Notes under the pieces: model-generated | The model's input: the letters and a program-made list of their open reading frames with translations, nothing else | Told to the model about the DNA's origin: nothing | Database searches by the model: none | Program-made: the position numbers and the translations under genes | Shown: positions 1 through 64,000 of the stretch, in pieces | Layout of the letters: every line of letters begins with the position of its first letter | Position numbering within the stretch: the first letter of the stretch is position 1 | DNA from: Deltaproteobacteria bacterium | GTDB lineage: Bacteria > Desulfobacterota > GWC2-55-46 | Reading direction: 5' to 3' | Assembly (NCBI GenBank): GCA_016177845.1 | Contig: JACOUO010000011.1 | Coordinates: 128,326 to 192,325, forward strand | Length of the DNA stretch: 64,000 nt

Positions 1-260
1 TGGTTGGAAGGTGTTGCTTTTTTGATGTAGATCCAAGTTGAGCCCGGATCGTCAAATATGTAGCTTGAGTAGCTGCCATCAGCTATATAATAGGTATCGC
101 CCCTGACGAGCGTAGAGGGCAGGGTGCTGTACGCGTTTGTCCAGTCTGAGCCGGAATTATTCCCTGCTGCGCCTGACCTGACATAATGTGTCGCCGCCGA
201 TGATATGGCGGGCAGGGCCAAGAACAATACCACTGCTGCTAAATATCCCAATTTCTTCAT
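1..260 (-). CDS. Partial CDS (N-terminus only; the gene continues beyond the window start): secreted protein with a signal peptide and a likely right-handed beta-helix / pectate-lyase-like fold
   Basis: Reverse complement of 1-260 translates as MKKLGYLAAVVLFLALPAISSAATHYVRSGAAGNNSGSDWTNAYSTLPSTLVRGDTYYIADGSY... This gives a signal peptide followed by a motif pattern typical of beta-helix polysaccharide-active or adhesin-like proteins. The C-terminus is outside the window, so it is unknown whether it ends in PEP-CTERM. Confidence 0.5.
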   Translation of the reverse strand, partial: MKKLGYLAAVVLFLALPAISSAATHYVRSGAAGNNSGSDWTNAYSTLPSTLVRGDTYYIADGSYSSYIFDDPGSTWIYIKKATPSN

Positions 261-384
261 TACAACCTCCTTGAATCCAAACAAACTGCCTTGGTAAATT
301 TGCATATAATTCAATTGCTTTGATTAGGATACAGGAGATTGAAATGTAAAAATGTGATTTAAATCACACCATTGTGTTTAGATT

Positions 385-2340
385 TTAATAGAGGTTCTTA
401 GATGTTTGCGGCATGGTTTTCCGGCCTCCGGCGCTTGCCTGTTCAGGGCCTTCTGCGATATAAAGCCTGTGCCAGATCTCAAAATTTATGAGCGGGAAAA
501 TGAGCCGTCCGTTATCTTCTTTGCCGCTCAGATGATTGTTTACAATTGCGGCTACTGCCTTTTTGTCAAAAAGCCCATGTGAAAGGGCATCGCTTCCGCA
601 TAAAAGCTCCAGTGTGAATTCCTTAAGCTCAGACTTTATCCAGTTTGATATCGGGGTAGGGAATCCTTCTTTTTTTCTATATATTATCTGCTTTGGCAGG
701 AGCCGCTCCATGCTCTTTTTGAGTATGTATTTGGTCTCAAGCCTTTTGACCTTTAATCTTGCCGGAAGCTGGAAGGCAAGCTCCACAAATGTATAATCAA
801 GGAAGGGCACTCTTGCTTCAATCGATGTTGCCATCCCCATCTTGTCTTTCTTCATCAGGAGGTCATCCGGGAGCCATACATTCAGGTCAAGGAGCAGTAT
901 CTTATCAAGGTTATCGAGCCCGTCAGTCTTGTTGTAATATCTTTCGAATACATCGGCGAAAGTATTTTTAATGCCTGTATTTGATTTTAACAGGCAATCC
1001 TTAATATCGTCGGTAAAGACCGTGTGCCAGGACATGTACCTGTCCCTGAAGTCCGGTATGGACATTGAACGGTGTCCTTTTTTGAGCAGCGGCGACCTTG
1101 GAAGCATGAATATCAGATGCTTTAAAAGACTCTCCCTCATGATCTTAGGCATGAGTTGATAGTAATCCGAAAGTATCTCTCCCCAGTGCCTGTTGTACCC
1201 CGCAAAGAGCTCGTCTGAGCCTTCGCCCGTAAGGAGCACCGTAACTCCATTGTCCTTGGCGAGCTTAGAGACAAAATAAAGCGGTATCGAGGCCGGCTCT
1301 CCTATGGGCTCGTCCTGATGCCATACGGCTTTAGGCAGAAAATTGAGGAAGGTCTCTGAATCAACCACGACTTCGCGGTAATCGCTTTTGAAATGCCTTG
1401 CCACAATGCGGGAGTACTTGAACTCCGAGATGCTGTCATTGCCTTCTTCAGTGTAGCCGACCGTGAATGATGGCACTGATGATCCGTTTATTTCTGTCAT
1501 CAGGCCGAGTATGGCGCTTGAGTCAAGCCCTCCGCTAAGGAGCGCACCGACAGGCACATCGCTCTGAAGCCTTTTTTTTACAGACTCCCTCAGGCTCGTA
1601 TAAACCCTGTCAGCTACCGCGTTTTCATCGGCCTTTTCAATATCCTTTAAAGCCGCTGAATTCTTCTTCAGCTCCCAGTACCTCTGTATTGTGCTTTCTC
1701 CCTTGCGTATCACCATTGTATTGCCGGGCTGGAGCTTTCTGATATCTTTAAACATTGTTCTCGGGCCAGGCACATAATGCAGCGTCAGGAAGTTGCTCAG
1801 GGCCTGCGTATCGACCTCCCTTGGCACATCCCTGTCAACAAGGATCGATTTTATCTCAGAGGCAAAGGTGATGAACTCATCATTAATATAGTAGTACAAG
1901 GGCTTTATTCCCATGCGGTCCCTTGTGATAATCAACTCCTGTTTCCTTGAGTCCCAGATAGCTATGGCGAACATGCCGTTGAAGCGGTTCACGAAATCAA
2001 GCCCGTATTCCTCATAGGCATGCACAATTACTTCGGTGTCGGTCTGCGAACTGAAGGTGTGCCCTTTGCCCCTTAGCTCGGTCTGAAGATCTTTGTAATT
2101 ATATATCTCTCCGTTAAAGATAAGCGCGATTGTTTTATCTTCGTTGAACATGGGCTGGTGTCCGAGAGGGGAGAGATCGATGATACTGAGCCTCCTGTGC
2201 CCGAGTCCGATATTGTTGGAGAGAAAGAAACCCCTGTCATTCGGGCCCCTGTGCTCAAGTATATCTGCCATCTTCTCAAGGAGCTTCGGGTCTACTTTCC
2301 TGTCTTTTTGAAAAAATAATTTTCCGCAGATTCCGCACAT
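385..2340 (-). CDS. asnB: Asparagine synthase (glutamine-hydrolysing), of the type associated with exosortase/EPS loci
   Basis: 651 aa with the N-terminal MCGICG Ntn-glutaminase motif, a central PP-loop SGGLDSS and the AsnB C-terminal domain. It sits at the edge of a PEP-CTERM-type EPS locus, as the TIGR03108-like exosortase-associated amidotransferases do. Confidence 0.9.
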   Translation of the reverse strand: MCGICGKLFFQKDRKVDPKLLEKMADILEHRGPNDRGFFLSNNIGLGHRRLSIIDLSPLGHQPMFNEDKTIALIFNGEIYNYKDLQTELRGKGHTFSSQTDTEVIVHAYEEYGLDFVNRFNGMFAIAIWDSRKQELIITRDRMGIKPLYYYINDEFITFASEIKSILVDRDVPREVDTQALSNFLTLHYVPGPRTMFKDIRKLQPGNTMVIRKGESTIQRYWELKKNSAALKDIEKADENAVADRVYTSLRESVKKRLQSDVPVGALLSGGLDSSAILGLMTEINGSSVPSFTVGYTEEGNDSISEFKYSRIVARHFKSDYREVVVDSETFLNFLPKAVWHQDEPIGEPASIPLYFVSKLAKDNGVTVLLTGEGSDELFAGYNRHWGEILSDYYQLMPKIMRESLLKHLIFMLPRSPLLKKGHRSMSIPDFRDRYMSWHTVFTDDIKDCLLKSNTGIKNTFADVFERYYNKTDGLDNLDKILLLDLNVWLPDDLLMKKDKMGMATSIEARVPFLDYTFVELAFQLPARLKVKRLETKYILKKSMERLLPKQIIYRKKEGFPTPISNWIKSELKEFTLELLCGSDALSHGLFDKKAVAAIVNNHLSGKEDNGRLIFPLINFEIWHRLYIAEGPEQASAGGRKTMPQTSKNLY

Positions 2341-2345
2341 TTGTT

Positions 2346-3209
2346 TTATACCTTGTTTTTTAAGAGCATCAGTTTACGGAGCTGGTGTTTCTGGAGGAAA
2401 TCAATGAACTCCCTGTCGTTTATCCGCTCCTCTTTTTTTATGTATGAACTGAAAAAGCCAAGCATCATTCCAAGCCCGTCAGGCGGGGACTTCAAGATGC
2501 ATTTAGCTGAACGGAACATGAAAAACAGCGGATGATAGCCCATGAAATAAGAGCCTTTACCGCGTTGAATGCCTGAATTGAAAAAACCGTGGGCCTTGCC
2601 CTCAGGCCTGTGATGCATGACGATAAGGCCAGGCACAGGCTCAGCATCCCATCCGTTCATCCTTGCCTTTATTTCATCTATTCCGTCCCAACCCATGGCC
2701 TCCACAAGGCCGCCGATTTCTTCGAAGCAATCCCTTTTGTAAACCTTTGACGCGCCAAGGGTATGTCCTTTTGACGACTTCTCTTCAATCATCCTGCCAT
2801 TTTTGATTATGTGGCTGATGCCGCTTGAGATGCCAAGCCGTGGGTTGAGAATAAAGAATTTGAAAATCCTCTCGAAGAAATTCTTCTCAAAAGAAACATC
2901 CCCGTCGAGTTTTACAATGTATTCATAATCTTCATTCTGCAGGTGTTCAAACCCTTTATGAAAGACTTTTACTACATGGCCGCCTCTAACCCTTTTTGAG
3001 GCAGGCAGGTTCAGTAATTTTATCCACGAGAACTCATTTGCGTATTTCTCGGTTATCTCTCTCGTGCGGTCTGTTGAGCCGTCATTGACTATTACCCATG
3101 CGCTGGGCTTTACGGTCTGCGAGATAACCGACCTTATCGTGAGTTCTATGTAGCTTTCTTCATTTTTGACCGGGGATATAATAATGTATTTCGGCCAGAA
3201 CAGGCTCAT
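2346..3209 (-). CDS. Family 2 glycosyltransferase
   Basis: 287 aa with a GT2 N-terminal signature (IIISPVKNEE...VIVNDGSTDRT) and a DxD-type region. It overlaps the next gene by 4 nt, indicating an operon. Confidence 0.8.
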   Translation of the reverse strand: MSLFWPKYIIISPVKNEESYIELTIRSVISQTVKPSAWVIVNDGSTDRTREITEKYANEFSWIKLLNLPASKRVRGGHVVKVFHKGFEHLQNEDYEYIVKLDGDVSFEKNFFERIFKFFILNPRLGISSGISHIIKNGRMIEEKSSKGHTLGASKVYKRDCFEEIGGLVEAMGWDGIDEIKARMNGWDAEPVPGLIVMHHRPEGKAHGFFNSGIQRGKGSYFMGYHPLFFMFRSAKCILKSPPDGLGMMLGFFSSYIKKEERINDREFIDFLQKHQLRKLMLLKNKV

Positions 3210-4411
3210 AGAGCATTGCCTGAAATTAGTCCGTTTACGGTCTTGATATACCGTTCGGACATGACGGGCCAGGAGATATTGCTGTAAGCCTGTGAAGCGT
3301 ATTCAGAGTATTTCCTGCTCTCCTCTGGATTACCGCACATCTCGATTATTTTTTTTGACAGGTCATTCGGGTTGCCCGGCTCAAAGTACATGATGCTTCT
3401 GTCATCGAATATGGATGTTATCGACTGAAGGCGTGAGGCGACAACGGGCATTCGCATCGATACATACTCGAATATCTTTGTTGAGAGTGCGAGATTCATG
3501 AAAGGGTCGCTCAGGTAAGGCACTACCCCGAAGTCAGACCTGTTGATAACCTCGATTATTTCAGAAAGACCCAGAAAACCGCCAATGGTCACATTGTTTT
3601 CAAGGCCTTTAGCTTTTATCTGCGCCTGAAGTTCAGCCTTATATGAAGGGTCGTATTTTCCGTATATGCATAATTTGGTCTCAGGCATTTTTTCCCTTAA
3701 TTCCGCTACCGCATCGATTGCTATATGGAGCCCGAATCTTTTGGCAACAGTGCCGTGATAGAGAAGAGCAGGCCCTGTCTCAATCTTTTTCCATGTTCTT
3801 TTGTGAGGCAACTCGAAGACATGGTTGTCAGCTGAGTTCAGAACAAGGGTAATCTTCTCAGGAGGCACGCCCCTTTCAATCAGGCTGTCCCTGAAGCCGC
3901 TGCTTGTAGTAATAAGCACGTCAGCGAATTTGCAAGAGATGCCTTCAAGAAACCTGACCAGTGGCAGGAGAACGATTATATTTTTATCTTTGCATTTTGA
4001 AATAAAGAGCTCGACAGTGAGGTCATGAAGGTCAAGTATTATCGGGATACCCGCAAACTTATGAAACAATCCGACAAATACCAGAAAATCGGGCATATTA
4101 TGGGCTTGGATCAGGCTGTATTTGTTCTTAAAGGAAAGCCTTATCAGCTTGAAAAAAGCAAGGAGGCCGAATAACGAGGACAGAATGAAATATTTAAATA
4201 CATTTTCCTTTGCGGCAGTGCCTTTCATAATCCTATATGCCGTTATATTGCCGAAGCGTTCCACCTCAGTTTCTTTTTTGTCTTTGAGGCATATCACATC
4301 TACCGCGATGCCTGCGCGCCCAAGCGCCTGCGCCTCTCTGAGCACCCTTGTATCTGCAGGGAAATAGGAAAAGACGACCATATTGACTTTTATCATTCTT
4401 TCAGGACTCAC
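3206..4411 (-). CDS. Family 4 (GT1-like) glycosyltransferase
   Basis: 401 aa with a GT-B fold. The C-terminal half shows the GT4/EX7E-type motif region (VVPYLSDPFMNLALSTKIFEYVSMRMPVV). Confidence 0.8.
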   Translation of the reverse strand: MSPERMIKVNMVVFSYFPADTRVLREAQALGRAGIAVDVICLKDKKETEVERFGNITAYRIMKGTAAKENVFKYFILSSLFGLLAFFKLIRLSFKNKYSLIQAHNMPDFLVFVGLFHKFAGIPIILDLHDLTVELFISKCKDKNIIVLLPLVRFLEGISCKFADVLITTSSGFRDSLIERGVPPEKITLVLNSADNHVFELPHKRTWKKIETGPALLYHGTVAKRFGLHIAIDAVAELREKMPETKLCIYGKYDPSYKAELQAQIKAKGLENNVTIGGFLGLSEIIEVINRSDFGVVPYLSDPFMNLALSTKIFEYVSMRMPVVASRLQSITSIFDDRSIMYFEPGNPNDLSKKIIEMCGNPEESRKYSEYASQAYSNISWPVMSERYIKTVNGLISGNAL

Positions 4412-4427
4412 TTTCCTCCTACTGGGA

Positions 4428-5357
4428 TCAGATAGCGCTCAATCTGAGTTCTGCGTTAAAGGAAAAAAGCCATTTAAGGCAGGAGATGCTTCTTTTTATT
4501 TTTTGGGCTGAGGTATTTCTTTCTGAAGGCTTCAGGATAAAGACGGCTGCGCCGCGTATAACCCTGATGATCTGGTGTAGGAAAACGATGAAAAGATAAG
4601 TGAACTGCGCGGCCCTGCCGTGGTGTTTTCTCCAGTACTGGATGTTTGCTTTCTGCATTTCGATATAAAACTTAATTGGCGCGTTTGCCGAGCTTGAGCC
4701 CCCGAAGTGGATTGCTTTGGCATTCGGATAAAAGACATTGCGCCAGCCTGCGTCTCGAAACCTTTTGCACCAGTCCTTATCCTCCGCGTAGAAAAAGAAT
4801 CTTTCATCCAGAAGGCCCACCTGGCTGAGAGCCTTGCGCCTTACTATCATAAAGCAGCCGCTCAGCACGTCCACATCACGGGTTTTGTCATGCGGGAAAA
4901 AAGTCAAACCCCTGAATACCCTCTCAAAACCGAGGGCTGACAGAAAACTCGAAACTATCGTTGGAAATCTCCTGCAGGTCCTCTGCAGTGTCATATCCTG
5001 ATTTAAGACCTTTGGGCCCAGCACGCCTATTGACGGTTGGGCCTCCATAAAAGCGATCATGTCCTCAAGGCATTTTTCAAGCACGATTACATCAGAGTTA
5101 ATAAGGCATATGTATTTTCCGAGACTGTTCCTGATGCCAATGTTGTTGGCTTTGGCAAAACCAAGGTTGCTGTTATTCTCAATCAGTTTTACAGCAGGAA
5201 AGAATCTTTTTACCGCCTGTTGTGAGCCGTCGGTAGATAAATTATCAACTACTATGATCTCCGCTTTAACTTTGTCTGTCTTCGCGTAGATGGAACTGAG
5301 GCAATCCATAAGGAATTTTTTTGCGTTCCAGCTGACTATCACAATAGAGAGATCCAT
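4428..5357 (-). CDS. Family 2 glycosyltransferase
   Basis: 309 aa. The N-terminus MDLSIVIVSWNAKKFL...IIVVDNLSTDGS and ...YAEDKDWCKR are typical of GT2. Confidence 0.8.
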   Translation of the reverse strand: MDLSIVIVSWNAKKFLMDCLSSIYAKTDKVKAEIIVVDNLSTDGSQQAVKRFFPAVKLIENNSNLGFAKANNIGIRNSLGKYICLINSDVIVLEKCLEDMIAFMEAQPSIGVLGPKVLNQDMTLQRTCRRFPTIVSSFLSALGFERVFRGLTFFPHDKTRDVDVLSGCFMIVRRKALSQVGLLDERFFFYAEDKDWCKRFRDAGWRNVFYPNAKAIHFGGSSSANAPIKFYIEMQKANIQYWRKHHGRAAQFTYLFIVFLHQIIRVIRGAAVFILKPSERNTSAQKIKRSISCLKWLFSFNAELRLSAI

Positions 5358-6667
5358 CAGCTCTGTGCCTGCGCAGCAACCATCTGCTCGGCTGATTTTT
5401 TTACTCTTGCAGCCTTATCGGTTATAGCCCTGGATACTGATATCAGGGCTATAAGCATGTAGAATATGACCTTTATCTGATCCCAATATGACACGCCCAT
5501 GAACGAGATTATGTGAACAAAGAGTGAAGCGCCCAGGCCCCACATGACTTTTTGCATGGCAGGTGTCTTTTTAAGAGATTTGACAGCCTTGCCGACTGAT
5601 TGAAAAGAATACGAGAGTATTGCTATGAACAGGGCAAGGGTTATCATGCCTCCGTCAACTCCGACCCTTACGAACTGGTTTGTAACATCAAAAAGGTAAT
5701 ACCCCCAGCTGCCGGTGGATTGGACGCCGACAAGCCACCATTCACCGACCCTTTTTATGAACTGGTCGACAAGGTGAAACCTGTGATAGGCGGTTGAGGC
5801 TCCAAAGACTTTTATCTTCATTATAAGCGACCAGACAGGCGCTTTCATAACTATGTGCAGAAATATGAGCGTAAAGACAAGGCCCCATCTGAAAAGCCTC
5901 ATTTGATTTCTGAAGTGCCACATGGTAAGAGCGAAAAAGCCCGCGGCATAGGCGAGGGCAGGGCCGCTTGATGACGAGGTGAGCATTATAAATGTAGCCG
6001 AGATAATGCCTGAGATCATTAAAAAACTGCCGTAGCCTTTCATGTGCCTTAAGTAATAAAACATTGGCACAAGCGCAGCCCCGAAGCTGCCTGCCGTAAT
6101 CGGGTGTCCGAACGCGCCCTGACAGCGCAGCTTCCCATCGCGAATAGGCGTGAATTCAGGCACTCCGCCGAATACGAAAAACGGGTTTCTCCCGGTCCTC
6201 CACTCAATGACCATAGCAATTGCAACAGGAATGCTTATTATCGCAAGGGTCTTTACCACCCAGGCTATGTCATCATAGTCCCTTACGAGAAATCTGACGA
6301 GAAAGTAAATCCCTATAATATCGAATGAGATGCCGAGCCTGTTTATGAACGCGTCCCCGGTGCGCCAAAGCAGGGTATAGGCGACTACGCCTGAGATTAC
6401 ATACCATATCATCACCTTATCTATTTTGTTGAGAGTGATATGGTACTCTGACCTAGTTATTACCCGCAGCCAGCCGAACAGGACAAGAATCCTCAAGATA
6501 TAGAAATCCAGCGAGGCTATCAGTATCCTCTGCTGCATGGGCATAAAAACCACAGCAAACATCAGAGGCACTATCGCAGCCCTTCTCGGCAGTAACAGCA
6601 TGAGAAGTCCTGAAAACAGCGTAAAAGCAAGCGCTGCAGGGTGTATCGGTATTATGTAATGGTCCAT
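5357..6667 (-). CDS. Polytopic membrane protein, O-antigen ligase/Wzy-like (PEP-CTERM-locus 'O-glycosylation ligase'-like)
   Basis: 436 aa with at least 10 predicted TM helices and a large loop containing RNPFFVFGG...RCQGAFGHPITAGSFGAAL, reminiscent of Wzy_C / O-antigen ligase families. Its position inside the EPS locus fits a polymerase/ligase. It could alternatively be a divergent exosortase-associated membrane protein. Confidence 0.5.
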   Translation of the reverse strand: MDHYIIPIHPAALAFTLFSGLLMLLLPRRAAIVPLMFAVVFMPMQQRILIASLDFYILRILVLFGWLRVITRSEYHITLNKIDKVMIWYVISGVVAYTLLWRTGDAFINRLGISFDIIGIYFLVRFLVRDYDDIAWVVKTLAIISIPVAIAMVIEWRTGRNPFFVFGGVPEFTPIRDGKLRCQGAFGHPITAGSFGAALVPMFYYLRHMKGYGSFLMISGIISATFIMLTSSSSGPALAYAAGFFALTMWHFRNQMRLFRWGLVFTLIFLHIVMKAPVWSLIMKIKVFGASTAYHRFHLVDQFIKRVGEWWLVGVQSTGSWGYYLFDVTNQFVRVGVDGGMITLALFIAILSYSFQSVGKAVKSLKKTPAMQKVMWGLGASLFVHIISFMGVSYWDQIKVIFYMLIALISVSRAITDKAARVKKSAEQMVAAQAQS

Positions 6668-6678
6668 TTTTTTCCTGA

Positions 6679-7719
6679 TTACGCTAGGTATCTGTAGAAA
6701 AGCCCGCCAAGTATCCTGTTTGAAAATACAGGCATTTTTTTAAGCATGCCGCTTGCCAGCCGGTTCAGTGCGCTTCCTTCTCTCTTGAGTTTCTCTCTTC
6801 TCTCAGGTATGAATACATACCCCATCTTTATCTTTTCCGCGCCCCATCTTGATTTATATTCCATAAGCCCTGTATTACCGGAAAAAGTCCTGCCAAAATC
6901 AAATTGCCTGAAGCCGCAATTAACTGATGATTCTATCGCTTTCCACATAAGGAGCTGGTTTGGCCCAACATTTATGAACTCAGGGTCTGAAGCGCCGAAC
7001 TTATAGTATGCGGTGTCCTTGTATTTCAAAAGCACTATGCCAGCAAGGTTCCTGGAATCCTTTGTGGCAAGGAGCACAGAGGCCATGTCCCTGGGATTGA
7101 GGACCTCCCAGATGTTCCTGAAAAACCTGAAAGGCTGAACAGGCACCCCTTGTTTTCTGCGGGTCTTGAGGTGCAACTCGTAGAACGCGCGCATGTGCTC
7201 AAGTGATGTGCCTTCAACGATCTCAATTCCGTTCTTCTGTGCTTTTTTTATGGGGCGCTGAATGCAATCCTTATGCAGCGAGCGTAGTAAGGCTTCTGTA
7301 CGGCAGCCAAGCTTAAGAACAAAATTGAAGTAGTCGTCCTCCTGATTCCGTTCAATTCCGTCAAGCCTGTATGCTCTAAGCTCCAGTGATTTTACGCCTC
7401 GCTTTTTCCGCTCGGATTCAAGCTCTGCCATAAGAGCATTGAATTCATCAGGGCCCGAAACGAGTGGATCGCAGCAGTCTGAAAATGGATATGAGATAAA
7501 CCTCTTGCCTGAGATCAGGCTCGAAGCAAGCACAAGCGGAACAGCGCTTATGATTTTTCCATCGGCTTCGCTGACAAAATAATCAGTTTTAAACCCATAA
7601 GTCTTCTCGATTACCTCATGCCAAGCCCTGTGATGATATACAGTGCCAAGGGGATGGTTTTCGACAAATGAATTCCAGTTGTCCTCTTGGATGGAGTTTA
7701 TGTCTAAGAGTGAGAACAT
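6679..7719 (-). CDS. FemAB-family protein, PEP-CTERM system-associated type (GNAT-fold aminoacyl/acyl transferase-like)
   Basis: 346 aa, MFSLLDINSIQEDNWNSFVENHPLGTVYHHRAWHEVIEKTYGF..., the canonical N-terminus of the FemAB-like proteins found specifically in PEP-CTERM/XrtA loci (TIGR03019-like). Confidence 0.75.
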   Translation of the reverse strand: MFSLLDINSIQEDNWNSFVENHPLGTVYHHRAWHEVIEKTYGFKTDYFVSEADGKIISAVPLVLASSLISGKRFISYPFSDCCDPLVSGPDEFNALMAELESERKKRGVKSLELRAYRLDGIERNQEDDYFNFVLKLGCRTEALLRSLHKDCIQRPIKKAQKNGIEIVEGTSLEHMRAFYELHLKTRRKQGVPVQPFRFFRNIWEVLNPRDMASVLLATKDSRNLAGIVLLKYKDTAYYKFGASDPEFINVGPNQLLMWKAIESSVNCGFRQFDFGRTFSGNTGLMEYKSRWGAEKIKMGYVFIPERREKLKREGSALNRLASGMLKKMPVFSNRILGGLFYRYLA

Positions 7720-9033
7720 TTAAAAATTCAACAGCCTTCTTACGAAATCACCGAAGTTGATGGAATCAACATCAGAGGAGATGGTAAAGGCGCTTGCCGC
7801 TCCGTCAGGCCATCTCCATAAACGGAGCAGGGGAAAGGTGGAATTATCGATTGATTCGAGGAGAGGGAGCTTGTCTTCTTCCCTGAAAATCTCAAATCCT
7901 CGAATGAAGAGGGTCTCTTTAACCTCGTTTTTGGCGCGCTGAACAAAAAAACCTTCGTTAACGAGGAAATGCTCCAGACTTTCCGATGCCTTTTCAGAAA
8001 TGTTTATCATATGTTTTGAAGGATTATCAGATTCGAAAATGATTTCATTCTCAGCGGTCCAGTCAATGGCAGCTATCCTGTAGGTCTTGAAAAAGTATGG
8101 CCCTGAGCCGTCATTATTTGATTTAACAAGGATAGTTGACGAGGCAGGAGCGGATATTTTTATGCTTGATATTCCAGCTTTTTTTTGAAGCGCCCATTTT
8201 GACCGGCTTCTCATCAGCCACCATTCTGATATCTCATTAAGTCCGGCAACCCATACTTTGGCCCTGTTTTTTCCGGTCTCTTCGAGAGTTTCTTTTATGG
8301 AGCTTCTGATGTACCGGAATCTTTCAGGATGGAAAAGAAGGTGGAACAATTCGCCGCGTTCGTGTATGTCCTTGAAGATTCGTCTCCAGATATTTGTGAT
8401 ATCGGAATTGTTCTTAATCCTCAATCTCTCGTAAATCATCTCATCATCAGGCGCGGTGATAGGTATGTCGATGAGCCTGTCTATAAATCTCGGCACTGAA
8501 ACCGAGGAGCTTGCATCAAGGATTTTGTAGATATGTCCGAGCTTTTTCAGATGGTTCCGGCTATGTTTGTCAGTACCGATGTTTTTTTCCCACCTAATTA
8601 CATTATTGCTGGTCCAGACATACGGGCTTGAGACAAGAGCGTCTATCGTGTGAGTATTATAACTCAGGTACGGACACCTGAACCCCCGAACAGGCATCCC
8701 GTATTTCTCAAAATTCTCAAAACTTCGCCTGATTATCTCTATCTGCTCATCCCTGTTTTTCATCTTCAGGTTGGTATGAAAAAAACCATGCGCCGCGAAC
8801 TCATGGCCGTTCTTGAATTGTTTAATGAAATTCAGATGTTTATCAAGAAGGCTTGCCGTTATGCAGAAAGTCACCTTAGGTTTTGTCCCGTTGAACTCTT
8901 TTTCAAGATAGGACATCATCTCCGCGAATCTTCTCTTCCCGAATGTATACCTCCAAATTATCTGAGCGGAACGTTCCAAAGCATGGAGCGTGCCTTTGGT
9001 CTCAATAATATGTTTTAAGAATTGTTTGAGCAA
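7720..9033 (-). CDS. Polysaccharide deacetylase family protein, PEP-CTERM-locus subfamily (with an extra C-terminal domain)
   Basis: 437 aa. The region KVTFCITASLLDKHLNFIKQFKNGHEFAAHGFFH...FRCPYLSY matches the NodB-like deacetylase domain with a divergent first motif, as seen in TIGR03006-like proteins. A ~170-aa C-terminal extension is present. Confidence 0.7.
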   Translation of the reverse strand: MLKQFLKHIIETKGTLHALERSAQIIWRYTFGKRRFAEMMSYLEKEFNGTKPKVTFCITASLLDKHLNFIKQFKNGHEFAAHGFFHTNLKMKNRDEQIEIIRRSFENFEKYGMPVRGFRCPYLSYNTHTIDALVSSPYVWTSNNVIRWEKNIGTDKHSRNHLKKLGHIYKILDASSSVSVPRFIDRLIDIPITAPDDEMIYERLRIKNNSDITNIWRRIFKDIHERGELFHLLFHPERFRYIRSSIKETLEETGKNRAKVWVAGLNEISEWWLMRSRSKWALQKKAGISSIKISAPASSTILVKSNNDGSGPYFFKTYRIAAIDWTAENEIIFESDNPSKHMINISEKASESLEHFLVNEGFFVQRAKNEVKETLFIRGFEIFREEDKLPLLESIDNSTFPLLRLWRWPDGAASAFTISSDVDSINFGDFVRRLLNF

Positions 9034-10229
9034 GTTTGCCGCTCTGCAATGAAGTTGGCAATTGCGTCAGAGATGCGCTCCTGCTGCTCAGAGGTAAGGT
9101 CAGGGAACATAGGCAGAGATATGATTTCCTTTGTGACTTTTTCCGTTACGGGCAAGTCGCCATGAGTATAGCCAAAGTGCGCGTAAGCCTTCTGAAGATG
9201 CAGGGGGATTGGATAATGCAGGCCTGTTGAGAGGTCAATACCTGAAAGCTGTTTCTGTAAATTATCCCTGTCCTGTACGCGTACCACATAAAGGTGGTAC
9301 ACAGCCTTCGACCATGAAGGCTCATAGGGCGTCACTACATTTCCGCCCGCGCTCAGCCGCTCGTTGTAAAAAAGGGCGTTTGCCCTTCTTCTGGAGTTCC
9401 AGTTGTCAAGGTGTTTCAGTTTTACTGAAAGGATGCCTGCCTGAATGGCGTCAAGCCTGCCGTTGTAGCCTTCGATCTCGTGGTAGTATTTCGTGACCTG
9501 TCCATGGTCCCTGATCATTCTTATTTTTTTTGCTATTTCTTCGTTATTGGTCGTTACCGCGCCGCCTTCGCCGAAAGCGCCAAGATTTTTACCGGGATAA
9601 AAGCTGAAGGCCGAGGCAATCCCGACAGAGCCGGCCTTTTTCCACTCATTTTCTCTTCTTGAAAAATAGCTCGCGCCGTGTGCCTGGCAAGCGTCCTCTA
9701 TAACGAGCAGGTTGTATTTTTCCGCTAAATCCATGATAGAGTCCATATCAGCCATTTGTCCGTAGAGATGCACCGGGATTATCGCGGCAACAAGTTTTCC
9801 TGTCCTCAGGTCTACAAGCCTGCCTGTCTGATGATCGGTCTCGCACTTCGTCTCAAAATACTCCTTCAGTATTTCAGGCGACAGGTTATATGTTCGCTCG
9901 TCAATATCTACGAAAACAGGCGTGGCGCCGCACTGCGTGATAGCCTCGGTCGTTGCTATAAAGGTATTTGCAACTGTCACTACCGCATCCCCTTTATTGA
10001 TGCCTGCGGCTAAGAGTGCAAAACGAAGGGCGTCAGTGCCGCTGCCTACCCCGATGCAGTAAGCCGTGCCGCAGTAGTCGGCAAATTCTTTTTCGAACTC
10101 CTCAACAACAGGTCCGCCTATGAATTTACCTGTCCTTAACGCCTCTCTGAAGACAGAGACGAACTTTTCCTCTAACTTCTTATGAGGTTCTATGAGGTCC
10201 AAAAACGGTATGGATTTTGAATTACTCAT
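9015..10229 (-). CDS. DegT/DnrJ/EryC1/StrS-family PLP-dependent sugar aminotransferase (WbpE/PglE-like)
   Basis: 404 aa with an aminotransferase class-V-like fold. A conserved Lys-containing region (SFYPGKNLGAFGEGGAV) is present. Confidence 0.85.
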   Translation of the reverse strand: MSNSKSIPFLDLIEPHKKLEEKFVSVFREALRTGKFIGGPVVEEFEKEFADYCGTAYCIGVGSGTDALRFALLAAGINKGDAVVTVANTFIATTEAITQCGATPVFVDIDERTYNLSPEILKEYFETKCETDHQTGRLVDLRTGKLVAAIIPVHLYGQMADMDSIMDLAEKYNLLVIEDACQAHGASYFSRRENEWKKAGSVGIASAFSFYPGKNLGAFGEGGAVTTNNEEIAKKIRMIRDHGQVTKYYHEIEGYNGRLDAIQAGILSVKLKHLDNWNSRRRANALFYNERLSAGGNVVTPYEPSWSKAVYHLYVVRVQDRDNLQKQLSGIDLSTGLHYPIPLHLQKAYAHFGYTHGDLPVTEKVTKEIISLPMFPDLTSEQQERISDAIANFIAERQTCSNNS

Positions 10230-10734
10230 TTGTTATGCTCCTTAAGATTTTAGCGGGATTTCCTGCGACAATTGAATTGGCAGGCACATCTTTTGTCACA
10301 GTGCTGCCTGCTCCTACTATTGCGTTCTCGCCTATTGTAATATTGCTTAGTATAGTCGCCCCGGAGCCTATCGAAGCCCCTTTTTTTACGACAGTCCTTT
10401 CAACTTTCCAGTCATCATCTGTCTTAAGCTCACCGTCTTTGTTAGTAGCGCGGGGATATGTGTCATTTATGAATGTTACATTATGTCCGATAAAAACATT
10501 GTCCTCCACTATGACGCCTTCGCATATGAAAGTATGGCTTGATATCTTGCAGTTATTGCCTATGTCCGCATTTTTTTGGATCTCGACAAACGCCCCGACC
10601 TTTGAGTTAGCTCCTATGGAGCAGCCGTAGAGGTTTATAAATTTCCCCAGCTTTACATTCTCACCAAGGCTGACATCATCCGAGACACTTATCTGGTTTA
10701 TCTCCTCACCGTTCGGCATGGCACTGGATTTCAT
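10222..10734 (-). CDS. Hexapeptide-repeat (LbH) sugar N-acetyltransferase (WbpD/PglD-like)
   Basis: 170 aa with repeated [LIV]G-x-x-x-x hexapeptide motifs throughout. It overlaps the aminotransferase and oxidoreductase genes. Confidence 0.8.
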   Translation of the reverse strand: MKSSAMPNGEEINQISVSDDVSLGENVKLGKFINLYGCSIGANSKVGAFVEIQKNADIGNNCKISSHTFICEGVIVEDNVFIGHNVTFINDTYPRATNKDGELKTDDDWKVERTVVKKGASIGSGATILSNITIGENAIVGAGSTVTKDVPANSIVAGNPAKILRSITNE

Positions 10735-11732
10735 AGTTTCACCATCCTCCCGTTGTTTTTAAGGGATTCGTCGCATGCCTCAAGCATCCGTACTACCCTA
10801 AGCCCGGCATGCCCGTTGTTGAACGGCTCCTCATTTTTATTTATGCAGTCGACAAAATACTGCGTCTCAAGCTTCAGGGCCTCTATCTGGTCAACCTTCG
10901 GGGCCCACATGTCCCCTGAGCGGTAATTGACCAGCAGGTTATATATGCCCTCGCTGTTCGTTATCTCCACGCCCCTGTCATAGACCTTTATCTTTTCATC
11001 CGCGTCCACATCGTTCCACATGAGCATCTTTTTCTCTCCGCCTATGAGCGTAGTCCTGAGCTTGACAGGGGAGAGCCAGTTCACATTGAGATGCGCGATT
11101 ATGTTCTTGGAAAAATACACCATTATGTACGCTATATCTTCCTTAGAGTTGATGTGGGCCTTGCCGGAGGCCGCAACTGCGTCAGGCTTCTCCTTGATCA
11201 GATAATCCATTATTGAGAAATCGTGCGGCGCAAGGTCCCATATGACATTCACATCATGCTGGAACAAGCCGAGGTTGACCCTTGTTGAGTCATAGTAATA
11301 AAGCTCTCCGAGGACATCATCCTCTATTATCTGCTTGATCTTTCTTACCGCGCTGGTAAACAGAAATGTGTGGTCAACCATGATTTTCAGATTTTTTTTC
11401 CCGGCAATTTCTATAAGTTCGGCTGCCTGTTTTGTGTTTGAAGTAAAAGGCTTTTCTACAAAGACATGCTTTCCGTTAAGGAGCGCCTGTTTTGCAAGCT
11501 CATAGTGAGTTGAAACGGGTGTGATGACCGTAACAAGATCGATATCAGGTGATTGCACTATTTCTGCGCTGTTCTCAGTTATCAGCAGGTTGGGATAATT
11601 TTTTCTTGCCCTCTGAGCTGAGAGCGGGTTCTTGTCACATATCGCGGCAACTTCCGCCCCATCAATCATATTGAAGTTCCTGACTATGTTCGGACCCCAG
11701 TAACCGTACCCAATTACGCCGACACGGATCAT
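10731..11732 (-). CDS. Gfo/Idh/MocA-family NAD(P)-dependent sugar oxidoreductase (WbpB-like)
   Basis: 333 aa with an N-terminal Rossmann motif MIRVGVIGYGYWGPN and ...EKP motif. Together with the two neighbouring genes it forms the classical trio for making a 2,3-diacetamido / 2-acetamido-3-amino UDP-sugar. Confidence 0.8.
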   Translation of the reverse strand: MIRVGVIGYGYWGPNIVRNFNMIDGAEVAAICDKNPLSAQRARKNYPNLLITENSAEIVQSPDIDLVTVITPVSTHYELAKQALLNGKHVFVEKPFTSNTKQAAELIEIAGKKNLKIMVDHTFLFTSAVRKIKQIIEDDVLGELYYYDSTRVNLGLFQHDVNVIWDLAPHDFSIMDYLIKEKPDAVAASGKAHINSKEDIAYIMVYFSKNIIAHLNVNWLSPVKLRTTLIGGEKKMLMWNDVDADEKIKVYDRGVEITNSEGIYNLLVNYRSGDMWAPKVDQIEALKLETQYFVDCINKNEEPFNNGHAGLRVVRMLEACDESLKNNGRMVKL

Positions 11733-11769
11733 TTTTTACCTCTCTGTTGGTTCATTCAATTGATGATTA

Positions 11770-12939
11770 TCAGTATGCGCCCTTACTCGAAAGCATTGAG
11801 AACGGGGTAAGGAAAAGGAGTTTTATGTCGAGCCAGATGGACCATTCATCGATGTACCTGATGTCCATCCTTACCATGTCGTTGAATGTCGTAGAACTTC
11901 TTCCCTTAACCTGCCACAGCCCTGTTATGCCCGGCTTTACATCAAGAATTCGCCTGCGGTGCCATGCCATGTAGTTTTCAAGTTCGTAAGGAATGGGAGG
12001 GCGGGGGCCTACAAGCGACATGTCACCTTTAATAACATTGAAGAACTGGGGCAGTTCGTCTAAGCTCGTTTTCCTTAGAATTCTGCCAAGGGGAGTTATC
12101 CTGGGGTCGTCTTTTATTTTATATATTTTTTCTTCAGCGCCGTGATTGCCGCCAAGGCTGTATTCCTTCTGCTCACGAATCAGTTTTTTAATGTATTCAG
12201 TATGTATTTTCTCACTGCTGCCTACATACATAGACCTGAATTTCAGGAACACGAAAGGCTTGCCGTATTCTCCTATCCTTGTCTGCCTGAAAAAAACAGG
12301 CCCTTTTGAAGTGAGTTTGATGATGACAGGGACAGCAATGAAAAAGGGTGAAAAGATTATCAGCCCGATAAAAGCGCCGAATACATCCATTACCCTTTTT
12401 ATAAGAAAAGAGTTTTTTTTATTTTCTTTTTTTTTTAACAGGTCAGGATAAAGCTTAAAGTCCAGCGGCAGTGATTTATCCCCTCCGCTTTCTTCAGGGA
12501 ACAGGTGAAACGATATTTTAAGCCTGTTAAAGAGAGTTGAGCTGAGCGCGGGCAAATTGGTAAGCGCGGTGAATATCTTCTGCTTGATCGGTTCTGCCTC
12601 ATCTGTTTTTACATCGGTGAATATTACTCCTATTATTCCGTTGCATTTGTACCAGCCTTTGATATCAACTTCCCTTGTCGTCGTGTTTATGGCGTAACCG
12701 ATGCCTTTGATGATCTCTTTTGCCGAAGGCTCATAAAGGATGTTCTCAAGGTCCAGCAGCATGAGCAGGAACGACTTTCCTGACCTTTCGGCTCTTTTTC
12801 TTTCCAGGTACACCATTTCATGAAAGTAATCCTCTACATAAAGGCCGTTGTCAATATCCTGCAGAAAATCAGTGCTGTGAAAATGGAGAGAACCCTGCTT
12901 TCTGAACTTGTTCCGGTATTTGAAAAGAAAATTTTTCAT
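11770..12939 (-). CDS. Polyprenyl-phosphate glycosyl-phosphotransferase (PglC-type monotopic 'bacterial sugar transferase'). It is fused to an N-terminal degenerate GGDEF-like domain
   Basis: 389 aa. The C-terminal ~200 aa have one re-entrant hydrophobic segment followed by ...SLVGPRPP...PGITGLWQV, as in PF02397. The N-terminal ~165 aa align to the GGDEF fold: ...LERKRAERSGKSFLLMLLDLENI...REVDIKGWYKCNGIIGVIF. The GG[DE]EF motif is replaced by YKCNG, but an RxxD motif (REVD) is retained at the I-site position. Confidence 0.8.
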   Translation of the reverse strand: MKNFLFKYRNKFRKQGSLHFHSTDFLQDIDNGLYVEDYFHEMVYLERKRAERSGKSFLLMLLDLENILYEPSAKEIIKGIGYAINTTTREVDIKGWYKCNGIIGVIFTDVKTDEAEPIKQKIFTALTNLPALSSTLFNRLKISFHLFPEESGGDKSLPLDFKLYPDLLKKKENKKNSFLIKRVMDVFGAFIGLIIFSPFFIAVPVIIKLTSKGPVFFRQTRIGEYGKPFVFLKFRSMYVGSSEKIHTEYIKKLIREQKEYSLGGNHGAEEKIYKIKDDPRITPLGRILRKTSLDELPQFFNVIKGDMSLVGPRPPIPYELENYMAWHRRRILDVKPGITGLWQVKGRSSTTFNDMVRMDIRYIDEWSIWLDIKLLFLTPFSMLSSKGAY

Positions 12940-12992
12940 GGTTCATTCCCGTTTTGATTGAAGCGGACAGAGTTCAGATGAGCTTGGATGGG

Positions 12993-13000
12993 CTACCGCC
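12993..13000 (-). promoter_or_regulatory. ops-like element (GGCGGTAG) in the 5' leader of the priming sugar-transferase gene
   Basis: Reverse complement of 12993-13000 is GGCGGTAG, the core of the ops/JUMPstart element recognised by RfaH-type NusG paralogs. It lies ~50 nt upstream of the sugar-transferase start codon and immediately downstream of the NusG-paralog gene. Confidence 0.4.
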
Positions 13001-13090
13001 GTTCAGGTGCATTTAAACCCGCCTGAGAGAAAATTCAGTTGTGCTGTTAAAGAGAACAATAGGGACTTTTTAAATAAGCCTTATTCAAAC

Positions 13091-13588
13091 TTAAATGCGT
13101 GAAAGCATTCCTGCGTCAACCACCACGCGGATATTTATGGCCTTAAGAAGAATACTGACCCTCTCAATGCCTTGCATCTCTTTTTCAAATATTGCTTCAA
13201 AGCCCTCAAAAGGCCCGCCTTTTATGAGCACCCGGTCACCGGGCTCGAAATTCTGCCGGATCGTGAGAATGCCTTTATCAAGCCTTGAGACAATTGAGCC
13301 GATGATATTGTCAGGCACCGCTGACGGCCCCTGGTCATTGCCAAGGACATTTTTTATTCCTCTTGTATAGCGTATCAAGTGATAATCCCTTAATCTGTCG
13401 AATTTAACGAAGACATAACTGGGGAAAAGAGGAGAGATAAGTTCAGTCAGTTTTCTCCTGTAGAATTTACGCTCCATTATCTTCGGGTTCAGTATCTGAA
13501 AACCCGCGTTATTAAGCTTGTATGAGACCGCATCCTCATTTCTCGGTTTTGTATAGACCAAATACCAGTTTGAATCTGAGCGCTCCAT
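13091..13588 (-). CDS. NusG-family paralog (RfaH/UpxY-like operon-specific transcription antiterminator)
   Basis: 165 aa. The N-terminal NGN domain reads WYLVYTKPRNEDAVSYKL...VFVKF. The C-terminal KOW-like region reads FEPGDRVLIKGGPFEGFEAIF. It is embedded inside the polysaccharide operon with a 355-bp untranslated region upstream. Confidence 0.85.
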   Translation of the reverse strand: MERSDSNWYLVYTKPRNEDAVSYKLNNAGFQILNPKIMERKFYRRKLTELISPLFPSYVFVKFDRLRDYHLIRYTRGIKNVLGNDQGPSAVPDNIIGSIVSRLDKGILTIRQNFEPGDRVLIKGGPFEGFEAIFEKEMQGIERVSILLKAINIRVVVDAGMLSRI

Positions 13589-13943
13589 TCGAAAATACGC
13601 CTCCTATGGCTTTTAAAGAAAACTGTAAATGCATCGCAAGGATCTCCTGAGCGGAAATCCCATTTCAGCGCGACTGGCCTTTCAGATTTGTAGAGTTGAG
13701 TAGTTTATATCGGCATACTCTGTTGTTTGAACCGGTTGGTCTGAAAAGTCCCTGGCTCTTTATGCATTTGCCGCAAGCGCAGGAAAGAGCAGCGGTCTGG
13801 ACAATGTGGAATGACAATATTCTGATTTTTTACATTCTGCCGAAACGTGCAAGAGGCCCATTGGTATCAGGTATATGGGTTTATTCCCTGAGTGTATTTG
13901 GGATTGCATTGAAGGACTCCTTTTCCTGTGGTGCCGGTTTTTT

Positions 13944-14951
13944 TTAGTAAGAGTACTTCATCATATGCTCTGCGGCTCCGTTTAGGACTATTCCCATAAG
14001 ATTGTGCTTCGGGAGTGAATTGATAGCCTTTTTCACAAGGTCCTTTGGCGTCTTTCCAGCCCTTACTATGAGCATGAGAGCGTCAACGGATTTCGAAAGT
14101 ATATTCATATCGACAAGAGGCAATATCGGTGGAGAATCCACAATCACATAATCAAAATCCTCTTTAACGGAATCGAGCACTGTCTTCATGTGCGGTGAAT
14201 CGAGAAGGACCGAAGAATTTTTAACGCTGCAACGGGCAGGAAGAAAATAGAGATTGGTGCCTTCAAGCCTGTTTATTGCCGAGCGCAGGTCTATCTCGCC
14301 TTTAATCACATCGACAAGTCCGTAAAGCCTTCCCATATCGAGGTAGTTTGAAGAAATGGAAGGGTTCCTGAAATCTCCCTCGATAAGAAGGACTTTTTTC
14401 TTGAATTCTGTTGCAATCACATAAGAGAGGTTAAGTGCAGTCATTGTCTTTCCCTCTCCCTTTACCGCGCTTGTTATCGCGAATGTCTTATATGAATTTT
14501 TCAGGCTTATCTGTTCTATTTTGGTGTAGAGTATCCTGTATTTTTCAGCTATCATCGGGTCGGTGCTTTCCATCACCAGAAGCGGCTGCTTGAACGATAT
14601 CTTATCTTTGAACGCGCCGACCTCCGTGTATTCCTCGAATATATCCTTGCCGGCATTTACTGAATTCAGGTCAACGACTTTCTCCGAAGCCTGAGGAATA
14701 TTATCCCTGCGGCCTCGGAGCGTAGAGTCGTAGGCGCTCCTTTTGGCCGGATCCATCAGCGTCTCAAAGATGCTTTCGAGCTGCGCCAGTTTTTCCTTCC
14801 TCTCTTCTGCCGTATACAGGGAGTAGACCGCCATGTTCCCTTCGCTGTAGAGGCCCCGGGCCTTCCTGTATGCGTCCTCTATTTCTTTCGGGTTGGCACC
14901 CTGGACTATCTGAAGGATCTCGTAGTAATTCTTTTCATTGTTTTGCATCAT
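13944..14951 (-). CDS. BY-kinase-like (Wzc C-terminal-like) P-loop ATPase with an N-terminal J-domain-like segment lacking HPD
   Basis: Walker A AITSAVKGEGKTMTALN, Walker A'/B VLLIEGD...YVIVDSPP and C-terminal tail ...MKYSY. The N-terminus YYEILQIVQGANPKEIEDAYRKARGLYSEGN...LMDPAKRSAYD aligns to a DnaJ J-domain, but the HPD tripeptide is replaced by SEG. The six-frame ORF extends to 15110; start chosen at ATGATG (14951), which has an AAGGCGAG SD and avoids overlapping the upstream gene. Confidence 0.7.
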   Translation of the reverse strand: MMQNNEKNYYEILQIVQGANPKEIEDAYRKARGLYSEGNMAVYSLYTAEERKEKLAQLESIFETLMDPAKRSAYDSTLRGRRDNIPQASEKVVDLNSVNAGKDIFEEYTEVGAFKDKISFKQPLLVMESTDPMIAEKYRILYTKIEQISLKNSYKTFAITSAVKGEGKTMTALNLSYVIATEFKKKVLLIEGDFRNPSISSNYLDMGRLYGLVDVIKGEIDLRSAINRLEGTNLYFLPARCSVKNSSVLLDSPHMKTVLDSVKEDFDYVIVDSPPILPLVDMNILSKSVDALMLIVRAGKTPKDLVKKAINSLPKHNLMGIVLNGAAEHMMKYSY

Positions 14952-14962
14952 TTTTGCTCGCC

Positions 14963-16003
14963 TTAAAATTGGTTTATGGTTGAAAAGCCGTTGGATCCCT
15001 TGTTCTTGTTCAGGAGATTGTTCAGGCATGACTCTATGCCCCTTGCCGCCCCTGAGCTTGAGTAATGTATGGTTAAAGGCTTTCTGTTGCGTATTGAATC
15101 GCTCACGCATTCTTCATAAGAGACTGACCCTAAGTATCCTATGTCTATCCCGAAGTAGTCAGAGCATGCCCTTTTGATGGAAGAGCCGATCTCTTTGTCC
15201 TCGTTTTTTTTCATCTGGTTCATGACCATTGAAATATTTGTGTTTGATACATGCTCCCTTAGAACGCGGCCCTGCTCGGGGTCAAGGGTGCTGAGCTGGT
15301 TGAGTATGTCTGATACTGTTTTTACGCGCTGGGACCATTTTTCGCTGAAAACTTTTTGAAGCAGGTCTTTGAGTTTTCCGTCATCCTGCGCGTCAGCAAG
15401 GGTCTTTATCTTTCTCAGAAAAAGGCATTTAAGGAACCTGTAATTATTCTCTATCGTGGTCGGTTCAGGGGTAGAGAGTATTATCCCTTCATTCGATATC
15501 AGGAACATGTCCAGTAAGGTTGAGGATGTGCCAGGCCCGATATCAAGGATGGCGTAGTCATAGTCTACCTTCCTGAGCGCGTCCTTAAGCCTTGCCACCT
15601 TATCCGGCTTTATGTCTGCCACATCGAGTGAGTCCTTTGCGCCGCTTATAAGGTCAAGGTTCGGAATAGGGGTCTTTACTGCAAGAGATTGCAGGTCAGG
15701 CACTTCTTCTTTCAAAAAGCTTGAGAGCGCTGTCCTGCCGCCATCAACCCCGAGGAATGTGTGCAAGTTTGCCGCACCGAGGTCAGCGTCTATCAGAAGT
15801 ACTCTTTTCTGATTTTTTGAGAGAAGTATCCCAAGGTTCGTGGCAAGAAGCGTCTTACCGACCCCTCCTTTGCCGCCGCCTACAGCCCATATTTTAGTAC
15901 CGTATATTGATGGATACTCCATGGGCGTGTAGGGAACGTGCTGGGTATCCTCGGCTATGTCATAGCTTTTGAATAGTCTTTTAAACCAATTGAAGTTAAG
16001 CAC
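14963..16003 (-). CDS. MinD/ParA/FlhG-family P-loop ATPase
   Basis: 346 aa with a deviant Walker A VGGGKGGVGKTLLATNLG, and LLIDADLGAANL. A second SIMIBI ATPase sits next to the BY-kinase-like gene inside the EPS operon. Confidence 0.75.
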   Translation of the reverse strand: MLNFNWFKRLFKSYDIAEDTQHVPYTPMEYPSIYGTKIWAVGGGKGGVGKTLLATNLGILLSKNQKRVLLIDADLGAANLHTFLGVDGGRTALSSFLKEEVPDLQSLAVKTPIPNLDLISGAKDSLDVADIKPDKVARLKDALRKVDYDYAILDIGPGTSSTLLDMFLISNEGIILSTPEPTTIENNYRFLKCLFLRKIKTLADAQDDGKLKDLLQKVFSEKWSQRVKTVSDILNQLSTLDPEQGRVLREHVSNTNISMVMNQMKKNEDKEIGSSIKRACSDYFGIDIGYLGSVSYEECVSDSIRNRKPLTIHYSSSGAARGIESCLNNLLNKNKGSNGFSTINQF

Positions 16004-17531
16004 TTTCTTTCCTTCCTTTTATGACTCTGAGTTTGTTTTCAGGCCTCTGCTGATCCTTAAACGGAAAGATAGGGATGCTCGTAAGCACAGGCGACATAAT
16101 GACGCCTTCAAAATCCTCAGGTTTTCTGAAGGCAGGGTTGAGCACTTCGAAGAGAAGCACTAATCCTGCTCCTAAAGCCACACCGCCAAGCACGCCGTAA
16201 AGCGTGATGTATCCTTTATTGGGCCAGTCAGGCACCTGGGGGAGATATGCGTAATCGATAACCCTGAAGCGTTCGCCTTTCTGCCTTTTCTCAAGATTTT
16301 CAGCAAGCCTTGCGTTGAGTTTCTTTTCAAGGAGCGCCTGGTAATTGGCAAGCGATATCCTGTGGTCCCTTAGTATGTCGGCCTGCTTCTGTTCATTTGC
16401 AGGGGTATTGTCAATGCGTCTTTCATAGTCCTTTATCTGGCGCCTGATCTCGCTCTCGCGCTGGCGAAGGGCGGCAAGCTGCGATTTAACTGTCGAAAGC
16501 TCAACATAAACTGTCGGATTACGAAGTTCATTCTCATCGGTCTTTCCGTTCTGTCCAAGCTGCGTCTCAAGGTCTTTAATGCGCCTTTTAGTTATGATGA
16601 CATCAGGATATGACTCCTTGTACATCGAGAGCAGGGAAACGAGTTCGCCTCTTAATTTTTCAAGTTCAGCGAGTTGAGGGTTTATCGGCCTGCCTGTTGC
16701 GGCTGTAGGAGCGTAAGCCATCTGCTCCTGAAGCAGTATCCTCCTGTCATCTGTGCTCTTGATAGATGCCGAGACTGTCTGAAGCTCCATCTGAAGCCTG
16801 TCAAGGGTCCTCAGGTTTGCGTCAAGCTGTTCGGGAAGTCCTCCCATGTGAGTCTCTTTAAATCCCTTTATCTGCCTCTCAAGCTGTTCAAGTTCGGTCT
16901 TTGCCTTCTCAAGCTCGCTGCCGAGGAATTCGGAAGTGCCCTCAGCGTATTGTTCCCTTGCCTTAAGGTTCTCCTCTATGAAAAGGGAGGCGAGCTTGTT
17001 TGTGACCTGCATGGTTGTCTTTGGGTCTGTGCCTGTATAGTAGATGGAGAAGGCGTTGCCGCCGCTGCTGGAGCCTTTTTTGCTGCCTGTCGTGACTTCG
17101 GCGGCGACCTCAAATTTTATGTCGCTGCGCATCTGATCTATTATCACATCGCTTGTCGCAGCCACCTGTGCTTCACCGTGAGCGACCCTGTTGTAGAGCA
17201 TGCCAAGTCTTGTCGCAATGCCCGGAGATGCGTTCTCATACAGATTGAATTCTTTAATTATTTGCTCAAGCCTTGTCCTGCTCAGTATCTGCTGGCTCAA
17301 GACCGTCAGCCTCTGGCTGAACGGGGTCCTGTCGGTCTGGGGGACATACTCCTCGGGGACCTGCTGGTCTTCAGCCAATATGAGAGTGCTTGAGCTGTAA
17401 TATTCAGGCAATTTGAAGCTTACAAGAAGGCCTATGAGGCCGCCTATGATAATCGGGATTATCAAAAGCCATTTACGGTAATAAAAGATGGCCAGCTGAT
17501 CCAGAAGCGTCTTATTCTTAGTCTCTTCCAT
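15996..17531 (-). CDS. Polysaccharide chain-length determinant protein (Wzz/PCP-like, PEP-CTERM-locus subfamily)
   Basis: 511 aa with an N-terminal TM helix, a long coiled-coil periplasmic region and a C-terminal TM helix (YITLYGVLGGVALGAGLVLLFEVL). This is the architecture of polysaccharide co-polymerases (TIGR03007-like). Confidence 0.8.
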   Translation of the reverse strand: MEETKNKTLLDQLAIFYYRKWLLIIPIIIGGLIGLLVSFKLPEYYSSSTLILAEDQQVPEEYVPQTDRTPFSQRLTVLSQQILSRTRLEQIIKEFNLYENASPGIATRLGMLYNRVAHGEAQVAATSDVIIDQMRSDIKFEVAAEVTTGSKKGSSSGGNAFSIYYTGTDPKTTMQVTNKLASLFIEENLKAREQYAEGTSEFLGSELEKAKTELEQLERQIKGFKETHMGGLPEQLDANLRTLDRLQMELQTVSASIKSTDDRRILLQEQMAYAPTAATGRPINPQLAELEKLRGELVSLLSMYKESYPDVIITKRRIKDLETQLGQNGKTDENELRNPTVYVELSTVKSQLAALRQRESEIRRQIKDYERRIDNTPANEQKQADILRDHRISLANYQALLEKKLNARLAENLEKRQKGERFRVIDYAYLPQVPDWPNKGYITLYGVLGGVALGAGLVLLFEVLNPAFRKPEDFEGVIMSPVLTSIPIFPFKDQQRPENKLRVIKGRKESA

Positions 17532-17534
17532 TAA

Positions 17535-18692
17535 TTAAAACCTCCACTCCGGTCCTGTGAATGTCACATTCACAAATACCTGGTTTCTTGTGAGGCCGGT
17601 CCCGAAATTATCCTTTGGCCACTGTTGAAAATGCTGGACGCCCGCGCCGAATTTCATCCATCTCTTTGCCTGCCAGGTGGCCTGCGCGGAAGTGTCATAA
17701 GAGTTCATATCGACCCTTCCCGAAGGCTCGGTGCGGCTTTTGGCAAGCCCGCCTGTTACGGACAGGCTTATATCCCTGCTTAGCGTATGCGACAGTGTGA
17801 AGGAGAGCCTGTCGTTTATGTTTATCTCATCGGTCAGGCCTGTGGGGTTTGTCACAGCCCTTGAGTACAAAATAGCAATGGTTGAGTCCCTTAAGGTTTT
17901 TTCCAATCCTGCTGTAGCTGTCAGGAAGTAATCGTCCTGACCGCCGTCAAGCCCGCTGGCATAGACAACCCCTGCCGAGAGATCTACCTTCAGGGTCGGA
18001 TCGACTGTTTCCGCGATGCTGAAGAAAAGCGCGTGGCTTTCTATATCTTTATTGCCGTTGCTGTCAAAGCTGAAGTTAGTAAACTTGTAAGTGACGCTTG
18101 CCCTTCCTGCAGGGTTGTATTTATATCCTCCGGTCAATGATGCTGAATCTGTCCTCGTGTCGACAAGGGACTGTTCCTCGAAATCGAGATTAGTATCCCT
18201 GAGTGTGAGCCCGATGTCTATTTTCGGCCCAAGCTGATGGCCGATATTAAAAAAAACAGTGTTGGCTGAAATATCCGTTCTCACGACAAGTATCCCCGTT
18301 TCTGTCGCACGCAATGAGTCCTTTGTAAAATAATATGTGTCTCCCAGGCCTATCCTTGTCTTGTTCGACAGTTCATATCTTGCTCCGAGTGTGGCCTTAT
18401 GAGAGACGCTGTCGAGGTCAGTATCCTGGCTGTGATAGTCGGCATCAAGCCTGTAATAGGCGTCGATATCGTATCTTATTCCCTCTTTGGATGCCCTTAC
18501 CGCGGGGCTGACGGTTGAGATGAAATCACTGTCAGAGTCCTCGCTGTCGCTCCTGAATCTCACATTGCTGTCATACCGTTCCTCAAGGGAGAGGGAAGGG
18601 ATGATGCTGAAATTCTGGCTGCGGGCGTCATTAGCGGAACTGAGGGCAATAAACAGGGCGCAGAGCGCGATAAGTCCTCTTCTATGGTACAA
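17535..18692 (-). CDS. Outer-membrane beta-barrel protein, PEP-CTERM-system-associated type
   Basis: 385 aa with a signal peptide (LCALFIALSSANDARSQ), alternating amphipathic beta-strand pattern and a C-terminal ...GPEWRF aromatic terminus typical of OM beta-barrels. Its position between the chain-length determinant and the exporter matches TIGR03016-like proteins. Confidence 0.6.
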   Translation of the reverse strand: MYHRRGLIALCALFIALSSANDARSQNFSIIPSLSLEERYDSNVRFRSDSEDSDSDFISTVSPAVRASKEGIRYDIDAYYRLDADYHSQDTDLDSVSHKATLGARYELSNKTRIGLGDTYYFTKDSLRATETGILVVRTDISANTVFFNIGHQLGPKIDIGLTLRDTNLDFEEQSLVDTRTDSASLTGGYKYNPAGRASVTYKFTNFSFDSNGNKDIESHALFFSIAETVDPTLKVDLSAGVVYASGLDGGQDDYFLTATAGLEKTLRDSTIAILYSRAVTNPTGLTDEININDRLSFTLSHTLSRDISLSVTGGLAKSRTEPSGRVDMNSYDTSAQATWQAKRWMKFGAGVQHFQQWPKDNFGTGLTRNQVFVNVTFTGPEWRF

Positions 18693-19419
18693 AGATTGTA
18701 TCTCCCGGTTTAAGCACCAAGTTCCTGTCGGTTTTGCTGTCAGTGTCGATTATGTCATCGAAGCGCACGCTTATGCGCTCAGGCTTTGCGGATTTATCCA
18801 ACTTCTCCCTGATAAGTATCAGTTTGTTTTTGGATGCGAACGGGTTGAACCCGCCTGCCAGCGCGATTGCCTGTAGAAGGGTTGTCTTTCTCATCACTGT
18901 ATATGAACCGGGATTTATGACCTCTCCGAGGACATAGATCCTGTAGCTTTTTACTTCCTGTACTATTACCGAAGCCACTACAGTTTCCTGGTATTCCTTT
19001 AGACTCTCGATAATTGAATCACGGAGTTGCGAAGGGGTAAGCCCGGCTGCTTTCATGTCTCCGACAAGCGGAAGCGATATCATGCCGTCAGGGCGCACCA
19101 CGACGGTCTTTGACAATTCGGCATTCCTCCATACGGAGATCTCAAGCACATCTTCTATGCCGATAAGATATTCCGGGTCCTGCGCGACTGCTGCGGTTTT
19201 AGTGGCGGGCTTATCTGCGGTAGCTTCCTGCGCCGTAGAGGTTTTCTGGACGATTTTTTCAGCCGCCGCGTTCTTTACTGCGGCGTCTTTTTTAAGTGTC
19301 TTATCCGATGCTGTTGAGGGCTGCGGAATTAAAATGCCAAGTCCAAACAGAAAAAGTGCGGCTGCCAAAACACCTTTGAAACCCTGCGATTCTCTCATTA
19401 TCCCGTCCTCCATACTCAA
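18682..19419 (-). CDS. Polysaccharide export protein (Wza/OPX-like short form, PEP-CTERM subfamily)
   Basis: 245 aa with a signal peptide and the Poly_export motif region EYLIGIEDVLEISVWRN...PDGMISLPLVGDMKAAGLTPSQL, plus an SLBB-like domain. Confidence 0.8.
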   Translation of the reverse strand: MSMEDGIMRESQGFKGVLAAALFLFGLGILIPQPSTASDKTLKKDAAVKNAAAEKIVQKTSTAQEATADKPATKTAAVAQDPEYLIGIEDVLEISVWRNAELSKTVVVRPDGMISLPLVGDMKAAGLTPSQLRDSIIESLKEYQETVVASVIVQEVKSYRIYVLGEVINPGSYTVMRKTTLLQAIALAGGFNPFASKNKLILIREKLDKSAKPERISVRFDDIIDTDSKTDRNLVLKPGDTIFVP

Positions 19420-19430
19420 AGCTGATTTTT

Positions 19431-19823
19431 TTAGAGAAGCCTGAGCCCGGCTGAGACTATAGACCTCGAAACTTTTTTAGCCCACACGGCGCGGGCTGAC
19501 CTTTCCATATTGAGCGACTCTATGCATACCTTAAAGATCGTATCGACATCTATTGAGCTTCCGCTGTAGATAATGCCTGCGCCTTCTTCAGAGAAATCCG
19601 TAGTCTTTGCCTTTACCTCAGAGCCTTCTATGTAGAACTTAAGTTCAAGCTCCTTGCGTACCCTGCTTTTATTCCTTCTTTCGGAAAAAATATATCCGCA
19701 GTGAGGGCAGATGATGCGGCCCTCAGCAAAGGAGATGTAGAAAGCTTTATAGCAGGCAGGGCAGATTCTAAGTCGCATTCTTCTTGCCGATTGTTTGATT
19801 TGGTTTCTGCTGTTAGCGTTCAA
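19431..19823 (-). CDS. Zinc-ribbon + PilZ domain protein (putative c-di-GMP receptor)
   Basis: 130 aa. The N-terminus CPACYKAF...CPHCGYIF is a C4 zinc ribbon. PilZ motifs RNKSR (RxxxR) and DFSEEGAG ((D/N)xSxxG) are present. It is the last gene of the EPS operon, adjacent to the T2SS. Confidence 0.75.
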   Translation of the reverse strand: MNANSRNQIKQSARRMRLRICPACYKAFYISFAEGRIICPHCGYIFSERRNKSRVRKELELKFYIEGSEVKAKTTDFSEEGAGIIYSGSSIDVDTIFKVCIESLNMERSARAVWAKKVSRSIVSAGLRLL

Positions 19824-19962
19824 TTCGCGCGCTTCATATTATTTAAGGATAGCCGTACTTGAGAGTAAGGCAATCCATCGAAAGAATATTAATTGCGCAA
19901 AAAGTATTACGCCTGAATCTAATGCCAAGGCTTACGGGGGTTAGTAGGAAAGTATTAAAACT

Positions 19963-20007
19963 CCGCACCTATGCGGACAGACTGGCGCCTGTACGCATAG
20001 GTGCGGT
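19963..20007 (-). terminator. Strong hairpin (13-bp perfect stem), possibly a terminator or attenuator between gspF and the PilZ gene
   Basis: CCGCACCTATGCG-N19-CGCATAGGTGCGG, followed on the minus-strand transcript by AGTTTTAATACTTT. Confidence 0.4.
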
Positions 20008-20024
20008 TTGGAACTGAAGATTGT

Positions 20025-21230
20025 TCAGCGTATTATCTGGTTCAGCTGGAAGATGGGGAGCAGTATCGAGAGCACTATAAAGCCAACTACAAGGCCCATA
20101 GCGAGTATCATAAGAGGCTCAAGGAGGTTTAAGGTTTTCTTTACCCCTGTCTCGAACTGGTTTTCATAGACATCGGCTGTTTTAAGGAGCATCTCATCGA
20201 GATTGCCCCCTTTTTCACCGACGCTTATCATGTGGACGACAATAGCAGGTATTGTCTTGTGTTTTTTAAGGCTGGTTGAAAGGGATGAGCCGCCTGTACA
20301 GTCATTGCAGGCATTATCAAGTATCGCATCGAATACTGAATTATTAAGCACATCTTTGGTTATCTCAAGCGCTTTTAATACTTGTACTCCGCCTTTGAGC
20401 AGGCTTCCAAGGGTGCGTGCGAAATTCGATATGTAAAAATCAAGGACAAGGCTTCCGAACCAGGGTATTTTTAAAAGCCACTTATCCTTAAGCGATTTGC
20501 CCTTTTCGGTTTTTATGTATCTGAAACCGAGCCAGACACCTGCTGCCGTCAGTATTATGAAGACAGGCCAGTACGAGCGCATCATATCAGTAAACCAAAT
20601 CAACACCTGCGTAATGAGGGGCAGGGCGTTCTGAGTTTCCTCGAACATGCGCGTTATTTTAGGTATTACGAATATGAACAGGAATGAGAGCACTCCGATT
20701 CCGACAAGGCTCATGAGTATCGGGTAGGTGAGGGCGGCTTTTACATCGTTTAATATCTTTGCCCTTGCCTCAAGATAATCCGCAAGCCTCGGAAGCACTT
20801 TATCGAGCGAGCCGCTTGCCTCACCGGCAGTCACCAAACCCCTGTAAAACGGTGAGAACACCGTAGGGTGAGCCTCAAGGGCGCGGGCGAATGAGCTGCC
20901 TTCCACTACAGTCTCCCTTACTTTCTGGAGCACGGCCTTAAGCTTTTCATTGGAAGTATTTTCACAGAGCACAGTGAGGGCTTCACTTAAGTTTGTGCCT
21001 GTTGAAAGCAGAGTTGCGAGCTGGCGCGTGGTGAGGGCGAGCATTTGAGCGGTAATGCCCTTTTTAAGCCCGAATTGTTTTCCTTTAGCCCCTTCCGTTT
21101 CTTTTATCTCAGCCGGAAAGAGGCCGGTATTTTTTATCTGCTGGGCGGCATCTTTCAGTCCGCTTGCTTCAAGGCTTCCGGCAATGGTCTTGCCGATGCT
21201 GTCGTATGCTTTATATCTGAATGTAGGCAT
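20025..21230 (-). CDS. gspF: Type II secretion system inner-membrane platform protein GspF
   Basis: 401 aa with the duplicated GspF/PilC domain and three TM segments. Confidence 0.9.
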   Translation of the reverse strand: MPTFRYKAYDSIGKTIAGSLEASGLKDAAQQIKNTGLFPAEIKETEGAKGKQFGLKKGITAQMLALTTRQLATLLSTGTNLSEALTVLCENTSNEKLKAVLQKVRETVVEGSSFARALEAHPTVFSPFYRGLVTAGEASGSLDKVLPRLADYLEARAKILNDVKAALTYPILMSLVGIGVLSFLFIFVIPKITRMFEETQNALPLITQVLIWFTDMMRSYWPVFIILTAAGVWLGFRYIKTEKGKSLKDKWLLKIPWFGSLVLDFYISNFARTLGSLLKGGVQVLKALEITKDVLNNSVFDAILDNACNDCTGGSSLSTSLKKHKTIPAIVVHMISVGEKGGNLDEMLLKTADVYENQFETGVKKTLNLLEPLMILAMGLVVGFIVLSILLPIFQLNQIIR

Positions 21231-21245
21231 TTTATGTTTACTGTC

Positions 21246-22796
21246 CTATTCGCACTCGTCCTTTGTGACCCTAAGGACCTCCTCAAGGCTTGTTATGCCG
21301 CATGCGGCCTTTTCAATGCCGTCTTCCATCATCGTCTTCATGCCTCTTGTAGCGGCGTATTTCTTGATCGTATCAGCATCCTGATTTTTCAGGATAAGAG
21401 GACGCATCTCTGTTCCGGGAATAAGGAACTCAAAAATGCCGGTCCTTCCGTGATAACCCGTCTTAAAGCACTTTTCACACCCCTGTGCCTTCCAGAGCAA
21501 TGGGGGAGGGGTCTTGAACTGTCTGGTTTCTTCATCCGTTGGCGTATACGGGGCCTTGCAATGCGGGCATAGCACCCTTACAAGCCTCTGCGCCAATACC
21601 CCTGACAGGGAGGACGCCACAAGGAACGGCTCTATTCCCATATCAACAAGCCTTGTTACGGCTGATGCTGTGTCGTTCGTATGCAGGGTAGAGAGCACAA
21701 GGTGGCCCGTCAAAGACGCCTGTATGGCTATCTCTGCTGTCTCCCTGTCCCTTATCTCGCCTATCATAATCACATCGGGGTCCTGCCTGAGGATGGAACG
21801 CAGGCCATTGGCAAATGTAAGCCCGATCTTCGGGTTCACATGCACCTGGCCGATACCCTTAAGCTGATATTCCACAGGGTCTTCGACCGTGATGATATTT
21901 CTTCTGGTGGAGTTTATGCTGCTGATGGCTGAATATAATGTGGTAGTCTTACCTGAACCGGTAGGCCCTGTTACAAGTATTATGCCGTTATTCCTGGTCA
22001 GAAGCCCTTCAAAGGCCGCCACCTGTTCAGGATTAAGGCCGATTGAATCAAGCGCGATTATCTCGCTCTTTCTGTCAAGGAGCCTTAGGACTATCCTCTC
22101 GCCGTAAGAAGTGGGGATAATGGATACTCTTACATAGATATCTTTTCCTGCTACAAGGAGCCTGATTTTACCGTCCTGCGGCAGTCTCTTCTCCGCTATG
22201 TCAAGGCCTGAGATAATCTTGACCCTGCTGACAAGCGCATCCTGAATATTTTTAGGGGGCGTAAGCACAGGGTAAAGAACTCCATCGACCCTGAACCTGA
22301 CCTCCACCTCTTTTTCATAAGGTTCGATGTGGATATCGCTCGCCCTGTCCTTTACTGCCTGGAACAGGAGAGAGTTTAAAAGCCTGATTATCGGGGCTTC
22401 ATCAGCCAGGTCAATGAGGTCTTTCGGCTCTTCCCATACATTGGAAAGTATCTCAAGGCTTTCTTCGTTAAGCCCGTCTATGACCTCCTGCGCTGAGCCC
22501 GAGAGCCTGTCAAAGAACCTGTTGATGGCATTGAGTATCTGCGCTTCATCTGTAAATACAGGTTTTACAGGTATGCCGATAATCCTCTCCAGTTCATTCA
22601 GCGCGAATATCCCCTTATGGTCAGCCAGCGCCACAAGGAGATGGCCGTCCTTTTTCTTAAGGGGCATTATCAGGTTCTTTTTTACGAATGTGAGGGATAC
22701 TTTCTCTAAAATCGAGGTGTCAACATATTCGTCCTTGATCTCCTTCATCCTGTGAAAGCCGCTCTTTGGCATGGTTTCAAATACTTCAGGTTCCAT
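21246..22796 (-). CDS. gspE: Type II secretion system ATPase GspE
   Basis: 516 aa with a T2SSE N-terminal domain, Walker A GPTGSGKTTT, Asp/His boxes and a C-terminal tetracysteine (CPHCK...CEKC). Confidence 0.95.
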   Translation of the reverse strand: MEPEVFETMPKSGFHRMKEIKDEYVDTSILEKVSLTFVKKNLIMPLKKKDGHLLVALADHKGIFALNELERIIGIPVKPVFTDEAQILNAINRFFDRLSGSAQEVIDGLNEESLEILSNVWEEPKDLIDLADEAPIIRLLNSLLFQAVKDRASDIHIEPYEKEVEVRFRVDGVLYPVLTPPKNIQDALVSRVKIISGLDIAEKRLPQDGKIRLLVAGKDIYVRVSIIPTSYGERIVLRLLDRKSEIIALDSIGLNPEQVAAFEGLLTRNNGIILVTGPTGSGKTTTLYSAISSINSTRRNIITVEDPVEYQLKGIGQVHVNPKIGLTFANGLRSILRQDPDVIMIGEIRDRETAEIAIQASLTGHLVLSTLHTNDTASAVTRLVDMGIEPFLVASSLSGVLAQRLVRVLCPHCKAPYTPTDEETRQFKTPPPLLWKAQGCEKCFKTGYHGRTGIFEFLIPGTEMRPLILKNQDADTIKKYAATRGMKTMMEDGIEKAACGITSLEEVLRVTKDECE

Positions 22797-22800
22797 CTGC

Positions 22801-24780
22801 TTATTTCTCCTTGCCCCCTTTTTTATCTTCCTTGCTTTCAGGGGGTACTACTTTGAGGCTCTGCCTGTTGAACTCGTCTTCTTTTCTTTTCCTGAGGTCT
22901 TCCAGGCCCGTGAAGTCTTCTACGATATATGGCGTAATAAAGACCAGAAGGTTTGTCTTCTGGCTCTGATTCCTGTTTGATTTAAAGAGCCACCCGAAAA
23001 ACGGCAGGTCTCCGAGGAACGGGACCTTGGTGGTGTTGTTCGTCTTCCTGTCCTGAATGAGCCCGCCGATAACTACAGTCTGATTATTCATGACCACTAC
23101 ATTCGTCTTTGCCGAGCGTTTTGTAGTGATGATGTCGGAAGCCCCTGCTGTCCTCGTAGGGGATACTGCCGATATCTCCTGATATATGTCGAGCTTCACA
23201 AAATTCCCTTCGCTTATCTTTGGCCTTATCTTAAGCCTTATGCCGACATCCTGCCTTTCAATGGACTGAAGAAGGGGCTGCGTTGTGGTCGTTGTCTGCC
23301 TTTCGATGCTGCTTAGGAACGGGACATTTTCTCCAACCATTATCTCGGCATCGGAGTTGTCGCTCGTAAGTATGTGGGGGGTAGAAAGAACATTTACGAC
23401 ATCCCTGAAATCCGAAAGCGAGAATAATGCGGCAAAGCCAGGAGCGGTTAAATTAAAAGATGTACCGTCAGGCCTTGTCACGGGAACCGTAAGGAAGTTG
23501 CCAAGCCCTCCGATTGTAAATCCGGCAAGCCCTGTCAATACATTCTGAATTGTTGAAACATCCACTGAGCCGACCCCGCCGATTACAACAGGCTTTCCGC
23601 CCTGTTCAGCGGCAAGCCTGAATTTTGTGCCAAGCTCTATAGCCTTGTCAACAGTCACTTCCGTTATCATGGTCTCTACAAAAACCTGCTTTGGCCTCCT
23701 GTCGAGCCTCTGAATCACCAAAACAAGGTTCTGGTAATCGGCAGGCGACGCCATTATGATAAGGGAATTTGTGGCCCTGTCAGGGGTGATGCTTATCCTT
23801 CCGGACAGCTCCTGTGTGATTGCGGCAGGCACTCCCGCGGCTGCGGCCTGCGATGCGGCTCCTCCCGGCTTTGTAAGGGTATCAAGGACTTTAGCAAGCT
23901 CTGTTGCGTCAGCGTTTTCCAGATAATAGACATTTATGCGGCTGCTCGCTTCGGGAGGGGCGACATCCAGAAGTTCGATAAAGCTCCTGTAGAATTCCCT
24001 GTCAGTCAGTGAATCAGCCAGTATAATCGCATTGAGCCTTGGGTCGGCGATAATCTGGCTCTCCCCGTTAGGCGCTCCTTCAGCGCCCCTGCGGAATCCT
24101 CCCGTCCTTCTCAGCTCTTCTCTTCTCAGTATCTGCGCCACAACCTCAGCCTGAGCGTACTTCAGATATACTATTTCAGGCTCTTTGGAGGCTTGAGGCT
24201 TATCGACTGAATCCAGTATCTTAAGAATTTTATCAATATTCTGAGCTGTATCCACTACAAGAAGGGCGTTTCTCGACCCGAATGCCGAGACCTGGCCGTT
24301 CCTTGAGATAAGCGGCTGCACGACCGGGAATGCCTCCTGCGCGGAGATATTATTAAGCGGTATCAGCCGTACTATGTACTCATCAGCCTTTGCGCGGTCA
24401 ATATCCCTTAGCACCCTTGTGCCGCTCTGCTTTGCCATTGACGACGGAATTATCTTATACGCCGCGCCGCTTGGTATCAGGGCAAAGCCCTTAAGCTCAA
24501 GCGCGGAGATAAAAAGGCTTAAGGCCTCGTCGCTTGTAAGCTTTGCCGGGGCTATTATGGTAATCTTGCCCCGTACGGTATCATCGTAGATGAAATTCCT
24601 GCCCGTGATCTCGCTCATTATCCTCACGAGAGAGGATATCTCCACATCCACGAAGTTCAGCGTTATCTTTTCCGCTGTCCTTTTGGATTGGCTTTTTGAA
24701 GGCGCTCTTTGGGCGGATGCCTGCACTGCCAGAAAGAGGATTACAAGGAAAAATATAAAGGCATGGGCTCGTTTACTCAT
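22801..24780 (-). CDS. gspD: Type II secretion system secretin GspD
   Basis: N0/N1-N3 domains plus a C-terminal secretin domain (...VPFLGDLPFFGWLF...). Start chosen at MSKRAHAFIFFLVILFLAVQASA, a signal peptide. The six-frame ORF extends to 24930. Confidence 0.9.
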   Translation of the reverse strand: MSKRAHAFIFFLVILFLAVQASAQRAPSKSQSKRTAEKITLNFVDVEISSLVRIMSEITGRNFIYDDTVRGKITIIAPAKLTSDEALSLFISALELKGFALIPSGAAYKIIPSSMAKQSGTRVLRDIDRAKADEYIVRLIPLNNISAQEAFPVVQPLISRNGQVSAFGSRNALLVVDTAQNIDKILKILDSVDKPQASKEPEIVYLKYAQAEVVAQILRREELRRTGGFRRGAEGAPNGESQIIADPRLNAIILADSLTDREFYRSFIELLDVAPPEASSRINVYYLENADATELAKVLDTLTKPGGAASQAAAAGVPAAITQELSGRISITPDRATNSLIIMASPADYQNLVLVIQRLDRRPKQVFVETMITEVTVDKAIELGTKFRLAAEQGGKPVVIGGVGSVDVSTIQNVLTGLAGFTIGGLGNFLTVPVTRPDGTSFNLTAPGFAALFSLSDFRDVVNVLSTPHILTSDNSDAEIMVGENVPFLSSIERQTTTTTQPLLQSIERQDVGIRLKIRPKISEGNFVKLDIYQEISAVSPTRTAGASDIITTKRSAKTNVVVMNNQTVVIGGLIQDRKTNNTTKVPFLGDLPFFGWLFKSNRNQSQKTNLLVFITPYIVEDFTGLEDLRKRKEDEFNRQSLKVVPPESKEDKKGGKEK

Positions 24781-24932
24781 GTTCCTATCTTCCGTTGCAA
24801 TCGTGATGGTTAGAACAGATTTTATAAGAACCGGTAAAGTGAAGGCGACTGGAGCGGCGTAAAACTCACCATGCGGATATGATCTACAAAGTAATATTAT
24901 AACATACAATTTCTGAAACGCTGGTGCCATGA

Positions 24933-25811
24933 CTACCTGATCTGATAATGGAAGCTCAATTTCTGCCCGCTTCGGACGATATCGAGGTCAACGGAGGTCT
25001 CTCCCTTCAGGCCTGAGAGAACCTGTATAGCCTTTTCAGGCGAGTTGATATCGTAGCCGTTGATGCGTGTAAGGATATCTCCGTTCTTAAGCCCGATGGA
25101 GTCGAAGATGCTTTTTTGTTTTATTTCCGTTACCATGAAGCCGCCTATGACTCCCTTCGACATCCTCGGGGTAAGCCGCGCATCTGTAAGTATCTGTCCC
25201 ATATTGTCGAGTGAATTAAGTACGGCCTTCCTGTCTATGAGCCACTCGTTTTCCGTTATTTTTTTTGAGTGCCCTGATTCAGGAGTTACGGATGATTCCG
25301 TGTCATGGCTCATCGGTATTCCCAGAGGGTCTTTTTTCAGTATCGTGAAAGTCACCTCCTTTGCTCCTACAGATATGACAGCGTCTTCGGTGCCGACTCT
25401 CTTAAGCGTACCGGCATCAAAAACGGTTTCACCTGTTTTGAATACCTCCTGTTTTCCTCCGCTTGTTTTTTCGAATACGGCGAAGTTCCCCCTGCCTCCG
25501 GCAAAAGTCCCGATGAGCTTCAGCTCGCTCAGAACAGAGGGGAGGTCAACTCCCTGCTTCAGTTCACTGCCTGCCTCTACAAGCTCTATCTGAGTAAGTT
25601 TGGCTGAGGTTGACGGGAAAACCGAGCTTTCAACGATGCGGGCATATTCCTGCAGAGCTGTCTCTAAAGGCTGCTTTGCGCCAATTGAGGCGATGGCAGG
25701 TATTTTAGCGGGGCTGTGGGCATAGATAAGGTAATCCCTTGCGAGGAGCGCTGATAAAGGGAATACCGCGAGTATAAGCGCGATATTGATTTTCTTTAGT
25801 TTAGTAACCAT
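24933..25811 (-). CDS. gspC: GspC-like protein with a C-terminal PDZ domain
   Basis: 292 aa with an N-terminal TM anchor. The C-terminal PDZ region reads GGFMVTEIKQKSIFDSIGLKNGDILTRINGYDI. Its position immediately upstream of gspD also fits GspC. Confidence 0.65.
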   Translation of the reverse strand: MVTKLKKINIALILAVFPLSALLARDYLIYAHSPAKIPAIASIGAKQPLETALQEYARIVESSVFPSTSAKLTQIELVEAGSELKQGVDLPSVLSELKLIGTFAGGRGNFAVFEKTSGGKQEVFKTGETVFDAGTLKRVGTEDAVISVGAKEVTFTILKKDPLGIPMSHDTESSVTPESGHSKKITENEWLIDRKAVLNSLDNMGQILTDARLTPRMSKGVIGGFMVTEIKQKSIFDSIGLKNGDILTRINGYDINSPEKAIQVLSGLKGETSVDLDIVRSGQKLSFHYQIR

Positions 25812-25881
25812 CCTGATGATGTGAGGAGGTGTCCGGTGAGCGACCGGCCCTGATTGGAAGGTTTTTAAAAAATAGCCTGAG

Positions 25882-26523
25882 TCAGATCTTTTTTCTGTTG
25901 TAAAGAGAGTTTTTTACGGCATTGTCTTTTATTGAAAAAGTAATAAGCTGTGACCTTGTCTTGATGTTGAGCTTTTTAAATACCCTGTGCAGATGCGTCT
26001 TGACGGTCAGTTCGCTTATCTCAAGCTTCTGTGCTATCTCTTTATTCCTCAGGCCCTTTCCGGCCAGGGCTACAATCTCTCTTTCCTTCTCGGACAGGAC
26101 CTCAGCCTTATCCTTTCTAAGGTTGTTTATACCGTAGAGGAGGTCCTTGACAGTGTTCCTGTCAATCCAGACCTCTCCTTTTGCGACAGACCTGATCGCT
26201 TTTTTCAGAACAGGCACAGTCGCGTTGCTCATAAGCACGCCGCTTAAGTTTTTTGAAACTATGGCGGACATTATGTTCTCTCTGCCGCAGTCAGTATCGA
26301 AAAGGATAAAGCCGTATTTTTTAGAGGCTTCCAGATTTGGAAAATTATTATAGAGGGCGGTGAAGTCAGTGAGAATAACATCAGAGGATTCGAAAAGGTC
26401 AGGCGGGTATTCCGTGCCCGCTTCAGTGAGGGAGATTGCGAAACTGTCATCGTCTTCCAGCAGCCTGGCTATGCCTTCGGAAAAAAGCAGATTACTGAAT
26501 GCGACTGTAACTTTTATGTCCAT
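25882..26523 (-). CDS. LuxR-family transcriptional regulator with an atypical N-terminal receiver-like domain (EpsA-like)
   Basis: 213 aa. The C-terminal HTH reads LSEKEREIVALAGKGLRNKEIAQKLEISELTVKTHLHRVFKKL. The N-terminal ~120 aa are receiver-like but lack the N-terminal acidic pair. Confidence 0.8.
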   Translation of the reverse strand: MDIKVTVAFSNLLFSEGIARLLEDDDSFAISLTEAGTEYPPDLFESSDVILTDFTALYNNFPNLEASKKYGFILFDTDCGRENIMSAIVSKNLSGVLMSNATVPVLKKAIRSVAKGEVWIDRNTVKDLLYGINNLRKDKAEVLSEKEREIVALAGKGLRNKEIAQKLEISELTVKTHLHRVFKKLNIKTRSQLITFSIKDNAVKNSLYNRKKI

Positions 26524-26791
26524 AGCTCCGCCTTTGTGTTAATTTTCTTTTCGACTGTTAAGGAATCAGCAGCCTGCGGCACCATCGGAAGAGCTACTTT
26601 AAATCTGTCTGAGCGTATTCACATCCCTTCTAAAAGAATTATATATGGTTTTTTGATTTTCGCCATAAGCCGTTGTAAAATTTTTTTACCGTGGCAGTTA
26701 CTTTAAATTTTAATCGATAATCTGCGTCATTTCAAGTTGAATATGCCGCCCGCCTGTTGCGAAGAACTCTGATTACGGATACAATATACTA

Positions 26792-27229
26792 ATGAAAAGC
26801 AAGAGAGACAAAGGTTTTACGCTGATAGAACTGATGGTGGTCATCGTAATTCTCGGCGTTCTCGCGGCGATTATCGCTCCGAAGATCATCGGGAGGACCG
26901 ATGAGGCCAAGGTAACCGAGGCCAAGGTACAGATAAAAAATTTTGAAACAGCCCTTAAACTTTACAAGCTGGACAACGGGGTCTATCCTTCTACCGAGCA
27001 GGGCCTTGACGCGCTTGTTGAGAAGCCTGCTACAGGCATAATACCCAGGAACTGGAAGGAAGGCGGATATCTGGAAAAAAAGAAAGTCCCCTCCGACCCC
27101 TGGGGAAACCCGTACACATATGTCTCTCCGGGCCTGCACGGCGATTATGATATCATCTCCTACGGCGCTGATGGCGCGCGCGGCGGTGAGGGTTTTTCTT
27201 CGGACATTGAAAGCTGGAGTATCGAATAG
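26792..27229 (+). CDS. gspG: Type II secretion major pseudopilin GspG
   Basis: 145 aa with a prepilin leader and N-methylation site [21 protein letters not shown]. Confidence 0.9.
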
Positions 27230-27246
27230 CTCAGAACGGAAGACAA

Positions 27247-27867
27247 ATGGGTATATTCTCATCCGGCCATTATTTTGCCAAGGGCCCTCCGGGGCCGGAG
27301 CCAACCAATACGCCCTTAAGGGGTTATTATCCAGTAAGCAGCATTGCCTCCCCCGGTTTACCTGTTGCTCCTCAAAAGCAAAATGGCTTTACACTGATTG
27401 AACTTATAGCTGTCCTCGCAGTAATCGGCATCATACTTGCGCTGGTATTCCCGAGGATAACGGGTTTCGATGAGCATAATCTGAAGTCTGACTCTGAGCG
27501 CATATCAAGCCTGCTTATATATCTGAACGAAGCTTCGGCAACTAAAAAGGTCTACTACAGGGTGTGGTTTGACCTTGATAGTGACAGGCTCGATATAGAG
27601 GTTTCAAAAACAGGTCTGGAATATGAACCCGAGCCTGAGACTACATTCAGGATAATCAGGCCAAAGTCCGACCTCGAAGACATCGTTACGCCTGGGCTTG
27701 GAAGGGTAACTACAGGCAAGGCCGCACTTGTCTTTGGGCCGCTTGGCGCTTCAGAGCCTGTAGCAATACACCTTAAGGCGGATGAAAAAAAATTGACTGT
27801 ATCGTTTAATCCGTATACGGGAAAGGCTGCGGTACTTGAGGGCTACATAGATGTATTTAGAAAATAA
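27247..27867 (+). CDS. gspH: Minor pseudopilin, GspH-like (start codon uncertain)
   Basis: Prepilin motif QNGFTLIELIAVLAVIGIILALVFP at residues 44-68 of the six-frame ORF. The true start is probably a non-ATG codon nearer this motif. Confidence 0.6.
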   Translation: MGIFSSGHYFAKGPPGPEPTNTPLRGYYPVSSIASPGLPVAPQKQNGFTLIELIAVLAVIGIILALVFPRITGFDEHNLKSDSERISSLLIYLNEASATKKVYYRVWFDLDSDRLDIEVSKTGLEYEPEPETTFRIIRPKSDLEDIVTPGLGRVTTGKAALVFGPLGASEPVAIHLKADEKKLTVSFNPYTGKAAVLEGYIDVFRK

Positions 27868-28204
27868 TGAAAAAGGCTTTACTCTCCTTGAGGTGATGAT
27901 AGGGCTTGCCATACTGGCAGGCGTCATCATTTCACTTGTCGCAAGCGTCAATTACCACATGGAAGTTTCTTCAAAGGTCACTCAGACCGTACTTGGCACA
28001 ATACTCGGCAAGGAAAAGGCTGAAGAGCTTAAGCTTATGGAAAATACAGGCGCGCTTGAAGGTGATTTCAGCCCTGAGTTCAGCCAATATTCATGGAAGC
28101 TGAGCGAGGAGAATACCGAGATACCTGGGCTTAAGCGCCGTGAGCTTAATATCATCTGGGATACGAATGGGATATCGTTCATTACTTTCAGGCAGGAAAA
28201 ATAG
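27851..28204 (+). CDS. gspI: Minor pseudopilin GspI-like
   Basis: 117 aa with EKGFTLLEVMIGLAILAGVI prepilin N-terminus. Confidence 0.65.
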   Translation: MYLENNEKGFTLLEVMIGLAILAGVIISLVASVNYHMEVSSKVTQTVLGTILGKEKAEELKLMENTGALEGDFSPEFSQYSWKLSEENTEIPGLKRRELNIIWDTNGISFITFRQEK

Positions 28205-28811
28205 ATTTTTCAAATCTTCGATATTATCCCTGAATGCAGCCCAAAAGGGTTTTACGCTCATTGAAGTCCTTATCGCGGCAGCCCTCATGGCAGTACTTCT
28301 TACCGCTCTGTACGGGACATTCTTTTCAATACTTACCGGCACAAAAACCGCTCAGGAAAGCATGGATGATTATCTTGAGGCAGGCCGCTTCCTTGACAGA
28401 TTTACTTCAGATGTACACAGCGCTTACTATAAGCCCAAGGATGAGCTTACGCTCCTTAAAGGGGAGAAGACTTCCGACGGTTCGTCCCTTGTTCTCACGA
28501 TTCGCTCATACCCTTCTCCAAGGAAGGGAGAGCCGACAGGCGATTTCGCAGCCGTAAGATACTACATTGACAGGTCAGAGGGCAGACAAAGGATACTGCG
28601 GGAATCATGGAACCCGTACATAGGCGAGAAGTTCTCTGCCGGGATGACAGGGCAGATAAAGGATTTTGAGGTTAGTTTTTTTAACGGCAAGGATTGGGCA
28701 AAGGCGTGGGACACAGGCCTTGAGAACAGGATGCCTATGGCTGTAAGGGCAGCCGTAAGGCTTGAAAACGGGGAAGAGGTCTTTGCCACAGCGCGGATCA
28801 TGGCAAGATGA
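28140..28811 (+). CDS. gspJ: Minor pseudopilin GspJ-like (start uncertain; long leader)
   Basis: QKGFTLIEVLIAAALMAVLLTALYG prepilin motif ~35 aa into the six-frame ORF. The ~190-aa mature part is typical of GspJ. Confidence 0.6.
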   Translation: MSLISSGIRMGYRSLLSGRKNRFFKSSILSLNAAQKGFTLIEVLIAAALMAVLLTALYGTFFSILTGTKTAQESMDDYLEAGRFLDRFTSDVHSAYYKPKDELTLLKGEKTSDGSSLVLTIRSYPSPRKGEPTGDFAAVRYYIDRSEGRQRILRESWNPYIGEKFSAGMTGQIKDFEVSFFNGKDWAKAWDTGLENRMPMAVRAAVRLENGEEVFATARIMAR

Positions 28812-29722
28812 AACTGAAAACTTCTGAAAAAGGGCTCGCTTTAATCACAACGCTCCTTATTACGGCTATACTTGTAACCATTGTAGCTGAATTTATATTT
28901 AAGACTTATGTATCAACCGCCCGTGCGGCAAATTACAAGGACAGCGCCCGCGCAGCCCTTGTTGCTGAGGACGGTGTCATTATTGCCAAGGCAGGCCTTG
29001 AGGAACTGCTGAAGAGAAGGCCCAATCTAAATATCGAAGAGGATGGCCTGAAGATGAGCCGCCCTGTAGGGGACGACCTGACTGTTGATATCAGGATAGT
29101 GGATGAAAAAGGCAAGGCATCGCTTTTTATAGTGTACCCCAAAACAGGGCTTTCAAATGAGAGGGCGGAAGGAAGTTACATAAGGCTCTTAAAAAACCTC
29201 TCCCTTGATGAACACCTGAAGGACACATTGGCTGATTGGATAGATTCTGATAACGATGTGCGGCACTACGGGGCTGAGGCAAATGATTATTACCGGCAAT
29301 TGAGGGCCCCGTACAGTCCGAGGAATAACTACCCGGACAGCGTTGATGAGCTTCTTATGGTCAAGGACTATACGAAAGAGGGGTTTGAGAAGATAAGCCC
29401 GTTTGTGACTGTCTATAATCAGGACGGGCTTATTAACATAAATACCGCCCCCAAAGAGGTCTTAATGTCATTGTCAGATGATATGACACCGGAGCTGGCT
29501 GAAAAAATAATATCCTTTCGAAAGGGTTCACCCTTAAAGGACAGGTCAGAGATAATGAAAGTGCCCGGCTTTGAGACTATCGGCTTCAGCCTTCAGGACA
29601 AGATAACCGTCTCCAGCAATATCTTCAGGATATATTCGAGGGCAAGGGCAGGGGACGCTGTGCGCGAGGCAGAGGCTGTAGTAAGGACGGGCGGAGGCAT
29701 TATCTACTGGAGAGAGATGTAG
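28808..29722 (+). CDS. gspK: Minor pseudopilin GspK
   Basis: 304 aa with an N-terminal hydrophobic segment after EKGLALITTLLITAILVTIV. Size and position are those of GspK. Confidence 0.7.
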   Translation: MKLKTSEKGLALITTLLITAILVTIVAEFIFKTYVSTARAANYKDSARAALVAEDGVIIAKAGLEELLKRRPNLNIEEDGLKMSRPVGDDLTVDIRIVDEKGKASLFIVYPKTGLSNERAEGSYIRLLKNLSLDEHLKDTLADWIDSDNDVRHYGAEANDYYRQLRAPYSPRNNYPDSVDELLMVKDYTKEGFEKISPFVTVYNQDGLININTAPKEVLMSLSDDMTPELAEKIISFRKGSPLKDRSEIMKVPGFETIGFSLQDKITVSSNIFRIYSRARAGDAVREAEAVVRTGGGIIYWREM

Positions 29723-29723
29723 G

Positions 29724-31079
29724 ATGGCTATCCTTATACTGGATATAGGAAGCGAAACAGTGAGGGCAGGGCTTTTTTCCCAGAAGCTTGAGCCCGCAGG
29801 TTTCTTTACTGCCCCGATACACGCCGGACGCAACGGGTCTATTTCTGTCAAAGAAGAGGTAAAGGGAGCGCTTGAATCGCTCTTTACCTCAATTAAAAGC
29901 ATGGGCAAGGCATTTGAGAGCTTTGAGAAAGTCCTTGTCAGCATTCCGCCTTCCGACATGAGCATCAGGATAGTCACAGTGCCTTTCGAGGACAGGAGAA
30001 AGATAGGCGAGGTGCTGCCCTTTGAGCTTGCGGGGCTCCTTCATATGGATATCGAGGAGATGGAGGTTGATTCTATCCCGCTTGGCGAAAATAAGGTGCT
30101 GGCCATCGCAATCGAGAAAAAAATAATCCGCGAGTATCTTGAGATATTGAATGAATCAGGGATTGACCCGGCCTGGGTAGGTTCTTCCCTGTTTTCCTTG
30201 CCGGTTCTTCTTAAAGAGCTCTATCCTTTGCCCGGCATTAAGGCGTTTATCGCGAGGGATTCACTCAGCGTCTCTGAGGACGGTAATCCTAAGTTCTTCA
30301 AGCCCATTAAAAGGATTGACGGAATCAGGCTTGGGCTTGCCTATCTTGACGCAGAGAATATACGGATAAACGAGGCCTATGCAACAGGATGGGACCTCGA
30401 TGACCTGAGGGTGTTGATGCCTGATGTGAAGATTGAAGAATTGATGCTTCCGGCTGGCTACCCTTCGGACGGGGCAGGAATATACGCCCTTTCACTCGTG
30501 TTAAGGAACGGCACGCTTGGGGAGACTATCAACTTCAGAAAGGGCGAGTTCGAATATACGAAGGAGAAGGCGCACCTGAGGCGTTATGCGAGGATTACGG
30601 CGATTGTCTTAGGCATAATACTGCTCATGATAATCGGCGACCTTTATATAAGGTATCTTGGAATGAAAAAGGAGTTTAACGCCTACAATGACACGCTTAA
30701 GACATCTTATCAGCAGCTCTTTCCCAATGAGAAGAATACAGGGGATGAGGTCTATCAGCTTGAGGCAAAGCTAAAGGCCCTTGATAAGGAGGCTGATGTT
30801 GTAGGGGGAGGGGTAAGCGCACTTAAGATAATGAACGGGATTGCAAATGCCTCTGCTGACGGCCATAGGTTTAAGATATTTGAGCTGTCGATAAGCGGCG
30901 GCAGGGTCAAGGCAAGGGGAGAGGCTGATTCGTTTGAAGGGGCAAATAAACTGAAAGAGGCGTTATCCAAAGACCCTCTTTTTAAAGAGGCTTCAGTATC
31001 GGACATCAAGGCCAAGCCCGGCGGAGGAACCTCCTTCAGCCTCAATCTCACTCTGAACAAGGCGGCTTATGGACTATAG
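29724..31079 (+). CDS. gspL: GspL-like bitopic inner-membrane protein (cytoplasmic actin-like domain + periplasmic domain)
   Basis: 451 aa with an N-terminal MAILILDIGSETVRAGLF actin/PilM-like start, a single TM (ITAIVLGIILLMIIGDLYI) and a periplasmic C-terminus. Confidence 0.6.
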   Translation: MAILILDIGSETVRAGLFSQKLEPAGFFTAPIHAGRNGSISVKEEVKGALESLFTSIKSMGKAFESFEKVLVSIPPSDMSIRIVTVPFEDRRKIGEVLPFELAGLLHMDIEEMEVDSIPLGENKVLAIAIEKKIIREYLEILNESGIDPAWVGSSLFSLPVLLKELYPLPGIKAFIARDSLSVSEDGNPKFFKPIKRIDGIRLGLAYLDAENIRINEAYATGWDLDDLRVLMPDVKIEELMLPAGYPSDGAGIYALSLVLRNGTLGETINFRKGEFEYTKEKAHLRRYARITAIVLGIILLMIIGDLYIRYLGMKKEFNAYNDTLKTSYQQLFPNEKNTGDEVYQLEAKLKALDKEADVVGGGVSALKIMNGIANASADGHRFKIFELSISGGRVKARGEADSFEGANKLKEALSKDPLFKEASVSDIKAKPGGGTSFSLNLTLNKAAYGL

Positions 31080-31623
31080 GGATGTGCTCAAATATAAGGA
31101 GTATTTCAAAGGCGGGCTTGACAGGCAAAAGGCAAAGCGGCTTGCCATTCTTGCCGTTATCCCTGTTCTCATTCTCATCCTCGGCTATACTGCCGTTTAC
31201 AGGTACACTACCATAAGGAGGGGCGCCGCGCTAAAGGCTGAAGATGTCAAAAGATTTAAGGCCCTTGAGCAGGAGTACCTTGTTAAAAAAGCGGCTGTTG
31301 ATTCCATCTCCAGAAAGGCATTGGCCGACCCCGGAATCTCTACCGTATCCCTGCTTGAGAATATCGGAAGCAGGATAGGGGTGAAGAACAAAATTACCTC
31401 AATAAATCCTGTTGGGGAAACTGAAAGGCTCGGCTATACCGAAAGGGAGTTTGAGATTAAGATAGACGGGATTGACTTAAATCAGCTTGTTAATCTGCTC
31501 TACCAGACAGAGAACAATACATCTTTGCTCGTAGTCAGGGAATTTTCAATGAAGAGCAGGTTCGAAAACCCCGACCTTCTTGACATAAGCCTTAAGCTGT
31601 CCCACATTACAAAGCAGGGCTGA
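31069..31623 (+). CDS. gspM: GspM-like bitopic protein
   Basis: 184 aa with a single N-terminal TM (LAILAVIPVLILILGYTAV) and a periplasmic domain. It follows gspL with an overlapping start. Confidence 0.5.
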   Translation: MDYRDVLKYKEYFKGGLDRQKAKRLAILAVIPVLILILGYTAVYRYTTIRRGAALKAEDVKRFKALEQEYLVKKAAVDSISRKALADPGISTVSLLENIGSRIGVKNKITSINPVGETERLGYTEREFEIKIDGIDLNQLVNLLYQTENNTSLLVVREFSMKSRFENPDLLDISLKLSHITKQG

Positions 31624-31626
31624 TTT

Positions 31627-32400
31627 TCAGAGCTTTCTGAACTGGCGCATGATAAGCGTTGAAAGGAATATCAGGGAGCTTATCAGGATAAAGACAGGCC
31701 CCGGTGAAAGTGAATAGGTGTGCGAGAAGTATATCCCGAAAACCGCTGCTATCACTCCAAAGAATACGCTCCCTGCCATAAAAGCGGTAAGGCTTCTTGC
31801 GATATTTTTTGCTGAAGCTGCCGGGATTATGACAAGAGAGCCCATCAGAAGCGCCCCTACAAAGCGAATCCCCAAGGCGACCGCAAGTGCGAAGCTTAAG
31901 AGGAAAATGAACTCCAGCCTTTTATTATTTATCCCAATGGACTGGGCTATCTCCTGGGAAACCATGTTCAGCGTAAGTTTTTTATAGATTGAAAGAATAG
32001 CGGCTATGAGTATTGCCGAGAGCAGGATTGAGGCCAGTGACTCCTGAATAGTGAGGTCGGTGATATTGCCGAAAAGCGCTTCAATCAGGTCGTGCTCAGG
32101 CATTATGAGCGCACCTATGGCAAGGCTTGCCGTAAAGAATACGCCTACAATGGTCTCAAGAGAAAGCGAACTCCTGTACTCTATAATCCAGATGCCGCAG
32201 ACAGTGAATACAAGAAAGCTTATGGCCCCGATAAAGGGGTCGAATTTGAAAAGTATGGCAAGGGCCATTCCGGGCAATGCCACATGGGAGAGCGCGTCGC
32301 CGACAAGGGCCATCCTCTTTAAAATGGCAAACGAGCCGAGAAGGCTCGCGCTTGCCGCCACAAAGGCGGCAACTATCAAGGGCAGTATTATATCTTGCAT
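31627..32400 (-). CDS. znuB: Metal (Zn/Mn) ABC transporter permease, ZnuB/MntB-like
   Basis: 257 aa, ...LGSFAILKRMALVGDALSHVALPGMALA..., ABC-3 family. Confidence 0.85.
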   Translation of the reverse strand: MQDIILPLIVAAFVAASASLLGSFAILKRMALVGDALSHVALPGMALAILFKFDPFIGAISFLVFTVCGIWIIEYRSSLSLETIVGVFFTASLAIGALIMPEHDLIEALFGNITDLTIQESLASILLSAILIAAILSIYKKLTLNMVSQEIAQSIGINNKRLEFIFLLSFALAVALGIRFVGALLMGSLVIIPAASAKNIARSLTAFMAGSVFFGVIAAVFGIYFSHTYSLSPGPVFILISSLIFLSTLIMRQFRKL

Positions 32401-32401
32401 G

Positions 32402-33133
32402 TTATGTTTTGTGGTTGTGCTGGAAAAACGCTTTTTCTCCGCCGTAAAGCGCCATGAGCTGCTCTGTGCTCAGCACATCCTTCGGAGAGCCGAAGCAGAG
32501 ATTTTTCCTGTTTATGCAAAGTACCGTTGCCGCATGCCTGTAGACGACATTGAGGTCATGGGAGACGAGGATAATGGTAAGCCCAAGGTTCTTCTGAAGA
32601 TGGTAGAGCATCTTGTAGATTGATTCCTGGCCGGCAATGTCTATGTCAGCCGTAGGCTCATCAAAGAGGAGGACATCAGGGGTGCTGAGCACTGCCCAGG
32701 CCACAAGGACCCTTTGCCTCTGTCCTATTGATATCTCGCCAAAGCCCTTCTTCAATATTTTTGGCTCAAGCTGGACAAACTCCAGAACCTCGGCAATCTT
32801 CTTGTCCGTAGCAGATATCCCTCGTAAATGGAAGAATTCCTTTACCGTAAGAGGCACATCGGTCTCTATATCCATCCTCTGAGGCACATATCCTGTTTTG
32901 ATGCCGCGCTGCCAGCTGATTGTGCCTTTATAAGGCACAAGCCCTATAAGTGTCTTTAAAAGCACGGTCTTGCCTGCCCCGTTAGGGCCTATAATGGCAA
33001 GCACCTCGCTTTTATTGACATCGAAATTAAGGTCTTCGAGTATCCTGTTCCCGTTGATCTCTATATTAAGATTTTTGACTTCAAGTATTTTCATGGAATT
33101 TTTAAATATGCAATATTCCCGGCTGCCGGTCAA
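32402..33133 (-). CDS. znuC: Metal ABC transporter ATP-binding protein, ZnuC-like
   Basis: 243 aa with Walker A GPNGAGKT, signature ISIGQRQRV and Walker B LLFDEP. Confidence 0.85.
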   Translation of the reverse strand: MTGSREYCIFKNSMKILEVKNLNIEINGNRILEDLNFDVNKSEVLAIIGPNGAGKTVLLKTLIGLVPYKGTISWQRGIKTGYVPQRMDIETDVPLTVKEFFHLRGISATDKKIAEVLEFVQLEPKILKKGFGEISIGQRQRVLVAWAVLSTPDVLLFDEPTADIDIAGQESIYKMLYHLQKNLGLTIILVSHDLNVVYRHAATVLCINRKNLCFGSPKDVLSTEQLMALYGGEKAFFQHNHKT

Positions 33134-33169
33134 GAAATTTGTATTTTTTGCGGCGCAGGGGGATTGATT

Positions 33170-33202
33170 CTAATCTTCTTTTAATCTTCAGGACCTTAGA
33201 AT
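33170..33202 (+). promoter_or_regulatory. Promoter with a direct-repeat operator (CTAATCTTC-TTT-TAATCTTC) 7 nt upstream of a TAGAAT -10 element
   Basis: The identical 20-mer CTAATCTTCTTTTAATCTTC also occurs at 36709-36728. A near-identical copy is at 39563-39582. Each has the same 6-7 nt spacing to a -10-like hexamer. Confidence 0.55.
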
Positions 33203-33267
33203 GTTTACATAAATTGCAACACTTAAAAGTATATCAGAAATCCTGCATTCAAAATGGAAAGGGTACT

Positions 33268-33360
33268 ATGGAAAAAAAGATAAAAGCTTTTGATATGTTC
33301 TCAATTTTCATGTTCATATTGAGTGTTGCTGCCTTTGCCGCTGAAATAGCCCTGACCTAA
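33268..33360 (+). CDS. Small hydrophobic peptide (30 aa), first ORF of the cytochrome b561 transcription unit
   Basis: MEKKIKAFDMFSIFMFILSVAAFAAEIALT, with an SD GGAAAGGG 7 nt upstream. It is similar to the 28-aa peptide at 39643 and to small ORFs at 51257-51694. Confidence 0.35.
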   Translation: MEKKIKAFDMFSIFMFILSVAAFAAEIALT

Positions 33361-33445
33361 AATTTTTTTGCTCAATGGTTTAAAAATTATTTGAGTCTTA
33401 ACCCTCCATGTCTTAGAATCTCCATGTAAGGTGGAGATAATTTAA

Positions 33446-34600
33446 ATGAAAATCAAAGTTTGGGATATACCGACCCGTATGTTCCACTGGCTTCTTGTGG
33501 GTGCATACATCGGCGCTTTTTTTACATCTGAGAGCGAATGGTACCTTGAATATCATACCGTCGCGGGCTATATAGCTTTTGGTCTTGTAAGTTTCCGTAT
33601 TCTTTGGGGTTTCAGCGGTAATAAATACGCTCGTTTTTCGGATTTTGTAAAGGGATGGGCCCCTGTTAAGGACTATATAGCCAAAACAGCCCGTCTAAAG
33701 CCGCCGAGGTATCTTGGGCATAATCCTGCCGTAGGCTGGGTCGTTCTTTTCATGCTTTTACTGACCGCTGCCATTACAGTATCAGGCATTATTACCTATT
33801 CCGGGGAAGAGGGCAGGGGCATTTTCTCTTCCTATTTCAGCTATGAGACAGCCGTTTATGCCGAAACGGTCCATCTCTTCCTGACAAAATTTGTTATACT
33901 GATGATAGTGGTGCATGTCTGCGCCGCTCTCTTTCATGATTTTATTTTAAAGGAAAACATAATACTGTCCATGGTAACCGGCACAAAGGAAGATGCCGAG
34001 TCATGGCAGGAGAGGGTGTCGCACCTTAAGCCCGATGAAGGGCGCTCAGCCTTAAGGCTTGGGGTATGGGTCTTTGTCGCCGTGATGGGCGGGCTTGGGC
34101 TTATTTACCTCCCACCCGAAGGGGAAAAAAGCGCCTCCGAGCTTGGGCCGCCTAAGATTATAGATGAAAAAGGCGTTTCAGTGGAATTTACGCCCAATGA
34201 GACATGGAAGGCTGAATGCGCCGCATCATGCCATAACGCATTCCACCCGACACTGCTCCCGGCCCGGTCGTGGAATAAGCTCTCTGAAGGCTTAAGCGAC
34301 CACTTCGGGGATGATGTTACCCTTGACGATGATACAAAAAAGGAGATTTTCGATTACCTTATGGCCTCTTCAGCCGAGCATTCGACCTCAGAGGCTTCGA
34401 CAAAGATACTGCGCTCAATAAAAAAGGGTGATGTTCCGATAAGGATTACTGAGGTGCCGTACTGGAAGGTGAAACATTCTGAAATTAAAGAAGAGGTCTT
34501 CGCCAAAAAGTCTGTTGTAAGCAAAAGTAATTGCGTGGCCTGCCATCCTGGTTCCGAGGTAGGCTCATTCGAAGATAAAGATATACGAATTCCGAATTAA
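33446..34600 (+). CDS. Cytochrome b561 (Ni/Fe-hydrogenase b-type, PF01292-like) fused to a C-terminal periplasmic diheme cytochrome c (DHC) domain
   Basis: The N-terminal 4-TM cyt b carries conserved His residues (MFHWLLVGAY...YHTVAGY...HLFLTKF...HVCAALFHDF). The C-terminal domain has heme motifs CAASCH (a CX3CH variant) and CVACH, and is ~45% identical to the DHC protein at 35069. Confidence 0.8.
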   Translation: MKIKVWDIPTRMFHWLLVGAYIGAFFTSESEWYLEYHTVAGYIAFGLVSFRILWGFSGNKYARFSDFVKGWAPVKDYIAKTARLKPPRYLGHNPAVGWVVLFMLLLTAAITVSGIITYSGEEGRGIFSSYFSYETAVYAETVHLFLTKFVILMIVVHVCAALFHDFILKENIILSMVTGTKEDAESWQERVSHLKPDEGRSALRLGVWVFVAVMGGLGLIYLPPEGEKSASELGPPKIIDEKGVSVEFTPNETWKAECAASCHNAFHPTLLPARSWNKLSEGLSDHFGDDVTLDDDTKKEIFDYLMASSAEHSTSEASTKILRSIKKGDVPIRITEVPYWKVKHSEIKEEVFAKKSVVSKSNCVACHPGSEVGSFEDKDIRIPN

Positions 34601-34614
34601 AAAGGGAGGTTTCA

Positions 34615-35043
34615 ATGAGGAGGAAAATATCTTACCTGCTGGCGCTTGCCGTTTCCATAACTGCTATTGGGACTGGCAGCGCTGATGCAGCCACAAAGCT
34701 CAATCCGCAGATGCAGGCGCTTGTGGATTCATACCAGAAGGAAGCAGGGGTAAAGGCATTCAGCGCAGACGAAGGTAAGAAATTGTTCATGTCAAAGAGA
34801 ATGCACTCGGTAAAGAAAGAGGAGCGCTCATGTACGACATGCCATACTACTAATCCTGCCCAGACAGGCAAGACCGTAGTCGGCAAACCCATTGACCCGA
34901 TTTCCCCTGCGGTTACAAAAGACAGGTTCACGGACCCTAAAAAGGTCGAGAAGTGGTTTAAGAGGAACTGTGAGTGGGTGCTTGAGAGGGAATGCACGCC
35001 CAAGGAAAAGGGCGATTACATTACATTTATGACATCATTATAA
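34615..35043 (+). CDS. DUF1924-family periplasmic mono-heme cytochrome c
   Basis: 142 aa with a signal peptide and a single CTTCH motif. A Trp/Lys-rich C-terminus is as in PF09086 proteins that are genomically coupled to cyt b561 and DHC. Confidence 0.75.
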   Translation: MRRKISYLLALAVSITAIGTGSADAATKLNPQMQALVDSYQKEAGVKAFSADEGKKLFMSKRMHSVKKEERSCTTCHTTNPAQTGKTVVGKPIDPISPAVTKDRFTDPKKVEKWFKRNCEWVLERECTPKEKGDYITFMTSL

Positions 35044-35068
35044 TTATGTAATCTGAAAGGAGACGGAG

Positions 35069-35611
35069 ATGGTACTCAGAAAGACGATAATACCCTTTTT
35101 AGCGGCAGGGTTAATGTTAACCGGGCTTGTCGCAGGCACCGGGTTTGCCGATGAAGATCACAGAGAGAGAGGTGAGAGGCATAGCAGGTATATGCCCAAA
35201 GTCGCTGAAAACGCTACTTACAAACAGGAGTGCTCATCCTGCCATTTCCTTTATCTGCCGGGGCTGCTGCCTGCCCGTTCATGGGAAGCGGTAATGAATA
35301 ACTCCGATAAGCACTTTGGCGAGAACCTTGGGCTTGATGAGAATACCAAAAAGGAGATTACTTCCTTCCTTAAGAATAATTCGGCTGAAAGGACCGATAC
35401 AGAGTGGTCTAATAAGATAATGAGGAGTGTTGGTTCGGCTACCCCGGAGAGGATTACCGAAGTGCCCTGGATAAAAAAGGAGCACAGAAGGATTAAACCT
35501 GAGGTATTCCAGAGGCCTTCCATAGGAAGCTTCTCAAACTGCGGCGCATGCCATACGCAGGGCGCACAGGGAAATTTTGAGGAAGACGCGGTTTCAATCC
35601 CGAAGAAATAA
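35069..35611 (+). CDS. Diheme cytochrome c (DHC family)
   Basis: 180 aa with a signal peptide and two CXXCH motifs (CSSCH, CGACH), paralogous to the C-terminal domain of the preceding b561 fusion. Confidence 0.8.
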   Translation: MVLRKTIIPFLAAGLMLTGLVAGTGFADEDHRERGERHSRYMPKVAENATYKQECSSCHFLYLPGLLPARSWEAVMNNSDKHFGENLGLDENTKKEITSFLKNNSAERTDTEWSNKIMRSVGSATPERITEVPWIKKEHRRIKPEVFQRPSIGSFSNCGACHTQGAQGNFEEDAVSIPKK

Positions 35612-35637
35612 TCTGCTAATATTTAAATTATGGAAGC

Positions 35638-35770
35638 TCTGATTAATTCTCGTTTCTGCTGTCATTGCGAGAAGTGAAACGACGAAGCAATCGCTAACTG
35701 CTTGATTTACCTGAAAACGAGATTGCTTCGCTGCGCTCGCAAAGACTACTCAATGAATTAATCAGAGGTT
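35638..35770. repeat. MITE-like palindromic element with 13-bp terminal inverted repeats (CTCTGATTAATTC / GAATTAATCAGAG) and an internal GTCATTGCGAG...GAAGCAATC palindrome
   Basis: The terminal inverted repeats (TIRs) are read directly. The internal palindrome GTCATTGCGAG-N-GAAGCAATCG / CGAGATTGCTTCG-N-CTCGCAA belongs to the same family as the repeats at 39011-39516. Confidence 0.5.
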
Positions 35771-35790
35771 CCAAGGGGTTGCCCTTTTTT

Positions 35791-36513
35791 TTAAGTAAGT
35801 TTCTTAAGTATTGCCACCTTTATGCCTGTATTTTCAAAATGCGGCAGGAGTATTAAAGGGTTTTCTTTCCTTGTATAGAACTTCGGGTCCTTGGAGAAGA
35901 ATATATCACCTTTGACCTTGGGTTCGGGCTCATCTACAGGGGTGTAGTGAACCGGTATGAATAGAGCAGGGCTTATCACTTTTACCGCCTTTATTATTTC
36001 TTTTGTGTCGATTGCATAGGCGTTATCGCATATCGGAAGTATCGCTACATCCACCCCCTTAAGGGCTTCCATCTCAGCTATGTTGGTAGTATCTCCCGAA
36101 AAGTATATCTTCTGAGTGCCTGTTTCGATAAGGAATCCGCAGCCTTCGCCTTTCATGTGAAACCCTCTTGGCGTATACGCCTCGGTGCCTGTTACCTTTG
36201 CCTGTCCGAAGTCAACGGTCTGCCCTACCTTTATAGTCCTTACTCCTTTTATGTCCTGAACGCAGTATTTTAAATAGCTCTCGTGAAATGCCGCTACCTT
36301 TGTGTTTTCATCCCTTATCGGGCTTATGAACTCCGGCAGGCAGTGGTCAACATGGTGGTGTGTTATAAGGACGAGATCAGCCCTTGGCGGATTGGCGTCA
36401 AGCATGACAGGGTCCGTATAGATAATGTAGCCGTCAGCGGTTGTGATGCGCATTGTGGATTGCCCAAGCCACTCATATTTTATGCCGTTAAAAACGATGC
36501 TTTTGTCTTCCAT
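35791..36513 (-). CDS. MBL-fold metallo-hydrolase
   Basis: 240 aa with an HHHVDHC metal-binding motif. Confidence 0.8.
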   Translation of the reverse strand: MEDKSIVFNGIKYEWLGQSTMRITTADGYIIYTDPVMLDANPPRADLVLITHHHVDHCLPEFISPIRDENTKVAAFHESYLKYCVQDIKGVRTIKVGQTVDFGQAKVTGTEAYTPRGFHMKGEGCGFLIETGTQKIYFSGDTTNIAEMEALKGVDVAILPICDNAYAIDTKEIIKAVKVISPALFIPVHYTPVDEPEPKVKGDIFFSKDPKFYTRKENPLILLPHFENTGIKVAILKKLT

Positions 36514-36708
36514 TCCTTTTTATCCTCCGGGCTATATAAAAGTAGAGTACCTTACGGGCAAATCACCAATTGAATCTTAACAGATGGAAAACCTTAAGCA
36601 AATGATAATTGTTAAAAAATATAAAAATTAAAAAATTGCAGTATAAACATACGGTTACGAAAAATTGACTTGATTTTAAATCGTTCAAAATGGTACTCCT
36701 ATGTACCT

Positions 36709-36740
36709 CTAATCTTCTTTTAATCTTCTGATTGTAAAAT
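36709..36740 (+). promoter_or_regulatory. Promoter with a direct-repeat operator (CTAATCTTC-TTT-TAATCTTC) 6 nt upstream of a TAAAAT -10 element, preceding tlpA-DUF4266-DUF3570
   Basis: Exact 20-mer copy of the element at 33170. Confidence 0.55.
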
Positions 36741-36778
36741 TGTCTGACGAACAACCATTAAAAGAGAGGTCTTAATCT

Positions 36779-37276
36779 ATGAGACTGAAAATAGCTTTGG
36801 CACTTATTTTCATGTTTTGTCTTGCTCCGCTTTCATGGGCAGGCATCACCAACCAAAAGGCTCCTGATTTCAACCTGCAGGACTTAAACGGCAAGACTGT
36901 TACCCTTGAGAGCCTCAAAGGCAAGGTCGTTTTCGTGGATTTCTGGGCAAGCTGGTGCCCTCCGTGCAAAAAGGAACTGCCTGAGCTCAATAAGCTTATG
37001 GATAAGTATAAAGACTCTGATGTTGTAGTGGCGGCGATAAATGTAGATAAGAACAAAGCGCAGGCTGCGGATTTTGTCTCAAAGGTGCCGAACCTTTCCA
37101 AAAAGATGGTTATCCTTCATGATGCCGATTCATTGGTTATCTCGGCTTACAAGGCTAAGGCAATGCCGACATCTTTCGTGCTCGATAAGAACGGTGTTAT
37201 ACGCTATGTGCATTTCGGATATCAGGAGACAGACCCGTTCGCGTGGGTGGATGAGATAAACAAGCTTTTGAAGTGA
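36779..37276 (+). CDS. TlpA/ResA-like periplasmic thiol:disulfide oxidoreductase (thioredoxin fold)
   Basis: 165 aa with a signal peptide and WASWCPPCKKELPEL active site. Confidence 0.85.
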   Translation: MRLKIALALIFMFCLAPLSWAGITNQKAPDFNLQDLNGKTVTLESLKGKVVFVDFWASWCPPCKKELPELNKLMDKYKDSDVVVAAINVDKNKAQAADFVSKVPNLSKKMVILHDADSLVISAYKAKAMPTSFVLDKNGVIRYVHFGYQETDPFAWVDEINKLLK

Positions 37277-37306
37277 TTCCCGGGCATGGTGCCCGAGGAC
37301 TTTTGA

Positions 37307-37546
37307 ATGAAAAAGGAGAGAAGAGCCGTGAAGACCGTATTTTGGGCATTGGCGCTTTGTTTGGTTTTGGGCGCGGCAACAGGATGCGCAAGGGTCAAGC
37401 CTTGGGAAAGGGAGTATCTGGCTAAACCCATAATGCAATATGATTACAACAAAGAAGAAAAAGCTGTCAGGGAGCATTTCCTGGGCACCCGTGAAGGCAG
37501 TGCCGGCAGCTTCGGCGTAAGCGGAGGTGGCTGTGGCTGCAATTAA
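37307..37546 (+). CDS. DUF4266-family small lipoprotein
   Basis: 79 aa with a lipobox LGAATGC and the family-typical C-terminus ...SFGVSGGGCGCN. Confidence 0.7.
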   Translation: MKKERRAVKTVFWALALCLVLGAATGCARVKPWEREYLAKPIMQYDYNKEEKAVREHFLGTREGSAGSFGVSGGGCGCN

Positions 37547-38687
37547 TCTCGTAAAAAGAAGCTTTCTGAAGACTGCTTTCGCAATTGCACTTGTTTCAGC
37601 CCCGTTTGCAACTCAGGCAAATGCTGAGGACTACGCTGCCGCGCAGACTTATTTTCATAGCTTCACCAATAATATCAGCGTCACCTCAGGCGTATTCGCA
37701 CTCAATAAAGATCTATCCATGGATACATCGGCCTATCTGAAATACTCGGTCGATGTAATCAATTCATCGGGCGATGACGAGGGGGGAACCGTAGTGTCCG
37801 GGGCCTCAAGCGCGGCTACCACCGGAGTTTCAGATACCCGTAATGATATTAATCTCGGTTTTACTCATAATTTTAAGAACATCATCGGCCTTGAAGCGTA
37901 CTACGATTACAGCAAAGAGACTGACTACACTTCAAAGACGCCGACAATAACCCTTAAAAAAGACCTTTTTGACAAGAATACGACTTTGTCGCTCGGCTAT
38001 TCGAGGAATGACGATGATATAAGCGGCAAATTTTTAGGCAATACCCAGACAAGGACAACCGATAACTTCTTCCTGGGCGTCACGCAGGTCATCTCCCCGG
38101 TAACTGTTGCCCAGATAGGTTATTCAAGGAGCAACTCAAGGGGCCAGATGTCGGAAGGCATCAGGCTGGTGCCTCTTAACGGGGTAGCCGCAAGCACCTG
38201 TACTGCCGAGTCAGCCACCTGCGTTGATGAAGCGCATCCGTCATCAAGGTATAGGGACGCATATATACTTGGCATCAACCACTATTTCCTCAACAGCCCA
38301 TATGAGTTCCTTGAGGAGTCATCGGTCAAGTTCACGCTACGTTATTACACTGACAGCTGGGATGTTGAGTCATACATGGCTGAGGCAGAGTGGAACAAGT
38401 ACCTTAACGACCGCTTGCTGCTAAGGCTTGATTACAGGTATTACACGCAGACAGCAGCGTATTTTGTAAAAGATATATACACTGCGTCCGATGAGTTCAA
38501 GTCATCTTCTCCTCAGCTTGTAAGCAAGGATACGCAGCTTGCAGGCGTAAAGCTTACTTATGAATTCGAGGAGGATGAATCCTCAGGCATCAGGCTCGGG
38601 TCAATTGAAGGCAAGTATGAAGCGTGGGCAGAATCAACAGATGTATATGCCCATATCATCATGGCCGCAGTAAGGTTCAACTTCTAA
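37527..38687 (+). CDS. DUF3570-family protein (predicted outer-membrane beta-barrel)
   Basis: 386 aa with a signal peptide, alternating beta-strand pattern and a C-terminal ...VRFNF. It is always paired with DUF4266 and overlaps it by 20 nt. Confidence 0.65.
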   Translation: MAVAAINLVKRSFLKTAFAIALVSAPFATQANAEDYAAAQTYFHSFTNNISVTSGVFALNKDLSMDTSAYLKYSVDVINSSGDDEGGTVVSGASSAATTGVSDTRNDINLGFTHNFKNIIGLEAYYDYSKETDYTSKTPTITLKKDLFDKNTTLSLGYSRNDDDISGKFLGNTQTRTTDNFFLGVTQVISPVTVAQIGYSRSNSRGQMSEGIRLVPLNGVAASTCTAESATCVDEAHPSSRYRDAYILGINHYFLNSPYEFLEESSVKFTLRYYTDSWDVESYMAEAEWNKYLNDRLLLRLDYRYYTQTAAYFVKDIYTASDEFKSSSPQLVSKDTQLAGVKLTYEFEEDESSGIRLGSIEGKYEAWAESTDVYAHIIMAAVRFNF

Positions 38688-38710
38688 AACTTTTCTATAT
38701 TTTTAAAAAG

Positions 38711-38745
38711 GGCTGCGGATAACTCCGCAGCCCTTTTTGATTATG
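38711..38745 (+). terminator. Rho-independent terminator after the DUF3570 gene
   Basis: GGGCTGCGGA-TAAC-TCCGCAGCCC followed by TTTTT. Confidence 0.8.
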
Positions 38746-39010
38746 TGGTCTGATTTTGTCTTTACAAAACCCCGAGGGCGTTAATGGTGCGGCAGCCACT
38801 AAGGGAGGAAGGGTGAGCGAGCCGGGGCTGCAGGAGCGTAGCGACTTAAGCTTTGAGGTGAACGGATTGGGGAGGAGCGGGGTTGCGCATCCATTCGCCC
38901 GAAAGAGTCCGGCATGGCGTTAAAGTTAAAACAGCACTGAACACTGATATTTTCTTTCCTTTATCCTGCTCTTTAAAGCTTTGTAGGGTGGGCTGTGCCC
39001 CTAATCAAGC

Positions 39011-39516
39011 TGTCATTCCCGAATGTCTCTGTCGGGAATTTACTTTTAAAAATACTGGATTCCCGCTTTCGCGGGAATGACAATTACTAAACTGTTATTG
39101 CGAACGAAGTGATGCAATCTGATCTGCCTCCAACTGAAAAATAGATTGCTTCGGGCTTAGCCCTCGCAATGACATTTACCCCTTCACCCAGCCCTCTCCC
39201 ACAAGGGGAGAGGGATAAACCGTTATTCCCGAATGTCTCTGTCGGGAATTTACTTTTAAAAATACTGGATTCCCGCTTTCGCGGGAATGACAATTACTAA
39301 ACTGTCATTGCGAACGAAGTGAAGCAATCTGATCTGCCTCCAACTGAAAAATAGATTGCTTCGGGCTTGGCCCTCGCAATGACATTTATCCCCTCAGCCA
39401 GCCCTCTCATTGCTATGCCGTTGTACCATTCAACCCTTGGCCCTCGCAATGAGATTTACCCCTTTACCCAGCCCTCTCCCACAAGAGGAGAGGGAGAAAA
39501 CCGCTGTCATTTACCT
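39011..39516. repeat. Tandem duplication (2.4 copies of a ~210-bp unit) composed of three nested palindromic sub-elements
   Basis: Unit 1 is 39011-39221, unit 2 is 39222-39431, and a partial third copy follows. Sub-elements are:
- GTCATTCCCGA-N-TCGGGAAT...ATTCCCGCTTTCGCGGGAATGAC;
- GTCATTGCGAACGAAGTGATGCAATCT...AGATTGCTTCGGGCTTAGCCCTCGCAATGAC;
- CCCTCTCCCACAAGGGGAGAGGG.
The copies are ~95% identical. Confidence 0.8.
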
Positions 39517-39562
39517 ATTCTCCGTATTTTTTTACAAGACCCCCTTTGATTCATTATCACCT

Positions 39563-39594
39563 CTAATTTTCCCTTAATCTTGAATTCGTATAAT
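39563..39594 (+). promoter_or_regulatory. Promoter with a direct-repeat operator variant (CTAATTTTC-CCT-TAATCTTG) 6 nt upstream of a TATAAT -10 element
   Basis: Third copy of the TAATCTTC direct-repeat architecture. It drives a 28-aa peptide ORF. Confidence 0.5.
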
Positions 39595-39642
39595 GGAGTC
39601 ATGTAACGGAACAAAATCCGGTCTTTAAAAGGAGGCTCTGTA

Positions 39643-39729
39643 ATGGAAAACAGGATGAATGAAATCTTTGACATAATTGCCAATCTTGCCGTTGTGATAG
39701 TAATCGTATCAGCGGTCATCATATCCTAA
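39643..39729 (+). CDS. Small hydrophobic peptide (28 aa) in its own promoter-SD-ORF-terminator unit
   Basis: MENRMNEIFDIIANLAVVIVIVSAVIIS, with an SD AAGGAGG 7 nt upstream. A strong terminator follows at 39768-39802. It is paralogous to the peptide at 33268. Confidence 0.4.
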   Translation: MENRMNEIFDIIANLAVVIVIVSAVIIS

Positions 39730-39767
39730 ATCATCCGCATTAAAATCCCGCTCCCCAACCCACCTTC

Positions 39768-39802
39768 AAGGGAGGCCTTTTGGGCCTCCCTTGTCTTTTT
39801 TT
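39768..39802 (+). terminator. Rho-independent terminator
   Basis: AAGGGAGGCC-TTTT-GGGCCTCCCTT followed by GTCTTTTTTT. Confidence 0.8.
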
Positions 39803-39853
39803 GAGATAAACTAAAAAATTGATATGGATACCCGATTTTGTTATTCTTTAAAA

Positions 39854-40843
39854 ATGCGTAAAACATTCCTTTTGTTCCTGACCCTTTTCATATTCATCTC
39901 TTCAAATCCTGCATATGCGGGCAGCTTTAAAAAGAGTACCGTTGTAATGGGTACAGACCTTGAGATGAATCTCGTTGCCGAAGATGAGACGGCTGTCAAC
40001 GCTGCCTTCGATAAGGTTGTCGCAGAGATGAACCGTATCGAAAATGTGATGAGCGAATGGAGGGAAGGCACCAAGGTCTCTGAGATAAACAGGAATGCCG
40101 GGATAAAGCCGGTAGAGGTCACGGAAGAACTTTTTAATCTGATATCAGCTTCCATTCAGGTCTCTGAACTTACGGAAGGGGCTTTTGATATTTCATGGGC
40201 ATCCATGAGGGGGGTGTGGAGCTTTGCAAAGGGGAGCGAGAGGCTTCCCACAGCAGAAGAGATAAAAGAAAGGCTGCCGCTCGTCAATTATAAAAACATA
40301 GAGCTTGATAATGAGAAAAAGACCGTTTACCTCAAGACCAAAGGCATGGCAATCGGCCTTGGAGCAATAGCAAAGGGGTACGCTGTAGACAAGGCTGCCC
40401 AGATACTTTTCAATTCAGGCGTAAGGAACTTTGTGATAAAGGCAGGCGGAGACATGCGCGTCCAAGGCGCTCAGGAGAATGGCAAGCCCTGGCCAATAGG
40501 TATCCGCCATCCGAGGGACAGGGAAAAGTTTATAGCAAAGCTTCATCTTACAAACATCTCGATATCCACCTCAGGCGATTATGAAAGGTTTTTCATCAGG
40601 GACGGCGTCCTTTACCATCATATAATGGACCCCAAAACAGGCTATCCCGCGCGCGGCAGCCAGAGCGTGACCATTATTGCCCATGACACAATGACCTCTG
40701 ACGCCTTCTCAACCGCAATCTTTGTGCTCGGGCCTGAAAAAGGCCTTAAACTTATCAGTAAACTTAAGGGCATTGAAGCTGTTATTGTGGATGACACCGG
40801 TAAGATCAGCGGCTCATCAGGCGTGGATATAAGAACCAAATAA
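39854..40843 (+). CDS. apbE: ApbE-family FAD:protein FMN transferase (periplasmic lipoprotein/secreted)
   Basis: ApbE hallmarks: ...VMGTDLEMNLVAED..., ...GLGAIAKGYAVDKAA..., ...ISTSGDYERFF.... Start chosen at MRKTFLLFLTLFIFISSNPAYAG, a signal peptide. The six-frame ORF begins 30 nt earlier at 39824. Confidence 0.8.
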   Translation: MRKTFLLFLTLFIFISSNPAYAGSFKKSTVVMGTDLEMNLVAEDETAVNAAFDKVVAEMNRIENVMSEWREGTKVSEINRNAGIKPVEVTEELFNLISASIQVSELTEGAFDISWASMRGVWSFAKGSERLPTAEEIKERLPLVNYKNIELDNEKKTVYLKTKGMAIGLGAIAKGYAVDKAAQILFNSGVRNFVIKAGGDMRVQGAQENGKPWPIGIRHPRDREKFIAKLHLTNISISTSGDYERFFIRDGVLYHHIMDPKTGYPARGSQSVTIIAHDTMTSDAFSTAIFVLGPEKGLKLISKLKGIEAVIVDDTGKISGSSGVDIRTK

Positions 40844-40942
40844 TCTTTAGCTGTCCTAATTATTCCTATCGTACCCTCTTGACAAATCCTTTGTTCGTCT
40901 GTATTATAGTAAGCACTTACTTACCTTTTAGGCTGAGAATCT

Positions 40943-41590
40943 ATGTATAAAGAATCCCGTAAAATGCCAAAATCCGCAGAAGACTCCAAAAAGAGGATGT
41001 CGGGTGAGCAGCGCAAGGCGCAGATAGTAACTGTTGCCATGCAGCTTTTTGCCGAAGAGGGATTTAAAGGCACTACGACCCGCGAAATAGCCCGCAGGGC
41101 GGGCATCAGCGAGGCTGTCATATTCAAGCATTTCTCCAAAAAAGAAGACCTGTATAATGCAATAATAGACCAGTGCTGTAATGACGGCGGCGGGGAATCG
41201 AGACTACTTAAACTCCTTAAGCAGAAACAAGGGAGGGAAGTGTTCAGCGAAGTAGCAATGTTTCTCATAACAGAGCATCAGAACGATTCCACCTTTTTAA
41301 AGCTACTTACCTATAGCGCGCTGGAGAAACACACACTTTCGGATATATTTATAAAGACCAAGGCAATGGAGCTGATCGAGTTCCTTGTATCCCATATAAA
41401 ATCCCTTATGGATGAAGGCGTATTCAGAAAGGCTGACCATGAGCTTGCGGCCCGCGCCTTCCTCGGCATGGTGCTTCATTTCAATATTGCCCAGGAGCTA
41501 TACGGCCTTAAAAAGACCTTCAAGAGGCAGAACAGTGATGTTGTCGATACATTCGTTGATATTTTCTTTGATGGAATGAAGAGGAGGTAA
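40943..41590 (+). CDS. TetR/AcrR-family transcriptional regulator
   Basis: 215 aa with an N-terminal HTH ...LFAEEGFKGTTTREIARRAGISEAVIFKHF. It lies upstream of the RND efflux operon. Confidence 0.85.
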   Translation: MYKESRKMPKSAEDSKKRMSGEQRKAQIVTVAMQLFAEEGFKGTTTREIARRAGISEAVIFKHFSKKEDLYNAIIDQCCNDGGGESRLLKLLKQKQGREVFSEVAMFLITEHQNDSTFLKLLTYSALEKHTLSDIFIKTKAMELIEFLVSHIKSLMDEGVFRKADHELAARAFLGMVLHFNIAQELYGLKKTFKRQNSDVVDTFVDIFFDGMKRR

Positions 41591-41591
41591 G

Positions 41592-42956
41592 ATGCGAAAA
41601 ACAGTTCCAAAGACATTGTGTTTGGCACAAGATCACCGGGGGAGCTTTGTTTATCTTCTCTTTTTATCAGCTCTTGTAATGGCTATTTTAATAAGTTCGC
41701 CTCTTTTCGCGCAGGACAGGGTAATAACCCTTGATGAGGCATATAAGACCGCGGTTGACAACCACGAAGCGGTAAAGATTGCAGGTGAGGCGGTCTCTCA
41801 GGCACAGAGCAACCTTGATAAGACTACCGCAAGGATACTTCCGAACCTGACAGTGGAAGGCACATACACAAGATATAACGAACAGAAGTCCTCTGGCAGT
41901 TTCGTCACACAGCCTGAAGACAACTCCAAGGTCGATATAAGGGTCACTCAGCCGCTTTATACGGGCGGCAGGGAGTGGGCAAACAGAAGGCAGGCCAGAG
42001 CCCTCATAGAAAAGTCAAAAGAGGGAGTTGAACTTTCTACTGAAAATGTCCTTCGCGCAACCGCTCGCGCGTATTTCGGACTTCTCAAGGCCCAAAAGGA
42101 TGTGGAGATAAAAGATGCCGCTCTCAAAAGGGCTGATGAGAGAAGAAAGGTAGCTGACGCAAGATTCAAGGTAGGCGAAGTAACAAGGTCTGCGGTCCTT
42201 AGGGCTGAGGCAGAGTTGGCAGGAGCAGAGGCAGAGCTTATCACCTCAAAAAGCAATCTTTTGGATGCCCGCAATAACCTTAAAAGAATTTTAGGCGTAA
42301 CAGAGGACTTTGCCGTAGTTGAGCCTGCCCAGCATGGCTCTGTAGAAGGCGATACAGAGACGCTCGTAAAACGCGCGCTTGATTCAAGGAATGATTATAA
42401 GCAGAGCATACTTGATCAGAGGGTAGCATCCGAAGGCATCACCTTTGCCAAAGGCAATTTCTATCCGCAGCTTAAATTAGAGGGACTTTATTCGTGGAGG
42501 GACCAGAATCCTCAGACGACTTTTTTTCAGGAGGACAGCCTCTCCGCTTCCCTCATACTTACTTATCCTATATTTGAAGGCGGGTTAAGGAGGGCTGAAG
42601 TAGCGGAGGCAAGGAGTAAATTCAGGGAAGCCGAGTTCAGGAAGCTGGGCTTAAGAAGAGATATTGAAATAGAAGTAAGGGACGCCATAAACAATGTTGA
42701 ATCCTTCAGGGCTGTCATAGATTCATTCACCAAGCAGGTCTCTTTTGCCGAGGAGGACTACAGGATGGTATTTGAGCAGTTCAAGTTCGGCATTGCAACA
42801 ACAGTAGAGGTCATTGATTCCGATACTACACTTGTGCAGGCTCAGAGGTCATTGGCAAATGCCGCTTACGACCTGCAGTTATCAATTATTGAATTAAAGT
42901 ACAGGCTTGGGATACTTGCGCAGGACGCAGGTTTTACAGAAAAAAGCCCTAAATAG
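41592..42956 (+). CDS. TolC-like outer-membrane efflux protein (OMF)
   Basis: 454 aa with a signal peptide and two OEP repeats. Confidence 0.85.
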   Translation: MRKTVPKTLCLAQDHRGSFVYLLFLSALVMAILISSPLFAQDRVITLDEAYKTAVDNHEAVKIAGEAVSQAQSNLDKTTARILPNLTVEGTYTRYNEQKSSGSFVTQPEDNSKVDIRVTQPLYTGGREWANRRQARALIEKSKEGVELSTENVLRATARAYFGLLKAQKDVEIKDAALKRADERRKVADARFKVGEVTRSAVLRAEAELAGAEAELITSKSNLLDARNNLKRILGVTEDFAVVEPAQHGSVEGDTETLVKRALDSRNDYKQSILDQRVASEGITFAKGNFYPQLKLEGLYSWRDQNPQTTFFQEDSLSASLILTYPIFEGGLRRAEVAEARSKFREAEFRKLGLRRDIEIEVRDAINNVESFRAVIDSFTKQVSFAEEDYRMVFEQFKFGIATTVEVIDSDTTLVQAQRSLANAAYDLQLSIIELKYRLGILAQDAGFTEKSPK

Positions 42957-42969
42957 CAGGAGCAAATTG

Positions 42970-44124
42970 ATGAAAATTAAAAATAAGACCATCTTTCCGA
43001 TTCTGGCCGCGCTGATAATTGCCGCAGCCGGTTGTTCAAAGAAAGAAGCCCCGAAAAAGCCTGAAGGCGCGGCAGCGGCAAAGCCCTCCACTGCGCAGAT
43101 AATGGATGTAAAGACAGTTGTCGTTGAGGCGCGCACGGTTGACAGGAGCGTAGAGGCAACAGGCACTCTTCTTCCCTGGGATGAGTCAATAGTAAGCAGT
43201 GAGGTGCACGGCACCATTGATAAGATTTCAGCCGACCTCGGGGACAGGGTAAAGGCAGGGCAGACACTTGCCATCCTTGACCAGAGGGAGATGAAGATAA
43301 ACCACGCGGACGCCGAGGCAGCCTACAAGACCAGCGTAAAGGCGTTGGAGAGGGAGAAGGCAAGGCTTTCGGATGCAGCTACAACCCTGAAGAGGTACGA
43401 AGAATTGTTCAAGCAGGGCATGGTTGCGGCAAGCCAGTACGACAATGCCCGCACCTCTTATGATGTAGCGCAGGCGCAGGTGAATGAGGCTGAGGCAAAG
43501 GTCGAGCAATCTCTCGCAAAGCTGAACTTCGCTGAAAAGCGCCTTGCCGATATCACAATCAAATCCCCTCTTACAGGCGAGATCAAGAAGAGGAATGTAT
43601 CCACAGGTGAGAGTGTAGAGATAGGTAAGCCCCTGTTTACAGTTGTGTCCACAGGCACGCTTAAGTTTCGCGGAACCATTGCCGAGGCCTCTGTCCCGGA
43701 TGTAAAGGCAGGCCAGCAGGTGCTTATAAATGTAGAGGCTTTCAAGGACAAGGTGTTCAAGGGTCAGGTCACAAGGATAAGCCCTGCCGTAGATATGCAG
43801 ACAAGGACCCTTGAGATAGAGGCCTCAGTGCCTAATCCGCAGGGTGTGCTGAAACCGGGTTTTTTCGCCAGAGGTATGATACTCACCAGGAAAGAGGCAA
43901 ATGTGCCTTTTGTGCCTGAGAGCGCTGTTTATACATTCGTAGGCATCACAAAGGTATTTGTAATAAACAATAATACTGCCGCTGAAAGGCTCGTTAAAAC
44001 CGGCGTAAGGCAAAACGACATGGTCGAGATAATCGATAAGATAAAACCCGGCGACACGGTAGCTACAACTAACCTTTCAAATATTTTTGACGGCGCGAAA
44101 GTCAATATCCTAACCAATAAATAG
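42970..44124 (+). CDS. RND efflux periplasmic adaptor (MFP/HlyD family) lipoprotein
   Basis: Lipobox AAAGC, with biotinyl-lipoyl-like, coiled-coil and beta-barrel domains. Start at MKIKNKTIFPILAAL. The six-frame ORF starts at 42907. Confidence 0.85.
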   Translation: MKIKNKTIFPILAALIIAAAGCSKKEAPKKPEGAAAAKPSTAQIMDVKTVVVEARTVDRSVEATGTLLPWDESIVSSEVHGTIDKISADLGDRVKAGQTLAILDQREMKINHADAEAAYKTSVKALEREKARLSDAATTLKRYEELFKQGMVAASQYDNARTSYDVAQAQVNEAEAKVEQSLAKLNFAEKRLADITIKSPLTGEIKKRNVSTGESVEIGKPLFTVVSTGTLKFRGTIAEASVPDVKAGQQVLINVEAFKDKVFKGQVTRISPAVDMQTRTLEIEASVPNPQGVLKPGFFARGMILTRKEANVPFVPESAVYTFVGITKVFVINNNTAAERLVKTGVRQNDMVEIIDKIKPGDTVATTNLSNIFDGAKVNILTNK

Positions 44125-44131
44125 GGCTGAT

Positions 44132-53406: not shown

Positions 53407-54414
53407 ATGATGAAGATCGCCGTCTTTGAGGTCGAGGAGTGGGAAAGGCCTGTCTTTGAAAGGGTGGACTCAGGCCATGAGATAAAATTCACATCTGATA
53501 AGCTTACCCTTGCAAATGCCGATGAGTTCTCCGATGCAGAAGTCCTCTCTACATTCATCTATTCTACCCTCAATTCCGCCATATTAAGTAAATTTACTAA
53601 ACTCAAGCTCATTGCTACCCGCTCCACGGGGTTTGACCATGTGGATGCGGTTTACTGTAAAGAGCATGGCATAATGGTGGCCAATGTGCCGACATACGGG
53701 GAAAATACCGTTGCCGAGCATGTCTTCGCCCTTATCCTCTCAATCAGCCATAACATGGTAGAGTCCATTGAAAGGACGCGGAAAGGTGATTTTTCACTTC
53801 AGGGGCTTAAGGGGTTTGACATAAGGGGAAAGACCCTTGGGGTCTTTGGCACAGGGCACATCGGCAGGTGCGTAATCGAGATAGCCAAAGGCTTCCGAAT
53901 GGATGTGCTTGCCTTTGACCTATACCCGAACCTGGAGTATGCGGCAGACCTTGGCTTCAGGTACGGGACAGTTGAAGAGGTGCTGTCGAAATCCGATATC
54001 ATCACTCTCCATCTGCCCGCAAATGCCGCAACGCATAACTTCCTCTCGGCTCCCCAGTTCGAGATGATGAAAAAAGGTGTAGTCATCATAAATACCGGCA
54101 GGGGTACTCTTATTGACATACACGCGCTCCTTCACGCTATCGCAGGCGGAAAGGTTGCGGCTGTCGGGCTTGATGTGCTGCCCGAAGAGCCTGTGATAAG
54201 GGAAGAGGCTGAGCTCCTTCGCTCAATCACCCAGAAACTCCCTCTTGAGACCTTGCTTGCCGACCATATACTCCTGAGGCTTAGAAATGTCATTATCACG
54301 CCTCATTCGGCTTTTTATACGAAGGAGGCGGTAGAGCGTATACTTTATACTACCGTTGACAATATAAAATCATTTATAATGGGCAATCCTCAGAATATCG
54401 TAATAGGAAAATAG
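53407..54414 (+). CDS. D-isomer-specific 2-hydroxyacid dehydrogenase (D-lactate dehydrogenase-like)
   Basis: 335 aa with an NAD-binding GVFGTGHIGRCV motif and the catalytic R/E/H triad region. Confidence 0.85.
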   Translation: MMKIAVFEVEEWERPVFERVDSGHEIKFTSDKLTLANADEFSDAEVLSTFIYSTLNSAILSKFTKLKLIATRSTGFDHVDAVYCKEHGIMVANVPTYGENTVAEHVFALILSISHNMVESIERTRKGDFSLQGLKGFDIRGKTLGVFGTGHIGRCVIEIAKGFRMDVLAFDLYPNLEYAADLGFRYGTVEEVLSKSDIITLHLPANAATHNFLSAPQFEMMKKGVVIINTGRGTLIDIHALLHAIAGGKVAAVGLDVLPEEPVIREEAELLRSITQKLPLETLLADHILLRLRNVIITPHSAFYTKEAVERILYTTVDNIKSFIMGNPQNIVIGK

Positions 54415-54434
54415 AAAGGAAATTTTTGTAATTC

Positions 54435-55310
54435 ATGGACACCCTCGTAAAAGGACTTACCGATGAAGGACTCCTGGTATTCGGGCTTGTTGACACGGCT
54501 ACCGTTGAGAAGGCGCGCCTAATACACGGCACATATCCGACTGCCTCCGCTGCCTTGGGCAGGGTTATAAGCGGCTCGCTTCTCCTTGCGTCAACCCTTA
54601 AAGACAATCAGAAAGTCGAGTTGCAGGTTGCAGGCGACGGCCCGTTAAAAGAGATATTCGCTGAAGCTGACCCGCAGGGCAGGGTCAGGGGTTATGTAGC
54701 AAGGCCCCATGTCCAGCTTGAGCTTAAGAATAACAAACTCGATGTAGGCGGAGCAGTCGGAAAAGGCTTTCTGAATGTGCTTAAGAGCCTTGGTGGGCGA
54801 GAGCCTTACAGAGGAACAGTCACACTGCAGACAGGCGAGATTGCCGAAGACCTCGCATATTATCTAAGCACATCCGAGCAGGTGCCTTCAGCGGTTGCCC
54901 TCGGCGTTTATGTTGATACTGATAATTCTGTTAAAGCCGCAGGCGGCTACATGGTGCAGCCTCTGCCGGGCACGCCTGATGAGACCATAGATTACCTTGA
55001 GAACAGGCTTAAAACAGTTCGTCCCGTAAGCTCCATGATACTTGACGGCCTTGGCCCAAAAGAGATAATGAATGAGGCGGTGGGGCTTCCCATAAAGTTT
55101 ATTGATGAGATAAAGGTAAATTACTTCTGCCCATGCAGTAAAAGCAGGGTCTTGGATGCGGTGGCCGCGCTTGGCAAGGCAGATATTGAAGATTACATAA
55201 AAAAAGGCGAATCAGTGGAAGTGACCTGCAGGTTCTGCAAATCTTTTTACAAGATAAACCCCGAAGAGCTTGAAGAACTGCTCAAGAATACGCAGTGGCA
55301 GCCTAAATAA
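54435..55310 (+). CDS. hslO: Redox-regulated chaperone Hsp33
   Basis: 291 aa with a C-terminal zinc centre CPCSK...CRFCKSFY. Confidence 0.9.
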   Translation: MDTLVKGLTDEGLLVFGLVDTATVEKARLIHGTYPTASAALGRVISGSLLLASTLKDNQKVELQVAGDGPLKEIFAEADPQGRVRGYVARPHVQLELKNNKLDVGGAVGKGFLNVLKSLGGREPYRGTVTLQTGEIAEDLAYYLSTSEQVPSAVALGVYVDTDNSVKAAGGYMVQPLPGTPDETIDYLENRLKTVRPVSSMILDGLGPKEIMNEAVGLPIKFIDEIKVNYFCPCSKSRVLDAVAALGKADIEDYIKKGESVEVTCRFCKSFYKINPEELEELLKNTQWQPK

Positions 55311-55314
55311 AAAA

Positions 55315-56139
55315 TCATCCGACAGCTTTTGGAGCTTTTTTAAGGCTTGGGTTTGCCTCGATTGCCTTGTTGTAATGCTCCATTGCCTCAGGCAGGAATG
55401 ACTCAAGCGCCTCTATCCTCTTTTCATCGCTCGGATGGGTGGAGAGAAGCTCAGGGCCGCCTCTTCCTCCTGCCTGCTCTGTCATCCTCTTCCAGAACTC
55501 AACCGCTGACTGCGGGTTATACCCTGCCTTTGCCATTATGATAAGCCCTATCCTGTCAGCCTCTGCCTCCTGCTTGCGGCTGTAAGGCAGCATTATGCCG
55601 ACCTTTGTCCCTATCCCGTAAGCTGAAAGCATGGCTTCCTGCGCGGCAGGGCTTCCGCCCAAAAGCCCCGACATAAGGGCAGCCTTTCCAATAGATATTA
55701 TACTCTGCTGTGAAAGCCTCTCAGCCCCGTGCCTTGCAAGCACATGGGAGACCTCATGCCCCATTACAACCGCGATACCGAACTCATCCTTGCATACGGG
55801 TAATATTCCCGTGTAGAAGGCCACCTTGCCGCCGGGCAGGGCAAAGGCGTTGGCGTCCTTATCTTCGATTACGACGAATTCCCATTGATAGTCAGGCTTG
55901 TCAGCGGCTTTAGCTATCCTTTGGCCGACCTCCTTTATGACGGAGTTTATCTGGGGGTCGCTATTGATGGTTGACTGCGCCTTTATCTGCTCAAAGGTGG
56001 CGTTTCCCATCTGCGTTTCATCTTCCTCAGAGAACATCATCACCTGCGTGCGTTCTGTATAGGGAACCTTCGTGCACCCGAGGGAAAAGACGAACAGCAA
56101 AAGTATTAAATTAAGGATATTCAGCTTTCTTTTAGCCAT
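55315..56139 (-). CDS. M48-family zinc metalloprotease (periplasmic lipoprotein)
   Basis: 274 aa with a lipobox LGCTK, HEVSHV (HExxH) and a downstream Glu. Confidence 0.8.
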   Translation of the reverse strand: MAKRKLNILNLILLLFVFSLGCTKVPYTERTQVMMFSEEDETQMGNATFEQIKAQSTINSDPQINSVIKEVGQRIAKAADKPDYQWEFVVIEDKDANAFALPGGKVAFYTGILPVCKDEFGIAVVMGHEVSHVLARHGAERLSQQSIISIGKAALMSGLLGGSPAAQEAMLSAYGIGTKVGIMLPYSRKQEAEADRIGLIIMAKAGYNPQSAVEFWKRMTEQAGGRGGPELLSTHPSDEKRIEALESFLPEAMEHYNKAIEANPSLKKAPKAVG

Positions 56140-56252
56140 ATATTAATCTTAGCAGAATTGAGAGTAGATGCTTGAGGGTGAATGATTTGGAAATTCGTTT
56201 TACAATTTTGACTCATTAATAATCTCCTTTTATACTTAGAGGGAGGTAAAAC

Positions 56253-57365
56253 ATGAAAGCACTGCTTTGGAACAAGGATAATGGCTCATTTGTATTTTCT
56301 GATTTTCCTGAGCCGCATATCACTGAGCCTGATGAGGTCAAGGCGCGTGTGATAAGTGTCGGCGTGTGCGGCACTGACAGGGAGGTCTTTGCCCAAAAAG
56401 GGTATCTGCCTCCTGAAGGCAGACATGACCTTATAATCGGGCATGAATCACTGGCTGAGGTGGTTGAGGTAGGAGCAGATGTGAAGGGCCTAAGGACAGG
56501 CGATTATGTGACCTTTACCGTCCGCAGGGGCTGTGACAGGTGCATCCCTTGCAGGACAGGGCGGCCTGATATGTGCGCGACAGGCGGCTATAAAGAGCGC
56601 GGGCTTGATTATATGGACGGTTTCAGCTCTGAGTTCGTAGTCGATAGCCAGATAAACTGCATAAAAGTACCTGTTGAATTGAGAAATCTTGGAGTCCTTT
56701 GCGAGCCCCTTTCGGCAATAGAAAAGGCGCTTCAGGAGATAGAAAGGGCACAGGAGCGTCTGCCTGAGTCAATAACGGAAGTCAATTGGTTCCAGGGCAG
56801 AAGGTGCCTGATTTTGGGGCTCGGCACTATAGGTCTTCTGGCCTCAGTCGCCCTTACTCTAAGGGGGGCTTCTGTTTACGGGCTCGATATAGTGGATGAG
56901 AGCAGCTCAAGGCCTGTCTGGTTCAAAGGCATCGGCGGGCAATATATAAATGAGAAAAAAACGAGATTGGAAAACCTCACCGGGCTTGCAGGCGGCAATT
57001 TCGGGCTGATATTTCAGGCTGCGGGGGTCCCTGATATTTCACTTGAACTGCTTAAAACACTCGGCTCTAACGGGGCGTTCGTATTTTTCTCCGCCGGAGG
57101 CAAAGGCAATATATCAGTAGCAGGAGGCGAGCTGATAAGAAACATCATCGATAATAACCAGACCATTATCGGGGCTGTCAGTTCTTCAAGGGCGCACTTC
57201 GAGCTTGCGGTAAGAGACCTGCAGGCCTCACAACTTAGATGGGGAAGGCATATGGACGGATTGATAACCCATTGCTACCATCCTTCAGAATTAGGGGAGG
57301 TGATAAAAACACACCCGCCTGATGAGATAAAGGCAGTGATTGACTGGAGCGCGCTCAGGAGTTAA
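56253..57365 (+). CDS. Zinc-dependent medium-chain dehydrogenase/reductase (glucose/threonine dehydrogenase-like)
   Basis: 370 aa. ...GVCGTDREVF...GHESLAEVVEVG... contains the catalytic Zn ligands. It also has a Rossmann GLGTIGL motif. Confidence 0.75.
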   Translation: MKALLWNKDNGSFVFSDFPEPHITEPDEVKARVISVGVCGTDREVFAQKGYLPPEGRHDLIIGHESLAEVVEVGADVKGLRTGDYVTFTVRRGCDRCIPCRTGRPDMCATGGYKERGLDYMDGFSSEFVVDSQINCIKVPVELRNLGVLCEPLSAIEKALQEIERAQERLPESITEVNWFQGRRCLILGLGTIGLLASVALTLRGASVYGLDIVDESSSRPVWFKGIGGQYINEKKTRLENLTGLAGGNFGLIFQAAGVPDISLELLKTLGSNGAFVFFSAGGKGNISVAGGELIRNIIDNNQTIIGAVSSSRAHFELAVRDLQASQLRWGRHMDGLITHCYHPSELGEVIKTHPPDEIKAVIDWSALRS

Positions 57366-58756
57366 TCGCTGTTCTTCTTCAGTGATTTTACCGTAATATA
57401 TCCTGCGACAAAAAAGGCGAGGGGAGTTACCGAGAGCAGATTCCTGTTTGTAGCCATGCGGTTTAAGACAAATTCAAAATCGAATGTAGCTGTGTAAACA
57501 AAAAGATATCCCGATATCGCAAGCACGATTATCAAAAAAAGATATTTGATATTGGTATTAAGGAGCGTCTTAAAACCGAGGACAGAGACAAGGGCGAGAA
57601 AAGCAAAGATAAGCCCGTGGTCAACGCTTAAAAATAATTCCCTGAAAAATACGGGCCAGACCTCAAAGTGAAATGTCGGGCTCCACATGAGCGCGCCTGA
57701 TTCGTCAGCCCCTCCTATGCCTGTGCCGTAGCCATGCCCGAACCCAAGCCCGTAATGGCTTTTAAAGATAAACCACGGAAGAAGATACAAAAGGGCCGGC
57801 AGGCCGAAATAAATGAGCCCCTTCCATTTGTATTTCTTCTCAATGACATTAAACGCAAGCAGGGCCAAGCCTGCTGAGAGCAGATGTATCATGCCGTCGC
57901 TTTTGGTAAAACCGGCCATGGCAAAGAAAAGCCCTGAAAGAGGAAGTAAGTTCATCTCATCATGTTCCATGTATCTGAAAAGCAATATGGAACCCGCAAG
58001 GACATTGTACGATAGCGCAAGGTCTGAGTATGCCTCAAAGGAATGGAAGATGAGCAGGGGAGCGGCAGAGACGAAGAAAACGGCGATGAGACCTGCCAAA
58101 AGCCCGCCTTCTTTTTTTATGGCGGTAAAGATTAGCCCGAAAACGCTGATTAAATACAGAGGGGCCCATGCTTTCATAAGGCTTTCATGAAATTCGCCTA
58201 AAAATTCAGATATCCATATCTGGTGCATGAATGTAAGCAGGGGATACCCGAGAATGACCCTGTAGCCTTTACCGAAGAAGTGCTCATCAGCCGGGTCGTC
58301 AATCATCAGGCCTTGATTGTAGTAAAAGAGCTTTGCGCTCCTGTTCCACCATGAGTCCTGCGACATAACAGGCCTGTTGAAGCCTTCGTAAAGGACAATG
58401 GAGACCCTGAAGGCAATCCACGCGATAAGCAGTATTATCAGGATATTTGCGTACATGTCTCGTTTTTCAGAAGGGTTTTTTACTGTATTTTCATGACTTC
58501 CGCGGTACAGGAAGTTCAATATCAACAGTATTGCAAGCGTTACTCCAAGCAGTACCAGTGTAGCCTGAAAAGAATACGGGATACCGAATGCGCCCTGGCA
58601 GAAAAGGCCGAGCGAAAGTATGCCAAAGCCCATCCCGTAGCCTATGAAAATTTTTTCGGCAAGGCTCTGGTCACGCCTTGCGTTCAGAAGCGAGACGAGC
58701 AAAAAGCCCGCGAGGGTCGGAAAGACAAGGGCTGCTGTCAGTTTTATCCACAACAT
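57362..58756 (-). CDS. Polytopic membrane protein of unknown function (possibly GT-C-like)
   Basis: 464 aa with >=11 predicted TM helices. It is co-oriented and contiguous with two further membrane-protein genes. Confidence 0.45.
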   Translation of the reverse strand: MLWIKLTAALVFPTLAGFLLVSLLNARRDQSLAEKIFIGYGMGFGILSLGLFCQGAFGIPYSFQATLVLLGVTLAILLILNFLYRGSHENTVKNPSEKRDMYANILIILLIAWIAFRVSIVLYEGFNRPVMSQDSWWNRSAKLFYYNQGLMIDDPADEHFFGKGYRVILGYPLLTFMHQIWISEFLGEFHESLMKAWAPLYLISVFGLIFTAIKKEGGLLAGLIAVFFVSAAPLLIFHSFEAYSDLALSYNVLAGSILLFRYMEHDEMNLLPLSGLFFAMAGFTKSDGMIHLLSAGLALLAFNVIEKKYKWKGLIYFGLPALLYLLPWFIFKSHYGLGFGHGYGTGIGGADESGALMWSPTFHFEVWPVFFRELFLSVDHGLIFAFLALVSVLGFKTLLNTNIKYLFLIIVLAISGYLFVYTATFDFEFVLNRMATNRNLLSVTPLAFFVAGYITVKSLKKNSD

Positions 58757-59404
58757 CTAATTATCATCCATTATTTTGAATATGTATGCCCCGCTCCTGT
58801 AAGTTGCAAAGAGGCGGGCTTTGAAAACTGAATCGTTCACCCGTAAAATGTTTGTCTCAGGGTCGTACGAAGCGACTGAAAAATCATATACCCAGATGTA
58901 TCTGCCTTTGTTGGATATCATTTTTGGCAGGAGATAATAATTCCCAAGTTTCGTAAGGGTGTGGCTTAAGTCCCACGGGTCTATTTTAATCTCTCTTACC
59001 TGTTCACCTTCGGGGACTGTCTTTCTTACAAAGTCCATGAAATATTTCAGGTCAAAACCTGAAGAGGCGGCAATCCTTTCGTCAATATCCTTGCCGGAAA
59101 ACATCTTTACATCTTTTTTAAACATGGTAAGCCAGTTAAGGTCCATCCTGAGCCCGAAGAGAACACCTGCGAGCATGAATGATACAATGGCGCATTTTGC
59201 GAAATTCTGCTTTGAAAATTGCCTTTTTATAAGAATGGCGGCAATGAAGATCAAAGCCGCTACGGTGAATATGAGTAATGTAAAAGTTATCGGATTGGAA
59301 AGCGGGGGAGAAATATAGTTTATCGTAGAGCCCTTGATGAACTTGGTGTCCCAGAACTCTTGCCAAAGCCCCTGGAATTGAGTGGAGGAAAGTGTTTGCA
59401 GCAT
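58757..59404 (-). CDS. Membrane-anchored hypothetical protein (2 TM + C-terminal soluble domain)
   Basis: 215 aa. No recognisable motifs. Its stop/start abuts the neighbouring membrane-protein genes. Confidence 0.4.
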   Translation of the reverse strand: MLQTLSSTQFQGLWQEFWDTKFIKGSTINYISPPLSNPITFTLLIFTVAALIFIAAILIKRQFSKQNFAKCAIVSFMLAGVLFGLRMDLNWLTMFKKDVKMFSGKDIDERIAASSGFDLKYFMDFVRKTVPEGEQVREIKIDPWDLSHTLTKLGNYYLLPKMISNKGRYIWVYDFSVASYDPETNILRVNDSVFKARLFATYRSGAYIFKIMDDN

Positions 59405-59494
59405 AAAAAAACCTGAGTTTTCAGCTTATGGATTTGACATCGACAGCAAGGAATTATATCAGGTTAAATCAAGGTAAGGCAATATTAATATCTA

Positions 59495-61012
59495 CTACGA
59501 TTTTGAGTTCTTCCGCCCCGTTATTTTTGAGACTAATCTTATGGAGTAGGGGACGAAGTAAATGAAAAGAAAGAACTGTATCCATAATGTGGGAATCTTA
59601 TATCTCTGCACAGGATGGGGGACAATGAACGCAAGCATCAGGTAGTTGGTGATTAAAAATGATGCGAGGAAAAATATCTTAAAGAGTTCCTCTTTGTTTT
59701 TCTCCTGAACAAAATAGGATAAGGCGCCAAAAGCCAGTAAGAAAGTCAGCAGGCCTGCAACCGCAGGCTTTGCCATGAAGGTTTCAATTTTTCCGTAGCC
59801 TCTAATGAGGCTTCCTAATGTGTATGCGCCCACCCTGTCAGCCTGTTTTGAATATAACCTGTATTCCCATGCCTTGACCTTGATATAGCCTCCGAGGTTA
59901 CTGATGCTGGAGCTTACATAATCAAGAGGGTTTGAAAGTATGGCTTCCTTTGCTATTGCCAGCACTATCCTGTCAGCAGTATTGATATCGCACTGAAGCT
60001 CCCTTAAGAGGTCATGGGTGCTGAAGTAATCCGACCCCACAGCATGCGAGCCGTAGAACGAGTCCGCGCTTGCCGCCACTTCAAGGTACTGTTTTTTTGT
60101 ATCTTCGGGTATTTCGCAGCGGATGTTTACGATGAGCTTATAGCCGCCGAGGAAGTTCGCGTACCAGGCCTGCCCATAATCCTGAAGAAGCTCTGCCCTG
60201 TATTGCTTGAATTCGCGCTTCAGTTCAGGCTGCAGGTCTGAGTCCATATCCATGTATTCGGCTGTCTTTATAAGCATATTGACGCCGAATACCCCTACAG
60301 GCTCACCCTTAAACCCGTACTTCCATTCCGAATAATGCTGAAAGCCCGCATTGAGCGCGAAAAAAACCGCAATGTAGAGGGCTGCGGCCTTGGCTGTATT
60401 CAATGCGCCGTCTTGTTTTTTAATGAGCCTGTATAAGAACTGCAGGCTCAAAAAGCCGAAAACCAGGACCAAAAAGATGTTTGCAGTAGGCCTGATAATC
60501 AAGGCTAAAAAGGTGGCAATGGCAAGAGGCGCCATCAGATAGACCTTGCCCGATGAGAAAAACTTCAATATCAGGTACGCGCCTATAAGGATGAAGAAGT
60601 GGCTGAGGAAATCTGAAAGGATAGCGCGCTCAAAGATTAAAAATGTGCCTGCGAGATTTATGCACAGGGCAGCGGCAGCCGCAGTTAACCTGTTTTTAAA
60701 GAATTGCCTGAAGATGAGATAATAGATAAAATATGTGAATGCCCCAAGAAAGTTCTGTGCATAGATAACATAAGTGCGGTCTGTGCTGTCGAATATATTG
60801 TAGATGTAAGAGATAAAGAGAGGATAACCGAGAGGCCGGGTCGGAAGTGTTATCGGAAGCCCGTTGTAGACCTGAAGCGCGAACAGTTCGTATGTTTCGG
60901 AGTCCGGCAATTCAATAAGGCCGAGATAAGAGCAGAGAATAACCCTTACAATAACGGCTATCGAAAAGAATGCAAAATGGATGTACAGGTTTTTAAGCTC
61001 AGGTGTTTTCAT
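59495..61012 (-). CDS. GT-C-fold glycosyltransferase-like membrane protein (ArnT/PMT family 39/83-like)
   Basis: ~505 aa with multiple TM helices. The first periplasmic loop carries ELPDSETYELFALQVYNG, resembling the DE-x-x-Y-A motif of ArnT/PMT enzymes. Start chosen at MKTPELKNLYIHFAFF. The six-frame ORF extends to 61096. Confidence 0.5.
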   Translation of the reverse strand: MKTPELKNLYIHFAFFSIAVIVRVILCSYLGLIELPDSETYELFALQVYNGLPITLPTRPLGYPLFISYIYNIFDSTDRTYVIYAQNFLGAFTYFIYYLIFRQFFKNRLTAAAAALCINLAGTFLIFERAILSDFLSHFFILIGAYLILKFFSSGKVYLMAPLAIATFLALIIRPTANIFLVLVFGFLSLQFLYRLIKKQDGALNTAKAAALYIAVFFALNAGFQHYSEWKYGFKGEPVGVFGVNMLIKTAEYMDMDSDLQPELKREFKQYRAELLQDYGQAWYANFLGGYKLIVNIRCEIPEDTKKQYLEVAASADSFYGSHAVGSDYFSTHDLLRELQCDINTADRIVLAIAKEAILSNPLDYVSSSISNLGGYIKVKAWEYRLYSKQADRVGAYTLGSLIRGYGKIETFMAKPAVAGLLTFLLAFGALSYFVQEKNKEELFKIFFLASFLITNYLMLAFIVPHPVQRYKIPTLWIQFFLFIYFVPYSIRLVSKITGRKNSKS

Positions 61013-61162
61013 ATGAATGAAATTCAATAAACAGATAATAATATTTTGGAATTTCAGAGTCAATCTATATTCATGCGAGCTTAAACGGAATAACACCTTT
61101 ACTTCATGGCAGTTCCTTTGATATATTGACCGGCCCGAATTTTTCAGACTGAAAGGATAATA

Positions 61163-63307
61163 ATGAGCAGTGATTTTTTCCAGAAGATAGCAGGAGAACT
61201 TAATCTTACGGCGGCACAGGTCAAGGCTACGGCGGCATTGCTTGACGAAGGCTCAACCGTTCCATTTATCGCCAGATACAGGAAAGAGGCGACGGGCTCT
61301 CTTGATGAAGTGCTAATAACCGCTATACGCGACAGGCTCACCCAGTTGAAAGAGCTTGAGAAGAGGCGTGAGGCGATAATTAAATCCCTTGAAGAGATGG
61401 GCAAGCTCACAGATGAGCTTAAGGAAAAGGTCTTTGCAGCCGAGACCATGTCCGCGCTCGAAGATGTCTATCTGCCTTATCGCCCCAAGAGGCGCACAAA
61501 GGCGACAATTGCCAGGGAAAAAGGTCTTGAGCCTCTTGCCCAAAAGATTTTTGAACAGGCAGGGATTGACCCTTGTGCAGAGGCGCAGGGCTTTGTGGAT
61601 GCTGAAAAAGGCGTTGAGACAGTGCAAGACGCTCTCACAGGGGCTCGCCACATCATAGCCGAGTGGGTAAATGAGGACCAGAAAGCAAGGGCGCTGTTGC
61701 GCGAGTTTTTCTTTTCCAAAGGGACTTTCAGGACAAAGGCAATCGCGACAGAGGATGAGGCCGCGCTTAAGTACAAGGATTATTTTGACTGGGAAGAGCC
61801 TATAAATAAAGCCCCCTCACACAGGGTTCTTGCAATGAGGCGAGGTGAAAAGGAAGGATTTTTAAGCCTTAATATCGCCCCTCCGGAAGATGAGGCAATC
61901 AGCCTTCTTGATTCCCTGTTCGTAAAGGGAGCAGGGGAAGATTCAAATCAGGTGCGCCTCTCTGTCAATGACAGCTACAAAAGGTTGCTGTCCATATCAA
62001 TGGAGATAGAGATCCGTTTGGCGACAAAAAAGCGGGCCGATGAAGAGGCAATAAAGGTCTTTGCGGATAACCTCCGCCAGCTCCTGCTTGCCCCGCCTCT
62101 GGGGCAGAAAAATGTCCTTGCAATCGACCCGGGATTCCGTACAGGCTGCAAGGTAGTCTGCCTCAACAGGCAAGGTAAACTGCTCCATACCGATCTTATT
62201 TCCCCCCATTTATCAGCGGGAGAGACCGCAAGGGCCGCTGATAAGGTAAAGGAACTCTGCCAAAAATTTGAGGTCGAGGCTATTGCCATAGGAAACGGCA
62301 CTGCAGGCAGGGAAACTGAGGAGTTTATCAGAAAAATGGGCCTGCCCGGCAATATCCAGACAGTGATGGTGAATGAGAGCGGGGCCTCCATATATTCCGC
62401 TTCCAAGGTCGCCCGTGAAGAATTCCCTGACCATGACATAACCGTGAGAGGCTCTGTATCAATAGGCAGACGCCTGATGGACCCGCTTGCCGAACTTGTT
62501 AAAATAGACCCGAAGTCAATAGGCGTGGGTCAATACCAGCACGATGTCGATCAGACAGGATTGAAGCAGAGCCTTGATGATGTTGTCATAAGCTGCGTAA
62601 GCGGCGTAGGCGTTGAGGTAAATACTGCGAGCAAACAGCTTCTGCAGTATATCTCAGGGCTTGGGCCACAGCTTGCAGAAAATATCGTTGAGTACAGGAA
62701 TGAGCACGGGCCTTTCAGGTCAAGGAAAGACTTCAGGGAGGTAGCTAAACTCGGGCCTAAGGCGTTTGAGCAGGCAGCAGGATTCCTGCGCATAAGGGAT
62801 GGGGGAGACCCGCTTGACGCAAGCGCGGTACACCCTGAAAGCTATCATGTGGTCGATGCCATTGCCAAAGATAAAGGATGCACGGTGCAGGACCTTATGA
62901 GCAACAGCGAGCTTCGCAGCAGCATTGACCTCAAAAAGTATGTAACTGACAAGGTCGGGCTTCCTACTTTGGAAGATATCATGAAAGAACTGGCGAAGCC
63001 CGGAAGGGACCCGAGGGAGACTTTCGAGAGCTTCAGGTTCCAGGAAGGCATAGAAAAGATAGAGGATGTAAAGGCAGGCATGCGGCTGCCCGGAATAGTG
63101 ACCAATGTGACGGCATTCGGGGCCTTTGTCGATATCGGGGTGCATCAGGACGGCCTTGTCCATATAAGCCAGCTTTCGGACAAGTTCATAAAAAATCCCA
63201 ATGACGCGGTCAAGGTACAGCAGAAAGTCATGGTCACAGTGCTTGAAGTGGATTTGAAAAGGAACAGGATATCGCTTTCAATGAAAAAAGGGGCGCAAGC
63301 TGTTTAA
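61163..63307 (+). CDS. tex: Transcription accessory protein Tex (YqgF/HhH/S1 domains)
   Basis: 714 aa, N-terminus ...AAQVKATAALLDEGSTVPFIARYRKE. It carries a C-terminal S1 domain ...GMRLPGIVTNVTAFGAFVDIGVHQDGLVHISQL. Confidence 0.9.
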   Translation: MSSDFFQKIAGELNLTAAQVKATAALLDEGSTVPFIARYRKEATGSLDEVLITAIRDRLTQLKELEKRREAIIKSLEEMGKLTDELKEKVFAAETMSALEDVYLPYRPKRRTKATIAREKGLEPLAQKIFEQAGIDPCAEAQGFVDAEKGVETVQDALTGARHIIAEWVNEDQKARALLREFFFSKGTFRTKAIATEDEAALKYKDYFDWEEPINKAPSHRVLAMRRGEKEGFLSLNIAPPEDEAISLLDSLFVKGAGEDSNQVRLSVNDSYKRLLSISMEIEIRLATKKRADEEAIKVFADNLRQLLLAPPLGQKNVLAIDPGFRTGCKVVCLNRQGKLLHTDLISPHLSAGETARAADKVKELCQKFEVEAIAIGNGTAGRETEEFIRKMGLPGNIQTVMVNESGASIYSASKVAREEFPDHDITVRGSVSIGRRLMDPLAELVKIDPKSIGVGQYQHDVDQTGLKQSLDDVVISCVSGVGVEVNTASKQLLQYISGLGPQLAENIVEYRNEHGPFRSRKDFREVAKLGPKAFEQAAGFLRIRDGGDPLDASAVHPESYHVVDAIAKDKGCTVQDLMSNSELRSSIDLKKYVTDKVGLPTLEDIMKELAKPGRDPRETFESFRFQEGIEKIEDVKAGMRLPGIVTNVTAFGAFVDIGVHQDGLVHISQLSDKFIKNPNDAVKVQQKVMVTVLEVDLKRNRISLSMKKGAQAV

Positions 63308-63478
63308 AAGATCGAGAGAGGCGCGCTTGAAAATTAATTCTGTTTTTTTGAATTTTAGGATTGACATCAGATATCTTTTTTGAGACTATTATAAAGTTTT
63401 CTGTGGGTATTTCCTGAGTTGCAAATGCTCAGGAAGTACCTGAAAACTTCCTGTAAATCAATAGTTACTTTCCTAATT

Positions 63479-63555
63479 GCCCCCGTAGCTCAGGTGGATA
63501 GAGCAACGGATTCCTAATCCGTGTGCCGGACGTTCGAATCGTCTCGGGGGCACCA
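63479..63555 (+). tRNA. tRNA-Arg (anticodon CCT), CCA encoded
   Basis: Cloverleaf read directly from the sequence:
- acceptor stem GCCCCCG/CGGGGGC;
- D-arm GCTCAGGTGGATAGAGC;
- anticodon stem ACGGA/TCCGT with loop TTCCTAA;
- T-arm GGACGTTCGAATCGTCT;
- 3' terminal ACCA. Confidence 0.85.
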
Positions 63556-63963
63556 CTTTTTCCTCTGAATCGCTACTTTTTCATCCCCATTTATCTCTTC
63601 TGCTTTGTAGTTGTTGACCGCCCTTGGGGTCAATGATATATTGAAGTCAGGAGATATCTCATGGACAGCCGCTGTAAATTCCTTGTAATTACCAAAGATG
63701 AGAAGAACGAATCCATAACCAAATGGTCTTGTTATAATCAATACGAGAGCAGGAACCTTATTCAGCAATGCTTACTTAAAAAAGGATATTGCAGATATCC
63801 GATTGGGCCGTTCCCGCCTGAAAATGAACCTGTTGAAAGCGAACCAAAAGAAGATAAATAGGTACCAAGCCTGTTTATTCCTTTAAAGCAATCCTTTAAA
63901 GCCCTTCCGAAAAACCTGCTAAATATCATTGTTTTTACCTTTTTTTGTGCTAAAATCCGTTGC

Positions 63964-64000: not shown

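Follow-up and report, generated by a model that had tools for sequence, protein, structure and literature searches.

A truncated GGDEF-fold domain with conserved I-site residues fused to a small phosphoglycosyl transferase: a candidate for c-di-GMP-gated initiation of exopolysaccharide synthesis

The 64,000-nt stretch of DNA analyzed here, referred to as the window, carries an exopolysaccharide (EPS) operon on its minus strand. One gene of this operon encodes a fusion protein, and the NCBI record with the identical protein is named “MAG: sugar transferase [Deltaproteobacteria bacterium].” The locus is composed as follows.

11770 to 12939, minus strand: the fusion gene, an open reading frame of 389 amino acids (aa) for a degenerate GGDEF-fold domain plus a small monotopic phosphoglycosyl transferase (PGT)
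385 to 19419, minus strand: the rest of the EPS operon, assigned with Pfam
19431 to 19823, minus strand: the first gene of the EPS operon, for a PilZ-domain protein (PF07238, E = 1.1e-6)

Before the fusion gene, the operon encodes a Wza-like exporter, a beta-barrel porin, Wzz, two ParA/BY-kinase-like ATPases, and a NusG paralog. After it come a GFO oxidoreductase, a hexapeptide acetyltransferase, a DegT aminotransferase, a deacetylase, and a FemAB-like protein, and the end is formed by a 10-TM Wzy-like protein, three glycosyltransferases, and AsnB. This synteny is conserved across 76 related loci. The PilZ protein possesses an RxxxR motif (RNKSR), a DxSxxG motif (DFSEEG), and an N-terminal CxxC..CxxC arrangement, and it may be inferred from these intact motifs that it is competent for c-di-GMP binding. 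The first-pass annotation had placed the PilZ gene at the operon end and had read it as a pointer to c-di-GMP control. The gene is real, but it is the first and not the last of the minus-strand operon, and it provides only weak support because such a companion occurred in just 1 of 60 to 76 related loci. A role of PilZ as a general partner of the family was rejected on these counts (1/76 by phmmer and 1/60 by motif scan), leaving a lineage-specific companion. No diguanylate cyclase, phosphodiesterase, or c-di-GMP riboswitch was found in the 64,000-nt window. An “MshEN” match of a T2SS ATPase was considered as additional c-di-GMP context and rejected, with an N terminus devoid of the RLGxxLL-type binding motif. 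Promoter and terminator scans gave results at chance level.

The fusion protein consists of four parts, the last two of which overlap.

12490 to 12852, minus strand: core of the N-terminal domain (N-domain), residues 30 to 150, a truncated GGDEF fold with the order alpha1-beta1-alpha2-beta2-beta3-alpha3-beta4
12418 to 12489, minus strand: linker, residues 151 to 174, with a conserved L-Y-P-D-L motif and low modelling confidence in its first half
12310 to 12417, minus strand: re-entrant membrane helix, residues 175 to 210, with an S197-P198 break (AF2 model: helix 175 to 195, break, helix 197 to 210)
11791 to 12399, minus strand: PF02397 phosphoglycosyl transferase domain, residues 181 to 383, with D294-E295 at nt 12055 to 12060 and P312-R-P at nt 11998 to 12006

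The AF2 model of the full-length protein had a pLDDT of 81.5 and a pTM of 0.71. When it was compared with the PDB by Foldseek, PglC and WbaP ranked first, followed by GGDEF entries alone.

The C-terminal half is an intact PglC-type small monotopic PGT. Residues 181 to 383 matched PF02397 (Bac_transf) at E = 1.8e-67, with 226.8 bits versus a gathering cut-off of 27. In the fold comparison with the PDB, the full-length model matched the PglC entries 8e37 and 8g1n best (E = 1.6e-12), and the D294-E295 dyad and the P312-R-P motif are present and invariant among 81 homologs. Catalysis itself is inferred, in the absence of activity data. The only hydrophobic stretch of the protein, residues 178 to 207, contains the S197-P198 break, and there is no extra transmembrane bundle. 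The topology of the re-entrant helix consequently positions the N-domain in the cytoplasm. The adjoining genes for the GFO oxidoreductase, the acetyltransferase, and DegT hint, again by inference, at a di-N-acetylated amino sugar as the substrate of the PGT. The best NCBIfam match of the fusion protein was TIGR03025, with 285.8 bits versus a cut-off of 295.55 and in the C-terminal region only. TIGR03013 (XrtA/PEP-CTERM sugar transferase, EpsB_2) reached 144.4 bits versus a cut-off of 393.35, with only the C-terminal part of the model being matched. The earlier assignment of the protein as TIGR03013-like failed at this point (144 bits versus 393).

The N-terminal approximately 150 residues form a very divergent, truncated GGDEF-fold domain, which ends after beta4 and is devoid of alpha4/beta5 and the guanine-binding loop. 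Its relationship to GGDEF domains was exposed solely by family profiles and structure prediction. Searches of the PDB and Pfam with the single N-domain sequence returned nothing meaningful: the score was 12.5 bits for PF00990 (gathering score 23.8, E = 0.13) and 11.8 bits for TIGR00254 (cut-off 37.4), and the NCBIfam models for SiaD, PleD, and GGDEF were also below threshold (E = 0.036 to 0.15). The core of the domain was modelled by AF2 with a pLDDT of 82 to 94, and all top 50 Foldseek matches of this model in the PDB were GGDEF domains (probability 1.00, E = 2.9e-6 to 5.8e-4). Every match of the family profile to the PDB at an E value of 1 or below was likewise a GGDEF domain, and PF00990 was the sole recurrent weak match among the family members (27 of 93). 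Two homologs with 54 to 55% identity to the full-length target, P0238 and P0270, scored 30.6 and 24.8 bits, above the Pfam GGDEF gathering score of 23.8. This indicates that the homology holds, although the target itself lies outside the curated boundary.

The following positions of the N-domain are of importance for its possible function.

12781 to 12804, minus strand: alpha1-helix motif E46-R-K-R-A-E-R52-S53, with R52 corresponding to R198 in the HHalign alignment to WspR
12664 to 12675, minus strand: R89-E-V-D92, an RxxD where the primary I-site lies (R242/D245 in WspR), with R in 161/164 and D in 161/164 sequences
12649 to 12657, minus strand: G95-W96-Y97, between the I-site and the former A-site, with G in 163/164, W in 162/164, and Y in 150/164 sequences
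12634 to 12648, minus strand: K98-C-N-G-I102, at the GG[DE]EF-equivalent position by profile and WspR alignments, degenerate and variable in the family
12577 to 12579, minus strand: K121 on alpha3, a candidate third I-site residue, corresponding to PleD R390/WspR K273 via the DosC alignment

The N-domain cannot be an active diguanylate cyclase by the usual features, possessing no GG[DE]EF, no guanine loop, and no alpha4/beta5. The five columns equivalent to GGDEF vary freely across the family (K/R/E, D/E/N, G/D/N, S/A, V), and the alignments of the profile with PDB entries contained a 6-residue deletion across the FKxxNDxxGH guanine-binding loop. Y97 occupies the Tyr position directly before the GG[DE]EF of true cyclases, and W96 stands where R-Y-GGDEF has Arg.

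R89-E-V-D92, five residues ahead of the GGDEF-equivalent position, aligned exactly with the RxxD of WspR, DosC, SiaD, and 5llw. Shuffling of the domain produced an RxxD somewhere in 36% of the cases, compared with only 0.29% for the aligned position. The alpha1-helix motif is similarly conserved (E46 in 163/164, R49 in 162/164, and R52 in 160/164 sequences) and showed no variation among 77 fused and 9 stand-alone copies from genomes. R198 of WspR is the secondary I-site arginine, contributed by the neighbouring domain, and purified WspR carries no c-di-GMP when either residue is replaced, as R242A or as R198A (PMC2270323). Both halves of a WspR-type inhibitory site, R89xxD92 and R52, are thus nearly invariant in about 165 family members, and binding of c-di-GMP to them is inferred. 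The equivalence of K121 to PleD R390/WspR K273 is an inference as well, the alignment being less certain in this region. K121 is at least 90% conserved in the subfamily of the target, and the Acidobacteriota members keep R/K125 in its stead. Two positions conserved in the overall family are altered in the target (T91V and R/K125A), and its own subclade shares both changes and conserves K121. A clustering of R52, R89, D92, and K121 in space rests on homology alone. The same selective pattern, I-site residues kept and A-site residues variable, also held for 77 fused proteins at the species level, with Acidobacteriota, Nitrospirota, and Deltaproteobacteria-type MAGs as sources.

The elements of the first-pass interpretation of the protein that computation could check were all confirmed. 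The PglC-type PGT in the C-terminal half held (PF02397 match and PglC fold), as did the diguanylate cyclase fold of the N-terminal domain, which is supported by fold and homologs and not by the PF00990 profile alone. The catalytic motif is indeed lost, with a register that was off by one residue (KCNGI instead of YKCNG), and the REVD sequence is at the I-site, as had been proposed. The claim of a c-di-GMP-gated initiation of EPS synthesis was supported and remains a candidate, there being no data on binding or on an effect on the transferase. The case is stronger than this annotation could see because the RxxD is near-invariant, the A-site columns are free to vary, and R52 is also invariant.

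The fusion is the standard architecture of a large unannotated family, for which 2,520 clusters at 50% identity and 530 species genomes are lower bounds, and its members carry only the label “sugar transferase” in the databases. No description of the fusion was found in the literature searched, and a listing in the monoPGT fusion census (O'Toole et al. 2021) cannot be excluded. Variants with tandem N-domains plus PGT exist, in which both N-domain copies usually retain both motifs, and stand-alone N-domain paralogs share the locus with the fusion in 8/80 loci. An interplay between domains is plausible in view of these variants and paralogs. Complementary degeneration in tandem variants was seen in a single case, P0046 domain 1 without an R52 equivalent, and was not decisive for a cross-link model. 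A 905-aa representative composed of an aspartate kinase, the N-domain, and the PGT was initially regarded as a meaningful sensor fusion. It is now thought to be a read-through of adjacent genes because the aspartate kinase gene is located directly upstream of the PGT gene in Acidobacteriota loci.

The data can be combined into a model, to which we assign a probability of about 0.55: the GGDEF-derived N-domain may be an I-site c-di-GMP sensor that gates the fused PGT, with binding and gating both inferred. The analysis shows what the two domains are, that the A-site is lost, where the I-site residues lie and how well they are kept, that the N-domain is cytoplasmic, and that the operon is conserved. 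In this model, the PGT would carry out the first committed step of a Wza/Wzz-type EPS pathway by loading undecaprenyl phosphate with a sugar-1-phosphate, and the N-domain would have lost c-di-GMP synthesis and kept the allosteric I-site. It would bind c-di-GMP, probably as an intercalated dimer, contacted by R89xxD92, K121 on alpha3, and, from a partner N-domain, R52 on alpha1, which is the arrangement seen in WspR and PleD. Ligand-bridged pairing of N-domains, or the release of an auto-inhibitory contact, would alter the oligomeric or active state of the PGT, and EPS initiation would track the cellular c-di-GMP level. Ligand binding, the identity of the ligand, and bridging of a dimer are inferred, and that the effect is an activation is an assumption drawn by analogy from other EPS systems. 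EpsW-EpsZ provides a precedent for control of the PGT step via dimerization (PMC12802240). In the lineage of the target, the PilZ protein with intact binding motifs heading the same operon adds supporting context. The geometry of the pocket may differ, since the loop is deleted, alpha4/beta5 are missing, and Arg is replaced by W96. The conserved RxxD and alpha1 arginines may alternatively have a structural role or another binding partner.

The best-surviving alternative, which remains possible, is that the N-domain is a GGDEF-derived scaffold that does not bind nucleotides. Its invariant basic helix and RETDxxGWY surface may be used for protein-protein contacts, for instance in homodimerization of the PGT or in binding to Wzz or the neighbouring ParA/BY-kinase-like ATPase, and regulation, if any, would proceed through tyrosine phosphorylation or complex assembly. 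A gene for a BY-kinase-like AAA_31 protein directly precedes that of the fused PGT in 64/76 loci, the small PGT CapM is activated through phosphorylation by the BY-kinase CapB1 (cited in PMC12802240), and the tyrosines Y97 and Y164, the latter within LYPDL, are invariant. Degenerate GGDEF domains are purely structural in many other proteins. Against this explanation, the conserved residues are no generic surface but exactly the three that define the c-di-GMP I-site of WspR and PleD, and a structural role poorly explains the approximately 98% invariance of Arg and Asp in the RxxD across phyla at an overall identity of about 35%.

Binding of another ligand to the retained pocket is unlikely. Candidates are (p)ppGpp, GTP, cGAMP, another cyclic dinucleotide, or the UDP-sugar of the pathway, which would couple EPS initiation to the nutritional state or to feedback instead of c-di-GMP. 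The fold matches include two structures of PleD with bound c-di-GMP and (p)ppGpp (9g85 and 9g86), indicating that GGDEF domains are able to accommodate other guanine nucleotides. Hypr-GGDEF enzymes in Deltaproteobacteria produce cGAMP. The pocket is also remodelled by W96 and a four-residue basic cluster, R47/K48/R49/R52. On the other hand, the RxxD and the alpha1 Arg represent the canonical clamp for a c-di-GMP dimer, the GTP-binding A-site has lost its guanine- and phosphate-binding elements, and the present evidence singles out no alternative ligand. A mere evolutionary relic without a regulatory role, kept only for folding or membrane insertion of the PGT, would agree with small PGTs such as PglC (a 185-aa fold match) functioning without such a domain and with the lack of annotation or functional data for the N-domain, but is very unlikely given the extreme purifying selection on specific surface residues over at least three phyla, and given that the N-domain has been duplicated in tandem and is also kept at these loci as a paralog of its own.

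If c-di-GMP gating of the fused PGT is correct, second-messenger control would extend to the step that commits the scarce undecaprenyl phosphate, it would operate in phyla that abound in soil and sediment and are hard to approach genetically, and an unannotated domain family of the size given above (at least 2,520 clusters) would join the censuses of c-di-GMP receptors. A bolder reading, which we consider to fall short of even odds, is that of a widespread, unrecognized class of c-di-GMP receptors in which two truncated GGDEF domains are cross-linked by an intercalated c-di-GMP dimer, held by the RxxD of one N-domain and the alpha1 arginine of the other, and the PGT is thereby toggled between an inactive and an active oligomeric state. 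This would then be the first direct second-messenger gate on the commitment of undecaprenyl phosphate in a Wzx/Wzy- or Wza/Wzz-type pathway, at work in hundreds of species of Acidobacteriota, Nitrospirota, and Desulfobacterota.

Among the known systems, PglC from Campylobacter shares 33 to 34% identity with the C-terminal half (TM 0.75 to 0.79), including the re-entrant helix with a Ser-Pro break, the Asp-Glu dyad, and the PRP motif. It differs from the fusion by its size of about 185 to 200 aa without an N-terminal extension, and to our knowledge, it is not allosterically regulated. Regulatory input directly on the initiating PGT occurs in EpsW-EpsZ of Myxococcus xanthus, where it promotes the active dimer of EpsZ (PMC12802240), and in CapB1-CapM of Staphylococcus aureus. 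In both cases, however, regulation comes from a protein distinct from the PGT, a phosphorylated response regulator in the former and a tyrosine kinase in the latter, and no second messenger binds the PGT.

WspR and PleD are inhibited by their product when an intercalated c-di-GMP dimer occupies the I-site and links two GGDEF domains. The two halves of this site in WspR are conserved in the N-domain and align with it residue for residue, R242/D245 with R89/D92 and R198 with R52. WspR and PleD are active enzymes whose catalysis is inhibited through the I-site, whereas the N-domain is without GG[DE]EF, the guanine-binding loop, or alpha4/beta5, and its presumed output is the fused transferase.

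Direct control of polysaccharide synthesis by c-di-GMP is well established only in synthase-dependent systems, those for cellulose, alginate, Pel, and PNAG (PMC8461298). The GIL/degenerate-GGDEF module of BcsE in cellulose secretion is GGDEF-derived and non-catalytic as well, regulates EPS production, and keeps c-di-GMP binding by an I-site-like motif (PMC8461298). Unlike the fusion, BcsE is soluble, serves a synthase-dependent system as an accessory protein, and belongs to another family (DUF2819/GIL) with an RxGD motif; Pfam GIL had no match in the fusion protein. PelD of the Pel system in Pseudomonas aeruginosa was absent from the top 50 fold matches of the N-domain model. Like the N-domain, it has a catalytically dead GGDEF fold with a retained RxxD, and like the fusion, it is membrane-anchored and encoded in an EPS operon, with activation of polysaccharide synthesis proposed to be post-translational (PMC8461298). 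PelD is nevertheless a protein of its own, polytopic and equipped with a GAF domain, and recruits the glycosyltransferase PelF in a synthase-dependent pathway, whereas the domain of the fusion is truncated after beta4, has no guanine loop, and is joined to the initiating PGT of a Wza/Wzz-type pathway. With c-di-GMP binding and gating inferred, the fusion may be regarded as a credible case within this theme of degenerate GGDEF receptors.

The gene considered here encodes a phosphoglycosyl transferase (PGT) fused to an N-terminal GGDEF-like domain (N-domain).

11770-12939, minus strand: 389-aa ORF, PGT with N-domain

NCBI lists the identical protein under the name "MAG: sugar transferase [Deltaproteobacteria bacterium]," and two metagenome assemblies contain it as well, with unchanged neighbors. 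The C-terminal half is unequivocally an intact small monotopic PGT as judged by fold and motifs. PF02397 covered residues 181 to 383 (Pfam, E = 1.8e-67), the D294-E295 dyad and the P312-R-P motif were present, and the top PDB match of the full-length AlphaFold model (mean pLDDT 81.5, pTM 0.71) was Campylobacter PglC (E = 1.6e-12, TM 0.75 to 0.79 on the target, 33 to 34% identity), followed by WbaP. The only hydrophobic stretch, residues 178 to 207, was interrupted at S197-P198, and the model displayed a helix-break-helix at 175 to 195 and 197 to 210. The re-entrant helix of PglC has both ends on the cytoplasmic side. By analogy, the N-terminal ~175 residues, and with them the N-domain, should be cytoplasmic.

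Assignment of the N-domain to the GGDEF fold needs to consider the low scores of the target itself. PF00990 reached only 12.5 bits (E = 0.13; gathering score, 23.8), the NCBIfam models SiaD, PleD, and GGDEF were also below threshold (E = 0.036 to 0.15), and a PDB search with the single sequence gave no relevant match. The AlphaFold model of the N-domain (core pLDDT 82 to 91 with 14 homologs, 89 to 94 with 81) showed an alpha-beta-alpha-beta-beta-alpha-beta topology, and all of its 50 top Foldseek matches in the PDB were GGDEF domains (probability 1.00, E = 2.9e-6 to 5.8e-4). Profiles of the family, the homologs sharing the N-domain, matched only GGDEF structures in the PDB at E ≤ 1, with collinear alignments. 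When 93 members were scanned one by one, PF00990 was the sole recurrent family (27 members, best E = 0.0017), and no other was matched by more than two of them. Two homologs with 54 to 55% full-length identity to the target, P0238 (30.6 bits, E = 3.5e-7) and P0270 (24.8 bits), exceeded the Pfam GGDEF threshold. These four independent lines of evidence identify the N-domain as a highly divergent GGDEF derivative. It is truncated, ending after beta4 without alpha4 and beta5, and the profile-PDB alignment showed a 6-residue deletion in the FKxxNDxxGH guanine-binding loop.

The residues of the catalytic A-site and the allosteric c-di-GMP-binding I-site were located by HHalign of the family against WspR (E = 0.0093), using a fragment identical to the deposited chains, in which chain and residue numbering coincide. 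F39, R52, D63, R89, D92, W96, and Y97 corresponded to WspR F185, R198, D209, R242, D245, R249, and Y250, respectively, and K98-C-N-G101 to G251-G-E-E254, which places the GG[DE]EF equivalent at K98-C-N-G-I102. This indicates a catalytically dead GGDEF fold, as shown by sequence and fold. HMMER alignments gave the same RxxD register against DosC (RSSD), the Idiomarina cyclase 5llw (RDTD), SiaD (REYD), and GcbC. In shuffled N-domains, an RxxD appeared anywhere in 36% of the shuffles and at the aligned position in only 0.29%. A first-pass annotation had claimed a PglC-type monotopic PGT behind a domain aligning to the diguanylate-cyclase fold, with "YKCNG" in place of GG[DE]EF and an RxxD (REVD) five residues before it. 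The PGT, the fold, and the RxxD spacing held, the latter exactly; the signature is indeed lost, but its register was off by one. Taken together, the N-domain is very likely GGDEF-derived, outside the curated family boundary, with a preserved I-site.

Conservation was counted over about 165 domain copies (denominator, 164). The I-site is the sole strongly conserved surface of the N-domain: R89 (161/164), E/D90 (158), T91 (155), D92 (161), G95 (163), W96 (162), and Y97 (150) around the RxxD, and E46 (163), R49 (162), R52 (160), and S53 (150) in the second motif, while positions 98 to 102 were variable. The same pattern was seen in 77 species-level fused proteins and nine stand-alone copies. Selection has thus kept exactly the bipartite I-site residues of WspR and PleD. 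WspR uses R242, together with R198 from a neighboring GGDEF domain, to hold an intercalated c-di-GMP dimer, and the R242A and R198A mutants were both nucleotide-free on purification (PMC2270323). A basic residue in alpha3 was kept within each subfamily, K121 in the clade of the target (≥90% of 81 sequences) and R/K125 instead in the Acidobacteriota clade. Position 121 paired with the "AER" arginine of DosC, which we take to be PleD R390/WspR K273 from counting along the PleD sequence. It may be a third I-site residue, but this mapping is inferred and the alignment is less certain in alpha3.

At E ≤ 0.001, an exhaustive profile search yielded 2,520 representatives (50%-identity clusters), of which 1,610 reached E ≤ 1e-10. 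A separate scan of species-representative genomes detected the family in at least 530 of them, mostly Acidobacteriota (Terriglobia) but also Nitrospirota and Deltaproteobacteria- or Syntrophales-type MAGs. Public names were "sugar transferase" or similar only. The N-domain was joined to a PGT of ~380 to 400 aa in 78 of 80 retrieved loci. Some family proteins (P0014, P0023, and P0046) carried two tandem N-domains ahead of the PGT, usually with both motifs in both copies, and 8 of the 80 loci additionally encoded a stand-alone paralog of about 170 to 215 aa with both I-site motifs, a few kilobases upstream of or directly adjoining the fused gene.

Loci L011, L027, L032, L044, L046, L054, and L081: stand-alone N-domain about 3 kb upstream of the fused PGT
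Locus L043, 9926-10429: stand-alone N-domain directly adjoining the fused PGT

Such duplication and upkeep would be expected of a domain that pairs with another copy, which is a possibility and no proof of pairing.

The PGT gene is located inside a long minus-strand exopolysaccharide (EPS) operon, transcribed in the order PilZ protein, Wza-like exporter, beta-barrel porin, Wzz, two ParA/BY-kinase-like ATPases, NusG paralog, PGT, GFO oxidoreductase, hexapeptide acetyltransferase, DegT aminotransferase, polysaccharide deacetylase, FemAB-like protein, 10-TM Wzy-like protein, three glycosyltransferases, and AsnB.

19431-19823, minus strand: small PilZ protein, first gene of the operon
13944-15110, minus strand: ParA/BY-kinase-like ATPase (AAA_31) with N-terminal DnaJ (J) domain, ending in KYSY
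13091-13588, minus strand: NusG paralog, 165 aa, PF02357, immediately upstream of the PGT
9015-11732, minus strand: GFO/IDH/MocA oxidoreductase, hexapeptide acetyltransferase, and DegT aminotransferase, directly downstream of the PGT (57 to 66 of 76 loci)
5357-6667, 57362-58756, and 59495-61096, all minus strand: polytopic membrane proteins, about 8 to 10 hydrophobic segments, no Pfam match
25882-26523, minus strand: LuxR/GerE-type HTH regulator, N-terminal ~140 residues without Pfam domain
20025-31623, both strands: type II secretion cluster adjoining the operon (GspC-like PDZ, secretin, ATPase, and GspF on the minus strand; pseudopilins and GspJ/K/L on the plus strand)

The operon core was syntenic across phyla in 76 related loci (GFO, 66; AAA_31, 64; Wzz, 62; hexapeptide acetyltransferase, 58; exporter and DegT, 57 each; NusG, 48). 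The NusG paralog either immediately preceded the PGT or was the first gene, about 7.3 kb before it, and this recurrence suggests that it may be an RfaH/UpxY-like antiterminator dedicated to the EPS operon. In 64 of 76 loci, the gene next upstream of the fused PGT was an ortholog of the ATPase at 13944-15110. The J-domain fusion of this ATPase is unusual; since the ORF shares 148 nt with the preceding AAA_31 gene and the public gene call has 334 aa, an internal start is probable. The GFO/acetyltransferase/DegT set is similar to WbpB/WbpD/WbpE or WlbA/B/C, so that the PGT substrate may be a 2,3-diacetamido sugar, by inference only. The polytopic protein at 5357-6667, inside the operon, is a tentative Wzy-like polymerase candidate; no Wzx-type flippase was found among the window ORFs scanned. 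In 32 of 76 loci, an ortholog of the LuxR/GerE regulator was found in divergent orientation about 8.5 kb upstream of the PGT fusion, and it might regulate transcription of the EPS locus. Acidobacteriota loci, with a FemAB-like gene after the fused PGT, contained a further arrangement.

Locus L046, 6973-9797, plus strand: ATP-grasp enzyme and aspartate kinase (AA_kinase plus ACT) between stand-alone N-domain and fused PGT

These genes hint at a possible amino-acid-decorated EPS in these loci. A 905-aa database fusion of aspartate kinase with N-domain and PGT (P0029) was rejected as a probable read-through.

The PilZ protein had also been read in the first-pass annotation as a pointer to c-di-GMP control, which held in part. 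The gene is real, with intact RxxxR and DxSxxG motifs behind a zinc-ribbon-like N-terminal CxxC...CxxC segment; among the related loci compared, it recurred only in the closest relative, L003, and thus provides lineage-specific support at best. Neither a GGDEF, EAL, or HD-GYP enzyme nor a c-di-GMP riboswitch was found in the window. The type II secretion ATPase was discarded as a c-di-GMP binder: it matched Pfam "MshEN," but its N-terminus is without the c-di-GMP-binding RLGxxLL motif.

Binding of c-di-GMP by the N-domain with regulation of the PGT is favored by a narrow margin (probability, roughly 0.55), both steps being inferred. If the I-site works as it does in WspR and PleD, it would bind an intercalated c-di-GMP dimer that links the RxxD of one N-domain to R52 of another, and the changed oligomeric state or interdomain contact may then regulate sugar-phosphate transfer. 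This specific cross-linking mechanism has only about one chance in three of being correct. A precedent for regulation of a PGT by a promoted dimer is EpsW-EpsZ (PMC12802240). Alternatively, the N-domain may bind no nucleotide and serve as an interaction scaffold, perhaps for the neighboring BY-kinase-like ATPase, for which the analogy to CapB1-CapM speaks. The pocket could also bind a different nucleotide, in agreement with the PleD-(p)ppGpp complexes 9g85 and 9g86 among the fold matches. An inert relic is unlikely because of the selection pattern and the N-domain paralogs.

A c-di-GMP-gated PGT would share its receptor principle with PelD and the GGDEF-like module of BcsE, known degenerate GGDEF I-site receptors. 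To our knowledge, direct post-translational control of EPS synthesis by c-di-GMP has not been described outside synthase-dependent systems. A review dedicated to c-di-GMP control of EPS (PMC8461298) mentions neither Wzx, undecaprenyl, priming, nor phosphoglycosyl, and the 2024 monoPGT superfamily census mentions neither GGDEF nor c-di-GMP. The full-text literature searched, which did not cover the 2021 census of PGT fusions, contained nothing relevant on a PGT combined with GGDEF or a diguanylate cyclase. A 2025 paper (PMC12802240) states that regulation of Wzx/Wzy pathways at this level is incompletely understood, and the PGT-level mechanisms it lists are CapB1-CapM and EpsW-EpsZ only. The receptor principle is thus known; what is new within the literature searched is the partner to which the domain is fused, the type of pathway, and the truncated form of the domain, in a domain family that is large and unannotated.

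Follow-up and report, generated by a model that had tools for sequence, protein, structure and literature searches.

RfaH is the model for sequence-targeted control of transcription elongation. About 95% of the known RfaH proteins are proteobacterial, and the recruitment mechanism is known in detail for E. coli only (PMC7593976). The E. coli RfaH side chains that touch the ops element are K10, H20, R23 and R73; base T6 of ops inserts into a pocket of H20, R23, Q24 and R73, and T11 and G12 are the pause-inducing bases (PMC5995543). In Bacteroides, the opsX recruitment site combines a non-template-DNA hairpin with GCG-AGC stems and an upstream nascent-RNA pause hairpin, and such pause hairpins help UpxY to load (PMC11685472). 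Furthermore, the text of a 2026 preprint describes RfaH homologs with a predicted beta C-terminal domain, the genes of which typically lie within long operons or next to them; loading in cis has been proposed for these homologs (PMC13015549). LoaP of Bacillus and TaA of Myxococcus are cis-encoded specialised NusG paralogs of long biosynthetic operons as well, their targets being polyketide clusters. LoaP relies on a hairpin of the leader RNA.

The locus analyzed here belongs to an uncultured MAG labelled 'Deltaproteobacteria', and its relatives are labelled Nitrospirae and Nitrospinota, unlike the mostly proteobacterial RfaH. In the window, that is, the whole 64-kb stretch of DNA analyzed, a specialised NusG paralog is followed by an ops-type element and a long series of polysaccharide biosynthesis genes (Table 1). 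With a probability of roughly 0.7, we believe that the 12.5-kb, 11-gene operon is driven by an RfaH-like factor that is encoded in cis, is probably not autoinhibited and loads at an ops pause assisted by a hairpin.

Table 1. Features of the locus and their positions in the window.
Feature	Position	Strand	Basis
Presumed target: 11-gene, 12.5-kb biosynthesis operon	385..12939	(-)	position downstream of ops
Polyprenyl-phosphate sugar transferase (Bac_transf) with extra N-terminal domain; first gene past ops	11770..12939	(-)	PF02397 226.8 bits, TIGR03025 285.8 bits
Composite element (hairpin, AAC, ops)	12983..13029	(-)	covariance model R1, 53.7 bits, E 2.9e-14
Ops-type element GGCGGTAGCCCA; 8-mer core GGCGGTAG at 12993-13000	12989..13000	(-)	sequence match, 32 family sites
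Candidate nascent-RNA pause hairpin TCAGG...CCTGA; 3' arm GCACCTGA equals family consensus	13003..13026	(-)	comparative
RfaH-like specialised NusG paralog, 165 aa, MBI1911408.1	13091..13588	(-)	NCBIfam, Pfam, phmmer, AlphaFold2, Foldseek
Untranslated gap, 355 nt, tyrosine-kinase-like gene to paralog; possible promoter region	13589..13943	(-)	coordinates
Export/assembly module: PilZ, export protein, outer-membrane barrel, chain-length determinant, MinD-like ATPase, tyrosine-kinase-like	13944..19823	(-)	domain matches

An exact-sequence look-up showed that the paralog is annotated by NCBI as 'hypothetical protein' only. The top-scoring family model is the NCBIfam RfaH model TIGR01955 (102.3 bits), yet the score is below the cut-off of 144.5 for this equivalog, and the second RfaH model NF006534 also remains below its cut-off (95.3 vs. 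124 bits). RfaH was the best family for the relatives L001 and L009 too (100-103 bits on the RfaH model), and a true RfaH in the same run (Pseudoalteromonas, L074) reached 200.6 and 166.3 bits on the two RfaH models. The paralog is below the cut-offs of the UpxY model NF033644 (68 vs. 100 bits), which sets it apart from UpxY, of the LoaP model NF033641 (48 vs. 125 bits), which sets it apart from LoaP, and of the NusG model TIGR00922 (41.9 vs. 135.7 bits), and its gene neighbours are polysaccharide genes rather than the secE and rplK of a housekeeping nusG. Judged by these profiles, the protein is RfaH-like and not a housekeeping NusG, the RfaH model giving 102 bits and that of NusG 42.

The initial annotation had described an NGN+KOW protein of 165 aa. 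The ORF is present and intact, being conserved at 50-68% identity in 46 proteins, and Pfam NGN (PF02357) matches with 62.7 bits. Pfam KOW is sub-threshold (16.9 bits, cut-off 22.3), and the C-terminal domain is backed by the alignment with RfaH and by the beta-barrel predicted by AlphaFold2. In phmmer, the match to E. coli RfaH structures (E 8e-18) covers residues 3-149 and extends into this domain. The architecture, an NGN domain and a single KOW-type C-terminal domain in about 160 aa, is that of E. coli RfaH, which is also the best HMM and structure match.

Concerning the ops-contacting residues, RfaH K10 and R73 are retained as K14 and R76. Neither residue varies among the 26 members of the family alignment; in the wider locus set, the R73 position is K once (L003). 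In contrast to E. coli RfaH, H20, R23, Q24 and E48 are not kept: H20 corresponds to K24 (K, R, S or L across the family), R23 to N27 and Q24 to A28 (both positions variable in the family), and E48 to S52. I93 and F130, which together with E48 serve the autoinhibited state of RfaH, correspond to I96 and F134, and R138 corresponds to R143. Two of the four RfaH side chains contacting ops are changed in the paralog (H20 to K and R23 to N).

AlphaFold2 modelling (26 sequences, mean pLDDT 85) predicted an all-beta C-terminal domain with a beta-barrel at residues 119-158 (block pLDDT 79-86), and not the alpha form of E. coli RfaH, a prediction that is also compatible with fold switching. The best Foldseek match is 8phk_P, the fully recruited RfaH on an ops-paused complex (163 columns). 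Only active RfaH aligned with the full-length paralog, the autoinhibited forms matching the N-terminal domain only. These models suggest that the paralog, having a beta-barrel KOW and not the autoinhibited alpha form of RfaH, is probably non-autoinhibited. In its predicted barrel and its position in or beside a long LPS/EPS-type operon it resembles the monomorphic RfaH homologs of the 2026 preprint, as characterised in the text of that source (PMC13015549). We found nothing in that text on GGCGGTAG, an ops just downstream of the gene, a pause hairpin, exopolysaccharide or the lineages concerned here (PMC13015549).

The initial annotation had also placed GGCGGTAG about 50 nt ahead of the sugar-transferase start. 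It is found there, 90 nt past the paralog stop codon and 53 nt ahead of the ATG (12939). A chance 8-mer match beside an ordinary or decaying NusG copy would agree with the count in the 64-kb window, where two copies were found vs. 1.15 expected, a number that by itself is at chance level; the second copy lies at 54327 on the + strand, within a coding ORF. The significance of GGCGGTAG comes from the comparison with relatives, and only from that. In 28 of the 31 usable family loci, exact GGCGGTAG follows the paralog stop on the sense strand at a distance of 60-277 nt (median 115), and the four closest relatives (64-68% identity) carry it after the paralog too. Across 33 family loci, 29 copies lie in 12.5 kb of downstream spacer vs. 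8 in the remaining 431 kb of strand-sequence, a 125-fold enrichment over the rest of the same loci, and the spacers carrying it are unalignable apart from the conserved element.

The coincidental reading, which also fits poorly with the low NusG score and the conserved intact ORF, is refuted by the conserved placement and the enrichment across relatives, and we assign it hardly any probability. The paralog and ops were found paired in about 30 related uncultured genomes, and the pairing therefore points to a real control point of predicted function. On this comparative basis, GGCGGTAG can be taken as a genuine, conserved ops-type element tied to the NusG paralog, as originally proposed. The description of the factor as 'locus-specific' is not supported: several paralogous loci per genome are possible, as with UpxY, but MAGs with two such loci have the same GGCGGTAG core at both, so that, unlike in UpxY/opsX, the core is not diversified between the loci of one genome.

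The core is identical to that of E. coli. Among the 32 family sites, positions 1-9 are invariant (32/32), position 10 is invariant in 31, a pyrimidine occupies position 11 throughout, and position 12 holds G in 26 sites and A in the other 6. Most family copies read GGCGGTAGCCTG, agreeing with the E. coli consensus GGCGGTAGnnTG, including TG at 11-12. The window has C11 and A12 in place of T11/G12 and reads CCCA, like 6 of the 32 sites; GGCGGTAGCCCA is an ops of the RfaH type, which has the consensus GGCGGTAGnnTG on the non-template strand and precedes the genes it controls, but it has no TG at 11-12. No further site came up in the window, whether the search used GGCGGNAGC, the extended pattern (up to three mismatches allowed) or the covariance model. 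A missing Shine-Dalgarno sequence in the gene after ops, a trait of some RfaH targets, was considered as a feature and dropped, GGGAGG being present in L004 and L005 and none in L083.

In the family, the full element consists of a covarying hairpin, AAY and GGCGGTAGCCYR. The stem ends exactly 3 nt 5' of ops G1 in 15 of the 27 non-redundant loci, vs. 0-3 at most other positions, with neighbouring sub-stem offsets (-18 to -5) found in up to 11 of the 27. The stem sequences differ widely between loci, but the 3-nt spacing is fixed. In the covariance-model alignment of 46 matches, which is fitted to the structure and so leans towards it, 90.4% of the cells are paired vs. 18-46% when the partner is slid, a control that favours a real signal. 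Compensatory double changes were observed at 8 of 8 model pairs, with values reached by none of 500 shuffles, and 44 of the 46 matches are on the sense strand of the paralog. Ungapped and MAFFT alignments of the hairpin had left the 5' arms out of register and were replaced by this alignment. In the 64-kb window, model R1 has a single match and the extended pattern AAYGGCGGTAGCC one mismatch-free occurrence. The window stem is weak, with five outer pairs and a 66-nt fold no better than shuffles (z = 0.15), and on comparative grounds it is considered a candidate pause hairpin.

Rfam contains a JUMPstart model. A scan of positions 12800-14000 on both strands (E <= 10) gave one chance snoRNA match and no JUMPstart, which distinguishes the element from E. 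coli JUMPstart; the element and the 355-nt gap are therefore not explained by a known RNA family. The parallel with UpxY drawn in the initial annotation turned out to be closer than claimed: a covarying hairpin of the nascent-RNA type precedes ops, like the pause hairpins of opsX, and a combination of a non-template-DNA hairpin with an upstream pause hairpin may exist here as well, whereas the pause at the E. coli ops is of type 2 and has no hairpin (PMC11685472).

Two adjacent hairpins could also form an mRNA-level element independent of the NusG paralog, such as a processing or stability determinant or a site where another protein binds to control translation of the next gene. A second stem (GGCGG/CYGCC, loop TAGC) is possible in 20 of the 27 non-redundant sites, its Y opposite G agrees with G-C/G-U tolerance, and the next start codon is only 4-136 nt downstream of the element across loci. 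However, the CCCA variant breaks this stem in the window and in five other sites, the 8-mer is that of E. coli ops, no Rfam family matches, the element is always linked to a same-strand RfaH-like gene, across phyla, and base 6 covaries with a residue of the protein pocket. We thus regard this explanation as improbable compared with an ops read by the paralog.

The covariation at base 6 concerns the R73 position. Paralogs with R or K there adjoin T6 elements in about 30 loci (K in L003), and those with N, T, S or P adjoin GGCGGCAG in 10 genome and 17 metagenome loci, none of which has R; these pairs represent few independent lineages, namely one large Verrucomicrobia-like clade and L035. This change of T to C at base 6 alongside a non-arginine R73 equivalent, seen in sister clades, fits an RfaH-type readout of non-template DNA. 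Exceptions to the pairing are L015, with R and C6, and the Pseudoalteromonas RfaH, with R and A6. Regarding the metagenome variants, all 32 A6/G6 matches and most C6 matches had no NusG-like ORF nearby and were discarded as chance; a C6 match was judged real only where TTG/GTG and a NusG-like gene came after it.

Downstream of the element, eleven biosynthesis genes run on one strand from 12939 to 385 with intergenic gaps of -19 to +37 nt, in line with the approximately 13 kb of biosynthesis genes noted initially. They encode the sugar transferase, a dehydrogenase, an acetyltransferase, an aminotransferase, a deacetylase, a FemAB-like protein, an unknown protein of 436 aa, three glycosyltransferases and an AsnB-type amidotransferase. 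Their downstream position makes them the presumed ops target, and minus-strand terminator-like sites are no more frequent within the 12.5 kb than in shuffles. The predicted target is thus a long envelope-polysaccharide operon, as for E. coli RfaH, and the paralog would be encoded within the polysaccharide operon on which it acts, as for UpxY. LoaP and TaA differ in acting on polyketide clusters and not on polysaccharide loci, and they have no GGCGGTAG ops. In contrast to UpxY, there is no UpxZ-like second gene; instead, the Bac_transf sugar transferase comes next, and it follows the element in all type-A relatives.

Upstream of the paralog, the gene order of the export/assembly module is kept in relatives. 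The adjacent gene encodes a DnaJ+AAA_31 tyrosine-autokinase-like protein with its stop at 13944, and the 355-nt untranslated region reported before the paralog is present. The corresponding gap measures 126-436 nt in nine syntenic loci, with only a ribosome-binding site and an AT-rich patch in common. Unlike upxY, which is a first gene located 3' of the leader ops, the paralog lies mid-locus, after six export genes and 5' of ops. E. coli RfaH, by contrast, is monocistronic and trans-acting, whereas here the gene is in the locus, directly upstream of its own ops.

The PEP-CTERM context holds at a sub-threshold level. The genes for chain length, tyrosine kinase, export, FemAB and amidotransferase have XrtA/PEP-CTERM NCBIfam models as their best or strong matches, each scoring below the respective cut-off (e.g., TIGR03007, 234.5 vs. 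278.85; TIGR03018, 146.8 vs. 230.65), and the scan of ORFs in the 64-kb window yielded no exosortase gene. No publication connecting RfaH or NusG to PEP-CTERM or exosortase loci turned up in our literature search.

The position of the paralog in the transcription unit is a further question. The same factor and ops could operate with a promoter just 5' of the hairpin. The paralog gene would then be the last of one transcription unit, and the biosynthesis genes would form a separate operon with the hairpin and ops as its 5' leader, on which the factor acts in trans by diffusion, as classical RfaH does. The spacers of 60-277 nt could hold a promoter; many loci have a T/A-rich tract 5' of the hairpin, and TANNNT hexamers cluster, 11 of 32 loci having one at 8-12 nt upstream of the point where the model begins, vs. 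0-2 at other offsets. Several relatives have a GC hairpin and a T run past the paralog gene, and where these lie between gene and element a separate promoter would be favoured over read-through. On the other hand, no sigma-70-like promoter or terminator was predicted on the minus strand from the tyrosine-kinase gene to the sugar transferase, including the 90-nt spacer, nor in L011 or L013, in scans that missed hairpin and T-run structures visible by eye in relatives. A promoter would hardly fit into the shortest spacers, where only 60-68 nt, with the hairpin counted in, separate the stop codon from ops, and in type-B loci the paralog is itself operon-internal, because it abuts the preceding gene. 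We therefore consider a separate operon unlikely, if still the most serious competitor. The mid-operon placement of the gene is likely with respect to the spacer, but the 355-nt gap could hold a promoter.

Under the preferred reading, cis loading by read-through, RNA polymerase that has passed the paralog gene would transcribe the short hairpin, then AAC and GGCGGTAGCC. The non-template GGCGGTAG in the transcription bubble would fold into the small ops DNA loop and the polymerase would pause. The distance from the end of the nascent RNA hairpin to ops is 12 nt for position 9 and 14 nt for position 11, and this hairpin probably stabilises or positions the pause, as at Bacteroides opsX. The N-terminal domain of the paralog would then read the exposed G5/T6 via a basic pocket with the K10 and R73 equivalents. 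By homology, we infer that the factor would replace NusG on the polymerase, stay bound and act in antitermination, suppressing pausing and Rho-dependent polarity through the 11 genes. Proximity in cis may provide the targeting, the protein being made beside a polymerase that is about to pause; this is suggested by the gene lying only about 60-280 nt ahead of the loading site and by a C-terminal domain predicted as a plain beta-barrel, in which nothing points to autoinhibition.

What is new here is the exact E. coli ops core beside a sub-threshold RfaH-like 'hypothetical protein' in uncultured lineages, the joining of this core to a putative UpxY-style pause hairpin, and the factor gene immediately upstream of its own putative loading site. 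The natural sequence pairs (T6/R vs. C6/N,T) open the encoding of ops specificity to test. They also bear on whether non-autoinhibited RfaH-like factors gain selectivity by cis loading, and on the relation between ops pauses with and without a hairpin. Furthermore, the covariance model may be used to annotate such control points in environmental PEP-CTERM-type exopolysaccharide loci.

Finally, a broader view is offered tentatively, as we hold it to be somewhat less probable than its opposite. RfaH-like factors and ops may constitute a cross-phylum system with a simple, evolvable code, in which the flipped-out base 6 (T, C or A) is matched by the residue at the R73 position (R vs. N/T/S). The same composite site, made up of the pause hairpin, RAAY and GGCGGNAGCYTG, would serve MAGs labelled 'Deltaproteobacteria' as well as Nitrospirota, Nitrospinota and Verrucomicrobiota. 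In the window clade, where the gene precedes its ops by 60-280 nt, a factor free of autoinhibition would load in cis during its synthesis, onto the polymerase that had transcribed its gene. If this is true, the window clade would be a living example of the ancestral recruitment mode proposed for RfaH.

The RfaH-like NusG paralog lies on a contig of 768 kb from a MAG that carries the label 'Deltaproteobacteria bacterium', and its ORF is deposited as MBI1911408.1 under the name 'hypothetical protein'. On the minus strand of window 12700-14500, the ORF, the 355-nt gap, GGCGGTAG and the sugar-transferase ATG were all found as described in the initial annotation. The genes 5' of the paralog lie on a single strand and encode, in order, PilZ, a polysaccharide export protein, an outer-membrane barrel, a chain-length determinant, a MinD-like ATPase and a tyrosine-kinase-like protein. 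Those 3' of the element encode a sugar transferase, a GFO-type dehydrogenase, an acetyltransferase, a DegT aminotransferase and a deacetylase, followed by a FemAB-like protein, an unknown 436-aa protein, three glycosyltransferases and an AsnB-type amidotransferase. The proposed assignment to a PEP-CTERM locus holds in part: XrtA/PEP-CTERM-associated NCBIfam models are the best match for many genes, but all score below cut-off and no exosortase gene was found in the window. 'PEP-CTERM-type' is a fair label for the locus, not a proven one.

Features of the polysaccharide locus and its surroundings, in window coordinates
Feature	Position	Strand	Remarks
Type II secretion operon gspC-D-E-F	20025-25811		
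Hairpin CCGCACCTATGCG...CGCATAGGTGCGG, then AGTTTTAAT	~19960-20010	-	gspF-PilZ gene interval
PilZ-domain protein	19431-19823	-	first gene of the locus; 29.3 bits
MinD-like ATPase ORF	14963-16003	-	
Tyrosine-autokinase-like gene (DnaJ + AAA_31)	13944-15110	-	stop at 13944
Gap between tyrosine-autokinase-like gene and paralog		-	355 nt
Paralog ORF, 165 aa	13091-13588	-	perfect AGGAGG ribosome-binding site ahead of start
Composite element, covariance-model match	12983-13029	-	sole window match; 53.7 bits, E 2.9e-14
Ops core GGCGGTAG	13000 down to 12993	-	90 nt past paralog stop codon
Second-stem region	12986-13000	-	stem broken (CCCAT)
Bac_transf sugar transferase	ATG at 12939	-	start 53 nt beyond ops core
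Extra N-terminal domain of sugar transferase	12430-12939	-	170 aa
Biosynthesis operon, eleven genes	12939 to 385	-	gaps -19 to +37 nt; 12.5 kb total
436-aa protein	5357-6667	-	mid biosynthesis operon
ORF with signal peptide (MKKLGYLAAVVLFLALPAISSA...)	1-240	-	leaves window at left edge

Two syntenic types can be distinguished among the relatives. Type A (the window, L001-L008, L029 and L081-L086) has the gene order of the window. In type B (L009-L023), MinD-like and tyrosine kinase genes come first, followed by a further gene and a sugar transferase, which the paralog abuts, then the element and either an amidotransferase or a deacetylase. In either type, the paralog stands at the junction ahead of a block of biosynthesis genes. 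Several other features of the locus were recorded. The small PilZ gene at its start, with which the syntenic locus L085 likewise opens, hints at c-di-GMP input, and the long perfect hairpin preceding it is a likely intrinsic terminator dividing the type II secretion operon from the polysaccharide locus. The tyrosine-kinase-like protein carries an N-terminal DnaJ (J) domain (31.5 bits), a fusion conserved in the relatives L081 and L085; its called ORF overlaps that of the MinD-like ATPase by 148 nt, so that the true start probably lies further downstream. The extra domain of the priming sugar transferase is kept in type-A relatives and gave only a faint GGDEF match (E 0.13, 12.5 bits). The 436-aa protein had no Pfam or NCBIfam match and is, by its position in the operon, a candidate polymerase or ligase. 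Beyond the amidotransferase gene, the ORF at the left edge, whose C-terminus is out of view, may encode a secreted or PEP-CTERM-type protein.

On the NCBIfam models the paralog ranks as RfaH first, with 102.3 bits on TIGR01955 (cut-off 144.5) and 95.3 on NF006534 (cut-off 124), followed by UpxY (68; cut-off 100), LoaP (48; cut-off 125) and NusG (41.9; cut-off 135.7), and two of its relatives gave the same ranking. From the same locus set, a Pseudoalteromonas protein passes as true RfaH and a Bacteroidetes protein as UpxY. The best solved-structure matches are E. coli RfaH chains (E 8e-18), with the N-terminal helix aligned without gaps. Residues were mapped after those highlighted by Zuber et al. 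and Wang et al. (PMC5995543, PMC7593976). Of the ops contacts, K10 (K14 in the window) and R73 (R76) are invariant in the 26-member alignment, the latter being K in L003; H20 corresponds to K24, mostly K or R in the family, and both R23 (N27) and Q24 of the T6 pocket (A28) are variable. Among the autoinhibition residues, I93 (I96), F130 (F134) and R138 (R143) are retained and E48 is S52, mostly S in the family. An AlphaFold2 model from the 26-sequence family alignment (mean pLDDT 85) has a predicted beta-barrel as C-terminal domain; its top Foldseek match is 'fully recruited RfaH' in the ops-paused complex (163 columns aligned), and autoinhibited RfaH entries match the N-terminal domain only. 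As modelled, the paralog fits the 'monomorphic beta-RfaH' class, although fold switching may still be possible behind the predicted beta fold. A 2026 preprint (PMC13015549) places the genes of most members of this class within or next to long operons and proposes a cis recruitment model for them.

Within the window alone, the 8-mer GGCGGTAG is not above chance (2 copies against 1.15 expected, a number reached by 28 of 100 shuffles), the second copy lying within a coding ORF, and relatives were therefore gathered for comparison. Homologs of the protein numbered 58 (46 at 50-68% identity), and a scan of one genome per species gave 80 loci, 33 of them forming a close family in which 31 have at least 150 nt of sequence beyond the gene. 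Of these 31 usable loci, 28 have exact GGCGGTAG in sense orientation 60-277 nt (median 115) downstream of the paralog stop. The exceptions are L027, with the element upstream of the gene, L015, where the usual place holds a variant with C for T6, and L018, which has no element. In the close family there are 29 matches in the 12.5 kb after the gene versus 8 in the other 431 kb of strand-sequence, a 125-fold enrichment, and the 45 more distant loci show the same background rate (0.017 per kb). The initial annotation would have abandoned the ops idea for an 8-mer frequent at random; its enrichment at a fixed place in relatives argues against this. The element lies between the paralog and the Bac_transf gene in all four closest relatives, obtained by exact protein look-up, and likewise in the fully syntenic L085/L086, with spacer sequence that is otherwise unalignable. 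Two tandem hairpin-AAC-GGCGGTAG units 39 nt apart occur in the paralog-sugar transferase interval of L007 (4592, 4631) and L085/L086 (~6583-6640), and L017, L014 and L021 have a second element upstream of the paralog or 2.8 kb downstream. Both types occur together in at least four MAGs, with one locus of each, and another MAG has two loci of type B; GGCGGTAG is used at all of these loci. The ops core thus cannot give locus specificity, and the description of the paralog as 'locus-specific' was not upheld.

Lining up 32 sites on the 8-mer revealed a block consisting, 5' to 3', of a hairpin (3' arm mostly GCACCTG), AAY, GGCGGTAGCC, a pyrimidine (22 T, 10 C) and a purine (26 G, 6 A) at positions 11 and 12, and YCC. 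Positions 1-9 of GGCGGTAGCC are invariant and position 10 is C in 31 of 32. The majority 12-mer GGCGGTAGCCTG fits the E. coli consensus GGCGGTAGnnTG, including TG at positions 11-12, the pause-inducing dinucleotide according to Zuber et al. (PMC5995543); the window's own copy, GGCGGTAGCCCA, is of the minority form. The hairpin stems (CAGGTGC/GCACCTG, GGTGCG/CGCATC, AAGCCGC/GCGGCTT, GACAT/ATGTC, CGGGTT/AACCCG and CATG-CTCCGC/GCGGAG-CATG) differ in sequence and are not a repeat, with loops of 3-12 nt. In a position scan of 27 non-redundant sites, 15 have a stem of 5 or more pairs whose end falls exactly 3 nt ahead of G1, versus 0-3 sites at most other positions and up to 11 at neighbouring sub-stem offsets (-18 to -5). 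A covariance model built from seven in-register sites found 46 sites in 645 kb, 44 on the paralog sense strand. In its alignment, which is fitted to the model and hence biased toward structure, paired cells make up 90.4%, a level attained by 0 of 500 shuffles (75.5%), all 8 hairpin pairs have both-sided changes, and sliding the 3' partner by 1-3 columns lowers pairing to 18-46%. Because these slid-partner controls and the independent position scan agree, we regard the hairpin signal in the sequences as real. In the window, the stem is a modest one of TCAGG/CCTGA and a few inner pairs, and the 66-nt fold does not surpass those of shuffled sequences (z = 0.15). A second stem between GGCGG (ops positions 1-5) and CYGCC (positions 10-14), with loop TAGC, is formable in 20 of the 27 sites, where the Y opposite G suggests pairing at the RNA level. 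No Rfam family matches the element.

No sigma-70-like promoter or terminator was predicted between the paralog and ops in the window, and read-through from the paralog gene into the ops region is the simplest reading. Alternatively, an internal promoter might make the element the 5'-terminal part of its transcript. A GC-rich hairpin with a T run does lie between the paralog stop and the element in L011 (~4520-4550), L016, L013 and L085 (~6510-6530), and if functional would mean that transcription stops past the paralog gene and restarts from a promoter directly ahead of the element; about a third of relatives also have a TANNNT hexamer 8-12 nt ahead of it. The consensus scan, which covered L011 and L013, flagged no such structure. 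The 355-nt gap ahead of the paralog, which is not conserved among relatives, may hold the paralog's own promoter.

More distant paralogs lack an exact GGCGGTAG nearby, but many are accompanied by a variant that differs at position 6 alone. Verrucomicrobia-type paralogs (L048-L064, a sister clade from Verrucomicrobia-labelled MAGs) have hairpin-GAAK-GGCGGCAGCTTG 19-120 nt upstream of the gene, and the Nitrospirae MAG locus L035 has GGCGGCAGCCTG downstream. The Pseudoalteromonas and Colwellia loci L074-L078, true RfaH genes (200 bits on NF006534) with pocket residues H20N and R23N, have GGCGGAAGCGTG (A6) 150-262 nt after rfaH, with flanks identical over the five loci and hence of low independence. 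In a joint alignment with E. coli RfaH, T6-linked paralogs all have R at the R73 position (K in L003), and the C6-linked ones of the locus set all have T or N. A metagenome scan with GCACCTGAAN-GGCGG[A/C/G]AGC returned 120 stretches; its 32 A6/G6 matches and most C6 matches had no NusG-like ORF nearby and were rejected as chance. Just upstream of a same-strand NusG-like gene were 17 C6 matches, with N, T, S or P at the R73 position in 17/17 and never R. The C6 variant GGCGGCAGCTTG is paired with N/T/S/P at 27 loci (L048-L064, L035 and a subset of L097-L204), none with R; apart from L035, these come essentially from a single large clade. T6 is flipped out in the E. coli complex and enters a pocket of H20, R23, Q24 and R73 (PMC5995543). 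The covariation is as an RfaH-type readout of the non-template strand would predict, and the pairing of C6 with non-R and T6 with R looks like a natural specificity swap. Exceptions are L015, with R and C6, and Pseudoalteromonas, where R is kept with A6, though with H20N and R23N.

At the sequence level, this analysis establishes that the gene is RfaH-like, that ops is conserved and in most relatives has pause-consensus flanks, that the hairpin upstream of it covaries and keeps a fixed spacing, and that base and residue covary. RNA polymerase would pause within ops. For the E. coli enzyme, the pause positions are C9 and U11, and loading of RfaH is possible at C9, G10 and U11 (PMC5995543). From the end of the hairpin stem it is 12 nt to position 9 and 14 nt to position 11, so that a role as type-1 pause hairpin is conceivable, in the manner of the Bacteroides opsX sites, which have pause hairpins, the E. 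coli ops being hairpin-less (PMC11685472); alternatively, it could be a barrier against backtracking. The conserved 3' arm CACCTGAAY might additionally be read as upstream duplex DNA, as reported for UpxY. Once loaded, the factor would exclude NusG and accompany polymerase along the 12.5-kb operon. That the gene precedes ops by 60-277 nt and that the protein is probably not autoinhibited suggest loading in cis, which is the least secure step.

The arrangement would resemble RfaH/ops in its way of working, but the paralog falls below the RfaH equivalog threshold, and its predicted fold gives no indication of autoinhibition. With UpxY/opsX it appears to share a locus-encoded factor and a hairpin-assisted site, whereas the paralog is below the UpxY threshold, UpxZ is absent and the order of gene and site is reversed. 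RfaH-like clusters beside envelope-polysaccharide genes, with RfaH matches in 23 phyla, were reported by Wang et al. (PMC7593976), and this kind of system is therefore already known. In the searchable literature we found no report of canonical ops sites in these lineages or of ops directly after the factor gene, and no link between PEP-CTERM-type loci and NusG paralogs. The importance of the finding would grow if the base-6/pocket code and cis loading prove true.

Follow-up and report, generated by a model that had tools for sequence, protein, structure and literature searches.

Closest described systems

Promoters activated by PhoB have, in place of the -35 element, a pho box of tandem repeats with an 11-bp period, whose proximal repeat stops about 10 bp short of the -10 core. 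The site bound by BqsR is TTAAG-N6-TTAAG; it overlaps the -35 position, and BqsR autoregulates (PMC4358008). CopR of the Corynebacterium glutamicum CopRS system, an OmpR-family protein of the heavy-metal clade, binds TGAAGATTTnnTGAAGATTT in its phosphorylated form, activates its targets and autoregulates; the genes under its control serve copper resistance (P-type ATPase, multicopper oxidase), with a single site (PMC3140484).

Two envelope modules relevant here are also known. The Rhodobacter sphaeroides SHP operon combines a CytB/mDHC chimera, SHP and sDHC, and such operons are usually accompanied by Orf1/RR/SK1 genes (Meyer et al. 2010, PMC2909971). ApbE, DUF3570, DUF4266 and a thioredoxin form a flavinylation cluster, in which flavinylation of DUF3570 has been demonstrated (Méheust et al. 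2021, PMC8238504).

Operators in the window

In the window, i.e., the whole 64-kb stretch of DNA analysed, from the genome of an uncultured deltaproteobacterium, a periplasmic cytochrome operon, a thioredoxin/flavoprotein operon and a gene for a tiny membrane peptide appear to be switched on together from promoters P1, P2 and P3, which have the following elements.

33170..33189, + strand: operator P1, exact 20-mer with two TAATCTTC half-sites 11 bp apart
33197..33202, + strand: -10 hexamer TAGAAT of P1, 7 nt past the operator
36709..36728, + strand: operator P2, 20-mer identical to P1 (exact match)
36735..36740, + strand: -10 hexamer TAAAAT of P2, 6 nt past the operator
39563..39582, + strand: operator P3, CTAATTTTCCCTTAATCTTG, near copy of the 20-mer
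39589..39594, + strand: -10 hexamer TATAAT of P3, 6 nt past the operator

The exact matches of the 20-mer CTAATCTTCTTTTAATCTTC at P1 and P2 compare with a chance expectation of 0.01, and at least two matches were seen in 0 of 100 shuffles. A mismatch search of the whole window confirmed these copies and the near copy proposed earlier, P3 being the sole further match on either strand when up to 4 mismatches were allowed. The TAAT-N7-TAAT core occurs three times in the 64 kb, exactly at the three operators, all of which are intergenic. Each operator, as read from the sequence, comprises two TAATCTTC-like half-sites 11 bp apart and is separated from its -10 hexamer by 7, 6 and 6 nt at P1, P2 and P3, respectively, and a TTGACA-like -35 element is absent at all three. 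The proposal that the repeat lies 6–7 nt before the -10, at the -35 position, therefore stands. Transcription from P1 would start near 33209.

Conservation of the box

Up to nine related Desulfobacterota MAG loci carry the box, in the same geometry, at these three promoters, and their flanking intergenic DNA has diverged; the idea of one conserved operator type at the -35 position was borne out. With a 6–7 nt gap to the -10, the box was found at P1 in 6 genomes, at P2 in 9 and at P3 in 5. Orthologous promoters carry it in L155, L156, L158, L161 and L174 (P1), in L023, L153, L155, L156, L158, L161, L163 and L174 (P2, before TlpA), and in L155, L156, L158 and L174 (P3). When the TlpA promoter of the window was aligned with that of L023 (proteins ~50–58% identical), only the 21-nt box stood out as a long conserved block. 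A compilation of 28 sites gave the consensus tTC-TAAT-ctTc-cyT-TAAT-sTTc-N6/7-TAtAaT, with the -10 conserved at 6–7 nt from the box. In a genome-wide box scan, a -10 at this distance followed 7 of 10 matches in Desulfobacterota/Nitrospirota MAGs versus 4 of 110 other matches (Fisher p = 6e-7). Regulon membership varies between genomes: L023 has no box at P1, where Fur/Zur-type palindromes are found instead, L153 has no box at P3 and just one half of it at P1, and the Nitrospirae locus L173 has no box.

The identity of the P1 and P2 20-mers could suggest a recent duplication, and the region of 38.75–39.55 kb beside P3 is full of dispersed repeats. It is nevertheless most improbable that the repeats are promoter elements of an alternative sigma factor, or remnants of a dispersed repeat or mobile element, rather than transcription-factor sites. 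The similarity (family D3) spans about 36 nt only, none of the genes in the window contains a copy, and the 11-bp tandem spacing with a sigma-70-like -10 is unlike ECF-type -35/-10 pairs. Orthologous positions are kept in genomes at about 50–60% protein identity, and in those genomes P1, P2 and P3 differ from each other yet retain TAAT-N7-TAAT.

Candidate regulator

No regulator or kinase gene was found in the window (the sequence-only reading had called the cognate regulator not obvious there), so the link of the box to a regulator rests on other genomes. In a motif-first search, the box preceded a PepSY-cyt b561-RR(-HK) operon in L032 and L093, DUF5666-cyt b-RR in L060 and an RR gene in L031. 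Among regulator orthologues picked by protein similarity, with no regard to the motif, it was present before cyt b561-RR-HK in L164-166 and before RR-HK in L170-172, while L167-169 contained a degenerate repeat. The candidate regulator belongs to the OmpR family, and comparative genomics points to the OmpR/PhoB-type class that had been expected. The best models are TIGR01387 (heavy-metal response regulator) for the regulator and TIGR01386 for the kinase. The regulator scores (245.8 and 252.0 bits versus the TIGR01387 cut-off of 279.2) fall short of the curated cut-off for every named family, and are higher with CopR/CusR/HprR models than with PmrA or QseB models. The regulator is likely an autoregulated OmpR-family activator nearest to the CopR/CusR/HprR clade, because the box fronts RR-HK operons and orthologues chosen blind to the motif carry it.

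The invariant bases of the 28-site compilation, (T)YTAAT-N5-TTTAAT, resemble the PmrA/BasR box. They could indicate that the boxes are real and are read by a regulator from outside the cyt b561/PepSY-linked clade, e.g., a PmrA/QseB-like protein recognising YTTAAK-N5-YTTAAK. Such an assignment is very unlikely given the model scores above and the presence of the box before cyt b561-RR-HK operons in motif-first and gene-first searches alike.

The OmpR-family candidate can be compared with known regulators. The reverse complement of the CopR sequence TGAAGATTTgaTGAAGATTT is AAATCTTCAtcAAATCTTCA, which has the 7-bp core AATCTTC in common with TAATCTTCtttTAATCTTC of the window, and the CopR box, like the window operators, is a perfect direct repeat with an 11-bp period (PMC3140484). 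The hosts, however, are unrelated, and the predicted regulon in the window comprises cytochromes, a thioredoxin/flavoprotein operon and small peptides instead of copper-resistance genes. The BqsR box matches the window boxes in architecture, but the last base of its pentamer differs. BqsPQRS and DbfQRS also represent autoregulated operons with small secreted PepSY genes upstream of the regulator and kinase (PMC4358008, PMC12714742), but lack the cytochrome b561 gene present within the regulator operon of related genomes. In the kinases of these genomes, conservation does not extend to the RExxE motif with which BqsS senses Fe(II). These kinases carry the SK1-like motifs LSGHYYQ/RSPSL, which correspond to the SGVYWQ/RSRSLWD-like periplasmic motifs of SHP-associated kinases (PMC2909971).

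Proposed mode of regulation

The three elements are probably binding sites of a dimeric OmpR/PhoB-family response regulator that would recruit sigma-70 RNA polymerase and is encoded outside the window. Two TAAT-centred half-sites one helical turn apart would hold the regulator dimer at about -37 to -34 and -26 to -23 from the predicted start. Since they stand in for the missing -35, the phosphorylated regulator would act as a class II activator and recruit sigma-70 RNA polymerase, in the manner of the PhoB, BqsR and CopR boxes; the pho box shares this architecture but differs in recognition sequence and regulon. Judging from related genomes, the regulator would be paired with a histidine kinase of the 'SK1' type with a periplasmic LSGHYYQ/RSPSL sensor domain, and usually be encoded downstream of genes for cytochrome b561 and a small secreted PepSY or DUF5666 protein. 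This operon is predicted to be autoregulated because it bears the same box. The system probably responds to a metal or redox cue in the periplasm.

The same sites could serve as repressor operators, with the protein occluding the -35/spacer region and expression following its release: the repeats cover about -38 to -19, within the core promoter, and certain OmpR-family proteins repress from comparable positions. Repression is unlikely, since a usable -35 hexamer was found in 0 of the 28 promoters and a good -10 in all, a signature of activator dependence, and the nearest characterised boxes, those of BqsR and CopR, serve activation and positive autoregulation. Activation by the regulator would switch on the three transcripts described below.

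Cytochrome operon

Transcript 1 would encode a small peptide and a CytB/mDHC-SHP-sDHC periplasmic haem chain.

33268..33360, + strand: pep1, 30-aa single-helix peptide, first in the operon; called as a gene in L001
33446..34600, + strand: CytB/mDHC chimera, cytochrome b561 fused to membrane diheme cytochrome c (PF01292 + PF09626)
34615..35043, + strand: SHP-type monoheme cytochrome c (Pfam DUF1924, PF09086), CTTCH motif
35069..35611, + strand: soluble diheme cytochrome c, DHC (PF09626), two CxxCH motifs
35773..35787, + strand: terminator-like hairpin at the end of the operon

Pfam upheld the earlier gene calls, with small corrections to the pep1 coordinates and the terminator ahead of apbE. 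The SHP-type cytochrome matches Sphaeroides heme protein (PDB 1dw0, E 2.8e-24), and the soluble DHC matches PDB 2fw5 (E 2.5e-26). The CytB/mDHC chimera is arranged as in the Rhodobacter sphaeroides SHP operon (PMC2909971). Pep1 has no Pfam match and is conserved as [FLI]D[LM][LF]SI..F..SVA in L153, L155, L156 and L158, preceded by the box in all but L153. This part of the supposedly undescribed redox system is not new, as the CytB/mDHC-SHP-sDHC operon and its habitual sensor kinase and regulator were described in 2010 (PMC2909971). Unlike the described SHP operon, that of the window begins with a 30-aa peptide gene, its regulatory genes are non-adjacent, and it has a defined box, whereas the operator of SHP systems was previously undefined.

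Thioredoxin/flavoprotein operon

Transcript 2 would encode a thiol/flavin envelope module.

36779..37276, + strand: TlpA-like periplasmic thioredoxin (Redoxin, AhpC-TSA, Thioredoxin families), CPPC at residue 60
37307..37546, + strand: DUF4266 lipoprotein (PF14086), C-terminal CGC, a CXC motif as in PMC8238504
37527..38687, + strand: DUF3570 protein (PF12094), predicted ApbE flavinylation substrate, SGAS at residue 91
38705..38738, + strand: terminator hairpin ending the operon, perfect 15-nt inverted repeat I10; terminator-like match in an Rfam scan

With apbE, all four components of the flavinylation cluster described in 2021 are present in the window, including the SGAS flavinylation motif, the C-terminal CXC of DUF4266 and the CPPC thioredoxin (PMC8238504), so the flavin part of the proposed system is likewise known. 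Differences are that only one [ST]GA[ST] motif was found versus two described, that DsbD is missing from the window but present in the Nitrospirae locus L173, and that a tie of the cluster to a two-component system and an SHP operon was not described in PMC8238504. New here are the shared operator and the predicted joint control of the two modules. The regulon prediction is solid and of a familiar kind, and does not represent a new kind of system.

Third transcript and apbE

Transcript 3 would be short and terminated.

39643..39729, + strand: pep3, 28-aa hydrophobic peptide, AGGAGG ribosome-binding site
39746..39766, + strand: C-rich stretch TCCCGCTCCCCAACCCACCTT, near-invariant in four genomes, predicted unpaired
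39767..39802, + strand: strong intrinsic terminator of the P3 transcript, 12-pair stem (39767-39793) and T-run
39839..39847, + strand: extended -10 TGtTATTCT, separate apbE promoter, 6 nt before ATG at 39854
39854..40843, + strand: ApbE flavin transferase (PF02424)

The P3 transcript is predicted to encode a 28-aa membrane peptide in the window and to be non-coding in relatives: the pep3 ORF is absent from the corresponding transcript in L155, L156 and L158. L174 has two box-driven paralogues of pep3. The operator type links the cytochrome operon, the TlpA-DUF4266-DUF3570 operon and the small-peptide unit, as suggested earlier, but of the third unit probably only the peptide belongs to P3. ApbE had been included in it and is separated by the terminator hairpin, which is conserved in four sequences, and by its own extended -10. 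ApbE is tied functionally to DUF3570 yet probably not driven by P3. Comparison of its N-terminus with orthologues indicated that 39854 is likely the true start. The gene seems to be transcribed from a promoter of its own, as a leaderless mRNA, because a conserved extended -10 sits 6–7 nt before the ATG, the arrangement TGnTATnnT + 6–7 nt + ATG being found also in L155, L156, L158 and L174.

Gene content of the two main units

Pfam searches bore out the gene calls of the sequence-only reading. The following genes were identified along the cytochrome operon, the TlpA-DUF4266-DUF3570 operon, and the region beyond them.

Genes assigned by Pfam in the window
33446-34600, plus strand: cytochrome b561 fused to diheme cytochrome c (CytB/DHC)
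34615-35043, plus strand: DUF1924 protein
35069-35611, plus strand: diheme cytochrome c (DHC)
35791-36513, minus strand: metallo-beta-lactamase-fold protein
36779-37276, plus strand: TlpA-like redoxin
37307-37546, plus strand: DUF4266 protein
37527-38687, plus strand: DUF3570 protein
39824-40843 (ORF-finder start), plus strand: ApbE
From 40943, plus strand: TetR regulator, then RND pump

The DUF1924 protein belongs to the Sphaeroides heme protein (SHP) family (PDB 1dw0, E 2.8e-24), and the DHC matches PDB 2fw5. These matches identify the first unit as the CytB/mDHC chimera-SHP-sDHC operon of Meyer et al. 2010 (PMC2909971), in which a membrane cytochrome b, SHP, and a diheme cytochrome c likewise lie in one cluster. 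The second unit, with ApbE added, corresponds to a published flavinylation cluster in which ApbE was shown to flavinylate DUF3570 (Méheust et al. 2021, PMC8238504). All of its components are present in the window: ApbE, DUF3570 with the [ST]GA[ST] motif (a single SGAS), a thioredoxin-like protein (TlpA with CPPC), and DUF4266 with CXC (a C-terminal CGC). Since both modules have been published, the proposal of an undescribed redox system is not supported.

The cytochrome operon is headed by a 30-aa peptide, pep1 (33268-33360), which is also among the genes annotated on the matching contig of the assembly. It was kept at the operon head in five further genomes, four of which carried the operator described below upstream of it. 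No family match was found for pep1; a role as a small membrane subunit or as a modulator is probable. In the DHC domain of the fusion protein, the first haem site is CAASCH (CX3CH) rather than CxxCH (34230-34250, residues about 263-268 of CytB/DHC). The equivalent site in the related locus L023 is CGASCH, and the stand-alone DHC of the window has two normal CxxCH sites. Elsewhere in the window, three consecutive long ORFs of 464, 215, and 533 aa on the minus strand (57362-61096) had no Pfam match at E <= 1e-4.

A putative shared operator in place of the -35 element

The 20-mer CTAATCTTCTTTTAATCTTC, a tandem repeat with half-sites centred on TAAT (hereafter, the box), occurred exactly twice in the 64-kb window, at 33170 and 36709 of the plus strand; the chance expectation, from a dinucleotide-preserving shuffle, was 0.01. 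A near copy with four mismatches, CTAATTTTCCCTTAATCTTG, was found at 39563 and was the only further site within four mismatches on either strand. The TAAT-N7-TAAT core occurred three times in 64 kb, solely at these sites. All three are intergenic and oriented toward the downstream genes, namely the cytochrome operon (promoter P1), the TlpA-DUF4266-DUF3570 operon (P2), and a small-peptide unit upstream of apbE (P3). The gaps between these sites and the downstream hexamers TAGAAT, TAAAAT, and TATAAT are 7, 6, and 6 nt, respectively, and the copies resemble one another over no more than about 36 nt (repeat family D3). The operator copies and common geometry reported earlier are thus real, with two exact 20-mers and a near copy, all 6-7 nt before a -10 hexamer.

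No TTGACA-like hexamer was found at the -35 position of P1, P2, or P3, nor in the sites of relatives. In the window and relatives a TAnnnT hexamer lies 6-7 nt from the box, which takes the place of the -35 element relative to the predicted start sites (near 33209, 36747, and 39601). TAAT-N7-TAAT was present in 28 of 28 compiled sites, with the half-sites arranged as direct repeats, and the consensus was tTC-TAAT-ctTc-cyT-TAAT-sTTc, 6-7 nt, TAtAaT. A literature query with the sequence TAATCTTC returned primers only. A weak look-alike with five mismatches, ATAATCTCCTTTTATACTTA (56219-56238), lies 15 nt before the start codon of an alcohol-dehydrogenase-like gene; lacking the second TAAT and the -10 spacing, it was rejected and is probably a chance match.

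Conservation of the box in other genomes

A scan with the pattern CTAATYTTCNNNTAATCTTS, using one genome per species, yielded at least 120 loci. The majority of those listed were chance matches in unrelated phyla, and 10 of the 120 listed, from Desulfobacterota or Nitrospirota MAGs, were informative. A TAnnnT hexamer was located 6-7 nt downstream in 7 of these 10 loci vs 4 of the other 110 listed matches (Fisher p = 6e-7). In L023, one of the informative loci, the gene order follows that of the window (CytB/DHC, DUF1924, DHC, opposing beta-lactamase-fold gene, box, TlpA), with protein identities of 50-64%. When the regions upstream of TlpA in L023 and the window were aligned, the sole long conserved block was the 21-nt box.

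Eight further loci were reached via DUF3570 homologues (L153, L155, L156, L158, L161, L163, L174, and L173). Seven showed broad synteny with the window, and the eighth, L173 from Nitrospirae, was more distant.

Box with the same -10 spacing at the three promoters
P1 (cytochrome operon): 6 genomes; half-box only in L153, none in L023
P2 (TlpA): 9 genomes; missing solely in the distant Nitrospirae locus L173
P3: 5 genomes; missing in L153 and L161

Recent duplication was considered as the source of the identical 20-mers in the window and rejected, because in the relatives the P1, P2, and P3 boxes have diverged from one another yet each retains TAAT-N7-TAAT. The shared and conserved putative operator at the three promoters supports the idea of a single regulon.

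At P1 of L023, Fur/Zur-type palindromes stand in place of the box. Palindromes of the ATGCAAC...GTTGCAT type were observed in L023 (4100-4200), L155 (about 5660-5700), and L158 (about 5940-5980), between the cytochrome operon and a divergent fur-family gene followed by znuACB. The window retains znuC (32402-33133) and znuB (31627-32400), both on the minus strand, without fur and znuA.

A metagenome scan with a stricter pattern gave a heterogeneous set, in which L150 and L152 were duplicates of L093, one of the regulator loci listed below. Matches having a -10 hexamer and unrelated or unknown downstream genes were left out of the evidence. Unrelated metagenome contigs, three from the human gut (L123, L129, and L143) and three others (L024, L126, and L133), also carried an exact TCTAATCTTCTTTTAATCTTC with a -10 hexamer downstream. 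In some of these contigs the box lies upstream of a lipoprotein and a Ser/Thr kinase gene, and others have three tandem half-sites. The box may serve related regulators far outside this lineage as well.

The predicted regulator

The sequence-only reading had seen no obvious cognate regulator in the window and expected one of the OmpR/PhoB class. Neither Pfam analysis of flanking ORFs nor tblastn with regulators from other genomes revealed a receiver-domain gene in the window. In other genomes, box-bearing loci contained the following genes.

Genes downstream of the box in other genomes
L032: PepSY protein, cytochrome b561, OmpR-family regulator
L093: PepSY protein, cytochrome b561, OmpR-family regulator, histidine kinase
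L060: DUF5666 protein, cytochrome b, regulator
L031: regulator
L040: CheY-like receiver ORF, then DegP/HtrA protease; three tandem half-sites
L044: DegP/HtrA-type protease; no -10 hexamer at the usual 6-7 nt

A reverse, gene-first test used the L093 regulator as a query, and three orthologues were taken blind to the motif. Upstream of the cytochrome b561-response regulator-histidine kinase operon L164-166 we found TAATCCCCCTTTAATCTTC, 7 nt, and TACAAT; upstream of the response regulator-histidine kinase pair L170-172, TAATAATATTTTAATGTTC, 7 nt, and TATAAT; and upstream of L167-169, a degenerate 11-bp repeat. The expected regulator class is therefore supported by both motif-first and gene-first searches, and the OmpR-family regulator is predicted to be autoregulated via the box in L031, L032, L060, L093, L164-166, and L170-172, all from genomes other than that of the window.

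The top model for the regulator was TIGR01387 (heavy-metal response regulator), followed by the CusR and HprR models, and that for the kinase was TIGR01386. All top-scoring models fell under their curated cut-offs (245.8 and 252.0 bits against 279.2 for the regulator; 227.4 against 292.55 for the kinase). Membership in the heavy-metal (CopR/CusR/CzcR) family was not established because of these scores and because no metal-resistance targets were seen. The box-preceded genes encode cytochromes, TlpA/DUF4266/DUF3570, small peptides, PepSY or DUF5666 proteins, and DegP, with no metal-efflux or detoxification genes among them. The adjoining RND pump lacks the box and comes with a TetR regulator of its own.

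In the box-associated clade from other genomes, the periplasmic domain of the kinase contains SGHY[YF]Q (4 of 4) and RSPSL (3 of 4, not L167). These are variants of SGVYWQ and RSRSLWD, the motifs that define SK1, the sensor accompanying SHP operons (PMC2909971). A DNA motif can thereby be putatively assigned to the SK1 sensor/regulator pairs beside SHP operons in many proteobacteria.

Comparison with known operators

The box is a well-known kind of regulatory site. CopR of C. glutamicum binds TGAAGATTTgaTGAAGATTT (PMC3140484), whose reverse complement shares with the window box an identical AATCTTC core and 11-bp period. BqsR of P. aeruginosa, an autoregulating activator, binds TTAAG-N6-TTAAG over the -35 position (PMC4358008). 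Given the core and period match with CopR and the BqsR architecture, the window sites are predicted to work like CopR/BqsR boxes. The BqsR operon carries PepSY genes, and the module is now known as widespread (PMC4358008, PMC12714742). As in BqsRS/DbfQRS, the operons in L093 and L032 include a gene for a small secreted PepSY protein (PF03413), here in first position, but this link is not universal, with DUF5666 in L060 and neither in L164 and L170. Unlike BqsRS/DbfQRS, three of the four box-clade kinases lack the Fe(II)-sensing RExxE motif in the periplasmic domain.

Placement under one predicted two-component operator suggests that the SHP/DHC/cytochrome b chain and the system of flavinylated DUF3570 respond to a common periplasmic signal, probably a metal or an oxidant. 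A periplasmic metal or redox cue is proposed with low confidence because of the CopR-like box, the heavy-metal-type kinase, and the presence of DegP and thiol-reducing proteins among the targets. In two Desulfobacterota MAGs (L040 and L044) the box precedes genes for DegP/HtrA-type periplasmic proteases, which hints at an envelope-stress response. The added value is modest: two envelope systems of orphan function are tied to one predicted operator, and the 19-bp box offers a handle for listing the regulon in any genome of the lineage and for testing the signal by reporter fusion.

The P3 transcript and apbE

P3 is followed first by pep3, an ORF for a 28-aa hydrophobic peptide whose ribosome-binding site is good, then by a C-rich stretch, and last by a terminator with a 12-pair stem. 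In L155, L156, and L158 the promoter and the 3' end, consisting of TCCCGCTCCCCARCCCRCCTT, the hairpin, and a T-run, were retained and the ORF was absent. The 21-nt C-rich segment just before the terminator (39746-39766) is nearly invariant relative to these loci and predicted to be unpaired. The segment looks like the seed region of a small RNA; when targets were sought within the window, nothing emerged beyond self-matches and short chance matches. The three leaders and the P3 transcript had no match in Rfam.

The peptide pep3 is conserved in L174. This locus also carries, on the minus strand at 12348-12533, a fourth box TAATATCCCCTTAATCTCC followed at 7 nt by TATAAT, a 29-aa pep3 paralogue, and a strong terminator. 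This second box-peptide-terminator unit, which is not beside apbE, indicates a box-controlled mini-protein family.

The sequence-only reading had placed ApbE in the P3 unit, and P3 with its terminator might act as an attenuator of apbE. The attenuator was rejected as the main reading because an extended -10 (TGnTATnnT) directly before the apbE ATG is conserved, because apbE has no Shine-Dalgarno sequence, and because the second unit of L174 is not beside apbE. The extended -10 lies 6-7 nt before the ATG in the window (39839-39856; ATG at 39854), L155, L156, L158, and L174, and no Shine-Dalgarno sequence was found in any of the five. With its own putative promoter and the terminator ending the P3 transcript, apbE probably does not belong to the P3 unit. 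It is most likely transcribed separately as a leaderless mRNA, and its true start probably lies 30 nt downstream of the one chosen by the ORF finder (39824). P3 would produce a short stand-alone transcript, expected to measure 140-200 nt.

The pep3-type peptides (28-32 aa, single-helix, each with its own box promoter and terminator), together with the noncoding RNA remnants, may be the most original part of the regulon. It is rather doubtful that these peptides are MgrB-like feedback modulators of the sensor kinase and the P3 RNA a dual-function small RNA, acting with SHP and DUF3570 in an envelope metal/redox stress response; if true, such a response would be one so far undescribed in anaerobes.

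Dispersed and tandem repeats fill about 800 bp (38750-39550) in the gap that separates P3 from the DUF3570 terminator. They include a 192-nt repeat with two copies 210 nt apart, a 64-nt element present three times, and GC-rich hairpins, for example ATTCCCGCGAAAGCGGGAAT. These look like inserted REP/MITE-like elements, since the orthologous intergenic regions are shorter (about 230-340 bp) and do not contain the repeats.

Follow-up and report, generated by a model that had tools for sequence, protein, structure and literature searches.

The question raised by this locus is which protein is modified by the ApbE encoded there, and what such a modification would serve in the company of the genes that precede it. 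The locus lies in a 64-kb window (the whole stretch of DNA that was analysed, in whose coordinates all positions are given), and an initial annotation had described it as a conserved but uncharacterised neighbourhood from which a canonical ApbE substrate was missing.

The conserved four-gene cluster

The ORFs of the cluster are all on the plus strand and carry the following features.

36779..37276, +: TlpA/ResA-type periplasmic thioredoxin-like protein, 165 aa (Pfam Redoxin, E=3.5e-30; AhpC-TSA, E=5e-30)
36956-36967, +: TlpA active site W-C60-P-P-C63, behind a signal peptide (...LSWA/G)
37307..37546, +: DUF4266 small lipoprotein, 79 aa (PF14086, E=2.6e-21)
37385-37387, +: Cys27 codon of the DUF4266 lipobox (...AATG/C27), with Ala at +2
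37523-37543, +: Gly-rich DUF4266 tail GGGCGCN, with C76-G-C78
37527..38687, +: DUF3570, 386-aa ORF, predicted 16-stranded outer-membrane beta-barrel and ApbE substrate (PF12094, E=7.6e-33)
39824..40843, +: ApbE, FAD:protein FMN transferase, 339 aa (PF02424, E=3.2e-90)

The four family assignments were all far above the Pfam thresholds (E=2.6e-21 to 3.2e-90), and the hallmark termini described initially were likewise found, namely, the lipobox and GGGCGCN tail of DUF4266 and the signal peptide (aa 1-33, ...QANA/ED) and C-terminal ...VRFNF of DUF3570. The true start of DUF3570 is probably the GTG at 37533, as judged from a GGAGG at 37523-37527, the N termini of homologs, and the gene call. The TlpA-type ORF lies just outside the start (37307) of the segment first annotated.

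MAGs of Desulfobacterota, Nitrospirota, and Nitrospinota provided 36 related loci for a comparison of gene order. TlpA-DUF4266-DUF3570-ApbE was kept in this order, on a single strand, in 31 of them; among the remaining five, two were on contigs that were too short, two (L014 and L018) had no apbE within 8 kb, and one was degraded. The TlpA-type gene was directly 5' of DUF4266 in all of the 36 loci carrying that region. In the window, these two genes are spaced by 30 nt, and the DUF4266 and DUF3570 ORFs share 20 nt. The four-gene cluster is real and well conserved, as had been proposed.

Conservation of DUF4266 was far above that of DUF3570. Across 42 homologs, G26, C27, PWE, H57, and SGGGCGCN were invariant, and the GGGCGCN tail was present in every locus ortholog, at the C terminus in all except the frameshifted L035. 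When modelled alone (AF2; pLDDT, 61), DUF4266 had a helix at residues 47-62 and a disordered tail; being largely disordered on its own in the model is what would be expected of a partner-bound peptide. ApbE matched solved FAD:protein FMN transferases by phmmer (7esa, E=1.6e-56; 4xdt, E=8e-42), and GAIAKG, SG.YER, YHHI.DPKTGYP, and D..ST were identical between ApbE and 7esa. It possesses a Sec signal peptide (...PAYA/GS) and, since it has no lipobox Cys, is predicted to be periplasmic.

Contrary to the initial annotation, clusters of this kind have been described. Méheust et al. 2021 (eLife 10:e66878, PMC8238504) defined clusters of ApbE, DUF3570, a thioredoxin-like protein, and DUF4266, of which 227 have DsbD in the vicinity and 316 do not, and proposed a hybrid thiol/flavin relay for them. 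DsbD/CcdA was not found in the 64-kb window, and the cluster falls in the latter subset; a DsbD_TM gene (PF02683, E=6e-17) stands between DUF3570 and apbE in the related locus L025. In our judgement, the locus is likely to be a DUF3570-type extracytosolic flavinylation system, in a variant without a nearby DsbD gene.

DUF3570 as the probable ApbE substrate

The initial annotation was sound on families, barrel, and conservation, and outdated on characterisation and substrate. It was right that canonical substrates are absent, as FMN_bind, NqrC, RnfG, and DsbD domains were not found among all window ORFs of at least 150 aa. However, the substrate is not missing, because flavinylation of a DUF3570 protein has been demonstrated (PMC8238504) and the window protein carries a conserved S91-G-A-S94; the further suggestion that one of the uncharacterised proteins might be the target was therefore correct. 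In the published experiments, DUF3570 of Chlorobium luteolum was flavinylated only if its cognate ApbE was coexpressed, and Ser-to-Ala changes at both of its [S/T]GA[S/T] motifs abolished flavinylation (PMC8238504). The predicted site and the features between DUF3570 and apbE are as follows.

37797..37808, +: predicted flavinylation motif S91-G92-A93-S94, FMN on Ser94 (conservation, motif alignment, published motif type)
38705..38738, no strand: perfect 15-bp-stem hairpin, 4-nt loop, 100% complementary, with an A-run on one side and a T-run on the other (inverted repeat I2)
39007..39499, no strand: repeat block, 192-nt unit in tandem (39007-39198 and 39217-39408; 95%) plus a 64-nt unit in three copies
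39643..39729, +: unannotated 28-aa small ORF (MENRMNEIFDIIANLAVVIVIVSAVIIS), hydrophobic single-helix peptide
39767..39793, +: terminator-like hairpin (12 pairs) with a T-run, immediately 5' of apbE

In an alignment of 51 sequences, A93 and S94 of the context V-S91-G-A-S94 were invariant and S91 was conserved in at least 90%. Where distant DUF3570 members carry Dxx[ST]GA[ST] motifs in tandem, the site aligned with the second of them, whereas motif 1 was decayed to VDVINSSG, a loss shared by the clade of the window protein. The search pattern suggested initially, [DS]xx[ST]GA[ST], would overlook this site because position -3 is Thr, and no [S/T]GA[S/T]-type motif was found in the window cytochromes, which had also been put forward for that search.

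Since one motif is lost, it could be argued that the window DUF3570 is not flavinylated and that ApbE is a mere neighbour, mainly serving substrates of the Rnf, Nqr, or NosR kind that are encoded elsewhere. The core motif is not rare (4 observed in window ORFs versus 1.6 expected by chance), two loci have no apbE close by, as noted above, and DUF3570 and apbE are 1,136 nt apart. In that gap, a strong terminator hairpin comes first and a second hairpin last; between these are a tandem duplication of 210 nt and a small ORF with a putative promoter of its own. The first hairpin is a predicted intrinsic terminator of the bidirectional type after DUF3570. The repeat block contains internal hairpins of the REP/MITE type (repeat families D1 and D2); it has no copies elsewhere in the window and matched no Rfam family above threshold. 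A short-read contig with the same sequence stops just past DUF3570. The small ORF is preceded by AAGGAGG at a distance of 7 nt and by a TATAAT-like box at about 55 nt, and it had no match in Pfam or NCBIfam; its conserved core, xIF[DE]xxANL...S...stop, also occurs between DUF3570 and apbE in L008, L009, L013, L024, and L028, and a comparison of 23 codons with L009 gave 4 identical, 10 synonymous, and 9 nonsynonymous. In L010, L016, and L037, the sequence at the position of the hairpin before apbE was about 80% conserved. Because terminators, repeats, and the small ORF intervene, apbE is probably a separate transcription unit here. Nevertheless, apbE adjacency persists in 31/36 loci despite highly variable intergenic sequence, A93 and S94 are invariant although identity within the clade is otherwise only about 50 to 60%, and single-motif members are common across the DUF3570 family. 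We consider it very improbable that ApbE is only a neighbour.

The predicted barrel and its proposed electron supply

The AF2 model of DUF3570 has 16 strands (pLDDT, 85; pTM, 0.77), and Foldseek searches with it retrieved the BcsC, OccK, PgaA, and AlgE barrels (E about 1e-8), which supports the outer-membrane beta-barrel proposed initially, as does the Phe at the C terminus of the protein. Homology searches gave 262 homologs at E<=1e-5 and 2289 representative clusters at E<=1e-3. Polar strand faces were more conserved than apolar ones (0.79 versus 0.63, p about 1e-6), suggesting a conserved, charged polar lumen that may be functional. The long connections all run from odd to even strands and would therefore be on one side of the barrel. 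The flavin motif sits in one of 21 residues, between strands 3 and 4; this loop has a pLDDT of <50 and could be outside, in the lumen, or in the periplasm. The site is predicted to be held by a flexible tether that belongs to the long-loop side of the barrel. A second connection and the neighbouring cytochromes are listed here.

38199..38222, +: invariant C225-X6-C232 pair in a 33-residue connection between strands 9 and 10 (alignment A1)
33446-34600, +: cytochrome b561-dihaem cytochrome c fusion (Pfam)
34615-35043, +: DUF1924 cytochrome c (Pfam)
35069-35611, +: dihaem cytochrome c (Pfam)

Most distant DUF3570 representatives lack both the Cys pair and the insertion around it, and the pair is a gain specific to the clade of the window protein; it could be a purely structural disulfide.

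A conserved, charged lumen and similarity to substrate-specific channels (OccK) and exporters would also suit a DUF3570 that is mainly an uptake channel, with the tethered FMN as an assimilatory metal reductase at the pore, e.g., from Fe(III) to Fe(II), and the reduced ion passing through; the system would then acquire metal and would serve neither respiration nor extracellular electron transfer. Indeed, L037 has a Fur-family regulator and a ZnuABC-type transporter directly upstream, and the window retains an ABC-3 permease and ATPase (31627-33133). These metal ABC genes, however, are on the opposite strand, past the cytochrome module, and neither an iron transporter nor a TonB component nor evidence of a Fur box is present in the cluster. 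We regard this role as rather unlikely.

In the flavinylation system that we favour, periplasmic ApbE would use FAD to join FMN to Ser94 of DUF3570 (V-S-G-A-S94) via a phosphoester bond, a step based on homology and on the published experiment with the C. luteolum ortholog. On structure prediction and conservation, the FMN would hang from the flexible connection of strands 3 and 4, which is rich in Gly, Asp, and Glu and lies on the long-loop side, beside the CX6C loop. Since ApbE is predicted to be periplasmic and the site to be on the long-loop side, we infer that ApbE would modify an unfolded periplasmic DUF3570 intermediate ahead of barrel insertion by BAM. The published flavinylated DUF3570 came mostly from the insoluble fraction, with a construct lacking the signal peptide (PMC8238504), which fits the modification of non-native DUF3570 by ApbE. 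We likewise infer that a CcdA/DsbD protein encoded elsewhere would hand thiol electrons to TlpA (CPPC), and that TlpA would reduce the C-terminal CGC of DUF4266 (an outer-membrane lipoprotein), the CX6C pair, or both, from which the electrons would move on to FMN; the FMN on the barrel might then reduce an acceptor in or beyond the outer membrane.

Electrons might instead enter through haem, with cytochrome b561-DHC tapping the quinol pool, the DUF1924 and DHC cytochromes feeding the flavinylated barrel, and TlpA/DUF4266 serving maturation only, e.g., by keeping apocytochrome CXXCH or barrel cysteines reduced. The cytochrome module (33446..35611) is possibly associated with the cluster: it is syntenic in 16/36 loci, and the link persists in L021, despite a rearrangement that places the module downstream and inverted, and in L005, which has lost the MBL gene in between; L017 retains a cytochrome b561 upstream. 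Moreover, the best NCBIfam matches of the TlpA-type ORF were ResA, a cytochrome c maturation reductase, and TlpA, both under the equivalog cut-offs, and a passage of Méheust et al. (PMC8238504) remarks on flavin/cytochrome interchangeability. Against this, the four genes occur without these cytochromes in 20 loci, and the synteny may be mere shared descent because it is confined to the closest relatives. An opposite-strand gene also stands between the module and the cluster, whereas TlpA, DUF4266, and DUF3570 are tightly packed. Haem input therefore seems quite unlikely to us.

Comparison with known systems

The closest likeness is to the DUF3570 or "DsbD-type" clusters of Méheust et al., which share the four families, a secreted DUF3570 with [S/T]GA[S/T], and a DUF4266 with a C-terminal CXC. 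The window DUF3570 differs in retaining one of the two validated motif positions, motif 2, and in the invariant CX6C loop particular to its clade. Its thioredoxin-like partner is Redoxin/AhpC-TSA (TlpA/ResA-like) rather than the PF13899 of the paper, and its apbE is set off by terminators, the repeat block, and the small ORF. DUF3570 is not called an outer-membrane beta-barrel in that paper (PMC8238504).

The DsbD/CcdA to TlpA/ResA/CcmG pathways resemble the locus in their secreted thioredoxin-fold protein with a CxxC site (here WCPPC), and L025 has its DsbD_TM gene inside the cluster, unlike the window. The proposed client is a CGC lipopeptide plus a flavinylated barrel rather than an apocytochrome or Cu chaperone. 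The FMN_bind domains of NqrC, RnfG, and PplA share the [S/T]GA[S/T] acceptor motif, the flavin transferase, and the extracytosolic location; they are small soluble alpha/beta domains with the motif in a folded FMN pocket, whereas DUF3570 is a predicted membrane beta-barrel with the motif in a low-complexity, length-variable loop.

MtrCAB of Shewanella and Pcc of Geobacter likewise combine an outer-membrane beta-barrel, a covalent redox cofactor, and a periplasm-facing partner, and each layout could carry electrons through the outer membrane. DUF3570 has no sequence or specific fold kinship with them (16 strands versus 26), and it is partnered by a lipopeptide of 53 aa that bears a CGC dithiol. 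The likeness, functional only and hypothetical, would set one FMN bound covalently to the barrel against a multihaem protein threaded through it.

A conserved cluster of four genes

The initial annotation had recognized a TlpA-DUF4266-DUF3570-ApbE gene cluster from the sequence, and this observation was borne out by Pfam scores far above threshold. The cluster genes were located as follows.

36779-37276, + strand: TlpA-like gene (Pfam Redoxin, 3.5e-30; AhpC-TSA, E ~1e-30)
37307-37546, + strand: DUF4266 (PF14086, 2.6e-21; 76.7 bits versus a cut-off of 27)
37527-38687, + strand: DUF3570 (PF12094, 7.6e-33; 114.4 bits versus a cut-off of 25)
39824-40843, + strand: ApbE (PF02424, 3.2e-90; 302.7 bits, profile positions 1-266 of 266)

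A scan with one genome per species yielded 36 related loci, whose source organisms are all uncultured members of the Desulfobacterota, Nitrospirota, Nitrospinota, and similar lineages. When the window proteins were mapped onto these loci, the four genes were found in a fixed order and on one strand in 31 of the 36, and the neighborhood is thus conserved across genomes, as had been proposed. In two loci (L005 and L011), the contig ends too early for a call; in two others (L014 and L018), apbE is absent within 8 kb; and in one (L036, 2797-4495), the cluster is degraded, lacking DUF4266 as well as the 5' two-thirds of DUF3570. TlpA and DUF3570 are frameshifted in the locus L035 (1110-3031). The damage in L035 and L036 reflects either true decay or assembly errors.

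The DUF3570 open reading frame (ORF) overlaps DUF4266 by 20 nt, and a 1,136-nt gap precedes apbE. In this lineage, tlpA, DUF4266, and DUF3570 make up a single compact operon, and apbE probably has a transcript of its own. Synteny extends further in the closest relatives, where a cytochrome b561-DHC fusion, DUF1924, DHC, and an oppositely oriented MBL-fold gene precede the four cluster genes, which are followed by TetR, TolC-like, membrane fusion protein (MFP), and RND genes; L037 is a Pfam-annotated example. In the window, the latter group lies directly downstream of apbE (40943-47239) and encodes TetR, a TolC-like outer-membrane factor, the MFP, and a 1035-aa RND pump.

In the first half of the window (385-31623), two large clusters were noted. 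The genes of one (glycosyltransferases, DegT aminotransferase, Wzz, Poly_export, and a BBP2_2 barrel) serve the biosynthesis and export of a polysaccharide, and the other encodes a GspC/D/E/F/J/K/L-like type II secretion system. They are followed by a ZnuBC-type ABC-3 transporter without the ZnuA and Fur genes that L037 has at this place. A pair of neighboring minus-strand ORFs (464 and 215 aa; 57362-59404) had no Pfam match at E<=1e-3.

ApbE matched a solved FAD:protein FMN transferase (7esa) at E=1.6e-56, and the conserved stretches AKG, SG.YER, HHI.DP.TG, and D..ST were aligned identically. The protein scored below the NCBIfam equivalog cut-off for the Escherichia coli-type ApbE (148 bits versus 498), a result that marks a divergent ApbE subfamily rather than a failed family test. 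As read from the sequence, its N terminus carries a Sec signal with the hydrophobic core FLLFLTLFIFISS, ending AYA before GS and having no lipobox Cys, and ApbE is therefore predicted to be extracytosolic, in the periplasm. The TlpA-like protein similarly possesses a signal peptide and the motif WC60PPC63. Since it scored below the NCBIfam equivalog cut-offs for both ResA and TlpA, only membership in the general TlpA/ResA-type family is claimed.

The interval between DUF3570 and apbE

The gap that separates apbE from the operon contains the following elements.

38705-38738: hairpin terminator with a perfect 15-bp stem, the first element of the gap
39007-39499: repeat block, consisting of a tandem duplicate of a 192-nt unit (39007-39408, 95%) and three 64-nt copies
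39643-39729, + strand: unannotated small ORF encoding a hydrophobic 28-aa peptide, MENRMNEIFDIIANLAVVIVIVSAVIIS, with a strong Shine-Dalgarno sequence, an upstream TATAAT-like box, and a terminator
39767-39793: second hairpin with a T-run, 3' of the small ORF

The repeat block is rich in internal hairpins, resembles REP/MITE elements, and within the window is confined to this gap; a short-read assembly of the same sequence (L039) breaks just before it. An Rfam scan of positions 36000-41500, including the gap, returned nothing at the gathering level. The only hit with a low E-value, to CsrC (2e-5; 27 bits versus 61), was rejected as merely the terminator hairpin.

The small ORF was found in the corresponding place in five further loci (L008, ~2421; L009, ~9396; L013, ~9502; L024, ~9297; and L028, ~9405), and other relatives without it still keep the hairpins. 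Between the window and L009, 23 codons showed 10 synonymous changes and 9 mostly conservative replacements, a synonymous pattern that indicates coding constraint. The ORF had no Pfam or NCBIfam match and is probably a real, unannotated gene for a hydrophobic peptide. This conserved membrane peptide may be a further, unrecognized component of the system.

Predicted flavinylation of DUF3570

The study of Méheust et al. (2021; eLife 10:e66878, PMC8238504) started from orphan apbE genes, found DUF3570 in their neighborhood, and described two conserved [S/T]GA[S/T] motifs in this family. The DUF3570 protein of Chlorobium luteolum was flavinylated upon coexpression with its cognate ApbE, and the signal was abolished only when both serines were replaced. 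Clusters around DsbD were reported to hold ApbE, DUF3570 (227), a thioredoxin-like protein (183), and DUF4266 (221), and 316 further clusters held the same four genes without DsbD. The authors also noted the C-terminal CXC of DUF4266 and proposed a hybrid thioredoxin-like/flavinylation relay of unknown function. The cluster and the ApbE-DUF3570 substrate relation were thus already published, and the finding as first written is not new. The initial annotation had suggested an outer-membrane-associated redox or cofactor-handling complex and had described the substrate of ApbE as missing; this interpretation was partly supported but has been overtaken by the 2021 study, since DUF3570 in the window has the motif and a member of its family is flavinylated by the cognate ApbE. 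A search for literature after 2021 on DUF3570, PF12094, or a flavinylated beta-barrel retrieved nothing beyond that paper. Features specific to the clade studied here are the single site, a CX6C pair in DUF3570, the Redoxin-type partner, and the detached apbE.

DsbD_TM (PF02683), FMN_bind, NqrC, and RnfG domains were absent from all window ORFs of >=150 aa, and the window therefore belongs to the published subset without a colocalized DsbD. In a Nitrospirae metagenome-assembled genome (L025, 9120-9860), a DsbD_TM (PF02683) gene lies between DUF3570 and apbE, an arrangement that connects clusters without DsbD to those of the published DsbD type.

DUF3570 is encoded 1.1 kb 5' of apbE on the same strand and carries a secretion signal at aa 1-33 (residue numbers follow the 386-aa ORF), ending QANA before ED. 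In an alignment with 50 homologs, V-S91-G-A93-S94-S was the only [S/T]GA[S/T] motif of the window protein; A93 and S94 were invariant, and the conservation of S91 was at least 90%. When 1.84 billion representatives were searched with a profile, 2289 clusters were placed in the DUF3570 family. Within the top 150, full-length proteins carried the canonical Dxx[ST]GA[ST] in one to three copies, nearly always within residues 65-140, with a few lone matches further downstream. Members with a single motif were common, numbering 49 of the 131 full-length representatives. Of the more distant representatives, about half are without a strict [ST]GA[ST], and several of these (among P0150, P0156, P0173, and P0184) have D-A-[IV]-T-A-A-S or S-S-A-S at the motif positions. 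A tblastn search for distant DUF3570 homologs in a plasmid collection gave no match.

Alignment of the distant members placed family motif 1 at the end of strand 3 of the predicted structure, where the window protein reads VDVINSSG and its clade VD[VLF]IN.., and the retained window site aligned with family motif 2. Motif 1 appears from this alignment to have decayed in the window clade, and with motif 2 kept, the window DUF3570 would be a single-site variant. The segment DDISGKF (aa 163-169; D163 and G167 invariant) was considered as a degenerate second motif and was rejected after the distant members were aligned, because the two or three motifs of the family are in tandem, and each of them lies in the strand 3-4 connection or immediately ahead of it.

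The motif search proposed in the initial annotation did not by itself point to a substrate. The only strict [DS]xx[ST]GA[ST] match among the window ORFs was in a cytosolic hexapeptide-repeat transferase, the cytochromes in the window had no flavinylation motif, and the core motif occurred four times versus 1.6 expected by chance; the motif scan was rejected as stand-alone evidence for these reasons. Rather, the case for flavinylation, with S94 as the predicted FMN acceptor, draws on conservation and on homology to a validated substrate. We regard as highly improbable the alternative that ApbE is merely a neighbor of DUF3570.

A predicted barrel and possible routes for electrons

DUF3570 was predicted with AlphaFold2 from a 51-sequence alignment to form 16 long strands (pLDDT 85; pTM 0.77). 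A Foldseek search of the PDB returned only outer-membrane barrels, namely BcsC, OccK/OpdK, PgaA, AlgE, and PelB (E ~1e-8; probability 1.0). The signal peptide and the VRFNF terminus to which the initial annotation had called attention are real, the latter being an aromatic beta-signal. With an even strand number, a C-terminal aromatic residue, and short turns alternating with long loops, the model fits the criteria for an outer-membrane beta-barrel; no such description of DUF3570 was found in the literature searched. Every long connection in the model leads from an odd to an even strand, as listed here.

Strands 3-4: 21 aa, including the flavin motif (pLDDT <50)
Strands 7-8: 8 aa
Strands 9-10: 33 aa, including the invariant C225-X6-C232
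Strands 13-14: 25 aa

By convention for outer-membrane proteins, with the C-terminal Phe beta-signal periplasmic, the long-loop side is extracellular or plugs the lumen. The polar faces of the strands were more conserved than the apolar faces (0.79 versus 0.63; Mann-Whitney p ~1e-6) and bear charged stripes, e.g., DRDNGTN, GEYDSE, SKTRYD, and LRDRYQ, and the lumen would therefore be a constrained, functional surface. The segment preceding the motif is rich in Gly, Asp, and Glu and varies in length among homologs from a few to ~60 residues, which fits a flexible tether. Compared with distant DUF3570 members, the Cys pair and the insertion holding it are specific to the window clade.

The lipobox and GGGCGCN tail of DUF4266 noted initially are likewise real. 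The lipobox ends AATG before C27, and G26-C27 and the terminal SGGGCGCN were invariant in 42 DUF4266 sequences, together with P-W-E, H57, and T61-x-E-G. DUF4266 orthologs are 65-90% identical, versus ~50-60% for DUF3570. By analogy with the E. coli rule, Ala at position +2 after the lipidated Cys argues for sorting to the outer membrane. Modeled alone with AlphaFold2, DUF4266 gave low confidence, with one helix (47-62) and a disordered tail, consistent with a peptide that becomes ordered upon binding a partner. The disulfide of a C-G-C dithiol is strained, its potential is fairly oxidizing, and such dithiols have been used to mimic protein disulfide isomerase.

The codons of the GGGCGCN tail double as the GGAGG and GTG start of DUF3570 (37523-37546). 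Within the Gly-tail codons, GGAGG (37523-37527) is well placed as a ribosome-binding site for GTG 37533, which agrees with homolog N termini and an independent gene call, and DUF3570 therefore probably starts at 37533. Since these elements are shared and the 20-nt overlap is kept in relatives (e.g., L001), DUF4266 and DUF3570 are likely translationally coupled, and the DNA of the tail would be under dual constraint.

In the mechanism that we propose, ApbE would modify the serine in the SGAS motif with FMN, as homology and published experiment suggest (PMC8238504), and the FMN tether and CX6C loop are predicted to lie on the same side of an outer-membrane barrel with a conserved lumen. Because ApbE is predicted to be periplasmic, it would have to act on the unfolded DUF3570 precursor, which agrees with the recovery of the published signal-peptide-less construct mainly from the insoluble fraction in the flavinylation experiment (PMC8238504). 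Electrons would pass from a DsbD/CcdA protein, presumably encoded elsewhere in the genome, to TlpA, then to the CGC of DUF4266, the CX6C pair, or both, and from there to FMN and an acceptor.

Upstream of the cluster, at 33446-36513, a cytochrome b561 fused to a diheme cytochrome c (DHC) domain is followed by DUF1924, a second DHC, and an oppositely oriented MBL-fold hydrolase. A heme-based electron feed from this cytochrome module could replace the thiol route. In 16 of the 36 loci, the rearranged L021 included, the module is syntenic with the flavinylation genes, which speaks for such a feed; we nevertheless hold it to be quite improbable. The 2021 study raised a possible iron link via VIT1 in 25 clusters (PMC8238504). 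DUF3570 might alternatively be the pore of an assimilatory metal reductase, a role that we consider unlikely.

We tentatively put forward as possible, though doubtful, that DUF3570 is a flavinylated outer-membrane conduit, in which FMN swings on its flexible tether inside or above the 16-stranded barrel, accepts electrons from the DUF4266 CGC tail entering from the periplasm and recharged by TlpA, and delivers them to an extracellular acceptor. Such a conduit would be a thiol-to-flavin counterpart, free of heme, of porin-cytochrome complexes, and in it ApbE would have to act on the precursor of an outer-membrane protein ahead of assembly by BAM. More generally, the structural reading, in which an outer-membrane barrel with a covalently tethered flavin is paired with a dithiol lipopeptide and a thioredoxin, would render the physiological role testable for a system present in hundreds of genomes, and the single-site, CX6C-bearing clade of groundwater Desulfobacterota would conveniently serve as a minimal model. 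If right, this reading would point to a heme-free route for electrons across the outer membrane and to a cofactor attached to an outer-membrane protein before folding.
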